IMG/VR virus record: IMGVR_UViG_3300025597_000012
Source: a virus
Reading direction: 5' to 3' (one strand)
Length of the DNA: 64,000 bases
Shown here: one piece after another, positions 1 through 64,000 of the stretch
Layout of the letters: each line of letters starts with the position of its first letter
Position numbering within the stretch: position 1 is the stretch's first letter
Notes under the pieces: model-generated
Database searches by the model: none
The model's input: only the letters and a program-made list of their open reading frames with translations
Told to the model about the DNA's origin: nothing
Translations under genes and position numbers: made by a program

Positions 1-1979
1 GCTACACCAGTATAAGCATCAGCTAATACAAGTGTATAGTTTGTTGTTTGTGTTGTAAAAATAAGTGAATTAAGTCCTGATGTACCTGCTGTTCCAGATG
101 TACCTGAAACACCAGATGTACCATTTGCACCATTTACTCCACTTGTACCTGAAACACCAGATGTACCTGAAACACCAGATGTACCATTTACACCATTAAT
201 TCCAGAGGTTCCATTTACTCCAGAAGTTCCATCTATACCATTCACACCAGAAGTTCCATTTGCGCCATTTACTCCAGATGTACCATTTACACCATTTACT
301 CCAGATGTTCCTGAAACACCACTAGTTCCAGATACACCACTTGTGCCACTAATACCCGATGTTCCATTAATACCATTAACTCCAGAAGTTCCATTTATAC
401 CATTAACTCCAGATGTACCATCAATTCCAGAAGTTCCATTTATACCATTAACTCCAGATGTACCATCAATTCCAGAAGTTCCATTAACACCATTAATCCC
501 AGATGTGCCGTTAACTCCAGAAGTACCACTCACACCAGAAGCACCAGATGTACCACTAGTTCCATTTATACCAGATGTGCCACTAGTTCCATCAGCAGCA
601 GAACCATTAAGTACAATTCTACCTGCAAATCTATCATCAGGTGAAGAAGGTACTTTTATTGTTACATTATTAGCATCAGTCTGTTCTACTATATCAACAT
701 TTACTTGAACAGGAGTTGAAGTAGTATCCCATAATTCTATTGTATAATTGAAAGTACCAAGTAAGTGATTAAAAGTTATAAAATAATAACCACTTATAGG
801 GCCACTCCAATCTGTAGTTGCATTAAAAATTTGATTAAAGCCAATAGCAGAAAGTCCAGAAGTACCAGAACTACCGAAAAAAGTACCATCAAGTCCTGAA
901 GTTCCTGATACACCAGAAGAACCAGATGTTCCAGAAATTCCAGAAGTTCCTGAAACACCACTAGTTCCAGAAATTCCAGAAGTTCCTGATACTCCAGATG
1001 TACCTGAAACACCAGATGTACCATTGAGACCATTAATACCCGAAGTACCAGATAAACCTGATGTACCATTAATTCCAGAAGTACCATTTATTCCAGAAGT
1101 TCCTGACACACCACTAGTTCCAGATATACCGCTAGTACCATTAATACCATTTACTCCACTTGTACCTGAAATACCAGATGTACCATTTACACCACTTGTA
1201 CCATTTATACCTGACGTTCCGTTTACACCTGACGTTCCATTTATACCTGAAGTACCAGATGTGCCATTTACTCCAGAAGTTCCATTTATACCATTTGCAC
1301 CATTTATTCCAGAAGTTCCATTTACTCCACTTGTACCATTAACACCACTAGTGCCATTAACTCCACTAGTTCCTGAAGTTCCGTTCACACCTGAAGTTCC
1401 GTTCACACCTGAAGTACCAGATGTTCCAGATATACCACTAGTTCCTGATAGTCCACTAGTACCTGATACTCCACTAGTTCCAGATATACCGCTAGTACCA
1501 TTAATACCATTAATACCCGAAGTACCATTTATTCCAGAAGAACCGGAAGTACCATTAATACCTGAAGTTCCTGATATACCAGAACTACCTGAACTACCAC
1601 TAGTTCCAGATATACCGCTGGTACCATTTAATCCAGAAGTTCCTGATATACCAGAACTACCAGATGCACCAGATGAACCTGTAATTCCAGAAGTACCAGA
1701 TGAACCAAAAAATATACCATCAACACCTGAAGTACCAGATGAACCAAAAAATGTACCATCTAAACCAGATGTACCTGATATACCAGAAGAACCAGATGTA
1801 CCAGCTATACCAATACCAGAAGTACCTGAAGTACCTGCACTACCTCTACTACCAGAAGTACCTGCAGTACCAGAAGTACCTGCTGCGTATTTCAGAAGAT
1901 TAACCTCTTTCCAAAGATTATCAATCTGTTTTTCGCAGTTAGTTAAATTAAACTTTATATTTAAATCACCAAGACCCAT
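1..1979 (-). CDS. Collagen-like (Gly-X-Y) repeat fibre protein, 3' end cut by the window edge
   Basis: Absent from the ORF track because it runs off the left edge. Hand translation from the ATG at 1979 gives MGLGDLNIKFNLTNCEKQIDNLWKEVNLLKYAAGTSGTAGTSGSRGSAGTSG... The ATG overlaps the upstream stop as TAATG. Long G-T-S / G-x-N triplet runs flank a non-repeat insert at about 600-850 (...FNATTDWSGPISGYYFITFNHLLGTFNYTIELWD...). I checked codon by codon that the frame is open at 3-104 and 540-866. Confidence 0.8.
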   Translation of the reverse strand, partial: MGLGDLNIKFNLTNCEKQIDNLWKEVNLLKYAAGTSGTAGTSGSRGSAGTSGTSGIGIAGTSGSSGISGTSGLDGTFFGSSGTSGVDGIFFGSSGTSGITGSSGASGSSGISGTSGLNGTSGISGTSGSSGSSGISGTSGINGTSGSSGINGTSGINGINGTSGISGTSGVSGTSGLSGTSGISGTSGTSGVNGTSGVNGTSGTSGVNGTSGVNGTSGVNGTSGINGANGINGTSGVNGTSGTSGINGTSGVNGTSGINGTSGVNGTSGISGTSGVNGINGTSGISGTSGVSGTSGINGTSGINGTSGLSGTSGINGLNGTSGVSGTSGVSGTSGISGTSGVSGTSGISGTSGSSGVSGTSGLDGTFFGSSGTSGLSAIGFNQIFNATTDWSGPISGYYFITFNHLLGTFNYTIELWDTTSTPVQVNVDIVEQTDANNVTIKVPSSPDDRFAGRIVLNGSAADGTSGTSGINGTSGTSGASGVSGTSGVNGTSGINGVNGTSGIDGTSGVNGINGTSGIDGTSGVNGINGTSGVNGINGTSGISGTSGVSGTSGVSGTSGVNGVNGTSGVNGANGTSGVNGIDGTSGVNGTSGINGVNGTSGVSGTSGVSGTSGVNGANGTSGVSGTSGTAGTSGLNSLIFTTQTTNYTLVLADAYTGV
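60..1890 (-). repeat. Triplet (GGT-ACT-TCT type) coding repeats of the collagen-like gene, interrupted at about 600-850
   Basis: The antisense reading gives PEVPDVP-type shadow ORFs (track ORFs 343..708+, 1024..2037+). The sense reading is G-X-Y. Confidence 0.8.
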
Positions 1980-4900
1980 TAATATTTATTTAATAGTCTA
2001 TAATATTGTAATTGTTCTTCCGGTTGCATCATGTTAACAGCTTGTCTTACAATCGGAATTGCTTTAAAGAGTTTGGCTTTTAATATAGAGTCTCCTTTAT
2101 CAAAGGCTCCTGTTTTTCTTTTATATACTTCTGTAGGATTAGTTACTAATTGAGTAAAGAAATCAGTATATCTTGTAGCTGTAAGAATTACGGCTGAAGG
2201 ATTTTGAAGCACCTGCATAATATCAGTAGCTCCAAAGATACTATACATACCTATATCTTTTCTAAGTCTAAGCATTTGAAGAGTAAGGGTATTTTGTAAC
2301 CAAGATTTATCCTTATCATCTCCTGAAGCATTAGCTAAAGCTATTGTTAAAATACCCATTCCTACAAGTAATGAGAGTTCAAACATAGTTTTATTATAGG
2401 CATACTTTTCATCAGCAGACCAACCTTTTCTATTAAAGAAGTTAGCTGCAGCGTTGAATTTCATTTCTTTAATATCAGAAGCAACCTTACTGAAGAATTT
2501 ACGATAGTATCCCTCCATTTCATCACCTATCTCATAATCAAAGCGTTGTCTTCCGTATCTTGACCTGAAAGCGTTGTACATGAACTTACGGTAAATTAAC
2601 ATAAGTTTACCATAAAAGGTTCTCTGCAGTTGAACTTTATCGAATTTACTATAGTTACCGTTAAGTATTTTATTTACACCATGTAGTCTTTGAGTGAAAA
2701 GTCTTTCATCTTCAGCAGTCCAGATAATATCATCTCTAAGTCTCAAGAAACCTTTTTCATTAATTTTATGAGCATCAAATAGAGATATAGTTTCTCCAGA
2801 CGTAGTTTTAACTTTGGTAGCGTTCATTAAAGAAAGCATACCTACAAGCTGAATCTGGTGTTCTGCTGCGTGGTTAATAATAAAGATAGTATCGGCATTT
2901 GCGTATCTTTGTGTAGCATTACCAACAAACTTTTTACCATATTTATCACGGAACTCACCTTGGATAGCATCGTATTTAATACCTAACTGAGTAATCTTTG
3001 ATTTCTTAAGATTAAAGGCATCCTTCATAAACTCATTAAAGTTACTGAAGTATTGTCCTTGAGCTTTTCTCCAGTCAGCAGGTGTATAATATTTAGCACC
3101 AAGAGATTCTCCAAGTGTCATAATATTACCGATACTTACGTTACCTATACCTGCTGTTACGTTGAAAGCCATGTTATTAAGAGCAGTAAGAAAGGCAAAG
3201 TTTCCACCAAGTTTATTTAAATCTACAGCTCTGCCAAAAATTCTAGCAGTATCTTGTAATTCTTCTTGACCATATACTACATCATCTAACCAGCTAAGTA
3301 GTTGTTTATTAAGACGTTCTGCTGTAGTTTTCTTAGAAGGAAGTTTAAGGAATCTATCAAAAATAGTTTTTCTATCAGATGTAACAGGAATTATTTTTCT
3401 TGCTTCCATCTTAAACTGAGCATTACCTTCAAGAACCATTCTTAAAGTTCTTACATTAGGTTCAACTTCTCTCATCATTTCAACAAGATTAGCTGCACCT
3501 GCAAACTTAAAGATTGTTTCGGGGAGAACTAAGCTTACATTAGAATCATCAATAGATTGTACATAAGGAGTTTTAATTCTCTTGTACATACTACCATCAA
3601 GATTTATGTCATTTTGTGCTGTAGTACTTTCTTCAGCTTTAGGTAAAAAGAAATTCAATACTTTATTACCTACTACTTTTGCTTTATTACCAGCACCTTC
3701 AGCAGTTTTAACATCTTGAATTTGACTGGGTTTGTCAAATACCTGAGGTACTATACCAAATTGAAGTCTTTCTTCTTCTCCATATTTATCATTACCTTCT
3801 TTATAGGTATCATACATTTTTGTAAAGAACTCGTCTTTATTGTAGAGTCTATCAAATTCTGCATTTTTATACTTATCAGCAGGTTTTGAAAGGCTACCAT
3901 TCTGTTCTTCCCAAGCAAAAATTTTATCTACATAATTTTGATATAAAGCTCTTTCTGCTGCTGTAGAATTTTCACTTGGCGCATCAGGCATTTCTCCTAA
4001 TGTTTCTAAGAAGGCAGCTTTATCTTTAGTATAAAGGTCATAGAAGTAAGGTTGGTGCAAAGCCCATTTCTGAGTGTAAGCCCATTTGAATTTACCTTCA
4101 TCATCTTTCTCTTCAGTTTTCTGAAGGATAGTAGCTTTTCTTAAGAAATTTTTCTTGTAGTATTCTACAGTACTTTTAGTTTCATTAGCTAAACCTTTTG
4201 CTTTCAAGAATTTAGCATAATCAATTTTAATTTCTTCACCAAGTTTTGCTTCATATAAATGGTTATCTTCCATTACATCAAATAAGGCTGTTCTTGTAAT
4301 AGCAGAAACAGGGTCATTATTTGAGCCAACAGAACCTAAATGGAACTGTAAGAAGCTTAAATCTTCATCAGCATTATACAGTTTATTTTTAAACTGCTCT
4401 TTTGTAAGTACATAACTAGGGTACTTATCTTTAATTCTTTCATTAACTTCCTCAATGTAAGGGAATAACCATTCAGCAGTAAGGTCTATTGAACGTGCCT
4501 TAATCTTATAGTCAGCTATATTTCTAGCTTCTGCAAGAGTTATTTGCATAGCTTTATATGCTTCAGGGGCAAGGTCTTGTGCTACTCTACCAAATAAACC
4601 ATGTACATCTTCGTACATAGCTAAAAGGTTTCTAACTAAGTCAAGGTCTCTATGAAGTTGTTTTACATCTTTCTGAGTAAGCTTATTTTCTTTATCAGAA
4701 AGCTTACCACTAATTCTCTTGAACTCATCACTAGCATAACGAAGACCATCTATACCTTGATAGATATATTGGTTAATACTTTCAAACTCATCATAGTTTT
4801 TAAGTAAAGACCTAACAGCTATAAGTTCAGAAAGAAGTTCAGGAGAAGGTGTTCTTCTTCTGGCTGTATCATCTAAAACAGCTAGTCTTCTTTTAATTCT

Positions 4901-7900
4901 TTCTATAAGTTTCTGGTCGTCAGTCTTTTCTGTAGCATCTGCTTGGAAAGCTTTAACGGCAGTAATTAAGTCTTTTCTTTCAGTAAAGTCAAAAGGCATA
5001 CCATTACTTGAAGTAAGGTCGGCAAACTCGGCAAGATTCATAGCCGGAAGATATTTTATTTTAGCAACTCCTTGTTCACCTGCTTTTGCACCTTTTACAT
5101 TAGCTTTTAAAGCTCCATAAAAACCACTAAGTACACTTACAAACCAATCAAAGAATTTTCTAGCTAAACTAGCTCCAGATTTATGATATTTATCATAAAG
5201 GAATCTACCAGTTCTGTCAAAATTTCTAGCTCCAAGTTTACCTAAATAGTTAACTAAAGCTTCGTCTTGGATTTCTTCTTTATTTTTACCTTTATATAAA
5301 GGACTCTTTAAAGTTTCAGACATAGCTTCACCAGCTATATCATCGTTCTCAAGTACAAGAGCTTTATACTCCTCCATTAAGCTTGTATATAGAGCATGGT
5401 TATCTACTTTAAGTACAGCCATAAATGGGTGAAGATATTCGTGAAATGGTGTATCTCTTGATACTCTACTTAAGTTAATAACAGCTACACTATTTTCAAA
5501 TTTACCTTTCCAATCTTCATCAACATCTACTACTTGATAAGGTATATTATATTTTTGTTTAAGATGCTCAAGTATAACTTTAAGACCAACATAATCAACT
5601 GTTAAGTTATCTTCATCTTCTGTAGATACAGTAAAAGGTTCATTTTGTTTACCATATTCAGTTTTATGATTTTCTGAATAATCTGTATCATAAGATTTAG
5701 GTATAACTATTTCTTTAAGAACACCTTCATCAAAAGGTTCTTCTGTTTCTTCTTGAATTTCAGGAGCAACTTTAGTAAGTTTATCTGAAGCAACAATTTG
5801 TTCACCATACTTTGTACCATCAGTAATAGTAACAAAAGTAGTTCCTTTTACAGTTCCGAAAGGTGTTTCTTTATCAAGACCTTCATTAACTTCAGTAACG
5901 GTAAGTTCTTTACCATTATACATAACTTTAGAACCTACATCTTCCTTAGTGAATACTTCAGGAATACGTTCTTCCTCAGGTTGAGGTTGTTCTTCAGTCT
6001 GTTGTTCAACTGGTTCAGTTTGTTGAGTTTCAGTTTCTTGTGCAGGAGTTATTTCTTTTTCTTGTGTATTTCCTGCATTTAATTTATCAATGATTGACTG
6101 AATAGCCTCATCTTTATTTAAACCTATTGCATCACCAGCTTCATCATACCAAGCACCATCAAATTCATCAATAGTATTGATAAGAGTACCATTATGTTTT
6201 ATCTCTACAAGACCATCTCCTGTAGTACGAATACTTAATTCTTTACGAGTTATAGCTTTAGTAGGTACTGGAGCAGGTTCTTCGGCTTGTGCTTCTTCAA
6301 CCTTTTTCTCTTCTTCCTGTTCAGTTTTTACCTCTTCTTTAATAACAGTCTCATATTTTTCACCAAGCATAGCAGCATAAATCTTTTTCATGCTGTCATT
6401 AAGGGTTACGTCAATATCAGAACCTACGATACCTTTATAAATATCAGTTAACCATTTCTTAAAATTATCAAAGAGTTTTTGTAATGTAGAAGTAGGAGCT
6501 TCACCATCAGCAAGGTATTTCTCAAAACCTCTAGCAAATTTCTCAGATGTTTCTCTACTCCAATCTTCAGTTCCAGCCCATTCTAATACGTCAGCTCTCT
6601 CAGTATCAGTAAGTTGTCCTTCCCAATAGTGAGCAAGTTCATGTAAAGGAGTTGATACATCAGGATTAGTTAATGAATAAATAATAGCCTGACTATCACC
6701 TAAAAGTCTTATAGCACCTTTTGGGCCTTGATTAAACTGTACATTAGTCCAATTAGCAATTTTAGAAGTATCGTTTCTTTTTAAATCATTATCTGAAAAT
6801 TCAGGACGACCTGAATAAGTAGGTTTAAGTAGTCGTGTAAATCTGTGTTCTGAATTTTTTAATTTTTTAATTTGTTCTTTTATTTCACTTAATTTTGCCT
6901 CTATATTATTTTTAAATTCAAGATATTCAGTTATAGAATCAAAATCGTCTTCAGTTACACTATCTAAATTATTTTTAACTAGGTTATATAGTTGTATTGC
7001 CCCTTTATATTTATCTTCTCTAGTACGAGTATTTGTACCACCTTCTATATTTAAATGATTTTTAAGTTGATTATATATAGAATTAGATAATCTATCTTCT
7101 ATTACTTTTTGTTCATCTGATGTAATATTAGATATTAATTTAGAAATATCTTGAACTTTTCTAAAAGTTTCAGTCTGGTCTACTTTTAATAATTTTTTAT
7201 ATAAACTTGCTTCAGCTAAAATATAATGTACATTATCATCTCTTACAAAAGGAGAATTTATAATTTTATCTTCATAAGAATTATTTTCAATATCTTTATC
7301 TGTAACATTAAATTCACGAAGTATGCTTCTTAATCGAGTTACAAAAGAACCTATTTTTATATTTGTTAAAGTAGCTTCTTTATCTAACCCTCCATGACCG
7401 TTATTAAATCTATTCCAAAGTCCTGAAAGTCCTACTTTTATAGAATCATATTGTTGTGTTATTCCATTAAGTGCTTCAATCTCAGCGTCTGTTAAGTTAA
7501 AGATTTGTTTAAATTGAGATAAAGTTTCTTTATCAATATAGTCTACAATACGACCAAAATTTGATATAAGTTGATTTTTATATTCCTCTTCTGTAACAAA
7601 TTCTGTTCCATCACGAAAAACTTTAAGACCTTTGGAAATATCAGTAATAAAGTTTGTAGGATTTTTTATTTTAGAGATATTTTCTAAAATATTAGCTACA
7701 GGTATTCTTAATTTAGACTCAACTGATTGATTTTGAAATAAAAGATTACCTTCATTTATGAAAGGATTAACAGTTCCGTGAGTTGCCTCATATACGAATT
7801 TAAGGGTATTACCATATCCATTATCAGCAAGCCACTTGTTAATTTTCTTAGCAAGTTCGGGGGTAGCTTTACCATTCTTAGTTTGGAAGGCAAGGTTACC

Positions 7901-10900
7901 AAAGCTTTTAGCTTTTTGAAGCTCAAAGCCTTTTACCACGTTTGCTATCATAGCAGAATTAGAATACTGATAATAAATATCAGGATTCTCTGTAGAGAAT
8001 GTGGCATTTCTACCAGAGGCATCTTTAACTTGGTCTGCTTCGTAAACAGCTAAGTTCTTGATTCCCTGTTCTTTAACATAGTAACCATCATAACCATTAT
8101 CTTTGATAAGCTTTTGGAAAGCTTTATCTTCTAAGACTTGCCAGTTATGTTCTTCAGAAAGGTAGAAATTACCATTCTCATCTTCACCACCTGTTAGTCT
8201 GCTATATATAGTTTTATTGTGTTCTTTTAGGAAAGCAAGGTCTTGTTTATTCTCATAGTCAAAAGGTTTATTTGCTTTTACAAATAAAGATAAAACATTG
8301 TTACCTCTTGTCACCATAGCATAGTCTTCAGAAAAATCATACTCTGGTGATAAGAACAGACCCATTCCTCTACCTTGTGTTTTGTCAAAGATACTCCAAT
8401 TTTCAGGAGTACCATGAAACATAACCATAGGCTCACCATTAACATCAAGAACTTTAGAGTTACCAAACCAGTTCTTAAATGCTTTAGTCTTAGTTAAAAG
8501 CCATGTATCTTCATCAAGTAATGAAGGTCTTCCGTTTGGAGCTTTTCTGAAAGTACCATTCTTTTTAGCAGCTTCTTTGATTTGAGCTTTTTCCTGCTCA
8601 ATAGATGGATTCTGCCAAATAGTATCTTCTGAACCTTGAAGACTTTCAGGAGTTGTTTTTCTGAAAGTTATGGATTTATAGAAGTCTTCTTTGGTCTTAC
8701 CATTTCTTAAAGCCCAAGTAGTAGCTACTCTATCATAGATTTCAGATACAGCTTTAGCCTGAGTTGATTTAAGGCTGAATAATGTCTCCATTACTTTAGC
8801 CATACTTTTCTTATCGGCAGCCACTTGGACTGTTTCAAAAGCTCTTTTTTCAGCTTCAGCAGCTTCAGGAATAAGTCTTACCAGTGCATCAGAAACCTTT
8901 TTACCAAAGATATTCTTACCTGCTTCTGGATTATCTATGTATTGAGATACGACTGCATTAAATACATCCTCATCATTAGAGCCGGCAATACCACTCTTAT
9001 AAGGTTCTTTAATGTCAGTTAAGTTCTCTCTAACTATACTTATAAACTCTTCTTTAGGAGTTTGAATTTTCTTTTCTTCAATTCTAGCTTGCTTAACTGC
9101 TTTAGCTGCAGCGGGTTCTTGCTTAGGTTGAGGTTTTACCTCTTGTTTAGCTTCAGTAGGAGCTGAAGGTTTAACAGCAGCTTTCTGACCTTTTTGTAGA
9201 GGGAATACTCTTAAAGAAAACTGTTTGAATACATCAGGTTGAGCTGCTATTGAAAGAGAGTTATTAAGTTGGTCTTGAGTAACTTCTGCGTCATTCAAGA
9301 TACCTGATTTAAAGTCTTGTTTAGCAAGTGAAAGATTAAGTTTGTCTATACTCTTAGTTTCGTAAGATACTTTTCTAATCTTTTCATCAATAGCTCTAAC
9401 CATTCCGTCAAAGTCTTTGGCTTGCTTTATCTCATTAACTTTAACTCTTTTATGTATAGGATTCTCAGGGTCAACTGTTTTATTGAATACATTAAGATAG
9501 ATATTGCCTTGAGTATCAACAGTTAATTTAAGGTCAGTTCTTCTTTCATCTCTATTTCTAGAGTCTGCAATATAAAGTTTTTCTGTAAGTTCAGAATTAA
9601 TTTTATCTACCTGTGCTTTTGTTAAAGTATTAGGAAGATTTTTAAGTTCATTATATACTTCATTAAGAATCTTTTCATCAGCCGCAGAAGGTCTTGCTAC
9701 AAGATGTCTGAAAGTACTGTCAGGCATTTTCATAACATAAAGATAGCGTCTATCAAAAGATTGAATATTCTTCAGATTATTAGCAACATAAGTTACAATA
9801 TCTGTAATTTCATCTTGAGAAAGTTCTGCTTTATTAAGAATAGTAGGTTTAGTACTTCTTTCGTATTGTTTATTTTCTTTGTTATAAACAACTGGGAATG
9901 AAAGTATTGCACTACCTTTTTGACCTTTGTATGTAAGATTTTTAAGTAATGTAGAAGAAGATTCTGATTTTGAATAATTTATACCGCCATAAGAAGTTAC
10001 AATATCAAATAAAGCCTTAAGCTCCTGATTAGTAAATTCAGTTTTACCTGATTTAAATTGAGAATAGAAATGCTCACTAAGTGCTTTATAATCAGTCATT
10101 TGCTGAATAAAGTCAGAATAAGTTGAAGGTTCATTACCTGTAATTCTTTCATATTCTTCAGGAGCAATCTCAATTAACGGAGTATATTTTTCACCTCTTT
10201 TAAAATAAAGTCTATCAGCGTCACTAAGAAAACCAATAGTCTCACCTTCAAATTTTAATTCAATTTGAGTATGTGAACCTGTGTAGTAAACACCCGGAAT
10301 ATTTTTAAAACCTTGATATGCACCATGAGGAAGCCCTTTAGTGCTTTCTGCTACAGTAGCAGTAAGACCATCATAAATTTGTTGAGGTGTTTTACTGAAT
10401 AAAACTTTTCTAAGATTGTCATTATTTTTTTGACCATCTTGATAGTTTACAGAGTTAATCTTGTTAAATAAAACTGAAGGGTTAGCAACCATTTGGATGC
10501 TATTAGTCTTCACACCTTTTCTTTTCTTATCAGCTTCTTTTACACCTTCTTGAATTTCTGCAACATCCTCAGAATCAAATGTTTCGTGAGTAGGAGTATT
10601 GTCTATAAAAGTAACTGGGCCAGCAGAAGTTTGAACTTCTTTAGAAGTATTTTCTTCTAATGTAGCCAGTTCTGCATCATATTTAGCATTAATTTTTTTT
10701 GAATAAGCGTTTAAACTGGATTCCTCCCCTGTTCTTTCTCCTGTTTTAGAGTATTTACCAAAAGAAGTTTGAGAATACGCAACTTTTAAGTAATCTTCTG
10801 TTGTTTGTTCTTTACTGATTTCAAAAGGAGAGTTATCATTAACATTACCATATTTATTTTTTTCAATACCTTGGTAAGCCATTCTTTTTCCATCAGGATA

Positions 10901-13858
10901 CGTTCTTATTTGAACATAAGTAATATCTCCATCATCATTAGTAAATGTAAATTCTTCTACTTTAGACGCATCTTTATCTTTATATTCATTTAATTCTTCC
11001 TGTCTTCTTTTTTCTATATCAGCTTTCTTAGCTTCTATATCAGTAGCTTTATTTTTATTTTCAGCTCTTTGAGCTTGTGCTTTCTTAGTTACTTCTGCTT
11101 TTACTTTAGAAGAAACTTTACCTTTTACTTCTTTACCGTTTTTATCAACGGCTGTAACTTCCCCATTAGGTTTAACTATATAAGTCTTACCTTCATTTTT
11201 TACAAGTACGTCTTTAGTTTCTTTCTTAGTTTCAGCAGGTTTAGCCTCAGTAGCTTTAGTAGCTGCTGCAGCTTTAGGAGCTGGTTCATCTACAACGTCT
11301 TCTACATCAGCACCATTAACATCACCGGGTTTAACTTCAGTATCTAAGAAAGGTGATTTATCAAAGTTATCTTCAGCTCTTTGATATTCAGCCATTACAT
11401 CAGCAAAGAATTTATTATATCCGTTCTTATTTGTAAGTTGCTGATAATGATAAATAGCACCATCTGTAGCACTTATAAGTTTAAATCCATCTTGTGCTTT
11501 GTTTAAAATATCATAAGCATCAATAGGATTAATTATTTTTTCATTACTAAAAGTTTTGTTATTAGCATAATAATTTAATAACTCTGTAGCAGTTTTTGTA
11601 TAGTTTCCTTTATAATCATCAGCTAAAGCATCTTTAAGTTCTTCAACTTTTTTATTTAAAAAGTCTCTTTCTTTTGTTTGCTTTTTATATAAATCGGAAT
11701 CCTTATCTTCAACATCTTTTGTTAATTCATCAATCTCTTTAACTCTTTTTTCAAATCTATTTATAGTATCTTGTACACCTTTATCATTAGTTAAATTAAT
11801 TACTTCATCAACATTAGCACCAGTGGATTGAGCTATCTCTGTAGATATTTTAGAAAGTCTTCTTTTATTATCATTAATTTCTGATAAGTTAAGACCTAAC
11901 TGTGTTTTATATTCATCAAATACAAAATAATTATTAGTTCCTTTTTTATAAGGATTAGGGAAAACTTTTTCTACTTTATCAATATTATCTTTAATATCGT
12001 GAGCTTTTTTGATAATATTATCAACAAAAGCATCTGTAGTTTTTTTGTTTTCTTCTGAGAAATTTATACCAAACATATTTTGGAACTCTTCAGGCTTAAG
12101 TTCTTTAAGCATATTAAGTTGTTCCATTCTTAAATCAAAGCGATTAGCTCTGACTCCACTTTCAACAAAGTTAAATAATTGTTGAAATTTAAGATTTTTA
12201 TGTTCAAAAATATCACCTTTAGCTAAAGCTTCATCCATAGAAGACTTAATAGATTGAGCTACTACAGCTTCATCATAAGTATTTCTAAATAAACCAGAAA
12301 GTCTTTGACTATTAAGTAAAGAAACGGCAGAATTAATTATTTGATTTTTTCCACCATCAATACCTTTTCTACGCTCAAGAGCACCTCTACCAACATGAAT
12401 AACAGCACCGCTAAGAATACCTAAGAATACATTCTCAAGACCTTCTCTTGTAGTTAGTACTTCTTTTAATCCTGTTGCTAAAGATTGGGTAAAATTATCA
12501 ACAGTATCAATATCCTTATTAGAGAATTTACGCTTATAATAATCTTCGGCAGTTCTTTGAATTACAAATTGAGAACCTTCTTCAAATCCTTCAGTAAGAC
12601 TTGTAGTTATAGGTCTAGCTATTTTACCTGCTGATTTAAATAAATCAAATTTTGTACTATTCTTTAATGTATTTTCAAATACATCCATAGATGCTTTAGA
12701 TAATGCAATATCCGCATCACTCATTACTTCAGATTGTACTGCTTTTCTAGCTGCATTTGTAGGACTAAATAGTGAACCAAAAATTTGTGAATTTGTAAAA
12801 GTAAGAAGAGCTACGTTAGCAAGCATACCAGCATTACCACCACCTCTTGCATATTCCTTAATCTGTTCTAAATCATAACCAGATGGGTCACGATGATATG
12901 TATTTCTATAATCTTCTGTTAAATTTTTTTCAATATTACGATATGTTTGATTTGCCTCAAATGTACCTTCAGCAATAGCAGAAGTACCTATAGCCAGACC
13001 ATATCTGAATTTATCAACAATATTTTTTGTTTTATTAGCTGCATTTATAGTAGCAAGAAGTTCATCGGCCTTATCTAAAGATTCAATAACAGCAGTTGAA
13101 ACTCTTTTTTCAGCAGTAAAGTATTTTCCTATTTTACCAAAAGCACTCATTATTTGAGAGCTTACTAATGGAACATCACCAACACCTCCAGTTAAAACTC
13201 CAACTACAGCATCTTCAGCAATAGCACCACCAATAGCACCTGCAGTGAAGCCAAGGTTATTTAATAAAGTACTCCAGTTATTAGCAGAACCATTAGTAAA
13301 AGGAATCCAACTAGCAATAGGATGTAACTGATTAGCAGTAGATTGATATGTAGGATGACTTATTTCTAAATTTTCCATCATATCTGCAATAGAATTTGCT
13401 AATTTTCCATTATATGTTTTATCTATATCTCCTGATGATAAAGCATCTAAAGTTTGGGGAACAGCAACAATAGCTTGTGCAAAAGAACCTGTAGTATTAC
13501 CTAAAAATTTTAAAATATTATTTCCCCATGTAGTCCAAGCACTTTGTCTATCACCATATTGAGCTTCTTGATTTGTATTATATGGGTCAAATCCATAAAT
13601 AGGTGACTGATATCTTAGAGTTTGTTCAAGAGGTGTTCTAACAGGCTGATTTATTTCTAAAGAAGATGACCAAGGTGCAGATTCAGTTCTTACTTTATCA
13701 AAGATACTTGATAAGATTTCTTTAGGAGAAGGAGTAACCTGAGCACCCGGAACATTAGGCATAGGCTGAGTATGTAACTCAGGACTAACTAAGTTATTCA
13801 TTCCTGTATTCAGGAAATCCAAGTTTCTGTTATATGTACCATTTGGAACGTCAGGCAT
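1979..13858 (-). CDS. Giant 3959-aa virion-associated polyvalent protein (two zincin HExxH motifs plus an ART-like domain)
   Basis: Single uninterrupted ORF. HELAH lies at nt 6629-6643 and HEYLH at nt 5429-5443. An ART-like segment at nt ~8040-8480 reads GEPMVMFHGT...LFLSPEYDFSEDYA...LAVYEADQVK. The N-terminus is Gly/Ala-rich and hydrophobic, and there is a hydrophobic segment near the C-terminus. K/E/Q/P low-complexity linkers are present. The gene sits in the tail/virion module. Confidence 0.6.
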   Translation of the reverse strand: MPDVPNGTYNRNLDFLNTGMNNLVSPELHTQPMPNVPGAQVTPSPKEILSSIFDKVRTESAPWSSSLEINQPVRTPLEQTLRYQSPIYGFDPYNTNQEAQYGDRQSAWTTWGNNILKFLGNTTGSFAQAIVAVPQTLDALSSGDIDKTYNGKLANSIADMMENLEISHPTYQSTANQLHPIASWIPFTNGSANNWSTLLNNLGFTAGAIGGAIAEDAVVGVLTGGVGDVPLVSSQIMSAFGKIGKYFTAEKRVSTAVIESLDKADELLATINAANKTKNIVDKFRYGLAIGTSAIAEGTFEANQTYRNIEKNLTEDYRNTYHRDPSGYDLEQIKEYARGGGNAGMLANVALLTFTNSQIFGSLFSPTNAARKAVQSEVMSDADIALSKASMDVFENTLKNSTKFDLFKSAGKIARPITTSLTEGFEEGSQFVIQRTAEDYYKRKFSNKDIDTVDNFTQSLATGLKEVLTTREGLENVFLGILSGAVIHVGRGALERRKGIDGGKNQIINSAVSLLNSQRLSGLFRNTYDEAVVAQSIKSSMDEALAKGDIFEHKNLKFQQLFNFVESGVRANRFDLRMEQLNMLKELKPEEFQNMFGINFSEENKKTTDAFVDNIIKKAHDIKDNIDKVEKVFPNPYKKGTNNYFVFDEYKTQLGLNLSEINDNKRRLSKISTEIAQSTGANVDEVINLTNDKGVQDTINRFEKRVKEIDELTKDVEDKDSDLYKKQTKERDFLNKKVEELKDALADDYKGNYTKTATELLNYYANNKTFSNEKIINPIDAYDILNKAQDGFKLISATDGAIYHYQQLTNKNGYNKFFADVMAEYQRAEDNFDKSPFLDTEVKPGDVNGADVEDVVDEPAPKAAAATKATEAKPAETKKETKDVLVKNEGKTYIVKPNGEVTAVDKNGKEVKGKVSSKVKAEVTKKAQAQRAENKNKATDIEAKKADIEKRRQEELNEYKDKDASKVEEFTFTNDDGDITYVQIRTYPDGKRMAYQGIEKNKYGNVNDNSPFEISKEQTTEDYLKVAYSQTSFGKYSKTGERTGEESSLNAYSKKINAKYDAELATLEENTSKEVQTSAGPVTFIDNTPTHETFDSEDVAEIQEGVKEADKKRKGVKTNSIQMVANPSVLFNKINSVNYQDGQKNNDNLRKVLFSKTPQQIYDGLTATVAESTKGLPHGAYQGFKNIPGVYYTGSHTQIELKFEGETIGFLSDADRLYFKRGEKYTPLIEIAPEEYERITGNEPSTYSDFIQQMTDYKALSEHFYSQFKSGKTEFTNQELKALFDIVTSYGGINYSKSESSSTLLKNLTYKGQKGSAILSFPVVYNKENKQYERSTKPTILNKAELSQDEITDIVTYVANNLKNIQSFDRRYLYVMKMPDSTFRHLVARPSAADEKILNEVYNELKNLPNTLTKAQVDKINSELTEKLYIADSRNRDERRTDLKLTVDTQGNIYLNVFNKTVDPENPIHKRVKVNEIKQAKDFDGMVRAIDEKIRKVSYETKSIDKLNLSLAKQDFKSGILNDAEVTQDQLNNSLSIAAQPDVFKQFSLRVFPLQKGQKAAVKPSAPTEAKQEVKPQPKQEPAAAKAVKQARIEEKKIQTPKEEFISIVRENLTDIKEPYKSGIAGSNDEDVFNAVVSQYIDNPEAGKNIFGKKVSDALVRLIPEAAEAEKRAFETVQVAADKKSMAKVMETLFSLKSTQAKAVSEIYDRVATTWALRNGKTKEDFYKSITFRKTTPESLQGSEDTIWQNPSIEQEKAQIKEAAKKNGTFRKAPNGRPSLLDEDTWLLTKTKAFKNWFGNSKVLDVNGEPMVMFHGTPENWSIFDKTQGRGMGLFLSPEYDFSEDYAMVTRGNNVLSLFVKANKPFDYENKQDLAFLKEHNKTIYSRLTGGEDENGNFYLSEEHNWQVLEDKAFQKLIKDNGYDGYYVKEQGIKNLAVYEADQVKDASGRNATFSTENPDIYYQYSNSAMIANVVKGFELQKAKSFGNLAFQTKNGKATPELAKKINKWLADNGYGNTLKFVYEATHGTVNPFINEGNLLFQNQSVESKLRIPVANILENISKIKNPTNFITDISKGLKVFRDGTEFVTEEEYKNQLISNFGRIVDYIDKETLSQFKQIFNLTDAEIEALNGITQQYDSIKVGLSGLWNRFNNGHGGLDKEATLTNIKIGSFVTRLRSILREFNVTDKDIENNSYEDKIINSPFVRDDNVHYILAEASLYKKLLKVDQTETFRKVQDISKLISNITSDEQKVIEDRLSNSIYNQLKNHLNIEGGTNTRTREDKYKGAIQLYNLVKNNLDSVTEDDFDSITEYLEFKNNIEAKLSEIKEQIKKLKNSEHRFTRLLKPTYSGRPEFSDNDLKRNDTSKIANWTNVQFNQGPKGAIRLLGDSQAIIYSLTNPDVSTPLHELAHYWEGQLTDTERADVLEWAGTEDWSRETSEKFARGFEKYLADGEAPTSTLQKLFDNFKKWLTDIYKGIVGSDIDVTLNDSMKKIYAAMLGEKYETVIKEEVKTEQEEEKKVEEAQAEEPAPVPTKAITRKELSIRTTGDGLVEIKHNGTLINTIDEFDGAWYDEAGDAIGLNKDEAIQSIIDKLNAGNTQEKEITPAQETETQQTEPVEQQTEEQPQPEEERIPEVFTKEDVGSKVMYNGKELTVTEVNEGLDKETPFGTVKGTTFVTITDGTKYGEQIVASDKLTKVAPEIQEETEEPFDEGVLKEIVIPKSYDTDYSENHKTEYGKQNEPFTVSTEDEDNLTVDYVGLKVILEHLKQKYNIPYQVVDVDEDWKGKFENSVAVINLSRVSRDTPFHEYLHPFMAVLKVDNHALYTSLMEEYKALVLENDDIAGEAMSETLKSPLYKGKNKEEIQDEALVNYLGKLGARNFDRTGRFLYDKYHKSGASLARKFFDWFVSVLSGFYGALKANVKGAKAGEQGVAKIKYLPAMNLAEFADLTSSNGMPFDFTERKDLITAVKAFQADATEKTDDQKLIERIKRRLAVLDDTARRRTPSPELLSELIAVRSLLKNYDEFESINQYIYQGIDGLRYASDEFKRISGKLSDKENKLTQKDVKQLHRDLDLVRNLLAMYEDVHGLFGRVAQDLAPEAYKAMQITLAEARNIADYKIKARSIDLTAEWLFPYIEEVNERIKDKYPSYVLTKEQFKNKLYNADEDLSFLQFHLGSVGSNNDPVSAITRTALFDVMEDNHLYEAKLGEEIKIDYAKFLKAKGLANETKSTVEYYKKNFLRKATILQKTEEKDDEGKFKWAYTQKWALHQPYFYDLYTKDKAAFLETLGEMPDAPSENSTAAERALYQNYVDKIFAWEEQNGSLSKPADKYKNAEFDRLYNKDEFFTKMYDTYKEGNDKYGEEERLQFGIVPQVFDKPSQIQDVKTAEGAGNKAKVVGNKVLNFFLPKAEESTTAQNDINLDGSMYKRIKTPYVQSIDDSNVSLVLPETIFKFAGAANLVEMMREVEPNVRTLRMVLEGNAQFKMEARKIIPVTSDRKTIFDRFLKLPSKKTTAERLNKQLLSWLDDVVYGQEELQDTARIFGRAVDLNKLGGNFAFLTALNNMAFNVTAGIGNVSIGNIMTLGESLGAKYYTPADWRKAQGQYFSNFNEFMKDAFNLKKSKITQLGIKYDAIQGEFRDKYGKKFVGNATQRYANADTIFIINHAAEHQIQLVGMLSLMNATKVKTTSGETISLFDAHKINEKGFLRLRDDIIWTAEDERLFTQRLHGVNKILNGNYSKFDKVQLQRTFYGKLMLIYRKFMYNAFRSRYGRQRFDYEIGDEMEGYYRKFFSKVASDIKEMKFNAAANFFNRKGWSADEKYAYNKTMFELSLLVGMGILTIALANASGDDKDKSWLQNTLTLQMLRLRKDIGMYSIFGATDIMQVLQNPSAVILTATRYTDFFTQLVTNPTEVYKRKTGAFDKGDSILKAKLFKAIPIVRQAVNMMQPEEQLQYYRLLNKY

Positions 13859-16488
13859 TATTTATAATTTCTTAATTCTTCTATAAATTGTTCGTGTGTA
13901 AGTCCTTGTTGCGATGCAAGTTTAACTACTTGTTTTGCTTTATTATAAGCATCAGAAGGACTTAAACCATTGGTTGCTGGTATTGTAATTCTATCTACTC
14001 TATTTGTTTTATTACCATTTTCATCTAAATAATAAACTACAGCTTGTGCATAAGAGTTATTATCATTTAAATCTGATGAATTTCTATCTACTATATTTAC
14101 AAAGATAGACATATCTTTATTTCCATAAATAGGTAAATCAGAACTTCTACCGTTTATTTTTACACTATAGTTAAGTGAGTTTTCATAAGGGTCTCTTACA
14201 ATTCCCATTTTAGCAGCTTGACTATCACTAATAAAAGTTTTATATTTAGTTTTTACTGTTTTATCACCATTACCTACTTCAATATCAGATATAACAAAGT
14301 AACGTCCAGTACCATCAGATGCTTTTCCTATCATTGTAGGAGTAATCTTTTTTTCTACTGTTAAATCACTATTGCTAAGTTTAGGAGAATCTCTATAAGG
14401 TTCTGATTTTCCATTTATTAATTCTGTACTTATTAAATTAGATAATTGTCCATCACTAACAAAAGGGTCTTTATTTGAAATAGTTCTTAAACCATAAACA
14501 TCTCTTGTTTTTGTAGTTTTAAGACCTTCATTAATATTTTGTATGACTGTAGTTAAATAATCTCCAAATTCAGAATTTGCATAACCGGGAGTTACAAAAC
14601 CAAGAGCAGCAAGTCCATTTTGAATTATTGAAGCTGCTTCATTTGTGCTTTTTGAACTAAGTTCTGGATGTTTATTAATAAACTCAGTTATTTTTTCTCT
14701 AGCTGCTTCTGGAATGTTAAAATCATCATAAACTTTATTACGAACAGCTTCTACTTTTTTATTGTTAGCTTTGATAACTTCATTGTTCATTAATATCTTC
14801 TCAACATCAGCATCAAAACCATCTATTAAATCGGGAGTTACTGAACCTTTTCCTAAAGCTAAAGCTTCATAGTTCTTATATTGATTAGCAATAAATTGTA
14901 ATTGAGAACTATTTAAATTTGCTAAATGACCATATTGCTGAACTACAGCGTCATGTTTATAAACAGGTTTTCCATCAGGGCCTGTTGTCGTTTCAAACAT
15001 AGCTAAGTCATCTGCTTGTAATCCGGGTTGACCATTAAAATCTTCTATAAACTTCTGATTCTTAAGAAGTCTGGCTGTTCCTTTACCTATAGTTGTTACT
15101 TCTGTAACACCAACTTCAGGGTGTTCACCAACTAGCTTGTTTATAATAGATGCGGATATTTGGTCATTTTCTAGCTTTAATGCTGTATTTTCATCTGTAA
15201 TTTTAGCTAATGTTGGAATAGATGCTTCTTCTGTATTAGGGTCATCTGTTACTAAGTGGTTATCTCCTGTTGGTAAATCAAGTAATTCAATTTCTCCTGT
15301 TATAGGATTAACATGTCTATACTTACCTGCAGCAGCTAACTTAACTTGAAGCTCTCCCTCTTTAATATCAAGCTCTCTATTTTTTAATTCTACTGTTTTA
15401 GCAAAATGTCTATCAGCTTGTTCCATCTTATCAGTGAACATCTTAGCTTGGTCAAATTGTATAGTTCTGTCTGTTCTATTAACTGAGAATCTATTACCTA
15501 ATCCTCTAAAATAATCATCTGCATATAGATTGTAATAGACTTCATCAGGGTTAGATTGAAGTGCTTTACCAAAATTCTGTGAGAATTGTGACTTAGCCGA
15601 GGCAATAGAAGATACTACTTTAGCTTGTTCATCTGCTAATTTATTGTAATTTTTTCTAGCTTGGGGGTCATTAACTGCTTGAGCAGCAAGGTCTTCGTAT
15701 TCTCTTTGAAGTCTTACAGCATCATCAACTTTAGTTTGATATTGTGCTTCTCCTTTTTGCATAAGAGCCTTAGGGTCAGCTCCTCTGTATAAAAACCAAG
15801 CATCTCTTTTCATTTGTTCTCTTTCCTGAGGAAGCATATTATCAGCAGCAATAGCCATTATTCTGTCTGGACTAATTCTTTCACCTGTTTCCTTAGTTAT
15901 GTAATATCCATTTTGCATGATATTAGTAGTAAGGTCAGATTTAATTTTATCAAATAACTTATAGTGAGCATCACGATAAGCTACATAAGGAGTAGCCTCA
16001 GATGGGCCATTATAACTACTTCCAATAGTTTTATCATTCATGTAAGCATTAACACTTTGCATGTCATATGCTTCATTTACTTGGCTATAAAGTTTTGAAA
16101 GTTTAGGGTCTGTTTTAAATTTTTCATAAGAACTCATTAAATTTCTAACTTTCTTTGTTGAAGCAAGTGCAGAAAGAACTTTATTATCAGAATAAATATC
16201 AGAACCTAAACCTTCTACTTGTGCTGTTACACTTTGGTCAGATAAGTCAATTCCACCATATGTATTTAAAGAACTAACAAGATTATTAATCTTACCGTTA
16301 AGATAGTCTCTATCTTCTGTCTTTAATACATCTAAGCTACCAAGTTGGTCTATATCAGATTGTATCTTTTGGCCTGCCTTATCAAACTGTTCTTGCTTGA
16401 TACTCAACACTTTAGAGAAAAGGTTGAGGTCAAGTGGTAGCTCGTAAGGGCTAGACTTAAAAGGTGTACTTAAATAACTTATCGCCAT
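13858..16488 (-). CDS. 876-aa virion structural protein (function unassigned)
   Basis: Long ORF. Its stop overlaps the giant gene's start. A promoter-like site lies upstream. No diagnostic motif recognised. Confidence 0.5.
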   Translation of the reverse strand: MAISYLSTPFKSSPYELPLDLNLFSKVLSIKQEQFDKAGQKIQSDIDQLGSLDVLKTEDRDYLNGKINNLVSSLNTYGGIDLSDQSVTAQVEGLGSDIYSDNKVLSALASTKKVRNLMSSYEKFKTDPKLSKLYSQVNEAYDMQSVNAYMNDKTIGSSYNGPSEATPYVAYRDAHYKLFDKIKSDLTTNIMQNGYYITKETGERISPDRIMAIAADNMLPQEREQMKRDAWFLYRGADPKALMQKGEAQYQTKVDDAVRLQREYEDLAAQAVNDPQARKNYNKLADEQAKVVSSIASAKSQFSQNFGKALQSNPDEVYYNLYADDYFRGLGNRFSVNRTDRTIQFDQAKMFTDKMEQADRHFAKTVELKNRELDIKEGELQVKLAAAGKYRHVNPITGEIELLDLPTGDNHLVTDDPNTEEASIPTLAKITDENTALKLENDQISASIINKLVGEHPEVGVTEVTTIGKGTARLLKNQKFIEDFNGQPGLQADDLAMFETTTGPDGKPVYKHDAVVQQYGHLANLNSSQLQFIANQYKNYEALALGKGSVTPDLIDGFDADVEKILMNNEVIKANNKKVEAVRNKVYDDFNIPEAAREKITEFINKHPELSSKSTNEAASIIQNGLAALGFVTPGYANSEFGDYLTTVIQNINEGLKTTKTRDVYGLRTISNKDPFVSDGQLSNLISTELINGKSEPYRDSPKLSNSDLTVEKKITPTMIGKASDGTGRYFVISDIEVGNGDKTVKTKYKTFISDSQAAKMGIVRDPYENSLNYSVKINGRSSDLPIYGNKDMSIFVNIVDRNSSDLNDNNSYAQAVVYYLDENGNKTNRVDRITIPATNGLSPSDAYNKAKQVVKLASQQGLTHEQFIEELRNYK

Positions 16489-16505
16489 ATCAAATGTAAG
16501 TTAAG

Positions 16506-16537
16506 CAAAGGTAGTGATTTTCATTGATTTAATGAAA
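16506..16537 (-). promoter_or_regulatory. Bacteroidota-type promoter (weak -33 TTTC) before the 876-aa and giant genes
   Basis: Minus strand reads TTTC-N20-TACCTTTG. Confidence 0.35.
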
Positions 16538-16563
16538 TCTCTAATGGATTGCTGTTAAAATTA

Positions 16564-18651
16564 TTATTTTTTAGGTTTAGCAGAAGCAGCAGCCGTAGGT
16601 ATTCCAAGTGGTCTTCTGAAAATATACTGTCTTCCGTTGAATTGTCCTTGTTGATTAAAGTTCGGGAATAGCTGCATAAGAAGATTTCCTTCTCTATTAA
16701 GTTTTGCATTTTGTGCAAGACGTTGATAAAGCTCATCCCAAGATGTTCTCTTTTGCTTGCTTTGTGCTTCTAAGCTACCAAGTTGCTTACGTTCAAACAA
16801 TTCTCTTGCTTGTTGGTCAGCTTGAGATTGTTGTCCTCTTGCTGTAGCATTATACATTGTTTCTTTATTCTTAATATCTTTATTTACATTCTCATCATTA
16901 CCAAGTATTTGATTATCAAGGGAATACTTGCTTGTAAAGATATTGGCTAGATTAGCATATCCTTGCCCGTTTGCAGGTAAAAGCTTTAATGCAGCATTAA
17001 AAGCAGCCTGACCTGATTGTAACGCAGGTGTAGGATTTTGTCTATTTAATCTTATTTGCGGAACCTCAATAGGATTATACTTTACAGGTATTCTTTGTGA
17101 AGCATCTAATAATCCTTGAAGCGGGCCAGCTACATCATACCAATTAAGAGGTTGATTAAATCTACTATCAGAACTACCATCACCATTTGCAGTATTAGCC
17201 GCAGTTGGTGTACCTTGACCTAAAGAACCACTAGCACCATCAGGATTTCCTGAAGTATTAGCAGCAGATACCCCATTTTCATTTCCTGTAGGTAATGTAG
17301 GAATTGGTGAATCTGGCATATACCAGTTATAATTTGGATTATTATCCGGTGTTAATTGAGGGCCAACACCAAGTCCATTACCCTGATTACCATGAGAGTA
17401 AACAGTAACATTACCTAATGTTTTTGACTTTGCTAAATTTCCAGTAGGTTCATCTGAACCAGCAGGAATATGATACCATTTACCATTAATATATTGCCAG
17501 TCATTAGGATTAAAATTAGGGTTTCTTCTATTAGGTCTCCAGTTATGACCTACACCAACTTGTGCTTTTGATACTTTATATTTACCACCGCATTTAGCTT
17601 TAGGTTGCTCTATACCAGCCATTTGTTTTATAAACTCTTGATGGTCAAATAGTTTATCAAAAAGTTCACCTTCTGTTGGTACAGTTTGGAGATGTTGTAA
17701 ATTCATATCCATTGAATTTTGTGCAAACTTATTGTTAGGAGTTTGTGTAAGTGATTTTACATTACTCTTTAACTTAGCTTGTAATTTATTTATATGTTTA
17801 TTATTTTTTTCAAGAGCTAATTCTAGAGCTTTTGAGTGTGAAACTTCTTTACCCGGATTATGACCAGTAAGAAGTTCTGCCATCATAGGACTAAGTTTAA
17901 GATGTTGAGAATCAGTATCTTTTCTCATAGTGCTTGTATTTTCAAGTACTCTTGATACATCTTGTAAAAGCTCTCCTCCTTGTTCATGTGTATTACCATT
18001 GTCTGAAACCTTCTTTATTTGCCCTGTAGCTTCCTGAAATACTTCACCCTTCTCTGCCTCTACATTAGGATTATCATCCTTAGAAACGCCTTTAACGGCC
18101 TCTAGACCATACTCAGCTTTCTTTGGCATTTTAGAATCAATCATTTTTCTTGCAGCTTCTGGACTTTTACCTCTTGCAACAAGTCTAAGAAAGGCAGCCT
18201 GTCTTGATGTAATTTTATGACCATATACAGTTCCTTGATTAAGTAAAGCGGATGCCTCACCTTTATCTAAAGCTCCACCGTTTTTAGCATACATAGGTAA
18301 ATCACCAATACCATCTTCTTGTCCACTTTCATAACTAGGTGATTGTAAAGCTTTTAGGTATTGTTCTTGCTCTTGTTTTCTATTTTTAATTTCTTGTATA
18401 TCATTTGCTGTCTTAGTTATAATTCTAGCAGCAGGATTGATTATATTAAACGGATTATTATTTCCAATATTTCCTATACCATTAGCAAGAGAAATAATGT
18501 CATCAATACCGCCACTGCCAGCAAGACTTAAACTATTCAAATCATAACGCCCTGTATTACGTACATCTATTCTTTTATCGGAAATAGAAGGAATAGGTAT
18601 ATCTTTATATAAACCAACTTGAGCTTTTTTTACTGTATATTTTTTAGCCAT
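16564..18651 (-). CDS. 695-aa virion protein, Gly/Asn/Gln-rich (function unassigned)
   Basis: Long ORF, start/stop coupled with its neighbour. Repeated K-A-Q-V-G motifs are shared with the next gene. Confidence 0.45.
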   Translation of the reverse strand: MAKKYTVKKAQVGLYKDIPIPSISDKRIDVRNTGRYDLNSLSLAGSGGIDDIISLANGIGNIGNNNPFNIINPAARIITKTANDIQEIKNRKQEQEQYLKALQSPSYESGQEDGIGDLPMYAKNGGALDKGEASALLNQGTVYGHKITSRQAAFLRLVARGKSPEAARKMIDSKMPKKAEYGLEAVKGVSKDDNPNVEAEKGEVFQEATGQIKKVSDNGNTHEQGGELLQDVSRVLENTSTMRKDTDSQHLKLSPMMAELLTGHNPGKEVSHSKALELALEKNNKHINKLQAKLKSNVKSLTQTPNNKFAQNSMDMNLQHLQTVPTEGELFDKLFDHQEFIKQMAGIEQPKAKCGGKYKVSKAQVGVGHNWRPNRRNPNFNPNDWQYINGKWYHIPAGSDEPTGNLAKSKTLGNVTVYSHGNQGNGLGVGPQLTPDNNPNYNWYMPDSPIPTLPTGNENGVSAANTSGNPDGASGSLGQGTPTAANTANGDGSSDSRFNQPLNWYDVAGPLQGLLDASQRIPVKYNPIEVPQIRLNRQNPTPALQSGQAAFNAALKLLPANGQGYANLANIFTSKYSLDNQILGNDENVNKDIKNKETMYNATARGQQSQADQQARELFERKQLGSLEAQSKQKRTSWDELYQRLAQNAKLNREGNLLMQLFPNFNQQGQFNGRQYIFRRPLGIPTAAASAKPKK

Positions 18652-19925
18652 TACGGATTCTTTTTAAATCGTGGAGAATAGAAGTTTTGTTTTTGTGTGT
18701 ATTGTATATCACCTGAACTAGGGTCAATATAATAAGGCAAATTTAATTTTTCATCCCAAAATAACTCATTTACTTGTTGAGGAACATAAGGAGAAACTAA
18801 AGACTTAGGAATAGGACTATAATCAGGAGATAATTTATTTCCATTTATATCTACATAATCAGGTACTCTATTACCAACGGTAGCATTTTCTCCCATTATT
18901 AAATTTCTTTCTACTGCAAATTTTTTAGCCTGCTTATTAGCTTCTGCTATTTGTTCTTTTGTATATCCACCAACTTGCATCTTATGTTCCTTTACAACTC
19001 CATACATAGCTACAGTATGATTAGGGCCATGTAATACAGCGGTCTTTCCTCTTTGGTCTGTTACCTTTATAGGTCTTCCAGAATCTAATCCGCGTATAAG
19101 ATTATACTGCGGTGGTAAATCAAGCGTCATACTTTGTAAAGAACTACCGTTCAATCCATTAGCTAGTTCTGTAGGTGTGCTTGCTACTCCACCCATTTGT
19201 CTTTTAGCGGGTTCTATATGCCAGTGAGGGCCAACTCCTTTTACATTTCTTTCATCAATTATTTCATAACCTTGACTTTGCATATATGCTCTTCCTTCAG
19301 GAGAAGCAAAAAAAGCATCTGTCTTAGGCTCTGTTCTAATATCGGCAGCTCTACCAGTTAAGTGAAACGAGTTCTTTGCAGAACCAGTTATCTTACTATT
19401 TTCTTGAGGTGTTCTAAGTCCACTTGTTACTGTAAAATTTCCTATTTTTGATTTAATCCCTGATAATACTCCAGTTAATTGATTAGATAATCCTTGTGAG
19501 CTAACTCCTTGTTTAAAAGATATTCCTTCTGCGCTTGGTGTTCTAGACACATTTGTATTAGGAGTTGAAGCAGGAGTTCCACTAACTTCCTCATCACTAA
19601 AAGTTATAGGCATATTATCATCATCCTGAAAAATAAAATTTAGGAAGGGGTCATTAAAATCCTTACCTATAGTTTGATTTCTTTGTAAACTTTCAAGTTG
19701 GCTAGCAAGGTCATTATATTTACCTAAAAGCTCCTGATAATTATCATCTCCAATATCTGAAGACGTTGTTTCGGCAGCCTCTTCGGTATTATTATCTTCA
19801 CTCTCTTGTTCGTCCTGTTGTGGTTGCTGTTGATTAGCTTGTAAATAACTAGCTACCTGATTAAAAAAATCAGTACTATATAAATCATTTTGACCACCAA
19901 CTTGATATTTAGATTTCTTTCTCAT
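18651..19925 (-). CDS. Virion-associated peptidoglycan peptidase, M15A-like
   Basis: The segment SGLRTPQENSKITGSAKNSFHLTGRAADI...GPHWHIE fits the M15 zinc-ligand pattern HxxxxxxD...H. Located among virion genes. Confidence 0.55.
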   Translation of the reverse strand: MRKKSKYQVGGQNDLYSTDFFNQVASYLQANQQQPQQDEQESEDNNTEEAAETTSSDIGDDNYQELLGKYNDLASQLESLQRNQTIGKDFNDPFLNFIFQDDDNMPITFSDEEVSGTPASTPNTNVSRTPSAEGISFKQGVSSQGLSNQLTGVLSGIKSKIGNFTVTSGLRTPQENSKITGSAKNSFHLTGRAADIRTEPKTDAFFASPEGRAYMQSQGYEIIDERNVKGVGPHWHIEPAKRQMGGVASTPTELANGLNGSSLQSMTLDLPPQYNLIRGLDSGRPIKVTDQRGKTAVLHGPNHTVAMYGVVKEHKMQVGGYTKEQIAEANKQAKKFAVERNLIMGENATVGNRVPDYVDINGNKLSPDYSPIPKSLVSPYVPQQVNELFWDEKLNLPYYIDPSSGDIQYTQKQNFYSPRFKKNP

Positions 19926-22900
19926 TAACTATCCCTTTTAGTTTGGTTCTCTTGTCCAAAATTAAATATAAATTTATAGTTTGAATATTTATCGTTCTCT
20001 AATCTAATTCTAGTTTGTCGTCCAGCAATAGGCTGTTTGTAAACATCTGATTTATAATAGTTAAGAGAAGACGTATTAAGTACTTTGTTTACATTAGAAC
20101 ATTCATTTTTAATAAATGGTACATTATTTGTTTGTGATTTTACAGTATCAAAGAACTGATTAAATCTCCATTTATTATCTCTGTTTGTAACAAGTATCTT
20201 AATTTTGTTATTCTCTACTTTAGGATATTGTATACTAGCAAATAAGTCTTCCTCATTTTTAACTATAAGTTCAAGAGGGCCGCTACATTGTCTATCATTG
20301 TAAATCAATGCTTTATTAAATGTTATGTTTCTTAGATATACAGTATCATATAAATTATGGTATCTAATAACATCACAATCATATTGTACTGAATTTAAAA
20401 CTCCATTTAAAAGCATAGGTTCTGATAACAACTCTATGATAAACGGATATATTTTACCATAGTAAACTTGATAAGATTTATTAGTAAGATTATGTGACCA
20501 AAGAGAACTATGAGTTAAATTATGTTCAAGGTCATTTATACCAGACTGAGTATATTCTACATCATCCACATAAAAGTTAGGTATGAATGAATGGAAAGAT
20601 ACCCATGTCTTAGTCATAAAATTATACGAAGCAGTCCATGATTTATTACAGAAATACTTAGTATTTGTAACTCTAACTACTTGATTATCGTGTATAAATT
20701 CTTTTTGAACTGGGTCATAGATTACGCCTGCATGTATCCTTTTATAGTCAAGTTTAGTTATAAAGAATCTATTAAATCTTTTATCAAAAGAGAAGTGAAG
20801 GCCGATTCCTTTAAAGTTATTATCAATATCTTTCAAGTCAATAGCTGGAAAGTCTTTAATAATCTGGAACGGAAGATTTTCTTTAAACCAGTTTTTCATA
20901 CCTGAAGCACAAAGTTCGTCAAGACTATCTGCATTTGCTCCCATATTGAAAATCTGCCCTCTCTTAGCATCAGCCCAGATATGACCAAATTCAGTATTTA
21001 ATATATCAGAATGCTGAGAACCAGCGTATCCAAGATTTGTAGCACTAAACTGTTTAGGACGAGAAGTGAATAAGCCACCATTACTGATAGCTACCTCTTT
21101 TGCATCTAGCTTTAAGGTATCATAAGAATTAAATATCTGGGATGTATTCTCAAATCTAGCAAGTATTCTATTATTCTCAATACCATCAAGTCCAATGATT
21201 CTACCTAAAGAAGCAGGTGCATCATATAGGTCGTTTGCTTTGAACACCAACCAATTATCATAAGAGTTATCATTATAAGATTCCTGAGAATTAATAATTC
21301 TATAAGGATATACTGTCTTGCAATCTTCCACTTTTATAAAAGGTTGAGTTCCGATTACACTTTCTTTATTTTGTTTAGAATATGTTTTATTATAAAAGAA
21401 GTAATTATCTTCTGTTATAGGTACATTTTTCTCTTGAAACCAGAAATTCAAATCTTGCTGGTGAGGGTAGAAGTCTTTTTCCTTAGCGTTTTCACCGTGT
21501 CTGAAATCACAGTTGACATCAGATTCTGAAAGGAAATAAGGTATTCCGTAATTATATACGTGTATGAATCCACTTTGGTTGAATAATTTTTGTTTCTTTG
21601 CATCCAGTCTTGTATTAGCAACACCGATTAAATCTGCAAAGGATGCAAGTAATTTTGTTATATCGAATGTATTTCCCGATAGTCTATCTAATAGAGGTTC
21701 AGGAGTGTTAAAATAATAGTTAGGATAACCTACATTACCTAAATCACTATATCTTACATCAGCTTCATTGTTAAATCTGAATCTTGTTTGTAAGAAGAAA
21801 GGCATCTTTCTTTTTAAGGCAAATCTAGTTATAAAGGTATCTCCACCATATAATCCATCTTGAGATGTTGTATATGTTTTACTTAAATCAAAAGTACAAC
21901 TATTTGTTTCAAGATAAGCAATATCAGTTATAGCACCGTATTGGTCAGGTACAAAATTCTTAAGTGAAGCATAATAAGAAGATATATCTTTATATACTCT
22001 TTTATTTAAATCATCTTGTTTAAGACCTTCACTATCTAAAGTTATTCTACTTGTATCTTGAGTTATTGTAGAAGGGAATCCTATTTTAGCATTATCAAGT
22101 TTAAGATATACTGAACGCTCTCTATTCCAATTATTTACATATACATTAGTATATTGATTAGCTGTTGTATTTACAGCTTCATTTACTAATTGTATAATAG
22201 GCTCAAGATAAGCACTTCTTTCAATCTTTCTTATTTTGTTACCTGTAGAATTATTTACTAGTCTAAAATTATTATACTTACCAATAGAGTTATACTGAAT
22301 AGCAAAGTTTTTTAAAGAGATAATTGATTTGAATAAATCATTCATTATATCAATTTCCTTTAAGCTCATTACAGCTAAATAAGGTAACTGTTGGAAGAAA
22401 GCACCAGCAGGATTACCAGAAGCAAGATTTAATAATTGGAATGTTTTACCATGACAAGTATTTCTTTGTACTTCTGCTACTTGTAAACTAAGAGGGTCAA
22501 GAACACTTACAGGAAGTACAGGTAATCCTGTAAAATCTTCATATTTCATTACTCCACCGGGGTCAAGAACACTTATTGGTGCATATTGAACTCCTGGAAT
22601 TGCAGGAGCTGTAGTACCTGTACCAGCAACTAAATCAATAGCTTGTGTACTTCTTGATACAATAGTTTTACACTCTTTCTCTTTTTCAGCAGAGAAAGCA
22701 GCAGCTATACCAGCAGCAAAACTTACTAAAGTTGCAGCAGTAGATAAGAACTTATATTTAGCTTGTTCTTCAGCTTCATTGAAGTATCCTTCAGATTTAC
22801 CATATTCTTCAGTCTCAAGTTTAATCTCAGTTCCTATAAAAGGATTATTAAAATGAGTATCAGGAGAATGGAAAGTATATCTTTTAGAAGGAGCAAATGT

Positions 22901-24883
22901 ATTAGGTTTAGGACTTGAGTTATTACCAAAAGTATAAGTATTTGGATTATTACTTATAAGGTTATCAGGTCTTAAATCGTTATAAGGATAATTGGGATAA
23001 TAATATGTATTACCATGCTTGTCATACTTCCACATATCATAGAGCAATCCTTTGGCAACAATAGATTTATTACCTACACGATTACCTCTTACAATACGAT
23101 ATTCTGTTATTTCATCTCTTTCTTCTTGAGTTATAATACCATCTATAACTGCTTGAGTAAGAGCTGCTTTTACAGAATTATGGTCAACTCTAAGACCAAT
23201 AGGATATATAATATTAAGGTCAAAGTAAGACTTAGCACCATTTAACCCATCGTGAATATGTGTTACACGACTGTCTGGGAATTTGTGGTGTCTAATAGGT
23301 TTACCACAAAGGTCACCCCATACTTCAGGGTCATTAGGATATGTTCTGGTTGATTCCCAGTATGAGAATTCACCATACTCCCAAGTACCATCAGATTCAC
23401 AATTAGGAATACTTTCGTGTGGTGTTCCTATAACTGTAGCTGTATTGTATACTTGCCAAAGTTTATTTCTTGTAAGACCACTACAAGTAGTATCTTCTAA
23501 TACATCATTATTAGATACAGTAGCATCTACGTTAATACCATAAGTATTAAGAAATCTCGCTTTACTAGGGCCGGGAATATGGAAAGGCCCAAGTTCTTCA
23601 CCTGTGCCTTTTACAAAAATAATAGCAAAAGGATATACCTCATCTCTTTGGTATCCTCTGAATAAAAATGAATATTTAGGGTCTTTATATATAGTTTCTG
23701 GTACAGCAATAGTCTTCCAGTAAAGAGATACATTATTAGCTACTCTTTGTAGATTAGGTTTACTGAACTCCTCTAAGTCACTGAAAAACAGAATGTTATT
23801 GGAATCAGCAATACCTCCAGCAGTTTTATAAAAAGCACTTTTCGAAAAAACATCTTCAGCAGTAAGGTTTAATAATCCTTGCTCATTACCCGAATAAGTA
23901 ATAAATTTTTGTACAGTCGGGAAAGTTCCTACAAGTTTAAATGAAGTAAAATTGTTTATTGTTTCAGCTACTATTAAATTATAATAGTCATATACTTTAG
24001 GTTCATTTAGATTACTGATTACTAATGAAATAGCTTTGTCAGTTCTGTAATCAGTATCTATAGTAATTTCTTTTGAAAAAATAGGTATTGGATTTGTAGC
24101 AGGAAAAGCATCGCTAAAAGCATTTCCTTTAACATCAGAATATTGTATAATAAACTGATAAGTACCTGCCTGTAAACTACCTCCATAAACTACCTCTGCA
24201 AAATCAATACAAGGCTTGCTTATAAGAGGATGGTAGTTTAGCTTATTACAATCAAGCTCATCTGAATATATAGGTTCGTGACAAGCATCGTTAGTATATC
24301 CAATAATCTTCTTAAAATATTGATTTATAACAAGTTGATTTGATGCATTATAATCAAAGTATAAGAATCTTCTCTGGTTTAATTTATCGGTAAAATAGAT
24401 ATTTAAACTACAATCAGTTATTTTATATCTGATTTTTACAGGATAATTTATATTAAAATTTAAACACTTATTGCTAATGATTGTACGATATACACAATAA
24501 GGTTCTTGAGTTGTTTGTTCTAAAGGAGTAGTTTCTTTTTGTGTTACACAATCTATACAACTACCCATAAGTTTATCATCCTTATTATCATCATAGGGAC
24601 ATTCAATAACTTCACCAAATTCAGAATCTCCTGTTATTGTATTTAAAAGAGCATATATTGTTCTATTTTGCTCATGTATTTTTCTTTTACCTATTACTAC
24701 ATAATTTAAAGGAAAATTTATAGCTAAAATATTACTACCTTCATTTTGAATAGACAATAAGTTTCCTTCCTGTGAATTAGATTCTACAGAACCATTTAAC
24801 ATAAAAGGATATGATGTACCATCTAGATTAGATGGAACTATATCCTTTATCATGCCTTTTCTTGGAACACTGTTAGTTATCAT
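19925..24883 (-). CDS. 1652-aa large structural (tail/host-interaction?) protein
   Basis: Uninterrupted long ORF in the structural operon. No motif recognised. Confidence 0.45.
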   Translation of the reverse strand: MITNSVPRKGMIKDIVPSNLDGTSYPFMLNGSVESNSQEGNLLSIQNEGSNILAINFPLNYVVIGKRKIHEQNRTIYALLNTITGDSEFGEVIECPYDDNKDDKLMGSCIDCVTQKETTPLEQTTQEPYCVYRTIISNKCLNFNINYPVKIRYKITDCSLNIYFTDKLNQRRFLYFDYNASNQLVINQYFKKIIGYTNDACHEPIYSDELDCNKLNYHPLISKPCIDFAEVVYGGSLQAGTYQFIIQYSDVKGNAFSDAFPATNPIPIFSKEITIDTDYRTDKAISLVISNLNEPKVYDYYNLIVAETINNFTSFKLVGTFPTVQKFITYSGNEQGLLNLTAEDVFSKSAFYKTAGGIADSNNILFFSDLEEFSKPNLQRVANNVSLYWKTIAVPETIYKDPKYSFLFRGYQRDEVYPFAIIFVKGTGEELGPFHIPGPSKARFLNTYGINVDATVSNNDVLEDTTCSGLTRNKLWQVYNTATVIGTPHESIPNCESDGTWEYGEFSYWESTRTYPNDPEVWGDLCGKPIRHHKFPDSRVTHIHDGLNGAKSYFDLNIIYPIGLRVDHNSVKAALTQAVIDGIITQEERDEITEYRIVRGNRVGNKSIVAKGLLYDMWKYDKHGNTYYYPNYPYNDLRPDNLISNNPNTYTFGNNSSPKPNTFAPSKRYTFHSPDTHFNNPFIGTEIKLETEEYGKSEGYFNEAEEQAKYKFLSTAATLVSFAAGIAAAFSAEKEKECKTIVSRSTQAIDLVAGTGTTAPAIPGVQYAPISVLDPGGVMKYEDFTGLPVLPVSVLDPLSLQVAEVQRNTCHGKTFQLLNLASGNPAGAFFQQLPYLAVMSLKEIDIMNDLFKSIISLKNFAIQYNSIGKYNNFRLVNNSTGNKIRKIERSAYLEPIIQLVNEAVNTTANQYTNVYVNNWNRERSVYLKLDNAKIGFPSTITQDTSRITLDSEGLKQDDLNKRVYKDISSYYASLKNFVPDQYGAITDIAYLETNSCTFDLSKTYTTSQDGLYGGDTFITRFALKRKMPFFLQTRFRFNNEADVRYSDLGNVGYPNYYFNTPEPLLDRLSGNTFDITKLLASFADLIGVANTRLDAKKQKLFNQSGFIHVYNYGIPYFLSESDVNCDFRHGENAKEKDFYPHQQDLNFWFQEKNVPITEDNYFFYNKTYSKQNKESVIGTQPFIKVEDCKTVYPYRIINSQESYNDNSYDNWLVFKANDLYDAPASLGRIIGLDGIENNRILARFENTSQIFNSYDTLKLDAKEVAISNGGLFTSRPKQFSATNLGYAGSQHSDILNTEFGHIWADAKRGQIFNMGANADSLDELCASGMKNWFKENLPFQIIKDFPAIDLKDIDNNFKGIGLHFSFDKRFNRFFITKLDYKRIHAGVIYDPVQKEFIHDNQVVRVTNTKYFCNKSWTASYNFMTKTWVSFHSFIPNFYVDDVEYTQSGINDLEHNLTHSSLWSHNLTNKSYQVYYGKIYPFIIELLSEPMLLNGVLNSVQYDCDVIRYHNLYDTVYLRNITFNKALIYNDRQCSGPLELIVKNEEDLFASIQYPKVENNKIKILVTNRDNKWRFNQFFDTVKSQTNNVPFIKNECSNVNKVLNTSSLNYYKSDVYKQPIAGRQTRIRLENDKYSNYKFIFNFGQENQTKRDS

Positions 24884-24884
24884 A

Positions 24885-25775
24885 TTATACTTGCTGTGCT
24901 ATAACTTTTACTATATTTGAACTTCTTTGTCTTCTTACTGTATTTATCATATTTTGGAAAGAAGGAAGTCTGTTTATAAATTTGGCTTCTGCAAAATACT
25001 TATTATATTCAGCTTCTGCAAGCTGCCAACGATTTTGTAAATCAGGAACTTCCCCATTGATAAACCACTTTAGCATCAACTGGTAGATTATGTACCATTC
25101 TATAGTTTTTTCTACTTCCTTAATATCAGGAATTAAAGGTACACCATTTTCATCTTTAGCAAGTTCATAGTATTTTATATATACACAATCTTTATTAAAA
25201 TTTGTAAGTAAAAAACCATCATCTATAGTAATCTCAAATGGAGAAGTACCTAAGATATTTTGACAGTCATCTGTACACTTATTTCTTTTTACATTAGGGC
25301 TAAGAGAAAGTAATATAGGACTTGTAAAATTCATTATTACATTCTCTTCTTTTACATACTGTCTTACAGTTATTCTTTCAAGTATTTTATTATCTGAATT
25401 TGCAACACAATTAATATCACAATTTTTTCCAGAATCTAATACTTCCCATGTTACATCGTTATATACAGAAATAGGATTTCCTTGTTGATGAACAAAATCT
25501 TTTCCTTCAAAAACAGGAGTTACTTTATATGCAGCATAAAGTATTGAAAAATTTGCAGGTAGAGGAGCTTTAAAATTATTTACATTTAAAACAGCATCAC
25601 TTTCTTTATACACACCTACACCTAAACTTCTTAATACTTCATTTATATAAATAGGAAATTCACCTTCATCAATTAAGTTTGCAGCATTGTATGAAGATAA
25701 AAATCTTTTTACTTTAGAATACATCTCAGATGCACTCTTAAAAACATTATTACTATCAGGATTAATTATAGACAT
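24885..25775 (-). CDS. Hypothetical structural-module protein (296 aa)
   Basis: ORF tightly packed in the operon. Confidence 0.45.
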   Translation of the reverse strand: MSIINPDSNNVFKSASEMYSKVKRFLSSYNAANLIDEGEFPIYINEVLRSLGVGVYKESDAVLNVNNFKAPLPANFSILYAAYKVTPVFEGKDFVHQQGNPISVYNDVTWEVLDSGKNCDINCVANSDNKILERITVRQYVKEENVIMNFTSPILLSLSPNVKRNKCTDDCQNILGTSPFEITIDDGFLLTNFNKDCVYIKYYELAKDENGVPLIPDIKEVEKTIEWYIIYQLMLKWFINGEVPDLQNRWQLAEAEYNKYFAEAKFINRLPSFQNMINTVRRQRSSNIVKVIAQQV

Positions 25776-25777
25776 TA

Positions 25778-26287
25778 TTAGTCTTTTTTGTATATTTTAT
25801 TAAATCTTCTCTCCATTTTCGTTGAACTCCAAAGGTCTGTATTTTCCCAAGTGAAATATTTTTTACCATCTTTAATACTCTTAGCCACACCTCTTTTAAG
25901 TATTCTATAAGGAACAAATTTATAGATATGTTTGTTAGCACAAATCATTCCTATTCTAAACCATTTTATATGATGTACAAAACCAAAAGAATGTAAATTA
26001 AGAAGTGGTATTTTCTTTTGAAACTTTATAGAGTTAATCCAGTCTGTAGGTACTTTTTTAGATTTATATTTTGTAACAATTACATTTCCTAAATTTTCCG
26101 GTAATTTAATTCCTGCCTCTTCCTCTATAACAGAATTTCTCATTATAGTATTGGTAGTTTTTATTATATTACAGAAAGTTTCATAGTCTATATTTATAAA
26201 AGTTTCATCTATAAACTGCTTATAGAGTTTCTTTCCTAATGGATTATGACGATTTCCTACTGTTAATTTTGAACCTTTTGAGGGCAT
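25778..26287 (-). CDS. Hypothetical protein (169 aa, basic)
   Basis: ORF tightly packed in the operon. Confidence 0.4.
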   Translation of the reverse strand: MPSKGSKLTVGNRHNPLGKKLYKQFIDETFINIDYETFCNIIKTTNTIMRNSVIEEEAGIKLPENLGNVIVTKYKSKKVPTDWINSIKFQKKIPLLNLHSFGFVHHIKWFRIGMICANKHIYKFVPYRILKRGVAKSIKDGKKYFTWENTDLWSSTKMERRFNKIYKKD

Positions 26288-26955
26288 TACTTATTACTTT
26301 GGTTTGGATTTGTATCTTCTACTATTGCTTTATAAGTTCTTGCAAACTCGATAATTGTGTCTTTTTTAACAGGGTCTAAAAGATGTTCAGGACATGGAAA
26401 ATATTGGTCTAATGGTTTAGCACAATCAGCTCCTTTTTCTTCATTTAATTTGTCAACTTCTTCTGGTCTCTCAAAAAGTCCTTGTATACTAACTGCCTCT
26501 ACTTCTGAATCAGGTATATAAACATATTGGTCATCTATCCAAAAATACTTTACAGAAGGGTCAATAATTTCTCTATTTTTTATATCTTTATACTCACTAA
26601 AGCTTACCTGCTTATACTCTTTACTTCCATCTATGGTAAATACTTTTACAATGCTTCCGTAATTGCTATCAAAACTCTGTGGTATTCTTTTTGTGGATTT
26701 CATAAAACATTGACAATGAGGTATATCGAATCCACACTCCATAGGGTCATACGACTTCATATGAAGGCATTTGATTCTTTTCCAGATATTCGTTATTTTA
26801 AATAATCTTCTGGAGTCTAAATCTTGTTTTATCATATTACGAGCCTTATCTTTAGCACGGGATAAAACCAGTCTATTACTGATTCTATCATCAATATTCA
26901 TGCTGCGTAGTTGCCCTATAATATCTGATACTAATTGTCTGTTTGTTAATTCCAT
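26287..26955 (-). CDS. Hypothetical protein (222 aa)
   Basis: ORF coupled to its neighbour. Confidence 0.4.
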   Translation of the reverse strand: MELTNRQLVSDIIGQLRSMNIDDRISNRLVLSRAKDKARNMIKQDLDSRRLFKITNIWKRIKCLHMKSYDPMECGFDIPHCQCFMKSTKRIPQSFDSNYGSIVKVFTIDGSKEYKQVSFSEYKDIKNREIIDPSVKYFWIDDQYVYIPDSEVEAVSIQGLFERPEEVDKLNEEKGADCAKPLDQYFPCPEHLLDPVKKDTIIEFARTYKAIVEDTNPNQSNK

Positions 26956-26973
26956 TGAATTTGATTATTCCGG

Positions 26974-27384
26974 TTAGCGGTTATTAATTATATAGCTAAG
27001 TGCTTTTTCTAATGAAACAACAGAATCTTTAAAATAACCAAGTCCAGTATTGCAATTAGAACATAAAAGACCTCTTACTTTACCTGTTGAATGACAATGA
27101 TCTACACTTAATTTATTTTTTAAATGTGTTTGATGAATACCACAAATAGCACAACTACCATTTTGCATAGTAAACATATCATTGTATTCTGCCATTGTAA
27201 TACCGTATTTATGCTTATAAGCATCTTTCCTTTGTCTTTCTTTTTCTTTATTTCTTCTATGTGCTAAATCTTTTTCAAAACAACTATTACATTTATGGAA
27301 GGGCATATTTGTTTCTGGATGCTTATCAAAAAAGTCTGCACTTTTGTACGTCTCACATTTAAAACAATAAAACTTGTCTTCCAT
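26974..27384 (-). CDS. Recombination endonuclease VII-family nuclease
   Basis: SCAICG...LSVDHCHSTGKVRGLLCSNCNTGLG is the characteristic Endo VII zinc/His-Cys block. Confidence 0.7.
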   Translation of the reverse strand: MEDKFYCFKCETYKSADFFDKHPETNMPFHKCNSCFEKDLAHRRNKEKERQRKDAYKHKYGITMAEYNDMFTMQNGSCAICGIHQTHLKNKLSVDHCHSTGKVRGLLCSNCNTGLGYFKDSVVSLEKALSYIINNR

Positions 27385-27484
27385 ATTAATTAAATAAAGT
27401 TATTTTGAATAGAGCTTTTTAGCGGATTCTCCGCTAAGGTACGAAAAATTAGGCACATACAGAAATGAGTAACCATAATTAATT

Positions 27485-27512
27485 AAAAAAGCCCCATCTA
27501 AAAAGATGAGGC
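27485..27512 (-). terminator. Intrinsic terminator after the metallophosphoesterase gene
   Basis: Minus strand reads GCCTCATC-ttttta-GATGGGGC followed by TTTTTT. Confidence 0.6.
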
Positions 27513-27543
27513 TTACCTGCAAAGTCCCTGTCCGAATCGGGGA

Positions 27544-28815
27544 TTATATCGTGTATGTATATTCTGCTATTAGTCCTTCTTCAGGATGGAATAAGAAGGC
27601 TTTTGCTTGCTTAAGGCTAGCATATCCTTTTCCGGCATGCCAAGCATCGGTTCCACTTAAAGATGGCATAATTTGAATCTGGAAGCCCGGATGCGTGTCC
27701 ACAGATACGAAGTTTGTCTTCTTCTGTTTATGGAAGTGTCCAAGTTGACAGAATCTATACTTAGTACCTGCCCATAAAATAGGCTGCTCTGTGGCAAAAA
27801 TAAGCCCTAAATCAAGGTGTTTTTCACGGTCACCGTGTGTAAACTGGAAACCGTTTTTACCGTATTTGTAATACTTTCTAAGTTTAGGGGCATTATTAAC
27901 GGAGACATTAGGATTCTTGGAATACCAAGCATCTAAGATTTCTCCTATAAGGAATGTAACTGTTGTGTCGTGGTTACCCGGAACAATGAGAACATCAACC
28001 GGGGCTATAAGACTAAGTTCATCAATAGTTTCTATAAGAACCCTTTTTACAGTGGTTACTATTTTATGGAAACGTGTGTCTGCGTCTTGGGGTGTACCAG
28101 CAAAAGTCGTATTTACAATATTATCTACGTGTACCAAGTCATTACCTACAGGGAACAAAATCTTGCGTACAAGCTTGAGATTCACTCTTTTAAGTAGTTC
28201 TCTAAGTGCTGTTTTAAATCTTTTCTCAGCTATTTTAAGGTCGTAATCTTCACCTGTTTCATTCTTATGAGCAAGTTTACCAAAGTGAATATCAAATAAG
28301 CTGATTTCAAGGAGAGATTCTCTATCTTGTTCCTGATTATAGTCTATAGCTTCATAGATAGGAGCATGTTTCTTTAACTCACTGATAATCAATTCCTTCT
28401 GTTTACCAAGGTCAGTATCAAGTTTTCTACGCTCAAGTTTAGCTTTTACTTGGAATAAAGGTTCTACTGTAATAGTTCCATCATCAAGTTTTGCACCAAC
28501 CTCCCATTTGTTACATTCCCATCTTACTATATTCCACTCTTCAGTATCAATATTACATACTCTGATAAGGTCTTCAAGAGTAACAATTCTTTCTTTTACA
28601 AGACTTGTTATTTCAGTAATATCACCTTTAGCTACAAATTGTGATTTTGTTGCTTCATTTTCTACTAAGCCACTTTCTCTGAGTCTTCTATAAATTCTTC
28701 TAATAGTCTCAGTAGGCACTCCAAAATGATTAGCTGCTTTTGCATAGCAGTTGTTTTTTGAACGGTCTACAGGATTTTTTAAAAGATATTCTTTTATTTC
28801 TCTATTTTTTATCAT
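27544..28815 (-). CDS. HTH + calcineurin-like metallophosphoesterase
   Basis: The N-terminus is HTH-like (AANHFGVPTETIRRIYRRL). Phosphoesterase motifs GNDLVHVDN, VPGNHD and GHFH are present. Confidence 0.55.
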   Translation of the reverse strand: MIKNREIKEYLLKNPVDRSKNNCYAKAANHFGVPTETIRRIYRRLRESGLVENEATKSQFVAKGDITEITSLVKERIVTLEDLIRVCNIDTEEWNIVRWECNKWEVGAKLDDGTITVEPLFQVKAKLERRKLDTDLGKQKELIISELKKHAPIYEAIDYNQEQDRESLLEISLFDIHFGKLAHKNETGEDYDLKIAEKRFKTALRELLKRVNLKLVRKILFPVGNDLVHVDNIVNTTFAGTPQDADTRFHKIVTTVKRVLIETIDELSLIAPVDVLIVPGNHDTTVTFLIGEILDAWYSKNPNVSVNNAPKLRKYYKYGKNGFQFTHGDREKHLDLGLIFATEQPILWAGTKYRFCQLGHFHKQKKTNFVSVDTHPGFQIQIMPSLSGTDAWHAGKGYASLKQAKAFLFHPEEGLIAEYTYTI

Positions 28816-29213
28816 AAGTTTTTATTTAAAATTACCCAAATAATAGTAGCTATTACAAAGAAAATACTCTTTTTAAAAGCACCATGCTTTCCAAATATTT
28901 TAATAAATATCTTATCAAACAAAGCTGTACTTCCTAAGTAAGTTACTGACAAGCCTGCCCACTTATTAAAAGCAATATCAAAAACTGCTAATCTAATAAG
29001 TAATGATGTTATTGGTACCTGCCAATATTGATGTGAATAATAAGCAAGTACTCCTGTAAATAAAGCGGCTAGTGCTACACCATCTCTATGCCATCTTTTA
29101 ATCCTCTTAAAATCAAGAGCATCAGCCGTATTTTTATCTTTGAGAAGAAAAGATGTTGCGTCTTTTCCTGCTAAAAATAAAGTAAAAATTAAAAGTAATA
29201 AGCCTTCTGTCAT
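28812..29213 (-). CDS. Multi-pass membrane protein
   Basis: Several hydrophobic segments. 4-nt overlap with its neighbour. Confidence 0.4.
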   Translation of the reverse strand: MTEGLLLLIFTLFLAGKDATSFLLKDKNTADALDFKRIKRWHRDGVALAALFTGVLAYYSHQYWQVPITSLLIRLAVFDIAFNKWAGLSVTYLGSTALFDKIFIKIFGKHGAFKKSIFFVIATIIWVILNKNL

Positions 29214-29473
29214 TATGCTTTGTAATAATCAATAGCTATTGCTATAAGAGAAACTATCCATAGAACGATTGCTACATAAGCTAATTTTGTTGTATCAAGT
29301 TTCCAAAAGGAAATATTCTCTTTGGATTCATGTACACCAAGAACATCGTTAGTATAAGAACCAGATTTTGAAGCTTTAAAAGACTGATATAAAAATATAC
29401 CAGTTATTAATGCAAAAACAGCAGATACACCTAAAGTGAGTCCACCAGTTTTAAAAAGATTAAGTAATGTCAT
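29213..29473 (-). CDS. Small two-TM membrane protein
   Basis: Two hydrophobic helices in 86 aa. Confidence 0.4.
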   Translation of the reverse strand: MTLLNLFKTGGLTLGVSAVFALITGIFLYQSFKASKSGSYTNDVLGVHESKENISFWKLDTTKLAYVAIVLWIVSLIAIAIDYYKA

Positions 29474-29490
29474 ATTTTGAGTTTTAAATT

Positions 29491-29520
29491 AAAAAAGAAA
29501 AGGGTAGGGAAACCCTACCC
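29491..29520 (-). terminator. Intrinsic terminator
   Basis: Perfect 8-bp stem GGGTAGGG-ttt-CCCTACCC followed by TTTTCTTTTTT on the minus strand. Confidence 0.7.
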
Positions 29521-29528
29521 TTAATCAC

Positions 29529-29696
29529 TTAGTTAGACAAATCTTTAATATAACGTCTCTTTACATTTACAAGAGAGCGTTTAACTTGACGAGCAGTTCT
29601 TTCAGAAACACCGAAGTTTTCAGAAAGCCATGAATCGCCTTTTTTCAGATAAGAAGGTTTTGTCTTAAGAATGTTTGTAAAATTTGTGATTGTCAT
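29529..29696 (-). CDS. Small basic DNA-binding-like protein (55 aa; start trimmed to MTITNF)
   Basis: The track ORF starts at 29717, but a -7 box (TACATTTG, 29715-29722) overlaps that start. The next ATG is at 29696. Confidence 0.35.
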   Translation of the reverse strand: MTITNFTNILKTKPSYLKKGDSWLSENFGVSERTARQVKRSLVNVKRRYIKDLSN

Positions 29697-29714
29697 ATTG
29701 ATTAATTTATACAG

Positions 29715-29746
29715 CAAATGTACGACCTTTTCGCCATATAAAAAAA
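29715..29746 (-). promoter_or_regulatory. Bacteroidota-type promoter (weak -33)
   Basis: Minus strand reads TTTT-N20-TACATTTG. Confidence 0.35.
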
Positions 29747-29777
29747 TTTATTAAGTTAAAAGACTGTTAAAGGAAAG

Positions 29778-29802
29778 AAAAAAAAAGGGCGTAGAAACGC
29801 CC
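29778..29802 (-). terminator. Intrinsic terminator after the collagen-like gene
   Basis: GGGCG-tttcta-CGCCC followed by T9 on the minus strand. Confidence 0.65.
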
Positions 29803-29846
29803 GGTAGAAGGAAAACCAATATAACCTTTCTACTATCTTTAATTAC

Positions 29847-30782
29847 TTATACTAGAGTTCCTATGTAATAAGTAAATGTAAACCAATATGTTTCAGCTAC
29901 ACCTGTACCTATTCCTACAGCATAAAATTCAGCTAAATCATCAGCGGCTCTTGCTCGTATAGCAAAGCCTGCTCCTGAGTTACTACCATTACTACAAGCA
30001 GTTCCACCACAGTTTTCTTCTGCTGTAAAATTGGCAGCAATAGGTAAGCTAATTGTCATTTTTGTAACAGTTCCTGCATTTGTAAATACTAATCTAAATC
30101 TACCACTAACAGTAACTACATTACCAACTCTTAAATACTGACATTGGTATGCTGTTGTACTAGTTACGTTACCATCACCAGCTAATGTAGGTGTATATGT
30201 TCCAGCATCTAATGAAAATGAAGGGGATGTTCCAGAGGTACCTGCTGTACCAGAAGTACCGTGTGTTCCAGATGTACCAGAAGTTCCAGCGGCACCATTA
30301 ACTCCTGAAGTTCCGTTTGCTCCAGATGTGCCAGAAGTTCCAGCAGCACCGTTCACTCCTGAAGTTCCAGCAGCACCGTTCACTCCTGAAGTTCCAGCAG
30401 CACCATTTACACCAGATGTTCCATTAACTCCTGATGTTCCTGATGTTCCATTTGAACCAGCAACACCTGCAGCAGAAGTACCTGATGTACCATTTATGCC
30501 CGATGTACCATTACGTCCAGAAGTACCTGATGTACCACTAAAATTATCACCTATTAAGTCATCAATTTTTTCAAGAATTTGCTCAACAGTTGATAAATTA
30601 GGCATTGCAATATTGTTCAGTTTTGTTGGTTTATCATCTTTAGAATGATAAATAACACACTGAGAATCAATTTGCTCTATACATATATTCTGTTCGGTAC
30701 ATTGTTCACAATAGGGAACTTGTGGTTCAGAAATAGTAACTACGCTGCCTCCGGGTAATTCATTGCAATTTAAACAGCTCAT
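29847..30782 (-). CDS. Collagen-like repeat fibre protein with Cys-rich N-domain and globular C-domain
   Basis: GTSGTSGRNGTSGINGTSG...GAAGTSGVNG repeats. The N-terminal block QCVIYHSKD...ILEKIDD is paralogous to the protein at 30793..31254. Confidence 0.7.
   Translation of the reverse strand: MSCLNCNELPGGSVVTISEPQVPYCEQCTEQNICIEQIDSQCVIYHSKDDKPTKLNNIAMPNLSTVEQILEKIDDLIGDNFSGTSGTSGRNGTSGINGTSGTSAAGVAGSNGTSGTSGVNGTSGVNGAAGTSGVNGAAGTSGVNGAAGTSGTSGANGTSGVNGAAGTSGTSGTHGTSGTAGTSGTSPSFSLDAGTYTPTLAGDGNVTSTTAYQCQYLRVGNVVTVSGRFRLVFTNAGTVTKMTISLPIAANFTAEENCGGTACSNGSNSGAGFAIRARAADDLAEFYAVGIGTGVAETYWFTFTYYIGTLV
30232..30540 (-). repeat. G-X-Y triplet coding repeat
   Basis: The shadow ORF 30328..30648+ (PEVPAAPFTPEVP...) is its antisense reading. 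Confidence 0.75.
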
Positions 30783-30792
30783 TTATTATAGT

Positions 30793-31254
30793 TTAGGCGG
30801 GAGTTATCGTAATTTTATAAATTACGTTATTTAAATTTATATGAAGTTCTGATAAGTCGGTTCTAAACCAGTATTGTCCGGGTTTAGAATCACTAAGTGT
30901 ACCATCAATATTTCCTAAATAAAAGGAGTTTTTAATATTACATAGTTCTGTGTCAACTGCTTGTATGAATTGTTGTAGGGTATTTACAACATAGTTTTGT
31001 CTTAAACAAGGCAAATCAAAATCAATTACATTAAGTTGTTTTATTTTTTCATCTATACTTTCTATTACAAGTTCTAGTGTTGCACCATTTGATAAATTTA
31101 ATCCATCAAGTTCAGATACAGCACTATTGCTTTTGTGATAAATCACGCAATCAAAGTCAAGTTGTACGGGACATCCACAATTTGTATTGTAGCTATAGTT
31201 TCCACAACTACATGAATTACATGAATTTCCGCATCTGTTACAATAACAAGACAT
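30793..31254 (-). CDS. Cys-rich fibre-associated protein (paralogue of the fibre N-domain)
   Basis: MSCYCNRCGNSCNSCSCG..., then DCVIYHKSN...VIESIDEKI, shared with the N-terminus of 29847..30782. Confidence 0.5.
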   Translation of the reverse strand: MSCYCNRCGNSCNSCSCGNYSYNTNCGCPVQLDFDCVIYHKSNSAVSELDGLNLSNGATLELVIESIDEKIKQLNVIDFDLPCLRQNYVVNTLQQFIQAVDTELCNIKNSFYLGNIDGTLSDSKPGQYWFRTDLSELHINLNNVIYKITITPA

Positions 31255-31271
31255 TATATATTATTTTAAAA

Positions 31272-32369
31272 TTAAGAATAACAAGGGCCATTATTTGATA
31301 CTACTATATAACTTCCAAGAGGAACTATTCTTGAACATACAGTGTATTGTTGATATTCAGCTACAAATATGGATAAAGGTGCGCTTGTAGTGCAATCTTC
31401 CCATTCTAAAGTAGTTCCACCAGCGTTTGCTTGTATAGTATATGAGTTACAAGTACTAGATGAAACACAAGCATTACAATTAAGAAGAACACTCCAGTTT
31501 CCACTACCAATAGCAAAACCTGTAAAGGTATATACTCCTGCACCGCTATAATCTTGGCATTGTGATACACCGTTGCTATCAGTAACTGTTATAGAGCCTG
31601 CTATACCATCAGCAAATACAAGTAATGTACCTACAGAAGGAGTATTAGCAGTTGTTATAAATGTATTTCCAGAAGTTACTGGGAATGAACCACTTGATGC
31701 TGTAACAGATAATCCATTAAATTTAACATCTGTAATTCTACCAGTTGTTACACAATTTGAATTAGATATAGTACCTACACCACCAGCTACTCCAGAAGTA
31801 CCTGTTGTTCCAGATGTTCCTGAAGAACCTGATGTTCCGTTTGCTCCAGATGTTCCACTATTTCCAGAAGTACCAGAAGTACAATTACATCCAGAAGTAC
31901 CAGATGTTCCACCTCCACCACCATTTTCAATTAAATCACAAATAGCGTCTCTAAAAATAGATAAAATACTTAATAAAGAATAAGTATTTGTTCCTTGAAG
32001 ACAAGGTACTCCTTGAGGAGTAAGACATTTTAAATCTAAAGTTATAAGAGAAGAACCTATATTTAAATCACCAAGGGCTGTTTCTAAATAAGAAAGTCTT
32101 GTTCTTAAATCACAAATTTTATCTATTTCTTCTTGATGTAATTCTTTAATAGTTCCTGTAGCAGGAGTAAAATTAAAGCATTTTGCATCAATATCTGTTA
32201 AATTAGTTCCATCAAATAATTCTTGTAATTTATCATTTGTTAAATTCAATACGTCATCTAACATTGCATCACAATCAAGTGAATCTGCATTTATAAAAGA
32301 TGGTACTACTCCTGTAAAGAGTACGCAACCACTTGGAAAAATATTACCGCAAAATGTTTTGTTACCCAT
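31272..32369 (-). CDS. Collagen-like repeat fibre protein
   Basis: A central GGGGGTSGTSGCNCTSGTSGNSGTSGANGTSGSSGTSGTTGTSG block lies between Cys-containing N- and C-terminal domains. Confidence 0.65.
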   Translation of the reverse strand: MGNKTFCGNIFPSGCVLFTGVVPSFINADSLDCDAMLDDVLNLTNDKLQELFDGTNLTDIDAKCFNFTPATGTIKELHQEEIDKICDLRTRLSYLETALGDLNIGSSLITLDLKCLTPQGVPCLQGTNTYSLLSILSIFRDAICDLIENGGGGGTSGTSGCNCTSGTSGNSGTSGANGTSGSSGTSGTTGTSGVAGGVGTISNSNCVTTGRITDVKFNGLSVTASSGSFPVTSGNTFITTANTPSVGTLLVFADGIAGSITVTDSNGVSQCQDYSGAGVYTFTGFAIGSGNWSVLLNCNACVSSSTCNSYTIQANAGGTTLEWEDCTTSAPLSIFVAEYQQYTVCSRIVPLGSYIVVSNNGPCYS

Positions 32370-32381
32370 TATAAATTTTAT

Positions 32382-32675
32382 TTAACACTTTCCTAAGTTA
32401 ATTAGAGAAAGAATAATTCCATTAATTTCGTCAAGTTGTTTTTTAAAAGGACAAGCATCACCTGTATTTATTGCAGAATCAACTGTTCCTATTGCAAAAT
32501 TTATTTTATATTTTTGTATGTTTAATTGGTCAAATAAATTATTAGTTCTTATACATTCTAATTTAGCTTTCCAAATATACATCAATTCTATAGTATAATC
32601 GCAAGTACTTATAGCTGATTGATTTGTATTAGATACAGGTGCTGATACACTAAATGCTGAAGCACAACCACACAT
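32382..32675 (-). CDS. Small Cys-containing hypothetical protein
   Basis: ORF in the fibre cluster. Confidence 0.35.
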   Translation of the reverse strand: MCGCASAFSVSAPVSNTNQSAISTCDYTIELMYIWKAKLECIRTNNLFDQLNIQKYKINFAIGTVDSAINTGDACPFKKQLDEINGIILSLINLGKC

Positions 32676-32676
32676 A

Positions 32677-33228
32677 TTAGCAAGTTTGCGTTAATTTATT
32701 TAATGTTTTATTTACTAATGAACTTGCTTTTTGGTAAAGTGTTGATGCTTTTTTAACATTTCCTAAAGCCGCATTACTTTTACCAGATTCAATAGCCAAA
32801 ATAATATCAATTATATTATTTTTAAGTTTTATATCTCTTTCAATATCACAGTCAGATAAATCTAAATATTCATATATTTTTGCAAGTCTATTTTCTAAAT
32901 CTACTGTTCTTAAGTGATATTTTTGAATATATACTTCTTCATACGGACATACTTTAAATTTTAATTTCCAAACACCATCTGGTAAATCAGCTAAATCAAA
33001 AGTATTTAATGTTTCTGTTAAACCTATGGTATTAGAATTAAATGTATTTATTTTTCTTGCTGATACATTTAATAAAAAATATTTTGTATATCCCGGAAGT
33101 GTAACTTCTAAAAGAGGACTTTCAGGTTCTTTATAATACTGAGAAGAATCTAAAAATACTAATGTTCTAGGATTCTTTGTTTCAAGTATTTCAAAATCAA
33201 GTAAATGATGTTTTACTCCTAAACTCAT
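32677..33228 (-). CDS. Hypothetical protein (183 aa)
   Basis: ORF packed between the lysis and fibre genes. Confidence 0.4.
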   Translation of the reverse strand: MSLGVKHHLLDFEILETKNPRTLVFLDSSQYYKEPESPLLEVTLPGYTKYFLLNVSARKINTFNSNTIGLTETLNTFDLADLPDGVWKLKFKVCPYEEVYIQKYHLRTVDLENRLAKIYEYLDLSDCDIERDIKLKNNIIDIILAIESGKSNAALGNVKKASTLYQKASSLVNKTLNKLTQTC

Positions 33229-33229
33229 G

Positions 33230-33739
33230 TTATAAATTTAAATAGTGTGTACCGGGAATAAAATCTTTATTTTTATATTTGTTTAAAAGAGTACTAATAG
33301 AATAACCAAAAGATTTTTCAAAGTGAGGATAATCCTTCCATGATGCTCCCCAAGTCCAGCCATATTTGAGAAATATTTTAACTACTTCCATCCAGTCAAT
33401 AGTATTGTCTTTGTCTATGTCTGTATTTCTATCCCAAATAATTTCATCTCCAGAAATATGACCATCATTATTTTTATCACTTATAAGACAAAAATCTATA
33501 GCTAGTCCGTAATTATGATAAGATTTTCCACCGGGCGCATCTGTTACTTTAGGGCCTGGTTTAGTTCTACCTTGAGCATATAGAGCATCTTGTTCTTCAA
33601 AAGTTCTAAATACCTGAACAAAACGACAACCTAGATTTCCTCCTAAAACTGAACAAATTTCATCATATATCTTTAAAAGTTCATCTTTAAGTTTAGGATG
33701 AATATATTGTATTCTGTCTATTGTTACTTTATCTTTCAT
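33230..33739 (-). CDS. Endolysin, peptidase M15 (VanY/L-Ala-D-Glu peptidase-like)
   Basis: QGRTKPGPKVTDAPGGKSYHNYGLAIDF...WGASWKDYPHFE carries the SxHxxGxAxD and D..H zinc-ligand motifs. Confidence 0.75.
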   Translation of the reverse strand: MKDKVTIDRIQYIHPKLKDELLKIYDEICSVLGGNLGCRFVQVFRTFEEQDALYAQGRTKPGPKVTDAPGGKSYHNYGLAIDFCLISDKNNDGHISGDEIIWDRNTDIDKDNTIDWMEVVKIFLKYGWTWGASWKDYPHFEKSFGYSISTLLNKYKNKDFIPGTHYLNL

Positions 33740-34014
33740 TAATCTACAATTTTTTCGTCACTATTAGTTGTTTCACAATGATTCTCATTAAAGTTTTCAG
33801 TTTCTTTAACTATTTGAGACTTAAGAAATTGTCTTATAAAACCTTCAATAGCTCCGGGAGCAAGCAATAGAATACTACCAGTGATAAGTCCAGCAACACC
33901 CTGCCAAACAAAGTCTATATCCTTTGTCCAGATGAGTACTAATGTTATTACCATTGTAATAGTACCTACTATACTTGTAATCCATCCTTTTACTATATTT
34001 GTTTGTACTGACAT
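33739..34014 (-). CDS. Holin candidate (2 TM)
   Basis: 91 aa with two hydrophobic helices and a charged C-terminus, immediately upstream of the endolysin. Confidence 0.45.
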   Translation of the reverse strand: MSVQTNIVKGWITSIVGTITMVITLVLIWTKDIDFVWQGVAGLITGSILLLAPGAIEGFIRQFLKSQIVKETENFNENHCETTNSDEKIVD

Positions 34015-34322
34015 TATTTTATAACAAATTTGAGAATAATCTCCAGACCAGCTATAAGAACTCCAACAAATATCATATTTCTTTGTTGTCTTTTTTCTGA
34101 TTCATCCTGAAGTTTTTTATTAATAGCCATTTCTGTTTCCAGTTGTACTATTCTTTTTGCCTGCTCTGCTAATTCTTTTTGTGTTGTATTGTTTTTTCTA
34201 TAATCATCGAACTCCGTTCTCAAATTATGTAATTCTCTATAAACAAGCTTTAACAATTCCTTTTCAGTGTATTCTGAAGGGTTAAAAATATCTTCCATAG
34301 CCATTTCTAAAACTTTATCCAT
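34014..34322 (-). CDS. Tail-anchored coiled-coil membrane protein (lysis accessory?)
   Basis: Coiled-coil N-terminal part and a single C-terminal TM segment (MIFVGVLIAGLEIILKFVI). Confidence 0.3.
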   Translation of the reverse strand: MDKVLEMAMEDIFNPSEYTEKELLKLVYRELHNLRTEFDDYRKNNTTQKELAEQAKRIVQLETEMAINKKLQDESEKRQQRNMIFVGVLIAGLEIILKFVIK

Positions 34323-34332
34323 TTTTTAAATT

Positions 34333-34638
34333 TTAGGCACAATATACACACTTATTTACAAATATTTCAAGAACAGTTTTAGCTCTGTTTAAAGAAGCTC
34401 TATTAGCAGCGGTATTAGGCATACCATTAATATACATTTTTACTGCTCTAGTCAATGTATTATCTCTAAATGTATGAATATCTACAGGGCCAGTTCCTTC
34501 ACAACATGAAGGATTAAGCTTCTCAGAAATTAATGTGATTGCTTTTTGTATATAAACAAGTGCTACTTTACGTCTAGCAAATTGTCTAACATAAGAATTT
34601 ATAAATACCTCCAGAGGAGATTTTTTTAATACTGCCAT
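34333..34638 (-). CDS. Hypothetical protein (101 aa)
   Basis: ORF. Confidence 0.35.
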   Translation of the reverse strand: MAVLKKSPLEVFINSYVRQFARRKVALVYIQKAITLISEKLNPSCCEGTGPVDIHTFRDNTLTRAVKMYINGMPNTAANRASLNRAKTVLEIFVNKCVYCA

Positions 34639-34651
34639 TTTTGTATTTATT

Positions 34652-34692
34652 AAAAAAGGTGGGTAGGATTCTTGTTAAACCCAAACCCACCT
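34652..34692 (-). terminator. Intrinsic terminator after the 630-aa structural gene
   Basis: AGGTGGGT...ACCCACCT stem followed by TTTTTT on the minus strand. Confidence 0.6.
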
Positions 34693-34714
34693 TTGTGTTA
34701 GAAAATTATTACTA

Positions 34715-36607
34715 TTAGAGAACTACAGGTTCTATATTGATATTAGCACTTGAGATGTATCCGTTAACTGCGGCCTCAAAGTTTTTACCTTGACCAGCAG
34801 GGAAGAATACATGAAGATGATAACTATCAGTATATTGCTCTGACCATCCACCTACTTTATAAGAGAAGTCAAATTCAAGCACATACTCATCGTAGTATTT
34901 GTTCGGGTCAGCTTGGAAGCTATATCCTTCAACTTCTCTGATTACAGGGTCAAAAGAACGCTCTTTTAAAGCATAGCTCTTAGACTCTTTTTCAAGTTTT
35001 CTCACATTAGCTCCAAATCCAGCAGGATGTTGGTAAGCTTGGAGTTTCTTAACAGCCCATGCATCTTCTGTAGGAGCTGCGTTGTAATCAGGATTAAAGT
35101 TAGATACCTGAATATGAATTGTTTCTGCTTCGTAAGGGAAGTAATCAAAAGTACATTCACCTGTTACACGATTTACAAAAGCAACTTCAAGTTTAATACC
35201 ACAAAGACAAGTACCTTCGTCTGCAAGTGTAGTATCTGCTTTCCATTCAACTCCTTCAAATGCTTGAGGAATAGTCCATACTAAATCATCCTTAGAACAT
35301 CCTGCTTTTACTGCATTAGAGTAAACGGTTGTGCTATATGTGTGAACACATGAACCACTAGCATTTACAACAGCTACTGTAAGGTTAGGATAAGCTGCTT
35401 GAATATCAGTAAGACGATTTGTTCCACAAACGCTATCAGCGATTGTAAGTTTAAAAGTTTTACCGTATTTAGTTACAGTACCTGCTCCAAGCCATGCTGT
35501 AGTTGTCGGAGAAGTAAGAACACAAGAGTTTCTAGCTTTACCAAGGAATACAACAGTGTCTGTACCAGAAGCGGTAAGAGCAGTTGTAGAAACTACAACA
35601 TAAGTGGAAGTACCAAACTCATAACTTACTCTTGAAGCAACTTCATCACCAGTAAGACTATAATCAGATTTGAATGTAGTTAATGCACCAGCACTACCAG
35701 CATCAAGTCTTGAAATTTTGTAAGCAAATCCACCAGTTACTAAACTGTAACCAGAAGGACAAGTATCACAATCAGGAACGATTGCAATAGCACTGTTTGA
35801 GAAAGAAGTAGGAGTAGAGTTTGTATCTTTAACTACTTGATATACAGATAGATTTCCTTCAATACCTACTCTTTTTACTACATCATTAGGATATTGTGCT
35901 TGAACAATTCCAAGAGCAATATCATCTTTGGTATCACAAATTCTAAGCTCAAATACATAGTCTGTATCAGTTGTTCCTGCTACGGGAGCAGTACATTGGC
36001 TGATAACACTAGCTTTGATAAGAGGTTGTTTACCATAAGGTTGAGTACCGATAAGCGGGTCAGAGTTGATTTGTTTTACCAAATCAGCAGCTATTAGGCG
36101 GCAATCAACACTAGCACAAGGGTCATCACAATCAGGTGATGTACTACGAACAACTGTAGAGAATTGACGAGTAATACCTTGTCTTGAGAAAAGTTTGTCA
36201 ATAGGGCCACCAGTTAACTTGATATACAAGTTTTTGATTTCACCCGGTTTAGCAAATAAAGTGTTTGTATCAGTTACATCACCAGTGTTACCTACAGCCC
36301 ATACTTCTGTTTGACCAGTTTTTGCTGCTTTACCTCTAAAGTTTTTAAGAAGTTTCCCTTTAATGAGTTTTGAATACTCATTTTCATTAGGAACTCCTGA
36401 CATTAAAGATTTGTTAGGAACATCGGGTGTACCCCATACTAACTGAAATGCTTTTGTTGTCGCATAAGTGGGAGAAGTCAATCCTTTGTGGGTCTTGGCA
36501 TCTACAAAGCCAACTTGACCTACAGCGATGCTCTCAACGGTTGCGCCTTGTGCGAGTAAGGCAGGGTTGTTTGTAACGAACACCTGTCTGAACGATTCGT
36601 GAGCCAT
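34715..36607 (-). CDS. Abundant-looking beta-rich virion protein (630 aa; role unassigned)
   Basis: S/T/G/A/V-rich ORF with its own strong terminator, located three genes downstream of the MCP. It could be a sheath, a major tail protein or a capsid accessory protein. I cannot tell which. Confidence 0.4.
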   Translation of the reverse strand: MAHESFRQVFVTNNPALLAQGATVESIAVGQVGFVDAKTHKGLTSPTYATTKAFQLVWGTPDVPNKSLMSGVPNENEYSKLIKGKLLKNFRGKAAKTGQTEVWAVGNTGDVTDTNTLFAKPGEIKNLYIKLTGGPIDKLFSRQGITRQFSTVVRSTSPDCDDPCASVDCRLIAADLVKQINSDPLIGTQPYGKQPLIKASVISQCTAPVAGTTDTDYVFELRICDTKDDIALGIVQAQYPNDVVKRVGIEGNLSVYQVVKDTNSTPTSFSNSAIAIVPDCDTCPSGYSLVTGGFAYKISRLDAGSAGALTTFKSDYSLTGDEVASRVSYEFGTSTYVVVSTTALTASGTDTVVFLGKARNSCVLTSPTTTAWLGAGTVTKYGKTFKLTIADSVCGTNRLTDIQAAYPNLTVAVVNASGSCVHTYSTTVYSNAVKAGCSKDDLVWTIPQAFEGVEWKADTTLADEGTCLCGIKLEVAFVNRVTGECTFDYFPYEAETIHIQVSNFNPDYNAAPTEDAWAVKKLQAYQHPAGFGANVRKLEKESKSYALKERSFDPVIREVEGYSFQADPNKYYDEYVLEFDFSYKVGGWSEQYTDSYHLHVFFPAGQGKNFEAAVNGYISSANINIEPVVL

Positions 36608-36629
36608 TTTTGTTTAATTTTTGTTTAAG

Positions 36630-37298
36630 TTATTCTTCTGTTAAAATTCTATCTTTTGAAATCTGAAATCCTTCAGCGTTCTCAGATATACCCTGAAATT
36701 CTAAAACACATCTGCTAATTATTTCATTAACAGCTATATCTGGTAAATCAGGATTTATATTCGTTGAATGACTACCATCTATTTTTATGTAGCCTTCAAT
36801 GTCTATACTAATTGGTTCTCTGTAATAAGTTAAATATGTTTCTTTAATTTTAAAGTCATTAAAATAGACTTTTAACTTATTATTTACTGCTGTACAAAGA
36901 CTTTCTTCATAATCAAAAGAGGGTTTAAAATTAGCATCTCTTAAAAGATTTCTGATATTTTTGTCTTTTGTAGGCCAGTTATCAAGTGTTCTAGTACAAT
37001 TACCTCTTGTAGCTATTGAAATACAACTTGATATATCAAAGAAGTCATCAGGGAGTGTGAAATCAAAATGGTCTAAATGCTTGCCCTGAGATTTTAACGA
37101 TAAGTCGTCAACAAGCAAATAGTTTAATTCGTCTAGCTCATTGGTTCCTAGTTTTCTTTTTAATTTCTGTTTAAGCCAGCGTTTAGCTTGCTCATTGTAA
37201 GAAATAACAAATTTACCTTTTGGAACATTTATATTAGAGTTAGAGTCGTTTCTATTCAGTTTAAGAAGAAAGCTGTTATATGCTTCCAGAGAGGTCAT
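36630..37298 (-). CDS. Hypothetical head/tail-joining module protein (222 aa)
   Basis: ORF coupled to its neighbour. Confidence 0.35.
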   Translation of the reverse strand: MTSLEAYNSFLLKLNRNDSNSNINVPKGKFVISYNEQAKRWLKQKLKRKLGTNELDELNYLLVDDLSLKSQGKHLDHFDFTLPDDFFDISSCISIATRGNCTRTLDNWPTKDKNIRNLLRDANFKPSFDYEESLCTAVNNKLKVYFNDFKIKETYLTYYREPISIDIEGYIKIDGSHSTNINPDLPDIAVNEIISRCVLEFQGISENAEGFQISKDRILTEE

Positions 37299-38173
37299 TA
37301 TTCTAATTCTTCTTTAAGTGATAAAAATTCTGTAGCAAATTCAGGTTTCTTGAGATTTTCGTAAACCTCTAAAGGATTTGTACCTAAAGTAACCTGTCCT
37401 CTCTGATAGTAACCTTTGTTAAGTCTGATAATTTTCTTCTTAATAGCACGGTCAACAATAATTTTGAACTGAAGTTCTTCATTTGAGAGACCTACTGCTT
37501 TTACAAAGCGTTTGATATTATCAGGTTCAAGTACTGAAGAAATATAATCAGAGAGCATTTTGTATAAAGTCATTTGCTTCATACCAGCTTTATACTTATC
37601 TCCTTCGAGATACTGTCCTACGATAACCATACGATTTTCGTCTTCTGACAGTTTAAGAAGTTCAGAACGAGCTTTATCTCTGCTCATCTGAGTAGAAACT
37701 TCTTCATCATTTACTTTATCCTCTACAAAACAGTAATACTTTGTAGCCCTATATTCAGGCAATCCAGCTTTATTTTTATCAGGGATTGCATAGTGATTAG
37801 ATACTAAAACATGGTATCTTATTACATCTATAGGATTTGCACGATTAAGAACTAGGTCAGAATCACTAGAAAGTCTTACACCAAATGTTTCCCAAAAAGG
37901 ACTTGTTGCACTAAGGTCTTTACCTGTTAGTTTTTCAAGACTTTCACGAAGAGCTTTAGTTTCTTTTGCTACTTTTTCTCTTTCAAAGTCATCTTTAATT
38001 CTTTGAATTTGAAAACTGTCTTCGTCTATTCCTGTAACTGCCCTTCCACCTTCTATAGCAGGCTGGAGAAAATCTCCAGTTGACGGCATTTTACTTCTGT
38101 TGTACTTATTTAACCCTGTTAATGATGCTACATCATCAGGGATTTGTTTGATAGTTACTTTATCGTATATCAT
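37298..38173 (-). CDS. Hypothetical structural-module protein (291 aa)
   Basis: ORF downstream of the MCP. Confidence 0.4.
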   Translation of the reverse strand: MIYDKVTIKQIPDDVASLTGLNKYNRSKMPSTGDFLQPAIEGGRAVTGIDEDSFQIQRIKDDFEREKVAKETKALRESLEKLTGKDLSATSPFWETFGVRLSSDSDLVLNRANPIDVIRYHVLVSNHYAIPDKNKAGLPEYRATKYYCFVEDKVNDEEVSTQMSRDKARSELLKLSEDENRMVIVGQYLEGDKYKAGMKQMTLYKMLSDYISSVLEPDNIKRFVKAVGLSNEELQFKIIVDRAIKKKIIRLNKGYYQRGQVTLGTNPLEVYENLKKPEFATEFLSLKEELE

Positions 38174-38232
38174 ATTACTGGTTTTTTAAAAGAAATTTGC
38201 GCTTTTTGCGTTATCGCCCAACGACTTATATA

Positions 38233-39900
38233 TTAAGACAATGTATAGGAAGGTCTAGCCTTTTCTATAATAAGAGTCTTAGTTACGTCTTTTACCCAAA
38301 TGTTGGAGAAAGCTTTCATCCAAATTTGATAACCGTCATGGTGGTTAGCAGACATCATACCCTTCATAGCGGCGGGGCCGAGAGGAGAGTGTGTACCTAC
38401 AATGTAACCCCAATAGAGTTCACCATAGTTTTGAGGTTTAACAAGAACGATATTAGCGTTACTATTGAAACCATCATCAACACGGTATTTTACGTTGTCT
38501 ACTCTAGCAGCAGCATTACTTACTTTACCGTCAGTTACGTCCATAATCATATAAGTATATGATTCAATCGGATATTCACCGATAAGACCATCCTGAGTTC
38601 TGCTGTTGTAAACATTATCAAGTGCGGGGTTGATTTCGAACTCAAGCAATCCTGCAACAGGAGAGATGAATTTAACGAATCTGTAACCAAATCCAAGGTT
38701 CATTGAGTCTTTACCGAAAAGAACTCCACCCGGAACATCACCTGTATTTGTTAAGAACGGAACTGTTTGTTTGAATCTATCTTCAAGTTCTTTGGAGATT
38801 TGAATCATACCACCAGTACCAGTCATTACTTTAGTTCTACGTTGCTCAATGGGCACGCCTGATTTTGAGTAAAGGTTGGCTACTGCAGATTCGATAAGGT
38901 TAAGAGTAATCTTGTTATAGATATATCTGTTACCATTACGAAGTTGCTCATAAAGACCAGCACCAATACGGAGAGAACGGCGACCAGAACCTGTAGCGAA
39001 ACCACCTTTAGCCCACATAAGGTCTTTTTCGGTCATCATTTCCATTTCAGCACGAAGTAATACTTCAATAGTAGGCTGCCAAGTTAATGATTTAGGAAGG
39101 GGAGCACCTGTTTTGGGGTCTTTGTTCATATAAACCATTGTAGAACCCATACCTTCAAGACGTTGGTTGATGAAGGCAAGTTGAGGATGCTTAGACTCAT
39201 CAATACGAGCCATATCAGCATAACCTGTAATCCAGTGATTTACAGAACGGTGTCCACCACCAAGTTCCATTTCAAGGTGCATAAAACCAGTACGAAGACC
39301 TTCTGAAGAAATAGAAGATTTTTGAGTATCGTACTCGTTGTTTACGTTAGCTACTTTCATGTACTGAACACCGGGCTGAAGCCAAGCTTTCGGATAGTAA
39401 GTACCTTTACGATTTTTAGAAACGATTTCAACTGTATAAACGAAACCATCAGCTTCTTCTACAATTTCATCTTCTGTTACATATAGCTCGATACCATCAC
39501 GGAAATCGGCTGTAAGACGGTCTGTATTTTGATAGCAGTTTTCATTAAGTTTAAGTTTGAAACGCTGACCATCAAGACCGGGTTTATCGTTGTCTTTTTC
39601 TAAATCCTCAACAACGAAAGGAAGACCCAATTCATAAGGAACACTATAACGGAAACGACCTTCTGTATTAGGAACGTACATTACGTTATTCTTAAGCTCA
39701 GTCATGTTAATCAACGGAGTATTAATAATACTACGCTGGTTCCAAAGAGCGATAAGACCCTTATAAACAGTAAAAGAATCTTTACTGTAGTTGTTATACA
39801 AAAAGTTCAAATCTGTGAACTTCTTTGGGTCGAACTTAGTTTGTCCAACAATAACCGAGTTATTAATTTGATTTAATGTCGGTACTTTAAATTCTGACAT
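38233..39900 (-). CDS. Major capsid protein candidate
   Basis: 555-aa ORF directly after the scaffold-like gene, in portal-scaffold-capsid order. Confidence 0.6.
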   Translation of the reverse strand: MSEFKVPTLNQINNSVIVGQTKFDPKKFTDLNFLYNNYSKDSFTVYKGLIALWNQRSIINTPLINMTELKNNVMYVPNTEGRFRYSVPYELGLPFVVEDLEKDNDKPGLDGQRFKLKLNENCYQNTDRLTADFRDGIELYVTEDEIVEEADGFVYTVEIVSKNRKGTYYPKAWLQPGVQYMKVANVNNEYDTQKSSISSEGLRTGFMHLEMELGGGHRSVNHWITGYADMARIDESKHPQLAFINQRLEGMGSTMVYMNKDPKTGAPLPKSLTWQPTIEVLLRAEMEMMTEKDLMWAKGGFATGSGRRSLRIGAGLYEQLRNGNRYIYNKITLNLIESAVANLYSKSGVPIEQRRTKVMTGTGGMIQISKELEDRFKQTVPFLTNTGDVPGGVLFGKDSMNLGFGYRFVKFISPVAGLLEFEINPALDNVYNSRTQDGLIGEYPIESYTYMIMDVTDGKVSNAAARVDNVKYRVDDGFNSNANIVLVKPQNYGELYWGYIVGTHSPLGPAAMKGMMSANHHDGYQIWMKAFSNIWVKDVTKTLIIEKARPSYTLS

Positions 39901-39923
39901 GATTGTTAATTTTTACTTTAAAT

Positions 39924-41147
39924 TTATTTGAATATTACTGAAAAGTCAGTACCACTTTCTTTGGAAGAACTTGCTGAACCTTTTTCAACGTGATTACTTC
40001 CTTTATTTTTATCAAGAGTTCCGTTTCTTTTTATAAAGTTAAACGTCTTGTCTGTTACTTTATTTTCTACTTCGATAGCTTTTCTTTTAAGATAACCGTC
40101 TTTATCTAATATGAACTCTGCAAGTTCAATATATTTTGAAGGGTCATTTTGCCATTCAGCAAATTTTAAATAGAAATCATTTACTTTAGTTCCATCTTCA
40201 AGTGTTTTAAATTTAAAGATTGAATTTTTCAGTAATTGTTTTCTTTTACTATCGAATTCTTGATTAGAATCAATTACTTTGCTTATATTGCTCTCAAAGA
40301 CTTTTTGTTTTTCTTGTTGAGCTTTATTATAATCAAGCTGTTGTTGTTGAAGTTCTTGTAACTGATGTTTGTAGTTTTCTTCGTACTTACTCTTAATTTC
40401 TTCAGCTTCAGAGTCTAATGCGTTATCTTCTGCTTCTAAAGTATTAAGATATTTATTAATCTTATCGGATTTCCAACCGTGTACTTCTTTATACCACTTA
40501 GTTACAAGGGCTTTTTTAGAATCATCTGTAGAAATGTCAAATTCTTCTATTGCTTTTCTCTCTTTAAAGAGGTCAATTAATTTGTCAGCATCTCCACCGT
40601 TTTCTACATATTCAAGTACGGCTTCACCGAACTCTCCTGTAGATTTTTTTCTGCTTGTATATAGTTCATCAACTTTTGCTTCTACTTGTTTTTCAAGAAG
40701 TTGAGCAAAAATATCATCTGTAACTTCTAATTCTTCACTACCTTCAAAATCCTTAAAAAGACCTTTTTCTATAAGATATTGAACACTTGTTTTAAGAAGA
40801 GCTTTTCTTTCAGCTAGTAAAGTTTCTTCCTGAGCTTTTTCTTCTTCAGTTTTCTCTTCCTCTTTTTTAACCTCTTCAGGTTTCTTTACTTCTTCTACTT
40901 TTTCTACTTCTTCCTCAGTTTTCTCTTCCTCTTTAGGTTTAGTTTCAGTTTTAACTTCATCAAGTTTATCTAAATCTATTGTTTCTACATTAAAATTAGA
41001 TGATGTACTTACTTGAAGTGGTTTATCATTACCAGTAGGAAGGTTCAGATTATTTGCATTTACTTGATTATCAGGTGTTTCTGAGAATAAAGCATCTAAA
41101 CTTTCAGGTGAAATAGTTGCAACAGAAGTGTTTAAATCTCCTATCAT
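39924..41147 (-). CDS. Scaffolding protein candidate
   Basis: Acidic, E/K-rich coiled-coil protein (KPKEEEKTEEEVEKVEEVKKPEEVKKEEEK) between the portal and the MCP. Confidence 0.55.
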   Translation of the reverse strand: MIGDLNTSVATISPESLDALFSETPDNQVNANNLNLPTGNDKPLQVSTSSNFNVETIDLDKLDEVKTETKPKEEEKTEEEVEKVEEVKKPEEVKKEEEKTEEEKAQEETLLAERKALLKTSVQYLIEKGLFKDFEGSEELEVTDDIFAQLLEKQVEAKVDELYTSRKKSTGEFGEAVLEYVENGGDADKLIDLFKERKAIEEFDISTDDSKKALVTKWYKEVHGWKSDKINKYLNTLEAEDNALDSEAEEIKSKYEENYKHQLQELQQQQLDYNKAQQEKQKVFESNISKVIDSNQEFDSKRKQLLKNSIFKFKTLEDGTKVNDFYLKFAEWQNDPSKYIELAEFILDKDGYLKRKAIEVENKVTDKTFNFIKRNGTLDKNKGSNHVEKGSASSSKESGTDFSVIFK

Positions 41148-41185
41148 ATAATTGGTTTTTTTAAGTTCTTGATTGTCAGTGAATA

Positions 41186-41217
41186 CAAAGGTAATTAATT
41201 AAATTGAATTAATAAAA
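41186..41217 (-). promoter_or_regulatory. Bacteroidota-type promoter (weak -33)
   Basis: Minus strand reads TTTT-N20-TACCTTTG. Confidence 0.35.
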
Positions 41218-41246
41218 CGTATGAAAAAGTTTGAGCTATTATGGCA

Positions 41247-43958
41247 TTACTTAGTTTTCTTCTTAATTTTATCAGCTTTTGCCTTCTGTTCAAGCTCTTT
41301 TCCTTTCATTATTTTAGCATAATCTAGTTTCTTTTCTTCTACTTGTAGACCAGCTTCTATCTTCTTTTTATCAAGTTCAAGCTTTTTCATTCTATAATCA
41401 TGTTCTGAAATTGCTTTATCTCTTTCTAAAGAAGTTTTTTCACGTTGAGCTTCAATCTTATCGGAAGCTTCTTGTTGTTTTTGACCAAGTTTATCATACT
41501 CTAGAATATCTGGAGTTTGGTCTGTATTCTGGTCTTTAAGATTATCTTGTTGTCTTCCAAAAGTAGTGATATAAGCCACTTCTTTTTTATTCTCAAGAGT
41601 CTTATCAAGGTCAGCACTTTCTTGTTGCATCTTAAGTTCTTCCAGTTGTTTTTGCTGGTCAATCTTTTGTTGCTCAAGTTGGAATTGTTGGTCAAGTCTT
41701 TGTTGCTGCTTGTCATAAGATTCTTTAAGTTTAATCTTAATTTGAGCAGGAGAATTAGATGTAATAATTTCAGCAAGGTCTACAACCGTTGCATTTGTAG
41801 TATTATTACTTAAAGCAAGTTGTTTTAAACTTTCAAGTTGTCTAATATCTTCTTGAGAATTAGATACATATACGTGGAGGTCTGATAGTAAAAGGTCAGT
41901 TCCAAGTATTTTTACAAAAGCTCTACTTAGGTCAGATTTAACATAAGTAACTGTAACATCTTGTTCTTTAGATTGTACATATTGAGCTATATCCAAGTTC
42001 ATTTTATTACATCTTTGGATATAGTTACTAAAGTTAGTAAAGTAGGATTCTGTTTGTGCAAATGAACGTGTTTGTCCTGCTTCTGCAGTACCAACAGGTG
42101 TTGAATTAGATTGCTGTCCTAAACGATACTGGTTAAAACCAACTTGTTTAAGAGCAAATTCTTCAAATGCTTCTGCTATTTTAAGTCTTGAAAGTATTCT
42201 TGCTGAAGCATCTAAGTCAATTTCTTTAGGATAATGACCACCAGCTATACCAGCAGCACCTTGTACGTTTGCAGGAGAAGTATCTACTACAGTTACTCCA
42301 AGCTCTTTAGCAATAAGCATAAATCTTTCATATGCTTTTGCTCCTCCCCAGTCTTTCTTATCAGGGAACATATTAACATCCATGATAAGGAATTTACCAT
42401 AATCTTTTTGCATTTCAGCATAAGCTTGGTTCATAGCTACGTTATGACCAATTTGGTGAGGCTTTATTAAATCTACAAGTGATTGAGACTGAGAATTTCT
42501 TATGCTAAATACTTGTCCACAAACCGGTAATTTTGAGCCGTATAAATTATTATCTGCTTTAAATTGAAAATCTGTAGGTTTAACATCTACATAAATATCA
42601 GAAGTAAAGCCGGCATGATTTTTAACACAAATTTTAGTTCCTTTCCATGTTCTATTTACCCAAGTCCATGTCACAGTATTTTCTTCATTAGATTCATCAA
42701 ATACAGAATCTATTTCTTTAAAATTAGCCGGAACTACAAAATCTTCATCTACATAGACTTTTCTTATTTGTCCAGTTTCAGGGTCTTTAAATATTAGTTT
42801 GCCAATTTTTTCTTGTGATTTCCAATAACCTTCAACAACAAAAAAATAACCTCTTCTTTCATTAAAATAACGACCACCATATAGACTAGTAAAGAAATTA
42901 CTATCTAAATAAGGTAAATTATTTTCTGGTTGAAGAAATCCTTGTGATTGTCTTACAATGTCATATGCTGGATACCCTTTAAAAGGCATCATATAATTTT
43001 CATAAACATATTCAGTACCAGCAGCATAATTCCAATGTTTATCTTTTGGTTTGGCTAGTTCTTGAAGATGTTCAATATCTTCTTTTTTCATCTTATAACC
43101 GTATCTATCAATAATATCAGATACTGTAAGATAAAATACACGACCCACATAATCTCCATCTTCAATATAGTTTACATCAGGAGATTTATGAAAAAATACA
43201 TTTATAGGGTTCCAAGTTTCTTGGTTATAACCATTAGGTGTTAAGTAAAAGTGTCTAAAGCATCTATCTGCAATTAGCATATCTTCAAATTCAACTTTCT
43301 CTTTTTCTAGAAATTTGAAGCGTTTACGGTCAAGCTCTAACTGATGTTGTCCCCATAGTTCTGCTGAAGAACTCCATGTTGTCTTCATGTATTCAGAAAT
43401 TTGTGGGGGAGTAAGCTGTTGCTTTAACTGTTCTACTTGCTTTTGATAAGCTTGCATTTCTTCATCAGAGTTGAAATCTTGTTTATTCTCATCAACTCCC
43501 ATCTCAAGTAATTTACGACTTACTTCGGCATTTATCTTAGCCATTACATATTTCTGTAATAGGTCAGTTTGAGTTCTTTGATACTCATTTCCAGTCTTTT
43601 CATCATGAGCTTTAACTCTAAAAAAATCTGGTCTTGTTTGCCATTCACCAGATAGTGTGTTTACTACCTTTGATGCAATATCATAATGTCTTAAGTATGA
43701 AGGAATTGCAAACTCTTTTGTAAGTTGACCAATCATATCAGAGTAGTCATCTTCTTCAAAATAGTGCTTATATATAAAACGTCCTTTTACAAGTTCGTAG
43801 TTTTCTACGAATCTCATATTTTGTATAAACTGGCTTCTGCCCACAGACTCCAGTGCATCCATACAGTTTTGCCACCACTCTTCATTCTTTTCACTTTTCT
43901 TTAACATCTGCGGGGGCAGCATTGCTAAGATGGACGATGTATAAAACGCGTTGTACAT
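41247..43958 (-). CDS. Portal protein candidate
   Basis: 903-aa ORF directly downstream of the large terminase, with a Q/K/E coiled-coil C-terminus. Confidence 0.6.
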   Translation of the reverse strand: MYNAFYTSSILAMLPPQMLKKSEKNEEWWQNCMDALESVGRSQFIQNMRFVENYELVKGRFIYKHYFEEDDYSDMIGQLTKEFAIPSYLRHYDIASKVVNTLSGEWQTRPDFFRVKAHDEKTGNEYQRTQTDLLQKYVMAKINAEVSRKLLEMGVDENKQDFNSDEEMQAYQKQVEQLKQQLTPPQISEYMKTTWSSSAELWGQHQLELDRKRFKFLEKEKVEFEDMLIADRCFRHFYLTPNGYNQETWNPINVFFHKSPDVNYIEDGDYVGRVFYLTVSDIIDRYGYKMKKEDIEHLQELAKPKDKHWNYAAGTEYVYENYMMPFKGYPAYDIVRQSQGFLQPENNLPYLDSNFFTSLYGGRYFNERRGYFFVVEGYWKSQEKIGKLIFKDPETGQIRKVYVDEDFVVPANFKEIDSVFDESNEENTVTWTWVNRTWKGTKICVKNHAGFTSDIYVDVKPTDFQFKADNNLYGSKLPVCGQVFSIRNSQSQSLVDLIKPHQIGHNVAMNQAYAEMQKDYGKFLIMDVNMFPDKKDWGGAKAYERFMLIAKELGVTVVDTSPANVQGAAGIAGGHYPKEIDLDASARILSRLKIAEAFEEFALKQVGFNQYRLGQQSNSTPVGTAEAGQTRSFAQTESYFTNFSNYIQRCNKMNLDIAQYVQSKEQDVTVTYVKSDLSRAFVKILGTDLLLSDLHVYVSNSQEDIRQLESLKQLALSNNTTNATVVDLAEIITSNSPAQIKIKLKESYDKQQQRLDQQFQLEQQKIDQQKQLEELKMQQESADLDKTLENKKEVAYITTFGRQQDNLKDQNTDQTPDILEYDKLGQKQQEASDKIEAQREKTSLERDKAISEHDYRMKKLELDKKKIEAGLQVEEKKLDYAKIMKGKELEQKAKADKIKKKTK

Positions 43959-43973
43959 AAATTAATTAAAAAG

Positions 43974-44005
43974 CAAATATACGCAAAAATCAGGATTCAT
44001 TAAAA
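43974..44005 (-). promoter_or_regulatory. Bacteroidota-type promoter (weak -33)
   Basis: Minus strand reads TTTT-N20-TATATTTG, 16 nt before the portal ATG. Confidence 0.4.
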
Positions 44006-44032
44006 TTTTGTGAAAATTTTAATCAATTCTAA

Positions 44033-46072
44033 TTAAAATGGTGAAGTATTAGTTCTAAATGTAGAAGCTCTACTTAATCTAAACGGAGAGCGTATAGGTT
44101 TAAACTCTTTAGTAGGTTGAGGAGTATCTGAATGATTTACTAAAGGACTTGTTTTTTGTAGGTGAGAATCATATGCTAAAGCGTGTCTAAATGCCACAAT
44201 TCTATCCACATTTACTGTACTACTATAATTAAGCATTTCTACAAGAAGCATTTTATCTGGGATTCTTGTTACTCCAAGTTTTTTGATTACTCTTCCATCC
44301 TCTAGAACAGTAGTCAATTCTTCTTTACAGTATTGGTAAAGTAGAGCCATACAGTGATTTATAACTCCTACTGTAGGAGGTAAACCCTTTGGTTTGTTTC
44401 TAATAGATGTATTTGGTGAAATCTGTACTAGCAAGTTATAGCCATCAGCAAGGTAGTGAGCCTTATTTTTGGCATCCATATACTCTATGAAGTTAGTACC
44501 TACGTTTTCTATCATCAGAGTTGCGTTGTATAATTCCAAGAGCATCTCTACTATATTATGCCACTCTTTCATTTGTGTTGGACGAGCTGCATAACTTGCT
44601 ACAATAGAGTTTTGGTATGTTCCGTTTACAGGGTCATAAAGTCTTTTATATATACAAACTGTACCTAATGAAGGACTATTGTTTGATGTACTTTGGTTAT
44701 ATGGGTCACCTCCCGCTATATATAAAAGAGGTGTAATATTTTCAGGTTCAGCTACAGGAGGCTCAAACATCATAATAGGAGCATCTTTAATAGTAGCTCC
44801 TGTTACAGGGAAATCTGTAATTTCTTTTAAAGATGTATTAAATGTATATTTTACTTTTCCTAATTGGTCTCTATAAAGTTCTACAGGAGTACCGCTTTTT
44901 TCTAAACTATTCAAATAAGCAAGATGCTCTCTAATAGCTTCAATAGGAAATTCATTTACTTCATCACTTAAGAAACAATCTTCTGGTTCCTTCGGAAAAT
45001 ACATTCTAGCTTTAAGAGCAGCTTTTGGGTCTTTAGCATTTTGAGCATCTGCTATTTCTCTATCTGTTACAGAATCTGCTAATGCTTTATCTGATTCATA
45101 AAAAGGAAGATTTAATAATTCAGAATCTTCTGGAAGTAATATATTATTTTTTCTTACAAAATTTCCAAAAGTTGTTTTAACTTTTCCTTCCATTCTATAA
45201 CTACCCGGAACAAAAAGACCATATTTTTTGGATTTACCCGGCCATTCTACACCTAAAAAACCATATGCTTCAGGGTCTGTAAATAGTTTTTCTGCATCTG
45301 AATTAGGGATGAAAGTACCACCTGTACCAGTTAGAATAGGTACACAACGCCATCCAAAGGGAGATGTAAAACCGGGTTTAGCAGCTTCAAAAGCTTCAAT
45401 AATTTTTTCAGCTTTACCAATCTCATCTATTACAAGAGTTTTAGGAGTAGTACCTGCAATAGCTTCCGTTTTTCTACCTTCTTCAAGGTTACGAATAAGT
45501 ATTTTAGACCATTCTACTTTCTCACCAGATTTCTTTTTAAGACCAAGAGAAACCTCTTTTCTCCAGTCATCTAATAGTCTATCAAATTTAAAATAAGGAT
45601 TTAATGATGCTAATCCTCTATCTGTAGAAGCAGCAATAATTTTAATATCAGATTCTGTAGTACTAGAAATGATATTTTGAGAACCTTCATAAATAGTAGC
45701 ACCTCTTCCAATCCAAGAGGCTTCAAATTCAGTCTTTGCAAAACGGCGTGTACCAAAAATTAATAGTCCTTTATTTTTTGCATCTTCCGCTTTCTTAATA
45801 TATTCTGCTATAAGCCACTCATTATCACGAAAATCAGGGTTTTTAAATACACGAATAATATCTTGTGGTCTATTTGGGTCTTCTTGGTCAAGATAAATTT
45901 TCCAGTGATTCAAATGCCAATATAACCAACCATGTATGTAAATACCATTAATTGTTACACCATATTTTATCTTTTTTAACTCTTCCTGAAAAAAAGGATG
46001 CCATTCCTCAGATTTCTCATCTGGAATGGCTTTCATATTAATAAATAATTCAGGACTTGTACTTAGGCTCAT
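44033..46072 (-). CDS. terL: Terminase large subunit
   Basis: Walker A-like LIFGTRRFAKTE and Walker B-like TLVIDEIG. Its size and its position next to the portal fit. Confidence 0.7.
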   Translation of the reverse strand: MSLSTSPELFINMKAIPDEKSEEWHPFFQEELKKIKYGVTINGIYIHGWLYWHLNHWKIYLDQEDPNRPQDIIRVFKNPDFRDNEWLIAEYIKKAEDAKNKGLLIFGTRRFAKTEFEASWIGRGATIYEGSQNIISSTTESDIKIIAASTDRGLASLNPYFKFDRLLDDWRKEVSLGLKKKSGEKVEWSKILIRNLEEGRKTEAIAGTTPKTLVIDEIGKAEKIIEAFEAAKPGFTSPFGWRCVPILTGTGGTFIPNSDAEKLFTDPEAYGFLGVEWPGKSKKYGLFVPGSYRMEGKVKTTFGNFVRKNNILLPEDSELLNLPFYESDKALADSVTDREIADAQNAKDPKAALKARMYFPKEPEDCFLSDEVNEFPIEAIREHLAYLNSLEKSGTPVELYRDQLGKVKYTFNTSLKEITDFPVTGATIKDAPIMMFEPPVAEPENITPLLYIAGGDPYNQSTSNNSPSLGTVCIYKRLYDPVNGTYQNSIVASYAARPTQMKEWHNIVEMLLELYNATLMIENVGTNFIEYMDAKNKAHYLADGYNLLVQISPNTSIRNKPKGLPPTVGVINHCMALLYQYCKEELTTVLEDGRVIKKLGVTRIPDKMLLVEMLNYSSTVNVDRIVAFRHALAYDSHLQKTSPLVNHSDTPQPTKEFKPIRSPFRLSRASTFRTNTSPF

Positions 46073-46404
46073 GTGGTTTCTTCTAGTTTGGAACTCATCA
46101 TTCCATTTATATTAGACCCTTTTCTTACTTGGGCTTCTACTTCTGCTTTTGTTTCTCTTGCTTCTTCTACTGCTTTTAAAAGTGATGCAAATTCTTTAAG
46201 AGCTAAAATCCAACCTTTTAAAGCAGCTTCTTTAGTAGCAATAATTTTAACTACAGGCTGACCTTTAGAAGAAGTAACTGTTTCAATTCTATCATCTATA
46301 TCTTCAATAGGATTATTATCTATAAATGTTTTAAGGCTTGCAAGTTTACTTTCAAGCCAATCAATTTCAAATTGTGTATATAAATGGTCTTTCTGTTTAG
46401 TCAT
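46069..46404 (-). CDS. Small coiled-coil protein (small terminase candidate)
   Basis: 111 aa with a 4-nt overlap onto terL. Call is from position only. Confidence 0.3.
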   Translation of the reverse strand: MTKQKDHLYTQFEIDWLESKLASLKTFIDNNPIEDIDDRIETVTSSKGQPVVKIIATKEAALKGWILALKEFASLLKAVEEARETKAEVEAQVRKGSNINGMMSSKLEETT

Positions 46405-46936
46405 TTTTTACTGGTTCAACTTCGTTAAATATTCTTACTGAAGGTATGAGACCAATATCAGTCATTGTAAACTTCTCAATTTCAATACCCCATTTTTTTA
46501 CTTCTACTCTTAATTTCTTAGCAATAATATTGTCAATCTCATTATCATTACATTCTTGCCAATCTCTTTGTATAATTTGCTCTTTAATAATGGCTTGTGT
46601 TGTATCTGAAAGAGCATCTTTACTATCTGATACTTTTAAAAGGAAAGGAGTTACATCAGCTATGTTATATTTGATTACTCCTTTAACAACTACTTGTTTT
46701 TTATCTTTAGTCGTTAAGGATTGTGATGGTGTAGATAATGTAGTTGTTACAACACTTTGTGTAAAGATTTCATCTAAAAAAGGTATTTTAAGATAAAATC
46801 CGGGAGATAATGTTTTAATATAAGTACCACCTCTTAGACGTATTCCAGCTTCCCACTGTTTTATCATCCAGAAAGGAATTACTTTATCTATTATACCAAT
46901 TATCCATTGTATAAGAGAATCAAGCATTTGATGCAT
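46397..46936 (-). CDS. SPFH/band-7 (prohibitin-like) domain protein
   Basis: N-terminal TM segment, then IKQWEAGIRLRGGTYIKTLSPGFYLKIPFLDEI...VKGVIKYNIADV, the typical SPFH core pattern. Confidence 0.55.
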   Translation of the reverse strand: MHQMLDSLIQWIIGIIDKVIPFWMIKQWEAGIRLRGGTYIKTLSPGFYLKIPFLDEIFTQSVVTTTLSTPSQSLTTKDKKQVVVKGVIKYNIADVTPFLLKVSDSKDALSDTTQAIIKEQIIQRDWQECNDNEIDNIIAKKLRVEVKKWGIEIEKFTMTDIGLIPSVRIFNEVEPVKND

Positions 46937-47177
46937 CCTCCTCGCCTAATGTCAGCTCTCTATCTAACTCATCTTTATAATCCTCTATTTTTTTCAATAG
47001 TTTATCATTATTCCAATGATAGGATTCTTCAGAATCTTCTTTCTTTCTGAGAATATGACATAAGTGTTGAGAAATAGTATATTGAGGAAATTGTTGTACA
47101 ACTTGCATAAAGTTGTAAAAAATTTGCTCTTCTATCTGTTTTCTCTTCTTGTCTATTGGTTTTTGAATGTTAATCAT
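46920..47177 (-). CDS. Hypothetical protein (85 aa)
   Basis: ORF. Confidence 0.35.
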   Translation of the reverse strand: MINIQKPIDKKRKQIEEQIFYNFMQVVQQFPQYTISQHLCHILRKKEDSEESYHWNNDKLLKKIEDYKDELDRELTLGEEDASNA

Positions 47178-47538
47178 GTTTTTTATTTTTATCGTATGCT
47201 GTCCATTTTAACTCCATTTTATTATCTTTATTTGAAGCGTTAAATATTTCAATTCCACAATTTGAAGAAAGAGATGCCGTCTTTTTTACTATAGGACAGC
47301 CACACTGAATACAGTGTTCATCTTTTCTCATAGTTACATAATTGCCGGCAGCTACTGCATTCTTACTTAAAAAAGGACATCCTTCACAGATAGCTCTTCT
47401 TCTTACTATCTCTTTAACTTCATCTTCTTGTAGGTCTCCTGCTTCTAATTTAATATCATTAAGCCATCCTTCAAGTATTTTATCAGCATTAGTCAATGCT
47501 CTCGGTATCAATTTCAGGTATTCCAAAAGTGCGCTCAT
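47170..47538 (-). CDS. Cys-cluster (zinc-binding?) protein
   Basis: CEGCPF...CIQCGCP motifs. Confidence 0.35.
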   Translation of the reverse strand: MSALLEYLKLIPRALTNADKILEGWLNDIKLEAGDLQEDEVKEIVRRRAICEGCPFLSKNAVAAGNYVTMRKDEHCIQCGCPIVKKTASLSSNCGIEIFNASNKDNKMELKWTAYDKNKKHD

Positions 47539-47893
47539 CTTTTAATTTTTTCTGTTCTAATCTATAAATTGCTAAGTCGTTTCTTTTCTTTAATAACTTT
47601 CTAAGATTTTCATATTTATAATCTAAGATTAAATTTTTCTTTTTTTCTGTAAACTTAGGTGAATAATATATGTTTCTTATTTTAGCTATTTCATCTTTTA
47701 TTTCAAAATAAAGTTTTTTAGGACTTACACAAATAGTTCCAAAATTCTTTATATAGATAGCATCATAAACTACATTAGCCAGTTGTTTTTTAATTCCTTC
47801 TTTCCAATAAAAAGCATTTACTTTCTTAACTAGATTAACTGGTAGATTTAGTTCTTCGGCTGCCTGTTTATAATAATTATCGGGTGTCTTCAT
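47489..47893 (-). CDS. Hypothetical basic protein (134 aa)
   Basis: ORF. It overlaps the next gene by 50 nt, so one of the two boundaries is uncertain. Confidence 0.35.
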   Translation of the reverse strand: MKTPDNYYKQAAEELNLPVNLVKKVNAFYWKEGIKKQLANVVYDAIYIKNFGTICVSPKKLYFEIKDEIAKIRNIYYSPKFTEKKKNLILDYKYENLRKLLKKRNDLAIYRLEQKKLKDERTFGIPEIDTESID

Positions 47894-48234
47894 TAACTAT
47901 TATCAACTTTAATTAAAACTCCTATAGCTGCGTCAGATTGAAAATTAATTTTATCGTTTATATGATATTCTTTAAGAGATGTTGATTTTTTAAGCAAACC
48001 AACTCTTTTAAGTTTAGAAATTGTATTGTTTAAAGAATCTTCGCTTTTCAAAAGTTCACTTTTTAATATCAGTTGTCTTGTGCTCTCACTATCTTTATAA
48101 ACTAAAAAATAAGCTAATACGGTAAGTTCCGTATCTGAAAGTTTAATATCAGACAATAAACAAAAAATTGAAAGAACAACTTTTGCCTGTTCAATCTTTC
48201 CGTAGCTCTTTTTTTCAATCTTTATAAGTTGCAC
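47893..48234 (-). CDS. Hypothetical protein (113 aa, HTH-like?)
   Basis: First ORF after the promoter at 48254-48284. Confidence 0.35.
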   Translation of the reverse strand: MQLIKIEKKSYGKIEQAKVVLSIFCLLSDIKLSDTELTVLAYFLVYKDSESTRQLILKSELLKSEDSLNNTISKLKRVGLLKKSTSLKEYHINDKINFQSDAAIGVLIKVDNS

Positions 48235-48253
48235 AACTAATTGGTTTTGAGGA

Positions 48254-48284
48254 CAAAGATAAGTATTTTATTTGAAATAACAAA
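48254..48284 (-). promoter_or_regulatory. Bacteroidota-type promoter of the morphogenesis operon
   Basis: Minus strand reads TTTG-N19-TATCTTTG. Confidence 0.6.
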
Positions 48285-48322
48285 ATTTTATATAAGACTT
48301 TAACATTTTGGTAACAAACAGG

Positions 48323-48358
48323 AAAGGCCGACTTACAACTAGTTGTAAATCAGCCTTT
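48323..48358 (-). terminator. Long near-perfect hairpin closing tRNA array 1
   Basis: AAAGGCCGACTTACAACT/AGTTGTAAATCAGCCTTT palindrome. The T-tract is clear on the plus strand and weaker on the minus strand. Confidence 0.45.
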
Positions 48359-48408
48359 TAATTTAACCCTCCACCTTAGTCCTGTACCAGCGGGATTGGG
48401 GGAATACG

Positions 48409-48480
48409 CACGGGCTGTGGGCATCGAACCCATCTCCATGCAAGGTTTTGGAGACCTGCTGCTTCCTAAAGCTAGCCCGG
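48409..48480 (-). tRNA. tRNA-Trp(CCA), non-canonical
   Basis: Anticodon loop CTCCAAA and T-arm ATGGG-TTCGATG-CCCAC. Irregular features are a tiny D-loop (GCTT-TAGG-AAGC), a C1.U72 mismatch and an 8-nt variable region. The TGG codon in the upstream leader supports the call. Confidence 0.5.
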
Positions 48481-48485
48481 ATAAG

Positions 48486-48558
48486 TACACTCTAAAAGAT
48501 TCGAACTTTTATTTCTTGGTTCGTAGCCAAGTGTCCTCATCCATTGGACGAAGAGTGC
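48486..48558 (-). tRNA. tRNA-Arg(ACG)
   Basis: Cloverleaf with anticodon loop CTACGAA and T-arm AAAAG-TTCGAAT-CTTTT. Confidence 0.8.
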
Positions 48559-48563
48559 AAAAG

Positions 48564-48636
48564 TGTGAATGACCAGACTCGAACTGGTACTTAGTAGCTC
48601 CACAAACTACCGCTCTACCATTAAGCTACATCCACC
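48564..48636 (-). tRNA. tRNA-His(GUG) with encoded G-1
   Basis: Anticodon loop TTGTGGA, an extra 5' G before acceptor GTGGATG, and T-arm ACCAG-TTCGAGT-CTGGT. Confidence 0.8.
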
Positions 48637-48643
48637 ATATGAG

Positions 48644-48714
48644 ATGCCTCTAAAGGACTCGAACCTGTAACTCTTGACCCAAAATCAAGCGTGTTGCCAT
48701 TACACTAAGAGGCA
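48644..48714 (-). tRNA. tRNA-Gln(UUG)
   Basis: Acceptor TGCCTCT/AGAGGCA (U1:A72) and anticodon loop TTTTGGG. Confidence 0.8.
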
Positions 48715-48719
48715 AAAAG

Positions 48720-48791
48720 CGTGGAAGGTGGATTCCGAGACCACAACACCTTGCTCTTCAGGCAAGTGCTCTACCTTTGAGCTACATCCAC
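48720..48791 (-). tRNA. tRNA-Phe(GAA), unusual T-loop
   Basis: Anticodon loop CTGAAGA. The T-loop is 9 nt (TCTCGGAAT) and there is one acceptor mismatch. Confidence 0.6.
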
Positions 48792-48798
48792 ATAATTG

Positions 48799-48872
48799 AG
48801 CCTGAGAAGGGAATCGAACCCTCAACCGCTAGTTTACAAAACTAGTGCTCTACCGATTGAGCCACTGCAGGC
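48799..48872 (-). tRNA. tRNA-Thr(UGU), bulged acceptor stem
   Basis: Anticodon loop TTTGTAA. The acceptor GCCTG(C)AG/CTCAGGC needs a 1-nt bulge. Confidence 0.6.
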
Positions 48873-48876
48873 ATAG

Positions 48877-48948
48877 TCTAGTTGACAGGGTTCGAACCTG
48901 CCTAGTCTTGCTCCCAAAGCAAGTGCCTAACCAATCGGCCACAACTAG
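48877..48948 (-). tRNA. tRNA-Pro(UGG)
   Basis: Perfect acceptor CTAGTTG/CAACTAG and anticodon loop TTTGGGA. Confidence 0.85.
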
Positions 48949-48952
48949 AAAT

Positions 48953-48977
48953 AAAAAACCCCGCTTTATAGGCGGGG
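48953..48977 (-). terminator. Intrinsic terminator (attenuator) immediately 5' of tRNA array 1
   Basis: Minus strand reads CCCCGC-CTATAAA-GCGGGG followed by TTTTTT. It ends 4 nt before tRNA-Pro. Confidence 0.7.
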
Positions 48978-49003
48978 CTTTAAGTATAATAATTGAGTTT
49001 CAA

Positions 49004-49078
49004 TTAGTTACACGTAGTGCATCCGCCACCAGATATTGTGGGCGTAAACCAAAAGCGTGTATGTTGAAACTGTTTCAT
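49004..49078 (-). CDS. Leader peptide L1 (24 aa) MKQFQHTRFWFTPTISGGGCTTCN
   Basis: Hand-translated, and below the ORF-track size cutoff. Codons 3-14 (Q F Q H T R F W F T P T) use only the 7 amino acids whose tRNAs follow, and they use all 7. It lies between the promoter and the terminator. Confidence 0.6.
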   Translation of the reverse strand: MKQFQHTRFWFTPTISGGGCTTCN

Positions 49079-49139
49079 ATTTAAAAAAGACCAATTCTAA
49101 GCGCGCTGTTCTATAGGAAGCGGAACTGGTATATTGATG

Positions 49140-49171
49140 CAAACTTACGAAGAATTTTTCAATCCTCCAAA
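49140..49171 (-). promoter_or_regulatory. Bacteroidota-type promoter of leader L1 / tRNA array 1
   Basis: Minus strand reads TTTG-N20-TAAGTTTG. Confidence 0.65.
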
Positions 49172-49204
49172 TTTATTTTGTTAAAATAACTAAAAAGAAT
49201 TAAT

Positions 49205-49741
49205 TTAACTTCCTAACTCATTGTCTAACAGACGTAAAGCTATTTTATCTGTACCAAAGGCAGCTAATCTATCCATAAGATTTTGAGTCTTTTCATGCTC
49301 TTCTATTTGTTCTTGTAAATATTTCATACCTAAAGTATAGAGCATAAAATCTGCTTCTTTTAAAGCATTAGCTGTCAATTCTTTACATTGCTTAGTTATA
49401 TCAATTTCATGTTGATAAGACTGTTTAATTATATCCGGTAAACCTGCAAATGTTTGTTTAGGTGAGTCTAGTTTTGGAGTTTCAGGTTGAACACCCATAG
49501 CTAAGAGATACTCTCTAGACCATTCTGCGTGTTTTAGCTCTTCCTCTGAATATTTTCTCCAAAGCTTTGCTGAACCTAGATAACCATTATTATTTAACCA
49601 CAGACTCATGGCTAAATATAGACGAGAAGAAAGCTCCTCTTGTTGGATTCTATTATTTAAAAATTGAACACATTTATTAGATAATAGTTCATTTTTACCT
49701 GTAAGGGAAATAGAATCTGTAGTTTTAAAATTAAGTTCCAT
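49205..49741 (-). CDS. Ferritin-like iron-storage protein
   Basis: IQQEELSSRLYLAMSLW...GSAKLWRKYSEEELKHAEW...SYQHEIDIT...LQEQIEEHE reproduces the spacing of ferroxidase-centre E/H residues in bacterial Ftn (compared from memory with E. coli FtnA). Confidence 0.7.
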   Translation of the reverse strand: MELNFKTTDSISLTGKNELLSNKCVQFLNNRIQQEELSSRLYLAMSLWLNNNGYLGSAKLWRKYSEEELKHAEWSREYLLAMGVQPETPKLDSPKQTFAGLPDIIKQSYQHEIDITKQCKELTANALKEADFMLYTLGMKYLQEQIEEHEKTQNLMDRLAAFGTDKIALRLLDNELGS

Positions 49742-49754
49742 TAAAAATTTTTCA

Positions 49755-49786
49755 CAAATATAACACTTTTTTGTGAAATTACCAAA
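49755..49786 (-). promoter_or_regulatory. Bacteroidota-type promoter of the ferritin gene
   Basis: Minus strand reads TTTG-N20-TATATTTG, 13 nt before the ATG. Confidence 0.65.
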
Positions 49787-49790
49787 TTTG

Positions 49791-49875
49791 TGAGAGTGGC
49801 TGGAGTCGAACCAGCACCCTTGCGGGACTACAGTTTTACAGACTGCTCCACCTAACCGATAGGTAGCTCACTCTC
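49791..49875 (-). tRNA. tRNA-Tyr(GUA), class II
   Basis: Anticodon loop CTGTAAA, variable arm CCC-GCAA-GGG and perfect acceptor GAGAGTG/CACTCTC. Confidence 0.8.
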
Positions 49876-49881
49876 AAATAG

Positions 49882-49967
49882 CGGAAACGAAAGGACTCGA
49901 ACCTTCAACCCAAATTAACGAGTAACGGTTTAGCAAACCGCTGCAGTACCATTATGCTTACGCTTCC
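49882..49967 (-). tRNA. tRNA-Ser(GCU), class II
   Basis: Anticodon loop TTGCTAA, long variable arm and T-arm GAAGG-TTCGAGT-CCTTT. Confidence 0.7.
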
Positions 49968-49972
49968 AATAG

Positions 49973-50056
49973 CGGTAGAGACAGGAATCGAACCTGTACG
50001 GCTATTACACCTTCATGGTTTTCAAGACCAATAAGCCCTCTCATTTGCGCTCTACC
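49973..50056 (-). tRNA. tRNA-Ser(UGA), class II
   Basis: Acceptor GGTAGAG/CTCTACC, anticodon loop CTTGAAA and long variable arm. The D-stem is weak. Confidence 0.6.
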
Positions 50057-50062
50057 AATATG

Positions 50063-50148
50063 TACTCCTGACTGGACTCGAACCAGCACGTCCATTTCTG
50101 GACAAGGGATTTTAAGTCCCTCGTGTCTACCAATTCCACCACAGGAGC
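50063..50148 (-). tRNA. tRNA-Leu(UAA), class II
   Basis: D-arm GTGGAATTGGTAGACAC, anticodon loop CTTAAAA and variable arm GTCC-AGAAAT-GGAC. Confidence 0.8.
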
Positions 50149-50153
50149 ATATG

Positions 50154-50237
50154 TAGCCTCGGAGAGACTCGAACTCTCACGTCCTTACGGACACTAGCTC
50201 CTAAGGCTAGCGCGTCTACCAATTCCGCCACAAGGCC
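50154..50237 (-). tRNA. tRNA-Leu(UAG), class II
   Basis: D-arm GCGGAATTGGTAGACGC, anticodon loop CTTAGGA and variable arm GTCC-GTAA-GGAC. Confidence 0.8.
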
Positions 50238-50240
50238 AAT

Positions 50241-50268
50241 AAAAAACCCCGACTATTGCTCGCCGGGG
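50241..50268 (-). terminator. Intrinsic terminator (attenuator) immediately 5' of tRNA array 2
   Basis: Minus strand reads CCCCGGC-GAGCAATA-GTCGGGG followed by TTTTTT. It ends 3 nt before tRNA-Leu. Confidence 0.7.
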
Positions 50269-50300
50269 TTTGAGGTTAAAGACCGTAGTCTAAAACAAGT

Positions 50301-50369
50301 TTACATAGTATTCCCAGCTCGATTTTTACTCGATAAACTGAGGGAATAATATGTGTTGTTTGTCTTCAT
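50301..50369 (-). CDS. Leader peptide L2 (22 aa) MKTNNTYYSLSLSSKNRAGNTM
   Basis: Hand-translated. Codons 7-14 are TAT TAT TCC CTC AGT TTA TCG AGT (Y Y S L S L S S). They use only Tyr/Ser/Leu and cover both Ser boxes and both Leu boxes, matching the downstream Leu, Leu, Ser, Ser, Tyr tRNAs. Confidence 0.6.
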   Translation of the reverse strand: MKTNNTYYSLSLSSKNRAGNTM

Positions 50370-50386
50370 TGCGTTTGAAAGGAATA

Positions 50387-50418
50387 CAAATATACGAAAA
50401 ATATTTGAAACTACCAAA
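50387..50418 (-). promoter_or_regulatory. Bacteroidota-type promoter of leader L2 / tRNA array 2
   Basis: Minus strand reads TTTG-N20-TATATTTG. Confidence 0.65.
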
Positions 50419-50424
50419 TTTTTA

Positions 50425-52368
50425 TTAATAAATATTTATTGCTAGTTTTTCTTTAAATAACTGCTTTTGGTAAAAGCGTTGTTTTAAAAATGAATATCTA
50501 TCGTAAGATTTGTTAATATCATATAATAAATTAGCTAATAAAGAGTTACCAACAGAAGCTATAAAAGTATTTATTTTTTGAAATAACGCTCTGAAATACA
50601 AGATATTAGTTTCTCTTGTAGGAAGGTGAATCTTTACTGATTTAGGTACTCTTACTGGCGGTGCTTCATTTACTGTTACCTGAACAGTATCTGTTCCTAC
50701 TGCACCATTGTTATCAGTAACTGTTAATGTAAATGTATATATTCCGGCTGCTAAACCGCTAACTATAGTAGTTGGTGAAGTAGGTGTTTCTATTAAATGT
50801 GCTGTAGGCCCACTTGTTTTTGTCCAATTATAAGAAGAAATAGTGCCATCTGTATCAGTCCCGCTACCATTTAAAGTTGCACTATTAGCAGGAAGAGTTA
50901 TAATTTTATCTTCTCCTGCATTTGCAACTGGGGCTATATTTTGTGCAGCAATTACAGTAATTATTACATTAGAACTGCCTGTTGCACCGTTATTATCAGT
51001 AACTGTAAGTCTAAAAGTATATATACCTGTAGATAAAGCACTTACAACCGTTGATGCGGAATTAGGTGATTGTATAGTAGCATTTGTAGGGCCACTAACT
51101 TGAGTCCAAGCATATGAAGAAATAGTCCCATCACTATCCGAACCGGTTCCGTTTAAAGTCACAGAACTTGCTGGTGCTTGTATAGATTGATTATTTCCTG
51201 CATTTGCAGTGGGTGGGGTATTTCCAACACAATTTGTTGTATATACTATTCCCGGTGTAACATCTATATCCGATGGAGAATTATCTGCTAATTTTGTATT
51301 TCCACAAATTATATTATCTGTGTTATATCTATTTGGATAATTTCCTCCATTATCATCAACACTAATATCAAAAGTTTGAAGAGAACCGCGAGAACCTGTT
51401 CTATTATTCTTGATAATAAATGTAGTATTCTCTACAGGAATTGTATTTCTTGGAGAAACAATAATAGCCCAAGGCCATACAAGACTATGGTCTAAACCAT
51501 CTCTTGTAGCTGAAGCAGGAAGAAATCCACTATGATTAATAGTATTATTTTCAATTCTTACATAAGTTCCTCCAAGTGAAGCAATACCCCAAACATAAGT
51601 ATAATCAATATTATTATCATGAATATACACTTTTGAATAAAGTCCTATATTAATACCGTTACCTTGACCATCACTAATTTCAAGACCTGCATTAGTAATT
51701 GTATTATTATAAATTTCACTTATACCAAGTTCAGCATCAGAAAGTTGAATAGCGGCACGACCTGTTTTATCAAATATGTTATGGTGAATTTTAAAATTAC
51801 CAAGGCGTGTCGGTTTATATTGTCCTTGAGTTGCAGGCACTCCATTACAAACAATAGGATTTCTATCTAACCAAAGAGCATTAGGGTCTGTAGAACCACA
51901 GTACATACCTTCGTATGTAATATTTCTTACTCTACAGTGATGAACTTCAATATTATTTATATACCAGTTAGGATATTGTAATGATGGGTCACAACTAGCT
52001 TCATTTTTAATCCAAAAACCAAAGGCTCCACCATCTATATCTATGTTAGAAACTTCTATATCAGAAACTCTTCCATGTAAAGAACATCCTGTTGAAACAA
52101 AACCATAGGTATCTGCTGAACCAGTTCCTAAAATTTTAATATGTGTACAATGTTCAATATCAAATGATACTTGAACTTGTCCGCCTTCATTTATAATGGT
52201 GATAGGCTGGTCAGCAGTACCATGTACTTCTGCCATATAAAAATAACTTCTAGGATTATCTGAAGCTCTAAGTACAATAGTATCTCCCGGATTAAAAATA
52301 CCCGGACTATTGATACCATTAAACATGTAACCGTTGTCTCCCTGTTTACCGGGATAATGTATTGCCAT
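50425..52368 (-). CDS. Right-handed beta-helix (polysaccharide lyase/depolymerase-like) protein with two PKD/Ig-like repeats
   Basis: Beta-helix repeat signatures NNTITNAG, IHDNNIDY and IENNTINHSG. Two repeats follow of the form ANAG.(D/N)..I..P...(V/A)TLNG(T/S)G(S/T)D(S/T)DGTISSY.WT.(V/T)SGPT. Confidence 0.55.
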   Translation of the reverse strand: MAIHYPGKQGDNGYMFNGINSPGIFNPGDTIVLRASDNPRSYFYMAEVHGTADQPITIINEGGQVQVSFDIEHCTHIKILGTGSADTYGFVSTGCSLHGRVSDIEVSNIDIDGGAFGFWIKNEASCDPSLQYPNWYINNIEVHHCRVRNITYEGMYCGSTDPNALWLDRNPIVCNGVPATQGQYKPTRLGNFKIHHNIFDKTGRAAIQLSDAELGISEIYNNTITNAGLEISDGQGNGINIGLYSKVYIHDNNIDYTYVWGIASLGGTYVRIENNTINHSGFLPASATRDGLDHSLVWPWAIIVSPRNTIPVENTTFIIKNNRTGSRGSLQTFDISVDDNGGNYPNRYNTDNIICGNTKLADNSPSDIDVTPGIVYTTNCVGNTPPTANAGNNQSIQAPASSVTLNGTGSDSDGTISSYAWTQVSGPTNATIQSPNSASTVVSALSTGIYTFRLTVTDNNGATGSSNVIITVIAAQNIAPVANAGEDKIITLPANSATLNGSGTDTDGTISSYNWTKTSGPTAHLIETPTSPTTIVSGLAAGIYTFTLTVTDNNGAVGTDTVQVTVNEAPPVRVPKSVKIHLPTRETNILYFRALFQKINTFIASVGNSLLANLLYDINKSYDRYSFLKQRFYQKQLFKEKLAINIY

Positions 52369-52378
52369 TTATTTTAAT

Positions 52379-52744
52379 TTAGGATATTACTTTAGTTGTT
52401 GAATCACTATAGGTTATAGTGACTATTTTTGTATCAAAATCTACTACTACATCATCTATTACTCTAGTAACAGTTACTTTTACACTATCTGAACTAGTTG
52501 CTCCTTTGTTATCAGTAGCAGTTAATTTAAACGTATAACTACCTAAAAGAAGTCCTGTAATTGTAGGAGTAAGGGTATTTTGTCCTGTAATTGTACAAGT
52601 ACCTCCGCTAGTTTTAGTCCAAACTACTGAAGAAATAGTACCATCAGGGTCTGTGGCAGTTCCAGTTAGAACTATTTGATTATTAGGAAGTTGTACTATT
52701 TTATCAACTCCTGCATTTACTATAGGTACTTTATTTATTGCCAT
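52379..52744 (-). CDS. PKD/Ig-like domain protein (start trimmed to MAINKVP)
   Basis: The same repeat type is present (VNAGVDKIVQLPNNQIVLTGTATDPDGTISSVVWTKTSG). The track start at 52780 lies inside the promoter, and the next ATG is 52744. Confidence 0.5.
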   Translation of the reverse strand: MAINKVPIVNAGVDKIVQLPNNQIVLTGTATDPDGTISSVVWTKTSGGTCTITGQNTLTPTITGLLLGSYTFKLTATDNKGATSSDSVKVTVTRVIDDVVVDFDTKIVTITYSDSTTKVIS

Positions 52745-52749
52745 ATTTA

Positions 52750-52781
52750 CAAATATACAAAAAAAAAACCATATTGCCAAA
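52750..52781 (-). promoter_or_regulatory. Bacteroidota-type promoter
   Basis: Minus strand reads TTTG-N20-TATATTTG, 5 nt before ATG 52744. Confidence 0.6.
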
Positions 52782-52784
52782 TTT

Positions 52785-53243
52785 CTAGTTTCGGCAAATA
52801 TGGTCTGCTGCTTTTGAAGCTATCATCTCGTCTGGTTTTACTAAAACATTATATCCTAGTGATTTAACCCAACCGGTAATAGCTGGAACAAGATTTGTTG
52901 ATTTTGTTATTTTTGCATTATTATAATCGAACTCAAGGGCTTCAAATTGGACTGGAACTTCTGCATTTATAGTTTGAGCTGTATCTATTGTTATTTCAGC
53001 TTCCTTCCATAAACGGCTAAAAGTATCCCTTATCCTAGGGATTCTTTGCTTTCTATATACAAAGTGTGCTCCCCTAAGTCCATATCTGAACACAACCGCC
53101 GTAGCGTAAACTGTATTCGACCCGTAATTCTGTGAGTCAGTAGCTATGTAAATCTTTAGGTTTGGATTCTGCTGTATTTGTTCTACAACGTGTTCCACTA
53201 TGTTTACTAACTTTCCTTCCTCTGTCCGAAAGTATTTGTCCAT
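52785..53243 (-). CDS. YkuK/DUF458-like RNase-H-fold protein
   Basis: The pattern LKIYIATDSQNYGSNTVYATAVVFRYGLRGAHFVYRKQRIPRIRDTFSRLWKEAEITI matches, from memory, the ..GTDSQ....tiv.H..g.Ga.f.Y.k signature of this family. Confidence 0.5.
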   Translation of the reverse strand: MDKYFRTEEGKLVNIVEHVVEQIQQNPNLKIYIATDSQNYGSNTVYATAVVFRYGLRGAHFVYRKQRIPRIRDTFSRLWKEAEITIDTAQTINAEVPVQFEALEFDYNNAKITKSTNLVPAITGWVKSLGYNVLVKPDEMIASKAADHICRN

Positions 53244-53255
53244 TGGTTTTATTTG

Positions 53256-53331
53256 TGGAATCTATGGGCATCGAACCCATCTGGTATTCTGCTTGCAAGG
53301 CAGACGACCACTCCAAGCAGTCCCAGACCCC
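53256..53331 (-). tRNA. tRNA-Ala(UGC)
   Basis: Acceptor GGGGTCT/AGATTCC includes the G3.U70 pair. Anticodon loop CTTGCAA and T-arm ATGGG-TTCGATG-CCCAT. Confidence 0.7.
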
Positions 53332-53456
53332 AAATGCGGGGGACTACGGCCCCCTAAAGATGTCTTATTAGGTTTCATCTCTGTCCCGGATTACGCTAGC
53401 GAGCTACCGGGGAAACCACGCTACATACTTTCGTAGAGGTTATGCGGGTTACACTG
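53332..53456 (-). other. Structured 125-nt spacer inside the tRNA array (not foldable as a tRNA)
   Basis: Nested stems GGTTTC/GAAACC and CCCGG/CCGGG, hairpin GGGGG-CCGTAGT-CCCCC and hairpin TAC-GAAA-GTA. No T-loop. Confidence 0.35.
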
Positions 53457-53529
53457 TGCTCACGCTAAGACTCGAACTTAGACTCTCTCGCGTATCAGGC
53501 GAGAGCTTTAACCATTAAGCTACATGAGC
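53457..53529 (-). tRNA. tRNA-Ile(GAU)
   Basis: Anticodon loop CTGATAC and T-arm CTAAG-TTCGAGT-CTTAG. Confidence 0.8.
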
Positions 53530-53581
53530 TGGAGAGGGACAGGTTATTTATACCTTCAAAGGACTCCCTCAGACCTCTTCG

Positions 53582-53654
53582 TACTCTCAAAGGGATTCGA
53601 ACCCTAAATTGCCTGTGTATAAGACAGGAGTTTTCACCGTTAAACTATGAGAGC
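53582..53654 (-). tRNA. tRNA-Ile(UAU)
   Basis: Anticodon loop CTTATAC and T-arm TAGGG-TTCGAAT-CCCTT. AUA codons are used three times in leader L3. Confidence 0.7.
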
Positions 53655-53801
53655 AAGTAAAGAGAGTGGGATTAGATTTCCGGGGATTGACCCAACCTGT
53701 GTCCTAATCTTATTTATCCTTGTACGGAGGCACACTCTCTTTGAATGGTCGGGCGGATTGCTTCTTTCAGCCTCAGACATTAATTACAATGTTGCCCGAT
53801 G
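53655..53801 (-). other. Structured 147-nt spacer inside the tRNA array (tRNA-like stems but no canonical cloverleaf)
   Basis: Acceptor-like pairs TCGGGC/GCCCGA and GAGAGTG/CACTCTC. Internal hairpins ACATT-GTAATTA-AATGT and GATTAG...CTAATC. No TTCGA T-loop. Confidence 0.3.
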
Positions 53802-53874
53802 CGGTCTATCACGGATTCGAACCGAGACTACCGCATAGACAGTGCGGCGTGTTCAACCATTACACTAATAGACC
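53802..53874 (-). tRNA. tRNA-Asp(GUC)
   Basis: Perfect acceptor GGTCTAT/ATAGACC and anticodon loop CTGTCTA. Confidence 0.8.
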
Positions 53875-54504
53875 ATAAACTTTATCCATGTTTGTTTTTC
53901 CGTTGCCATGAATAATCAACGGCTGAGTACCAGTTTTTTTATTAATCAGGATTCCATGTCTGTACTCAAAGTCATCTTCTGATTCAAAAGCTACAGATTG
54001 AAATAAATCACAGTTGGTATCCAACTTCATGTTATATTTATCTCTGTGCTTCAGATAAATTTCTGCTAAGTTAACTTGGTCATTATCACTATGTTTTATT
54101 GGATAATCCTCAAACATCTTGATAAATAAATCTACATTAACAAAGCATGCACCACCATTCAGATATTTCCAATCACTTTTTACTTTAGGATATTTTTCTG
54201 CCCAATCTGAATAAGGCCAGCATCCTTTTTCTGCGTTAAATATAATAGAATCAATATCATCTATTCTATCTATTGCTTGTTGCATTGTACCCAAAACTAT
54301 GATGTCATAAGTGTCTAGGATAAACAAGTGAGTACAATCTGTTTGCTTTGCATAGTTATAAGCGTTAACCATTTTACTACCATAAGCTTTATAGGTATCA
54401 GTCAGAATATCATAATTCCAATCAAACCTATCAAGTGAATCTTTAAACTGTTTAAACCCTTCGTGGTTTAAGTTGGTTGCTGTTCCTATTACGTTTACTT
54501 TCAT
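53860..54504 (-). CDS. GT-A glycosyltransferase resembling the collagen (LH3/PLOD-type) glycosyltransferase domain
   Basis: LFILDTYDIIV (DxD-like), FNAEKGCWPY, KYLNGGACFVNV and PLIIHGNGKT. From memory, these parallel VDSYDVI / FSAE.FCWP / FLNSGGFIG / VHGNGPTK of LH3. The 3' end overlaps tRNA-Asp by 15 nt. Confidence 0.5.
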   Translation of the reverse strand: MKVNVIGTATNLNHEGFKQFKDSLDRFDWNYDILTDTYKAYGSKMVNAYNYAKQTDCTHLFILDTYDIIVLGTMQQAIDRIDDIDSIIFNAEKGCWPYSDWAEKYPKVKSDWKYLNGGACFVNVDLFIKMFEDYPIKHSDNDQVNLAEIYLKHRDKYNMKLDTNCDLFQSVAFESEDDFEYRHGILINKKTGTQPLIIHGNGKTNMDKVYGLLV

Positions 54505-55289
54505 TTGAATGGATTATAATAAATAGATATTGTATTATTCTTATAACCCTGAACGGTTTCGTGATAGGTTTTCCATTGTTCAGAAGCATGGTTTTCTTTC
54601 CATTTCTGGTATGGTGTTCCTCCTGTATCTATGTGTTCTATCTCTATATGAGGTAAGAATACACTTTTAAACCCTGATAGTCTTGCTCTTATAGACATAA
54701 GGACATCATCAAATCCGTATAAACTAGGTTGGTATAAATAACCTATTTTATCAAGTAAAGCTGCTGAGTGCATAACACAAGTACCCATCACATGATTTAC
54801 TTGTTCTACTACTACCCATTTTTCACCGGGCTGGTGTTGAAGCATTAGTAATTCTGACTTATAAAAATCAGTTCTATTTGGTGATTCCCAACAATCTTTT
54901 CTTTTCAAGCCCACCTGTCCAATAGTATTGTCACGGCGAAAAACTTCTTCCATCTGTTCTATCCAACCTGATTGATGTATTACTACATCATCATCAATTT
55001 TAACACAATTCTCTCCGGGTTTTCTTTCTTTCCATGCTAAATTAATAGCTTCAGCAGTTCCTAGATTTTTATCATTCCAGATAACTTTATCAATTACAGA
55101 AAAAATTCCATTTGATTCAGAAAAATCTTCTATTATTTCTTTTGTTCTAGTAGTATAGGAATTTACAGAAAGTATTAATCTGTGTGAATCCCAGTCAACT
55201 GTTTTTTCTAAAGAATCTAATGTTTTATAAAGATATGTATCTTTATCATTATCTTCAGTACAATAAACAGCCATTGCTATTAAAGCCAT
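54501..55289 (-). CDS. Family-2-like glycosyltransferase (start trimmed to MALIAMAVYC)
   Basis: GT2-like N-terminal beta-strand, NLGTAEAINLAW and a KIDDDVVI DxD motif. The track start at 55331 lies inside tRNA-Glu. Confidence 0.55.
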   Translation of the reverse strand: MALIAMAVYCTEDNDKDTYLYKTLDSLEKTVDWDSHRLILSVNSYTTRTKEIIEDFSESNGIFSVIDKVIWNDKNLGTAEAINLAWKERKPGENCVKIDDDVVIHQSGWIEQMEEVFRRDNTIGQVGLKRKDCWESPNRTDFYKSELLMLQHQPGEKWVVVEQVNHVMGTCVMHSAALLDKIGYLYQPSLYGFDDVLMSIRARLSGFKSVFLPHIEIEHIDTGGTPYQKWKENHASEQWKTYHETVQGYKNNTISIYYNPFK

Positions 55290-55304
55290 TGGTTTTATTT
55301 TTAG

Positions 55305-55379
55305 TATTCTGGAAGGGACTCGAACCCTCACTGACCACAGTGAAAGTGTGGTGACTTATTCCAATTTGTCAACCAGAAC
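55305..55379 (-). tRNA. tRNA-Glu(UUC)
   Basis: Anticodon loop CTTTCAC and T-arm GAGGG-TTCGAGT-CCCTT. Confidence 0.8.
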
Positions 55380-55380
55380 A

Positions 55381-55452
55381 TTTGCAGTTTAGTCGGCCTC
55401 TACTATACCTAGGCCGCAGAGAGTATAGACTCGTATTCCATCTACTGCAAAA
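55381..55452 (-). other. 72-nt three-way-junction element between tRNA-Gly and tRNA-Glu
   Basis: Closing stem TTTGCAG(tt)TAG/CTACTGCAAA and hairpins CGGCC-13nt-GGCCG and GAGT-ATAG-ACTC. Its size is tRNA-like, but there is no T-loop and no anticodon arm. Confidence 0.3.
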
Positions 55453-55460
55453 AGGAATTG

Positions 55461-55531
55461 AGCGAGTAGTGGGAGTCAAACCCACGCCTTAACCTTGGAA
55501 GGGTCATATGCTATCGTAACACTTCACTCGC
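55461..55531 (-). tRNA. tRNA-Gly(UCC)
   Basis: Anticodon loop CTTCCAA and T-arm GTGGG-TTTGACT-CCCAC. The 5' 21 nt overlap the HNH ORF's 3' end. Confidence 0.7.
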
Positions 55532-55942
55532 TAATGCTTCTTTATAATGTAAATCTCTATGACAATTAGCACATAAAACTTTACATTTATTTATTTCTTC
55601 TTGTAATAGTTTTTTAGAACATTTTGTTACAAGTTGTGATACTTCTGAATCTTTTTCATTTGGATTTTTATGATGAAAATCTAAAACCCAATATCTACTA
55701 TCTCCACATGATTCACAAGATAAAGTACTTTTGTATTCAGAAAACCATTTTCTAAAGTCTTGTTTATACTTTACTGCTTTTTGAATATACTTTTCTTTAT
55801 TTTTTTCGTAATGCTTTTTTCTATATTCTTTTTGACAAGCTTTACAATTACTTTGATAAAGTAAATTTTTTCTATCTTTTCTTGTAGCAAACTCCGTTAA
55901 AGGAAGTTCTTTTTTACAAATTGTACATTTTTTAATTTTCAT
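55511..55942 (-). CDS. HNH endonuclease (start trimmed to MKIKKCT)
   Basis: CxxC pairs plus DFHHKNP...CANCHRDLH. The track start at 55978 lies inside the promoter. Confidence 0.65.
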   Translation of the reverse strand: MKIKKCTICKKELPLTEFATRKDRKNLLYQSNCKACQKEYRKKHYEKNKEKYIQKAVKYKQDFRKWFSEYKSTLSCESCGDSRYWVLDFHHKNPNEKDSEVSQLVTKCSKKLLQEEINKCKVLCANCHRDLHYKEALASEVLR

Positions 55943-55947
55943 ATATG

Positions 55948-55979
55948 TAAATATACGAAAAATAATTGATACTTCCAAA
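55948..55979 (-). promoter_or_regulatory. Bacteroidota-type promoter (imperfect -7 box TATATTTA)
   Basis: Minus strand reads TTTG-N20-TATATTTA, 5 nt before ATG 55942. Confidence 0.45.
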
Positions 55980-56001
55980 TTTTATTTTATTTGGAAGGAT
56001 G

Positions 56002-56073
56002 TTGCGTAGGCTGGATTCGAACCAGCGACCTAATGGTTATGAGCCATCCGAGCTACCTCTGCTCTACCACGCA
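56002..56073 (-). tRNA. tRNA-Met(CAU) (elongator or Ile2-type; not initiator-like)
   Basis: Anticodon loop CTCATAA and T-arm GCTGG-TTCGAAT-CCAGC. There is no GGG/CCC anticodon stem. Confidence 0.75.
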
Positions 56074-56183
56074 ATTTATCCCCGGACTAGTGCGCCTTCC
56101 TCCGGGGGTGTTATTGCTTATCTTCTTCGTCAATAACTAAACCCTTTTGGGTCGGCCAACGGATACTATCCGCAGGGGGGGGG
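56074..56183 (-). other. Hairpin-dense 110-nt spacer upstream of tRNA-Met with a C9 (plus-strand G9) homopolymer
   Basis: Stems CGGA/TCCG, ACCC/GGGT, TTATTG/CAATAA and CCCCGGA/TCCGGGG. The G9 run is at about 56175-56183. Confidence 0.3.
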
Positions 56184-56396
56184 CTATCTTAATATCTTTA
56201 AACCGCTGGTAGCAGTCCAAAGAACATAATTGTTTTTCTTTACTTCACCCATTACTATTTTCTTTTCATAATTAGTAACTCGTGAAGTAGGAAGGGTAAC
56301 CAACCAGTGAATGAATTTTTCTCGTTCACCTTTGTATTTTTTAATACTGGCTATCCTACGGTATTCCTTACCGTCTTTTATGACTGTATCATTCAT
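56184..56396 (-). CDS. Hypothetical protein (70 aa)
   Basis: ORF starting 2 nt after the tRNA-Asn 3' end. Confidence 0.35.
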   Translation of the reverse strand: MNDTVIKDGKEYRRIASIKKYKGEREKFIHWLVTLPTSRVTNYEKKIVMGEVKKNNYVLWTATSGLKILR

Positions 56397-56397
56397 G

Positions 56398-56472
56398 CGG
56401 GACAGGATGGACTCGAACCAACGACCTTAGAGTTAACAGCTCTCTGCTCTCGACCAACTGAGCTACAGTCCC
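56398..56472 (-). tRNA. tRNA-Asn(GUU)
   Basis: Anticodon loop CTGTTAA. One mismatch each in the acceptor and T stems. Confidence 0.65.
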
Positions 56473-56513
56473 CTTTTGTATTTTTAACTCCACGCAGAAT
56501 ACTAACTGACCTG

Positions 56514-56587
56514 AAGCCCTGAAAGGAGTCGAACCTTCATCTAATAGTTTAGAAAACTATGACATTCATCCATTATGCTACAGGGCC
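56514..56587 (-). tRNA. tRNA-Arg(UCU)
   Basis: Anticodon loop TTTCTAA and T-arm GAAGG-TTCGACT-CCTTT. Confidence 0.8.
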
Positions 56588-56590
56588 ATG

Positions 56591-56665
56591 TACATCTGGA
56601 ATGAGTCGAACATTCGGTCTCCGTCTTGTAAGGGCGGTGCTTTCAACCAACTAAGCTACAGATGC
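56591..56665 (-). tRNA. tRNA-Val(UAC)
   Basis: Anticodon loop CTTACAA and T-arm GAATG-TTCGACT-CATTC. One C.A mismatch in the anticodon stem. Confidence 0.7.
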
Positions 56666-56720
56666 AAATATAATACTTTATTTAAAGCTTACCAAATAAA
56701 GTATGTTAAAGTTTTGTTAG

Positions 56721-56791
56721 AGGACAAGATAGGAATCGAACCTACGCTGGAGGTGTTGCAGACCTCTGCCTTACCGCTTGGCTACTTGTCC
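56721..56791 (-). tRNA. tRNA-Cys(GCA)
   Basis: Perfect acceptor GGACAAG/CTTGTCC and anticodon loop CTGCAAC. Confidence 0.8.
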
Positions 56792-56794
56792 ATG

Positions 56795-56868
56795 TGCTAC
56801 CGAAGGGACTCGAACCCATAACCTCCTGATTAAAAGTCAGAAGCTCTACACTATTGAGCTACGATAGC
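56795..56868 (-). tRNA. tRNA-Lys(UUU)
   Basis: Anticodon loop CTTTTAA and D-arm GCTC-AATAGTGTA-GAGC. Confidence 0.75.
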
Positions 56869-56872
56869 AAAT

Positions 56873-56897
56873 AAAAAACCCTCCTTTAAGGGGAGGG
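56873..56897 (-). terminator. Intrinsic terminator (attenuator) immediately 5' of tRNA-Lys
   Basis: Minus strand reads CCCTCC-CCTTAAA-GGAGGG followed by TTTTTT. It ends 4 nt before tRNA-Lys. Confidence 0.7.
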
Positions 56898-56920
56898 CTT
56901 CAGTAATATTCGTGGTTAAA

Positions 56921-57013
56921 TTAAACCAGTTCTATATCAGACATAGCTCTCCTGATGATGGTATCTCTACCCACCTCTTTACAAATCATATTTATGGCTA
57001 TGTTCTTTCTCAT
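56921..57013 (-). CDS. Leader peptide L3 (30 aa) MRKNIAINMICKEVGRDTIIRRAMSDIELV
   Basis: Hand-translated. The first 17 residues use exactly the 11 amino acids (K C V R N M G E D I A) of the 12 tRNAs between here and the next leader. All Arg codons are AGA/AGG, and Ile is encoded by ATA three times plus ATT/ATC. Confidence 0.55.
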   Translation of the reverse strand: MRKNIAINMICKEVGRDTIIRRAMSDIELV

Positions 57014-57030
57014 TTTAAATTTAAGTTATG

Positions 57031-57062
57031 CAAACTTACGACAAATATTTGGATTTTCCAAA
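57031..57062 (-). promoter_or_regulatory. Bacteroidota-type promoter of leader L3
   Basis: Minus strand reads TTTG-N20-TAAGTTTG. Confidence 0.65.
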
Positions 57063-57080
57063 TTTATTAATAGAAAATAA

Positions 57081-57281
57081 TTAAATCTTTTGTGAATATC
57101 TTTTCCAGCCTGTAACTTTATTGATAGCGTCTACTAGTTTATTGTAATCTTTACGCCAGTTTTTATAAGCTTTGGAGCGTTTATCTGATGGCTCCTTAGC
57201 GGCCTGTTCAGCTAAAAGTTCATCAGCATGACCTACGTTTACAATAATTATTTCTTTATCGTCAATCATTACTCTTTCCAT
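57081..57281 (-). CDS. Hypothetical protein (66 aa)
   Basis: ORF coupled to its upstream neighbour. Confidence 0.35.
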   Translation of the reverse strand: MERVMIDDKEIIIVNVGHADELLAEQAAKEPSDKRSKAYKNWRKDYNKLVDAINKVTGWKRYSQKI

Positions 57282-57607
57282 TACTTTATTCTTTTAATAA
57301 GTTCACCACTAAGCTCCTCATAAATTCTTGAGAATTTTTCATAACCCATTCTTATTAAGAACATTCCGTAGTTTAAAAATATCTTTACGTGCTCATCATC
57401 TTCTTTACCATAAGCTACAATATCATTTAAATTGACTACTAATGGTTTATATGTAGTTTCTGAATCATCTTCATCTTCTTCATCTTCTTCATATTTATCA
57501 CCTTTAATCAGACGTTTAGCTATTCTTGCAGCTTTGTCTTCTTCTGATTCATTGTTCTTGTCTTTAAAGACTCTTACTTTTACAAAAAATTCTACGCGTT
57601 GTGCCAT
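57281..57607 (-). CDS. Hypothetical acidic protein (108 aa)
   Basis: ORF with an EDEEDEDD tract. Confidence 0.35.
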   Translation of the reverse strand: MAQRVEFFVKVRVFKDKNNESEEDKAARIAKRLIKGDKYEEDEEDEDDSETTYKPLVVNLNDIVAYGKEDDEHVKIFLNYGMFLIRMGYEKFSRIYEELSGELIKRIK

Positions 57608-57620
57608 GTTTTTTATTTTG

Positions 57621-57736
57621 CAGTATGGGAAGGATTCGAACCTTCATAGTTTAATGTATCGTTCACTAGGAATACTTAATACTTATAAACTGCCACCGAG
57701 ACTAGGTGGTGCGTCTGCCAGTTCCGCCACCGTACT
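57621..57736 (-). tRNA. Aberrant 116-nt tRNA-like gene (identity unassigned)
   Basis: Acceptor AGTACGG/CCATACT (one mismatch), a Leu-type D-arm GCGGAACTGGCAGACGC and a canonical T-arm GAAGG-TTCGAAT-CCTTC. The anticodon loop TAGTCTC has A at position 33, and about 46 nt are inserted in the variable region. Its own promoter ends 7 nt upstream. Confidence 0.4.
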
Positions 57737-57743
57737 ATAAGTA

Positions 57744-57774
57744 CAAAGATAGTGAAAAATTTTGAGATTACAAA
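57744..57774 (-). promoter_or_regulatory. Bacteroidota-type promoter of the tRNA-like gene
   Basis: Minus strand reads TTTG-N19-TATCTTTG. Confidence 0.6.
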
Positions 57775-57776
57775 AT

Positions 57777-58544
57777 TTATAATCGACTTCCTAGAAAAAT
57801 TAATCCTCCAAATTCCAGAGCTTTTAACAAAATATTAGGTTTTTTAACAGGAGAATAGATTACTGAATTCTGTCCCATTACGTTAATAAATTGTGAACTA
57901 TGCAATACCTGAACCTGAAATTTAGGTTTAGAGAAAGGATGGAAAAATCCTCTTTTAAGTTTTACTACTCTAATATATTGAGTATCAGCTATTGAGATAG
58001 TTCCAAGATGAAATCCTGTCTTTGTGATTACTCCTGAAAGTCTTATACCTTCCTGATATTTATCTTCAACGCTATCTAAAGTTACAGCTTTAGGAACCTT
58101 AATCATATTGTTCAGGACGTAGTTATATAAAGAGGCTGTGTCTTTATATTTACTTAATTCCTTTCTAACACTGTCTATGGTAGCTGTGTCCTTATAAGGA
58201 ATGAAGGTATTATCTATATGAGCTGAGAGTTGTGCTTCGTAGTAGAATGTGACATCCTTAATTTTCTTCTCATACTTTTTAGTCAGATTAAACTTCTGGT
58301 CAGTAAGGTCTTTAATCTCAGCTTGATTATCTGTGATAATAGAAGTCTGAGTATAAACGGTTTGTTTTAACTCATTTTTAATACTGTCTAATTTTTGGTT
58401 AGCTAAGGTCAAAGAATCCAATGCCACGTTCTGACGAGCTACTTGGGATTCGTAATTACACTTGTTAAGAAAAAGACAAAGAAATAATCCAGCTATTACT
58501 GAGAAATAAATGTAGTCTTTGAAATTAATTTTAGGGAATGTCAT
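57777..58544 (-). CDS. Membrane-anchored / lipoprotein-like protein (255 aa)
   Basis: N-terminal hydrophobic segment ending ...LFLNKC. Confidence 0.4.
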   Translation of the reverse strand: MTFPKINFKDYIYFSVIAGLFLCLFLNKCNYESQVARQNVALDSLTLANQKLDSIKNELKQTVYTQTSIITDNQAEIKDLTDQKFNLTKKYEKKIKDVTFYYEAQLSAHIDNTFIPYKDTATIDSVRKELSKYKDTASLYNYVLNNMIKVPKAVTLDSVEDKYQEGIRLSGVITKTGFHLGTISIADTQYIRVVKLKRGFFHPFSKPKFQVQVLHSSQFINVMGQNSVIYSPVKKPNILLKALEFGGLIFLGSRL

Positions 58545-58558
58545 GTTTTTGATTTGTT

Positions 58559-58591
58559 CAAATATAAGGCATTTGGATACCCAAATCCAAA
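58559..58591 (-). promoter_or_regulatory. Bacteroidota-type promoter
   Basis: Minus strand reads TTTG-N21-TATATTTG, 14 nt before ATG 58544. Confidence 0.55.
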
Positions 58592-58604
58592 TCTTTTAAG
58601 TTAA

Positions 58605-59090
58605 TTAAATGTTAAGGAGTCTACAGATATAGCGGAAGGCAGATTTATCTTTACATTCTCCTTCAAAAAGTATTTTGTCACTATTATGTATTTTAAAAAT
58701 ACTTAGATATGTAGTGTCATCTTCATCTTCTTTTTGTCCATTGAAAAAATGAATAATTCTATTTTCTTTCTCCCAAAGGTATTCTCTCCAATGAATACAT
58801 CTCCATCCCTCAGCTATTATATCTTCCTTGGTAAGATAGGGTACTCTAATAAGTCCTCTTTCCAAATTGGAGGCTAAAGTTGGGCTTCCGTCTGATAAGA
58901 ATGTTTCTTTAACCCAGTTGTCCTCAAGTACCCAGTCTGCTACAGGTTGGGGATAATCCATTTTAATTAGCTGTTCCTTAGGTATATATCTAAGGAAATT
59001 TTGTTCATACTCGTACCCGTAAATAAAGTCTTCCAGTTTAGGAGTGAAATACTTACTGTCCATTGTCTTTGGTTTTATGTGAGCCGTCAC
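58605..59090 (-). CDS. Hypothetical protein (161 aa; start may be the internal MDSKYF at 59063)
   Basis: ORF. The first ATG overlaps the upstream gene by 38 nt. Confidence 0.4.
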   Translation of the reverse strand: MTAHIKPKTMDSKYFTPKLEDFIYGYEYEQNFLRYIPKEQLIKMDYPQPVADWVLEDNWVKETFLSDGSPTLASNLERGLIRVPYLTKEDIIAEGWRCIHWREYLWEKENRIIHFFNGQKEDEDDTTYLSIFKIHNSDKILFEGECKDKSAFRYICRLLNI

Positions 59091-59271
59091 AGAAGATACC
59101 GTCTTTACTTTTCCCGCAGCGGCACAGGGCTATTGTTCCGTTTTTTGAAGTATTGAAGATTCCTTGGATACCTTGATTAGGTTGTTTATCCTTAGGGTGA
59201 AGTTCAATTTCGTAGTCGGTGCATGCTATAAGAGCAGGGCCACCTTCGAGCAGTTTAATCTTTAATGCCAT
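59053..59271 (-). CDS. CDGSH-type iron-sulfur domain protein
   Basis: CRCGKSKDGIFCDGSH fits C-X-C-X2-S-X3-(P)-X-C-D-G-S-H, with Ile at the usual Pro position. Confidence 0.65.
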   Translation of the reverse strand: MALKIKLLEGGPALIACTDYEIELHPKDKQPNQGIQGIFNTSKNGTIALCRCGKSKDGIFCDGSHKTKDNGQ

Positions 59272-59295
59272 AATATATTGGTTTTTTTAGGGGTT

Positions 59296-59544
59296 TTACT
59301 GTTTTGATGTCTTCATTGATTGATTATAAGAAGGGCCAAAAAAGGAGAAGCTTGGCTTAATGTAGGAGGAGCCTTTAACGGCGTTGCCTTCCTTCTCGAT
59401 AAACTCAACAGCTTGTCTGGCCTCTTCGTTATCCCTAGAGTCAACTACAGGGATATTAAAAGTCTCACCTTTGGTATTGGTTACCTTCAGTTGGTAGGAG
59501 CGTTCTCCGGGCGTTGTAATCTTTTCGATTTTCGTCTTATTCAT
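59296..59544 (-). CDS. Hypothetical protein (82 aa)
   Basis: ORF. Confidence 0.35.
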   Translation of the reverse strand: MNKTKIEKITTPGERSYQLKVTNTKGETFNIPVVDSRDNEEARQAVEFIEKEGNAVKGSSYIKPSFSFFGPSYNQSMKTSKQ

Positions 59545-59878
59545 TTTCAGGCGTTTTAACGGGGTTAATTGAATCTGGTGTCTCGGTCTGGGGTTCTTGG
59601 GTAGTGTCGGTTAAATCGACCGTAATAGCTTCAGGGATGGTCATAGAGGCTAACTGTTCAGGAGTAATCCTAGATAAAGGGAAAACTCCATTAGGAGTAT
59701 GAACGAATATATGGTTCTCTAGGATGGCATCCTCTATATGTAATCTGCGGCATACCTGTACATAATCTATAAAGGCTTTATAGTCGGAAGTGTACTGGAT
59801 TGTATAGGTCTTGTCAATTACACCACCTGCCTGCCCAACACTATAAGCAAATCCGGGTATTAGTTTGTCTGTAATCAT
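59537..59878 (-). CDS. Hypothetical protein (start trimmed to MITDKL; possibly leaderless)
   Basis: The -7 box ends at 59884, so the ATG at 59878 is about where transcription should start. Confidence 0.35.
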   Translation of the reverse strand: MITDKLIPGFAYSVGQAGGVIDKTYTIQYTSDYKAFIDYVQVCRRLHIEDAILENHIFVHTPNGVFPLSRITPEQLASMTIPEAITVDLTDTTQEPQTETPDSINPVKTPENE

Positions 59879-59883
59879 AACCA

Positions 59884-59915
59884 CAAAGGTAGTGTTTTTC
59901 TCTCACTTAACCAAA
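59884..59915 (-). promoter_or_regulatory. Bacteroidota-type promoter, first of the leftward transcription units
   Basis: Minus strand reads TTTG-N20-TACCTTTG. Confidence 0.6.
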
Positions 59916-61435
59916 TTTAATTTGTTAAAATAGGCCCCCGGTATTTAACATTTGAAAAAGATACCCCCGTACTTACCTAAAGGGGAAATAAGGGGAGGCT
60001 CTCACTCTTAGGAACCCGGTTATAACTCCTCCCCCGCGTTCCCTTAGTCCGTGACCTATCCCCCTGCTTAAAGCCGTAACGAATTGAGAACCAGCGACTT
60101 ACAACTATTTTCAAAGTTTTTGCCCTGAATAGTTGGAAACGGTCAGCAGGATGACCTACTTTTGTCTGGTAATCCTACCACACAGCCCAAAGGGGCAAAG
60201 CAAAGTAAGGCAAGCCGCAAGGCCATCCCTGAACTGTTCGTGGCGTGATTACCCTGCATATAAACTATAGGCAAACTTTGCCTACAGTCCAAAGTATGGA
60301 ATGTCGGAATAACTGATGTTTATTGGTGTCTATGTAGCATCCAACTCAGGTGTTAGTCTACATAGGATTAAACAGTAGGCCAGTTGACCAGTCGGGGTAT
60401 TTTTATACCTAACTGCAAACCATTGGTTAATCCAAAAAACCCGTCCTTTACGCGGGCTTGCTAAAAACAGGCTCTTAAATTGGACTCCCTAAGGGGATAT
60501 GCTTATACGATTGTGTCTGCTCATGCAGGTACATCGGTCAAGGGCAAAGTGTTACCGTCATCAGAATACAGGAACAAACCTGTATACGGTAGGGGTATAT
60601 CCCAACGCAGCCGGCTTGGTACGGACTTGGCAAGTCCAAACCATGACAATACTCGGTCAAACAACCCTGCTGTCCTAAATGGGCATCATATAGGCAGGGA
60701 CTGCGAAGCAACGTAGTGGACAACTCCCTGCTTAGGGTAGGGGTATATAGTGTCCGGTGCGTAGTGTAAAGGTGGCTATTGTTACCTGAAAGCGTAACGA
60801 AAGGAATAAACTGCAAAGTTTTTGAGGCTCGTCATGTACTAACGGGCTATTTTGCGTGTAGAATAATATTCAACCACGTTTCTGAATAGTACAAAGTAAG
60901 GTAAGCTACCTGCGAAAACGGTCTAAACGGGCTAATTGCACCCGCAAGGATTAGACTAAACTCACAATTATTTCTATAATTGAGTATAAAGCGGAAGCAC
61001 TCTTGTCATTTAGTGACAGGACTAATCTGCAAGTAAGGTATGAGGGTGGCCGCAAGGTTGCACCCTCATGTCGGGGTCAAATCCGGCGGAAGGCTCATAA
61101 CTTTCCGCCTTACCACATTTGGACACGGACGGATAACACAATAGGGGATGGGGCACGTCAAAGCACTACTAATGTAGGCGAGCACGGCACTCATTCCCTT
61201 GTTGTGTTAAAGTTGTGTTACATTTTACGTTATGTAAAGCCAGCAGTGTGCCGCGAGGTTCTTTTGCTGGCTCAATGTACTGAAAGAGAACCGTTTGCGG
61301 GTTGTTCCGTATGGGTCGGTATGTCCATATCTTTTGCTCGTAAATTGTTGATTTTCAATGTTTCAAAGGCTCTCATTAGTTATTACTGGGTCTTTATGGG
61401 GGGTGTGTCGGTACTGTCCTGCACACCCCTTTTCT
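59916..61435 (+). ncRNA. Candidate large structured RNA locus (one or several RNAs), identity unknown
   Basis: About 1.5 kb with no credible ORF and visibly higher GC. More than 20 local hairpins are present. Several are capped by GNRA loops only when read on the plus strand: gcc-GCAA-ggc at ~60212, cc-GCAA-gg at ~60943, GAGGGTG..cc-GCAA-gg..CACCCTC at ~61042-61067, and GCCAGCA..cc-GCGA-gg..TGCTGGC at ~61239-61271. The region ends in an intrinsic terminator. Confidence 0.35.
61398..61435 (+). terminator. Intrinsic terminator (plus strand)
   Basis: GGGGTGTG (61400-61407) pairs with CACACCCC (61422-61429), followed by TTTTCT. Confidence 0.65.
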
Positions 61436-61474
61436 ATTAGGATTATCGTGCCTCTTATGGCATAATGATACAAT

Positions 61475-64000: not shown

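Follow-up and report, generated by a model that had tools for sequence, protein, structure and literature searches.

The recurrent short motifs in the junction between the late (minus-strand) and early (plus-strand) modules of a distant crAss-like phage might be the repeated modules of a structured non-coding RNA of ~1.4 kb, made from the plus strand as the first early product and extending over roughly 60.02-61.44 kb. This is the reading that we tentatively favor, with a confidence a little short of even, and such an RNA would be one not described before. All positions refer to the window, the whole 64-kb stretch of viral DNA that was analyzed (IMG/VR record IMGVR_UViG_3300025597_000012).

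The motif locus is a junction of 1.59 kb devoid of ORFs (59885-61474). It sits within a GC-richer island of 5 kb, the region having a GC content of 45% versus 32% for the genome, and both the strand switch and the minimum of the cumulative GC skew coincide with it. The junction has no long ORF, whether it is read with the standard code or after reassignment of TGA, TAG, or TAA, and stop-codon recoding was dropped as the origin of the ORF-free stretch. The largest ORF of the junction (145 aa) matched only itself among 1.84 billion protein representatives, and all three SNPs within it fall on codon position one or two. The region is non-coding.

The repeats listed in the initial annotation are real. 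In the 64-kb window, the exact sequence GGTAGGGGTATAT has two copies, 60588-60600 and 60736-60748 (148 nt from start to start), and the exact sequence AAGTAAGGYAWG has three, at 60203, 60894, and 61031, with none elsewhere. The related distal copies were also recovered, GGTAGGG at 63506 and GTAAGGTAGG at 63385-63394 (previously placed at ~63396), as were all the hairpins that had been described. ATACAGG (60566-60572) pairs with CCTGTAT (60579-60585), followed by AC and the first GGTAGGGGTATAT copy; GCAGGGA (60694-60700) pairs with TCCCTGC (60725-60731), followed by TTAG and the second copy; and GCAA-capped hairpins follow copies 1 and 3 of AAGTAAGG. Indeed, a CC-GCAA-GG mini-hairpin, CCGCAAGG, lies downstream of all three AAGTAAGG copies (at 60215, 60942, and 61050), at start-to-start distances of 12, 48, and 19 nt. 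BoxA-like repeats (GCTCTTAAATTG) are present as well.

Conversely, the tandemly duplicated module of ~147 nt proposed from the two GGTAGGGGTATAT copies did not withstand comparison with shuffled sequence. The similarity around the copies reaches 22 nt (CCTGNNNNNGGTAGGGGTATAT, 86% identity), and the flanks outside this core align no better than shuffles (z -0.1 for the upstream 60 nt and -1.1 for the downstream 80 nt); a global alignment of the two units gave a z of 2.4, due to the core. Because the two flanks are unrelated, this is not a 148-nt tandem duplication.

To gauge chance, 59885-61474 was dinucleotide-shuffled 2000 times. Exact direct repeats of at least 13 nt arose in 49 of the 2000 shuffles (p about 0.025), and AAGTAAGG, observed three times for 0.07 expected, reached three copies in none of them, in what is a post hoc test. 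Motif tests over the whole window with mismatches allowed were not significant. The strand bias was counted in four phages (five junction sequences): AAGTAAG is found nine times on the early strand and never on the other (expected 0.6), AGTAAG 12 times and never, and GGTAGGG five times and once (expected 0.16). In the rest of the early module (64-69.9 kb), no intergenic gap carries the motifs.

The region begins with a conserved block, CACTCTTAGGAACCCGGTTATAACTCCTCCCCCGC (60003-60037, plus strand), common to Lbo-JY46 (the clade's only isolate), L028 (IMG/VR 3300043403_000051), and L074 (3300005563_000030). This block is the presumed signal from which early transcription starts; GGGGAGG at 59992-59998 could pair with CCTCCCC at 60028-60034. 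Module 1 (60184-60224, plus) consists of the hairpin GCCC-AAAG-GGGC, copy 1 of AAAGCAAAGTAAGG (60203-60210), and GCC-GCAA-GGC. It is followed at 60553-60600 (plus) by an extended hairpin in which TACCGT/ACGGTA surrounds ATACAGG/CCTGTAT and whose 3' end is the first GGTAGGGGTATAT copy, predicted to have its GGTA paired and its GTATAT unpaired; the fold of 60545-60612 reaches -19.5 kcal/mol (z -3.0, 2/200 shuffles as good), for a z of -1.4 on the minus strand. At 60694-60748 (plus, z -1.6), the hairpin that precedes the second GGTAGGGGTATAT copy can form as GCAGGGA/TCCCTGC or as CCCTGCT/GGTAGGG. Copy 2 of AAGTAAGG (60894-60901) and the second CC-GCAA-GG mini-hairpin (60942-60949) occupy 60894-60949 (plus), where the local fold is no better than shuffles (z 0.0), and neither copy 1 nor copy 2 of AAGTAAGG has a convincing local structure (z about 0).

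Downstream, a three-hairpin junction at 61033-61113 (plus), whose first hairpin is GCAA-capped (CCGCAAGG at 61050-61057), is closed by GUAAGGU of AAGTAAGG copy 3 (61031-61038) and GCCUUAC (61107-61113). Its MFE and centroid structures are identical (-40.2 kcal/mol, z -4.0, 0/200 shuffles as good; -33.5 on the minus strand). A long hairpin with a main stem of about 21 pairs (61134-61209, plus) reaches -40.4 kcal/mol and a z of -7.4, against -28.1 and -4.0 on the minus strand. Then come a hairpin with an inner CC-GCGA-GG tetraloop stem (61238-61272, plus, z -3.2) and an intrinsic-terminator-like hairpin, GGGGUGUG...CACACCCC followed by UUUUCU (61400-61435, plus, z -3.2), 40 nt ahead of the first early ORF, whose ATG is at 61475. 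The second non-coding stretch (63352-63963, plus), which carries the distal copies GTAAGGTAGG (63385) and GGTAGGG (63506), contains a terminator-like long stem at 63562-63647 with a T run (63555-63665, z -2.7) and a further stem at 63763-63915 with a T run; a further fold score there has a z of -5.2.

Every well-defined domain is more stable on the plus strand (further pairs of values being -18.9 versus -15.0 and -21.9 versus -18.9 kcal/mol), and for the whole region, the plus strand has an MFE of -507, versus -455 for the minus strand. At the scale of 1.4 kb, the fold z does not discriminate, with -7.9 for the coding sequence 61475-62895 versus -5.7 for the non-coding region, and it was dropped as evidence of an RNA gene because the coding control was lower still. 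The junctions of Lbo-JY46 and L028 showed no significant structure (z -1.6 and -1.9), and the RNAalifold covariation terms, computed with only three alignable relatives, were +0.8 and +1.55, positive values being unsupportive. Among the motif copies, only AAGTAAGG copy 3 is clearly exposed in the predicted folds (97.7th percentile), the other four ranking between the 42nd and the 66th percentile.

Natural variation was read from 9-10 near-identical contigs, in which all the variable sites of 54.0-64.0 kb lie in the two non-coding stretches or, for 63988, at the edge of the second. The samples carrying this phage are from anaerobic digesters (JGI series 3300010348, 3300009716, 3300009768, 3300025691, and 3300025678, as well as ERZ724020, ERZ778038, ERZ27257446, and SRR5007461). 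Three of the five natural substitutions repair or keep predicted hairpin pairs, and one falls in a loop. G61151A turns a G.U into an A-U pair in the 61134-61209 hairpin, A60841G an A.C into a G-C pair in the predicted fold, and T61249G, in the 61238-61272 hairpin, a U.U mismatch into a G.U, a pair that exists in plus-strand RNA only (from -18.9 to -21.6 kcal/mol).

The same motif families, on the early strand only, recur in three relatives that have none of the neighboring ORFs of the window. In L028, module 1 keeps its layout (GCC-GAAA-GGC, CAAAGTAAGG, GCCGCAAGC) and its distance from the start block, about 150-200 nt, and the layout is weaker in Lbo-JY46 (AAGGGGCAAAAAGTAGCAA). The highly conserved GCACCCTTTGTTGGGGCTTTTGTTCT, equivalent to the terminator, precedes the first early ORF in Lbo-JY46, L028, and L041. 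At the aligned place, L028 carries TGGCACGAAGGTA twice, replacing the GGTAGG copies of Lbo-JY46, a replacement that would fit co-evolution with a DNA-binding or an RNA-binding protein equally well. L074 possesses the start block, about 55 nt upstream of its first early ORF, and the early genes, but its junction of 100-220 nt has no motif. Insert sizes among the relatives with the start block range from 0 to 1.4 kb (0-, 0.7-, and 1.4-kb versions); judged from these genomes, the motif-bearing insert is accessory. Both checks proposed in the initial annotation, on enrichment and on conservation, came out in favor of the motifs, which are enriched and recur in relatives.

A profile-HMM match of the window to the Lbo-like junctions, start block included, is by itself not significant (E = 1.1), and 34 8-mers are common to the window and Lbo-JY46 versus 22.5 +/- 4.9 in shuffles and 41 on the opposite strand. 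The neighboring ORFs (115 and 195 aa) are ORFans among 5.8 billion proteins and in IMG/VR, so that synteny was of no help in recovering close relatives. Look-ups of exact proteins led only to contigs matching the window at 99.7% identity or higher, and blastn of the region against GenBank phages gave no match. DNA pattern scans (with the two-copy 13-mer, the 22-nt core, the start block, and AAGTAAGG...CCGCAAG as queries) produced chance or coding matches, except for L022/L028/L061, which are one contig, and L074; the false matches that were discarded came from methyltransferase, FtsA-like, and Mfd-like coding sequences and from one unrelated phage gene family. The 10-kb flank of the closest TerL relatives (L025-L027, 59-63% identity) stops short of the junction, and the junctions of the more distant TerL relatives L030, L031, L033, and L037 are without motifs.

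The initial annotation had left three options side by side: repeated RNA structural modules, protein-binding sites, and promoter elements for a non-host-type polymerase. The RNA option is supported by the strand-specific motifs, the plus-strand domains, the 3' terminator, and the natural variants that repair or keep pairs. The promoter option, which we consider unlikely, would make the motifs DNA-level promoters or recognition elements for a phage-supplied, non-host RNA polymerase or specificity factor serving the early plus-strand module, with several copies lined up at the genome end that enters first, like the tandem early promoters of T7 or N4. Its premise of a non-host polymerase has some basis. 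A Bacteroidota-like host-type promoter (TTTG-N20-TAccTTTG, 59884-59915, minus) lies directly upstream of the first late-strand ORF (59537-59884), forming the left edge of the junction, and this element is also found in Lbo-JY46. With TTTG at -33, TAnnTTTG at -7, and a spacing of 18-22 nt, 14 matches were found in the window versus 3.25 expected. The minus strand carries 12 of these; the plus strand has none in 59.9-64 kb, nor any over the longer stretch 59.9-69.9 kb, while the neighboring 12 kb of late strand has nine. About 10 kb of early strand is thus devoid of such promoters whereas the late strand is strongly enriched, and Lbo-JY46 is alike, which points to another early transcription mechanism in this clade. 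The word TAGGATTA was tried as an early promoter and dropped; being frequent on the plus strand across the entire late region, it is probably codon-driven. The strand specificity of the motifs, oriented with early transcription, would also suit promoters, as would GTAGGGTG between the terminator and the first early ORF of Lbo-like phages, the four additional early-strand copies of TGGTAGGK in the first 6.4 kb of the Lbo early module, and the lineage-specific repeat swap of L028, which resembles promoter-polymerase co-evolution. In the crAss-like phage phi14:2, a virion RNA polymerase transcribes the early genes, but no common motif was found upstream of its early transcripts (bioRxiv 10.1101/2020.03.07.982082). 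No RNA polymerase was detected in the 64-kb window of the roughly 118-kb genome (contig ERZ724020 NODE_75), the DFDxD motif being absent from every frame and the giant ORFs having no PDB match (the only likeness of the 3959-aa ORF is to an 'RNAP-associated' zincin-like protein). Moreover, the first ORF follows the GGTAGGGGTATAT copies only after 740-890 nt and a terminator, the intergenic gaps of 64-69.9 kb lack the motifs, and L074 has the start block and early genes without them; the motifs are therefore not required to start early transcription.

The motif-free junction of L074 also bears on the idea of DNA replication or packaging sites (origin iterons, terminase pac sites, or terminal-repeat elements at a genome end), since L074 would equally need an origin and a packaging site. 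This explanation is highly improbable, even though the junction combines the strand switch with the GC-skew minimum, AT-rich palindromes of A/T runs adjoin the junction in relatives, six of the eight metagenome contig ends fall within 61051-61411, and the GenBank record of Lbo-JY46 is cut at the junction; the ends of that record look arbitrary because it begins exactly at an ATG. The motifs occur in two or three copies at irregular spacings (148, 691, and 137 nt), in one orientation and without helical phasing, and no iterons in the sense of at least three phased direct repeats of about 17-22 bp beside an AT-rich stretch were found. The plus-strand folding advantage and the U.U-to-G.U variant would be meaningless for double-stranded DNA sites. 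A cis-acting 5' leader, not an RNA in its own right, would take the folding into account by controlling read-through into the early ORFs, through attenuation, antitermination, or processing on a platform, and the terminator 40 nt before the first of these ORFs, the lack of any recognizable separate promoter between the terminator and ATG 61475, the boxA-like repeats, and the alternative pairing of TCCCTGC with GCAGGGA or GGTAGGG near GGTAGGGGTATAT copy 2 could all be read that way. We nevertheless find it very unlikely, as 1.4 kb far exceeds known leaders, relatives with this start block have anything from 0 to 1.4 kb behind it, and no riboswitch or leader family matched. Finally, the region could have no specific function, being a poorly constrained spacer or a decayed gene remnant in which the short words are due to chance or composition. 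The confinement of all microdiversity to non-coding stretches, as under relaxed constraint, would agree with this, as would the modest p value of the 13-mer repeat, the non-significant whole-window mismatch tests, and the 8-mers common with Lbo-JY46, hardly above shuffles. What makes it distinctly unlikely is the strand bias of AAGTAAG (9:0) and AGTAAG (12:0) in four phages, the threefold pairing of AAGTAAGG with CCGCAAGG, the conserved position of module 1 in L028, the domains at z -4 to -7.4, the variants repairing pairs, and a GC content kept high in a low-GC genome.

For the structured early RNA that we favor, transcription would start at or near the conserved block at 60003-60037, which sits directly before the first early gene in the relative without the insert, would then cross a chain of independently folding domains, and would end at the intrinsic terminator at 61400-61435, still 40 nt short of the first early ORF. 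Every AAGUAAGG copy is accompanied by a CC-GCAA-GG tetraloop hairpin 12-48 nt downstream. In the predicted folds, its best-defined case forms the closing helix of the three-hairpin junction, and GGUAGGGGUAUAU is the 3' foot of two otherwise unrelated hairpins, with its 5' half paired and its 3' half exposed. The exposed purine-rich GUA(A/G)GG beside stable hairpins might offer repeated docking sites for a protein partner, making the RNA a decoy or scaffold early in infection, or might engage in GNRA-tetraloop tertiary contacts. We infer that the ~1.4-kb RNA would be transcribed and stable and that it could have a binding partner; it would be an accessory, fast-evolving early lncRNA, akin to those of phi14:2. 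A broader proposal, which we regard as rather unlikely, is a new class of large (0.7-1.4 kb) structured RNAs made first on infection by a crAss-related clade, encoded between the start signal and the first early gene, carrying GUA(A/G)GG docking motifs beside GNRA hairpins, acting as decoys or scaffolds for a host factor (e.g., in anti-defence or take-over), and outpacing the phage genes in evolution.

Several known systems resemble this locus in part. The hairpin promoters of phage N4 combine a 5-7-bp stem with a 3-nt loop of conserved sequence and go together with a virion RNA polymerase gene. As there, hairpins at the early genome end are each followed within a few nucleotides by one recurring conserved sequence, but the loops are of 6 and 24 nt instead of 3, the stems are unrelated in sequence, and the window yielded neither a T7-like nor a two-barrel polymerase. 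The protein-sponge RNAs CsrB and RsmZ carry repeated short motifs beside hairpins, with the consensus ANGGA. The repeated purine-rich GUA(A/G)GG, partly exposed beside stable hairpins in a non-coding region, is comparable, except that it does not correspond to ANGGA, is present in 5-7 copies in 1.4-2 kb, is largely paired in two of five copies in the predicted ensemble, and has no known partner protein.

GOLLD (RF01998) and ROOL (RF03087) are large, structured multi-domain RNAs of several hundred nucleotides with no known biochemical function, often phage-borne and often near tRNA genes. The region analyzed here is likewise predicted to encode a large multi-domain structured RNA, and 21 tRNA genes lie 3-11 kb from it. 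Rfam 15 (4227 models, including GOLLD, ROOL, group I and II introns, riboswitches, 6S, tmRNA, and ribozymes) gave no match with E up to 10 for the window and up to 5 for the relatives: on 59.7-64 kb, only chance-level miRNA and TMV matches appeared with E up to 10, the gathering-threshold scan of the whole window returned only tRNAs, and the junctions of the relatives gave nothing meaningful.

The position is that of the early lncRNAs of phi14:2, a crAss-like Cellulophaga phage in which two long stretches between genes (g004-g005 and g005-g006), close to where the early region begins, are transcribed early, above most genes, with a function left undetermined (Drobysheva et al., bioRxiv 10.1101/2020.03.07.982082). 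Both are crAss-related phages with an ORF-free region of similar size (about 1.7 kb in phi14:2, annotated gap 2905-4601) at or close to the beginning of the early module, oriented with early transcription. However, no sequence similarity and no motifs were found in phi14:2 1-9000 (blastn with word size 7 and motif scans), and its region is not GC-enriched (29% versus 28%), unlike that of the window. An early lncRNA of the phi14:2 type is recognized by abundant, early, rifampicin-resistant transcription; lncRNA transcription is reported for phi14:2 and would be expected here, and phi14:2 has a demonstrated virion RNA polymerase whereas none was found in the window. If the RNA is a decoy or scaffold, it would add a layer of large RNAs to the take-over or anti-defence strategies of phages. 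The locus offers defined domains and repeated motifs for mutation or as pull-down bait, as well as a natural comparison series in which the conserved start block is followed by a 0-, 0.7-, or 1.4-kb version. As a second, unrelated example of an early ncRNA-like locus at a position equivalent to that of phi14:2, the only experimentally studied relative, it could make testable the question of function raised by the phi14:2 lncRNAs since 2020.

The source phage of the window is distantly related to crAss-like phages, as its portal, major head protein and large terminase match crAss-type PHROG families. Among annotated genomes, that of Leptolyngbya phage Lbo-JY46 is nearest (terminase identity 49%), followed by Cellulophaga phages and crAss-like phages at no more than 31% identity. 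The phage is near-clonal (at least 99.7% identity) across several anaerobic-digester metagenomes. The window's large genes are all on the minus strand (~32% GC), as are its 21 tRNA genes; the latter (48485-56868) form several arrays mixed with small ORFs, syntenic with those of Lbo-JY46. The motifs occur in a 1.59-kb junction without ORFs (59885-61474), between the last minus-strand (late) gene and the first plus-strand (early) gene, within a 5-kb island of 41-48% GC (59000-64000) past which, from 64.0 kb, GC is again ~32%. The island also holds five tightly packed plus-strand ORFs (61475-63351), all ORFans, and no homologues of the ORFs flanking the junction were found anywhere. Coding capacity is excluded for the junction: reassigning any one stop codon opens no long reading frame, and a search of the largest ORF against 1.84 billion representative proteins returned no match but itself. 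Of eight contig ends in independent assemblies, six are located between 61051 and 61411, and in one sample a 96-kb contig ends at 61051 while a 3.5-kb contig begins at 61262; possible causes of this clustering are a physical genome end, anomalous coverage and local heterogeneity.

The two motif families reported in the initial annotation were confirmed as exact copies, the 13-mer GGTAGGGGTATAT at 60588 and 60736 and AAGTAAGG at 60203, 60894 and 61031, together with the hairpins 5′ of the GGTAGGGGTATAT copies and the GCAA-capped hairpins. The proposed tandemly duplicated unit (148 nt) did not hold, as the flanks of the two GGTAGGGGTATAT copies are unrelated: similarity stops at 22 nt. What is maintained is therefore a short element, placed at the base of two hairpins that differ. 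Against shuffled sequence, the exact 13-mer repeat is of modest significance (p ~0.025). AAGTAAGG is composite, each of its three copies being followed 12-48 nt downstream by the same CC-GCAA-GG mini-hairpin; three copies compare with 0.07 expected, and none of 2000 shuffles reached three in this post hoc test. Only one other 8-mer, CCGCAAGG, occurs three times in the junction. Further short repeats with two copies each are CAAAGTTTTTG (60112-60122 and 60814-60824) and (T/A)AACGGGCTA(T/A)TT (60840-60849 and 60925-60939), and a boxA-like GCTCTTAAATTG family has copies at 60471, 61336 and 62096.

The 3′ half of the non-coding region folds into discrete domains, each better on the plus strand. 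These are a three-hairpin junction at 61033-61113 (-40.2 kcal/mol, z -4.0; minus strand -33.5), predicted to be closed by GUAAGGU of the third AAGTAAGG copy paired with GCCUUAC; a hairpin of ~21 bp at 61134-61209 (-40.4 kcal/mol, z -7.4; minus -28.1); a GCGA-capped hairpin at 61238-61272 (-18.9 kcal/mol, z -3.2; minus -15.0); and a terminator-like hairpin followed by UUUUCU at 61400-61435 (-21.9 kcal/mol, z -3.2; minus -18.9). An extended hairpin (z -3.0) has the first GGTAGGGGTATAT copy at its 3′ end, the GGTA part predicted to be paired and the GTATAT part exposed. At the 1.4-kb scale the fold score does not discriminate, the non-coding region scoring z -5.7 versus a stronger -7.9 for the neighbouring coding stretch (61475-62895). 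The fold test was not significant for the junctions resembling that of Lbo-JY46, and three relatives yielded no covariation signal. The second non-coding stretch (63352-63963) carries two long terminator-like stems, at 63562-63647 and 63763-63915 (the latter enclosing 109 nt), each followed by a T run, and a tRNA T-arm-like GTAGTGGTTCAACTCCACTA (63936-63955) called by neither ARAGORN nor Rfam.

Natural variation points the same way as the plus-strand folding. Across 9-10 near-identical contigs, variation from 54.0 to 64.0 kb is confined to the two non-coding stretches (60234, 60239, 60841, 60927, 61151, 61249, 61303 and 63909/63917) and the border of the second one (63988), versus none in ~7.8 kb of ORF sequence. 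The non-coding stretches thus seem more variable than even synonymous sites, with small numbers and linked haplotypes. Among the five junction substitutions, G61151A changes G.U to A-U, A60841G changes A.C to G-C, T61249G changes U.U to G.U, a pair in the plus-strand RNA only, and one falls in a loop. Both (T/A)AACGGGCTA(T/A)TT copies contain population variants (60841 and 60927). Past the window end, otherwise identical contigs (L001/L010) show ~45 differences over ~250 nt at 64738-64982, which looks like a small recombinant replacement within the early module.

Equivalent junctions were recovered through motif-based and terminase-based searches in Lbo-JY46, whose GenBank record is cut exactly at this point, in an 83-kb IMG/VR contig (L028), in a Logan contig (L041, 3′ part only) and in a 125-kb IMG/VR contig (L074). 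The Lbo-like junctions are mutually alignable across 0.9 kb; the window has diverged too far from them for its profile match to reach significance (E = 1.1). Several elements are nonetheless common to both, with order and strand preserved: a conserved block GGA(A)CCCRGTTATAACTNCTCCCCCG, then ~150-200 nt past it a module of the form hairpin-AAAGTAAGG-GCAA-hairpin, GGTAGG copies, further AAGTAAG copies, and a hairpin with a U run shortly 5′ of the first early ORF. Over the five junction sequences, counts on the early and the opposite strand are 9 and 0 for AAGTAAG (0.6 expected), 12 and 0 for AGTAAG, and 5 and 1 for GGTAGGG (0.16 expected). The junction of L040, a relative with 44% terminase identity, contains TAGGGGTATA and GGTAGG. 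The motifs flagged in the initial annotation are therefore enriched and recur in relatives. Lbo-JY46 also carries six early-strand TGGTAGGK copies in its first ~7.4 kb versus ~0.14 expected (L018 2739, 3643, 6045 and 6393; record L017 124773 and 124806), some inside annotated CDS.

In L074, the conserved block lies ~55 nt upstream of the first early ORF and the whole junction, of 100-220 nt, contains no motif copy. The block therefore looks like the start signal of the early unit, and the motif-bearing 0.7-1.4 kb is accessory sequence inserted after the block, ahead of the first gene. The ATGGTAGGGAGGT site of Lbo-JY46 is occupied in L028 by TGGCACGAAGGTA, itself an exact 13-nt repeat there (~7425 and ~7687, reverse complement of locus bases 1-10000), so the repeated element can change as a set within one lineage.

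The Bacteroidota-type promoter TTTG-N18-22-TAnnTTTG is strongly enriched in the window, with 14 matches versus 3.25 expected. The late strand carries 12, and at the junction one lies immediately 5′ of the first late gene. The early strand has no match for ~10 kb, so the early module is not read from host-type promoters; Lbo-JY46 shows the same asymmetry. Late-strand promoters (48254-59915, minus strand; L017 13445-20141) are often extended to TTTGGTAGTTT...TATNTTTG, and the extended -33 element has TGGTAG in common with the early-strand GGTAGG motif. Lbo-JY46 has late-strand promoters of this form too, although its recorded host is a cyanobacterium (Leptolyngbya). Either this host reads Bacteroidota-form promoters, or its assignment should be checked. 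In phage phi14:2, a virion polymerase transcribes the early genes and no motif shared by early promoters was identified (bioRxiv 10.1101/2020.03.07.982082), which is compatible with an early module lacking host-type promoters. No polymerase was found in the window: no frame contains a DFDxD motif, and its giant ORFs have no PDB match. The 3959-aa ORF (1979-13858, minus strand) matches phrog_9880 and otherwise resembles, over ~200 aa, only the crAssphage zincin-like 'RNAP-associated' virion protein.

The reading with the best support makes the motifs repeated modules of a structured long non-coding RNA, which would be an early plus-strand transcript. The main rival, that they are DNA-level recognition sites of a non-host transcription machinery, would explain the lineage-specific swap of the repeat and the missing host promoters, but leaves unexplained the motif-free junction of L074, the terminator between motifs and genes, and the plus-strand RNA signatures. 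An origin or packaging function is less likely, as is a lack of any function for motifs that recur on one strand.

The candidate RNA would run from the conserved start block (60003-60037) to the terminator. One AAGUAAGG copy is clearly a helix strand in the predicted fold; docking of a protein or of GNRA tetraloops is a possible role for the remaining copies and for the exposed half of GGUAGGGGUAUAU. Its anatomy is clear enough for experiment design, and the comparative depth is thin. Unrelated to every Rfam family in scans of the window region and the relatives' junctions, it is a candidate for a previously undescribed RNA from a rare phage clade, of a poorly understood kind, the phage early lncRNA. 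In position and size, though not in sequence, it resembles the abundant early lncRNAs that phi14:2 makes.
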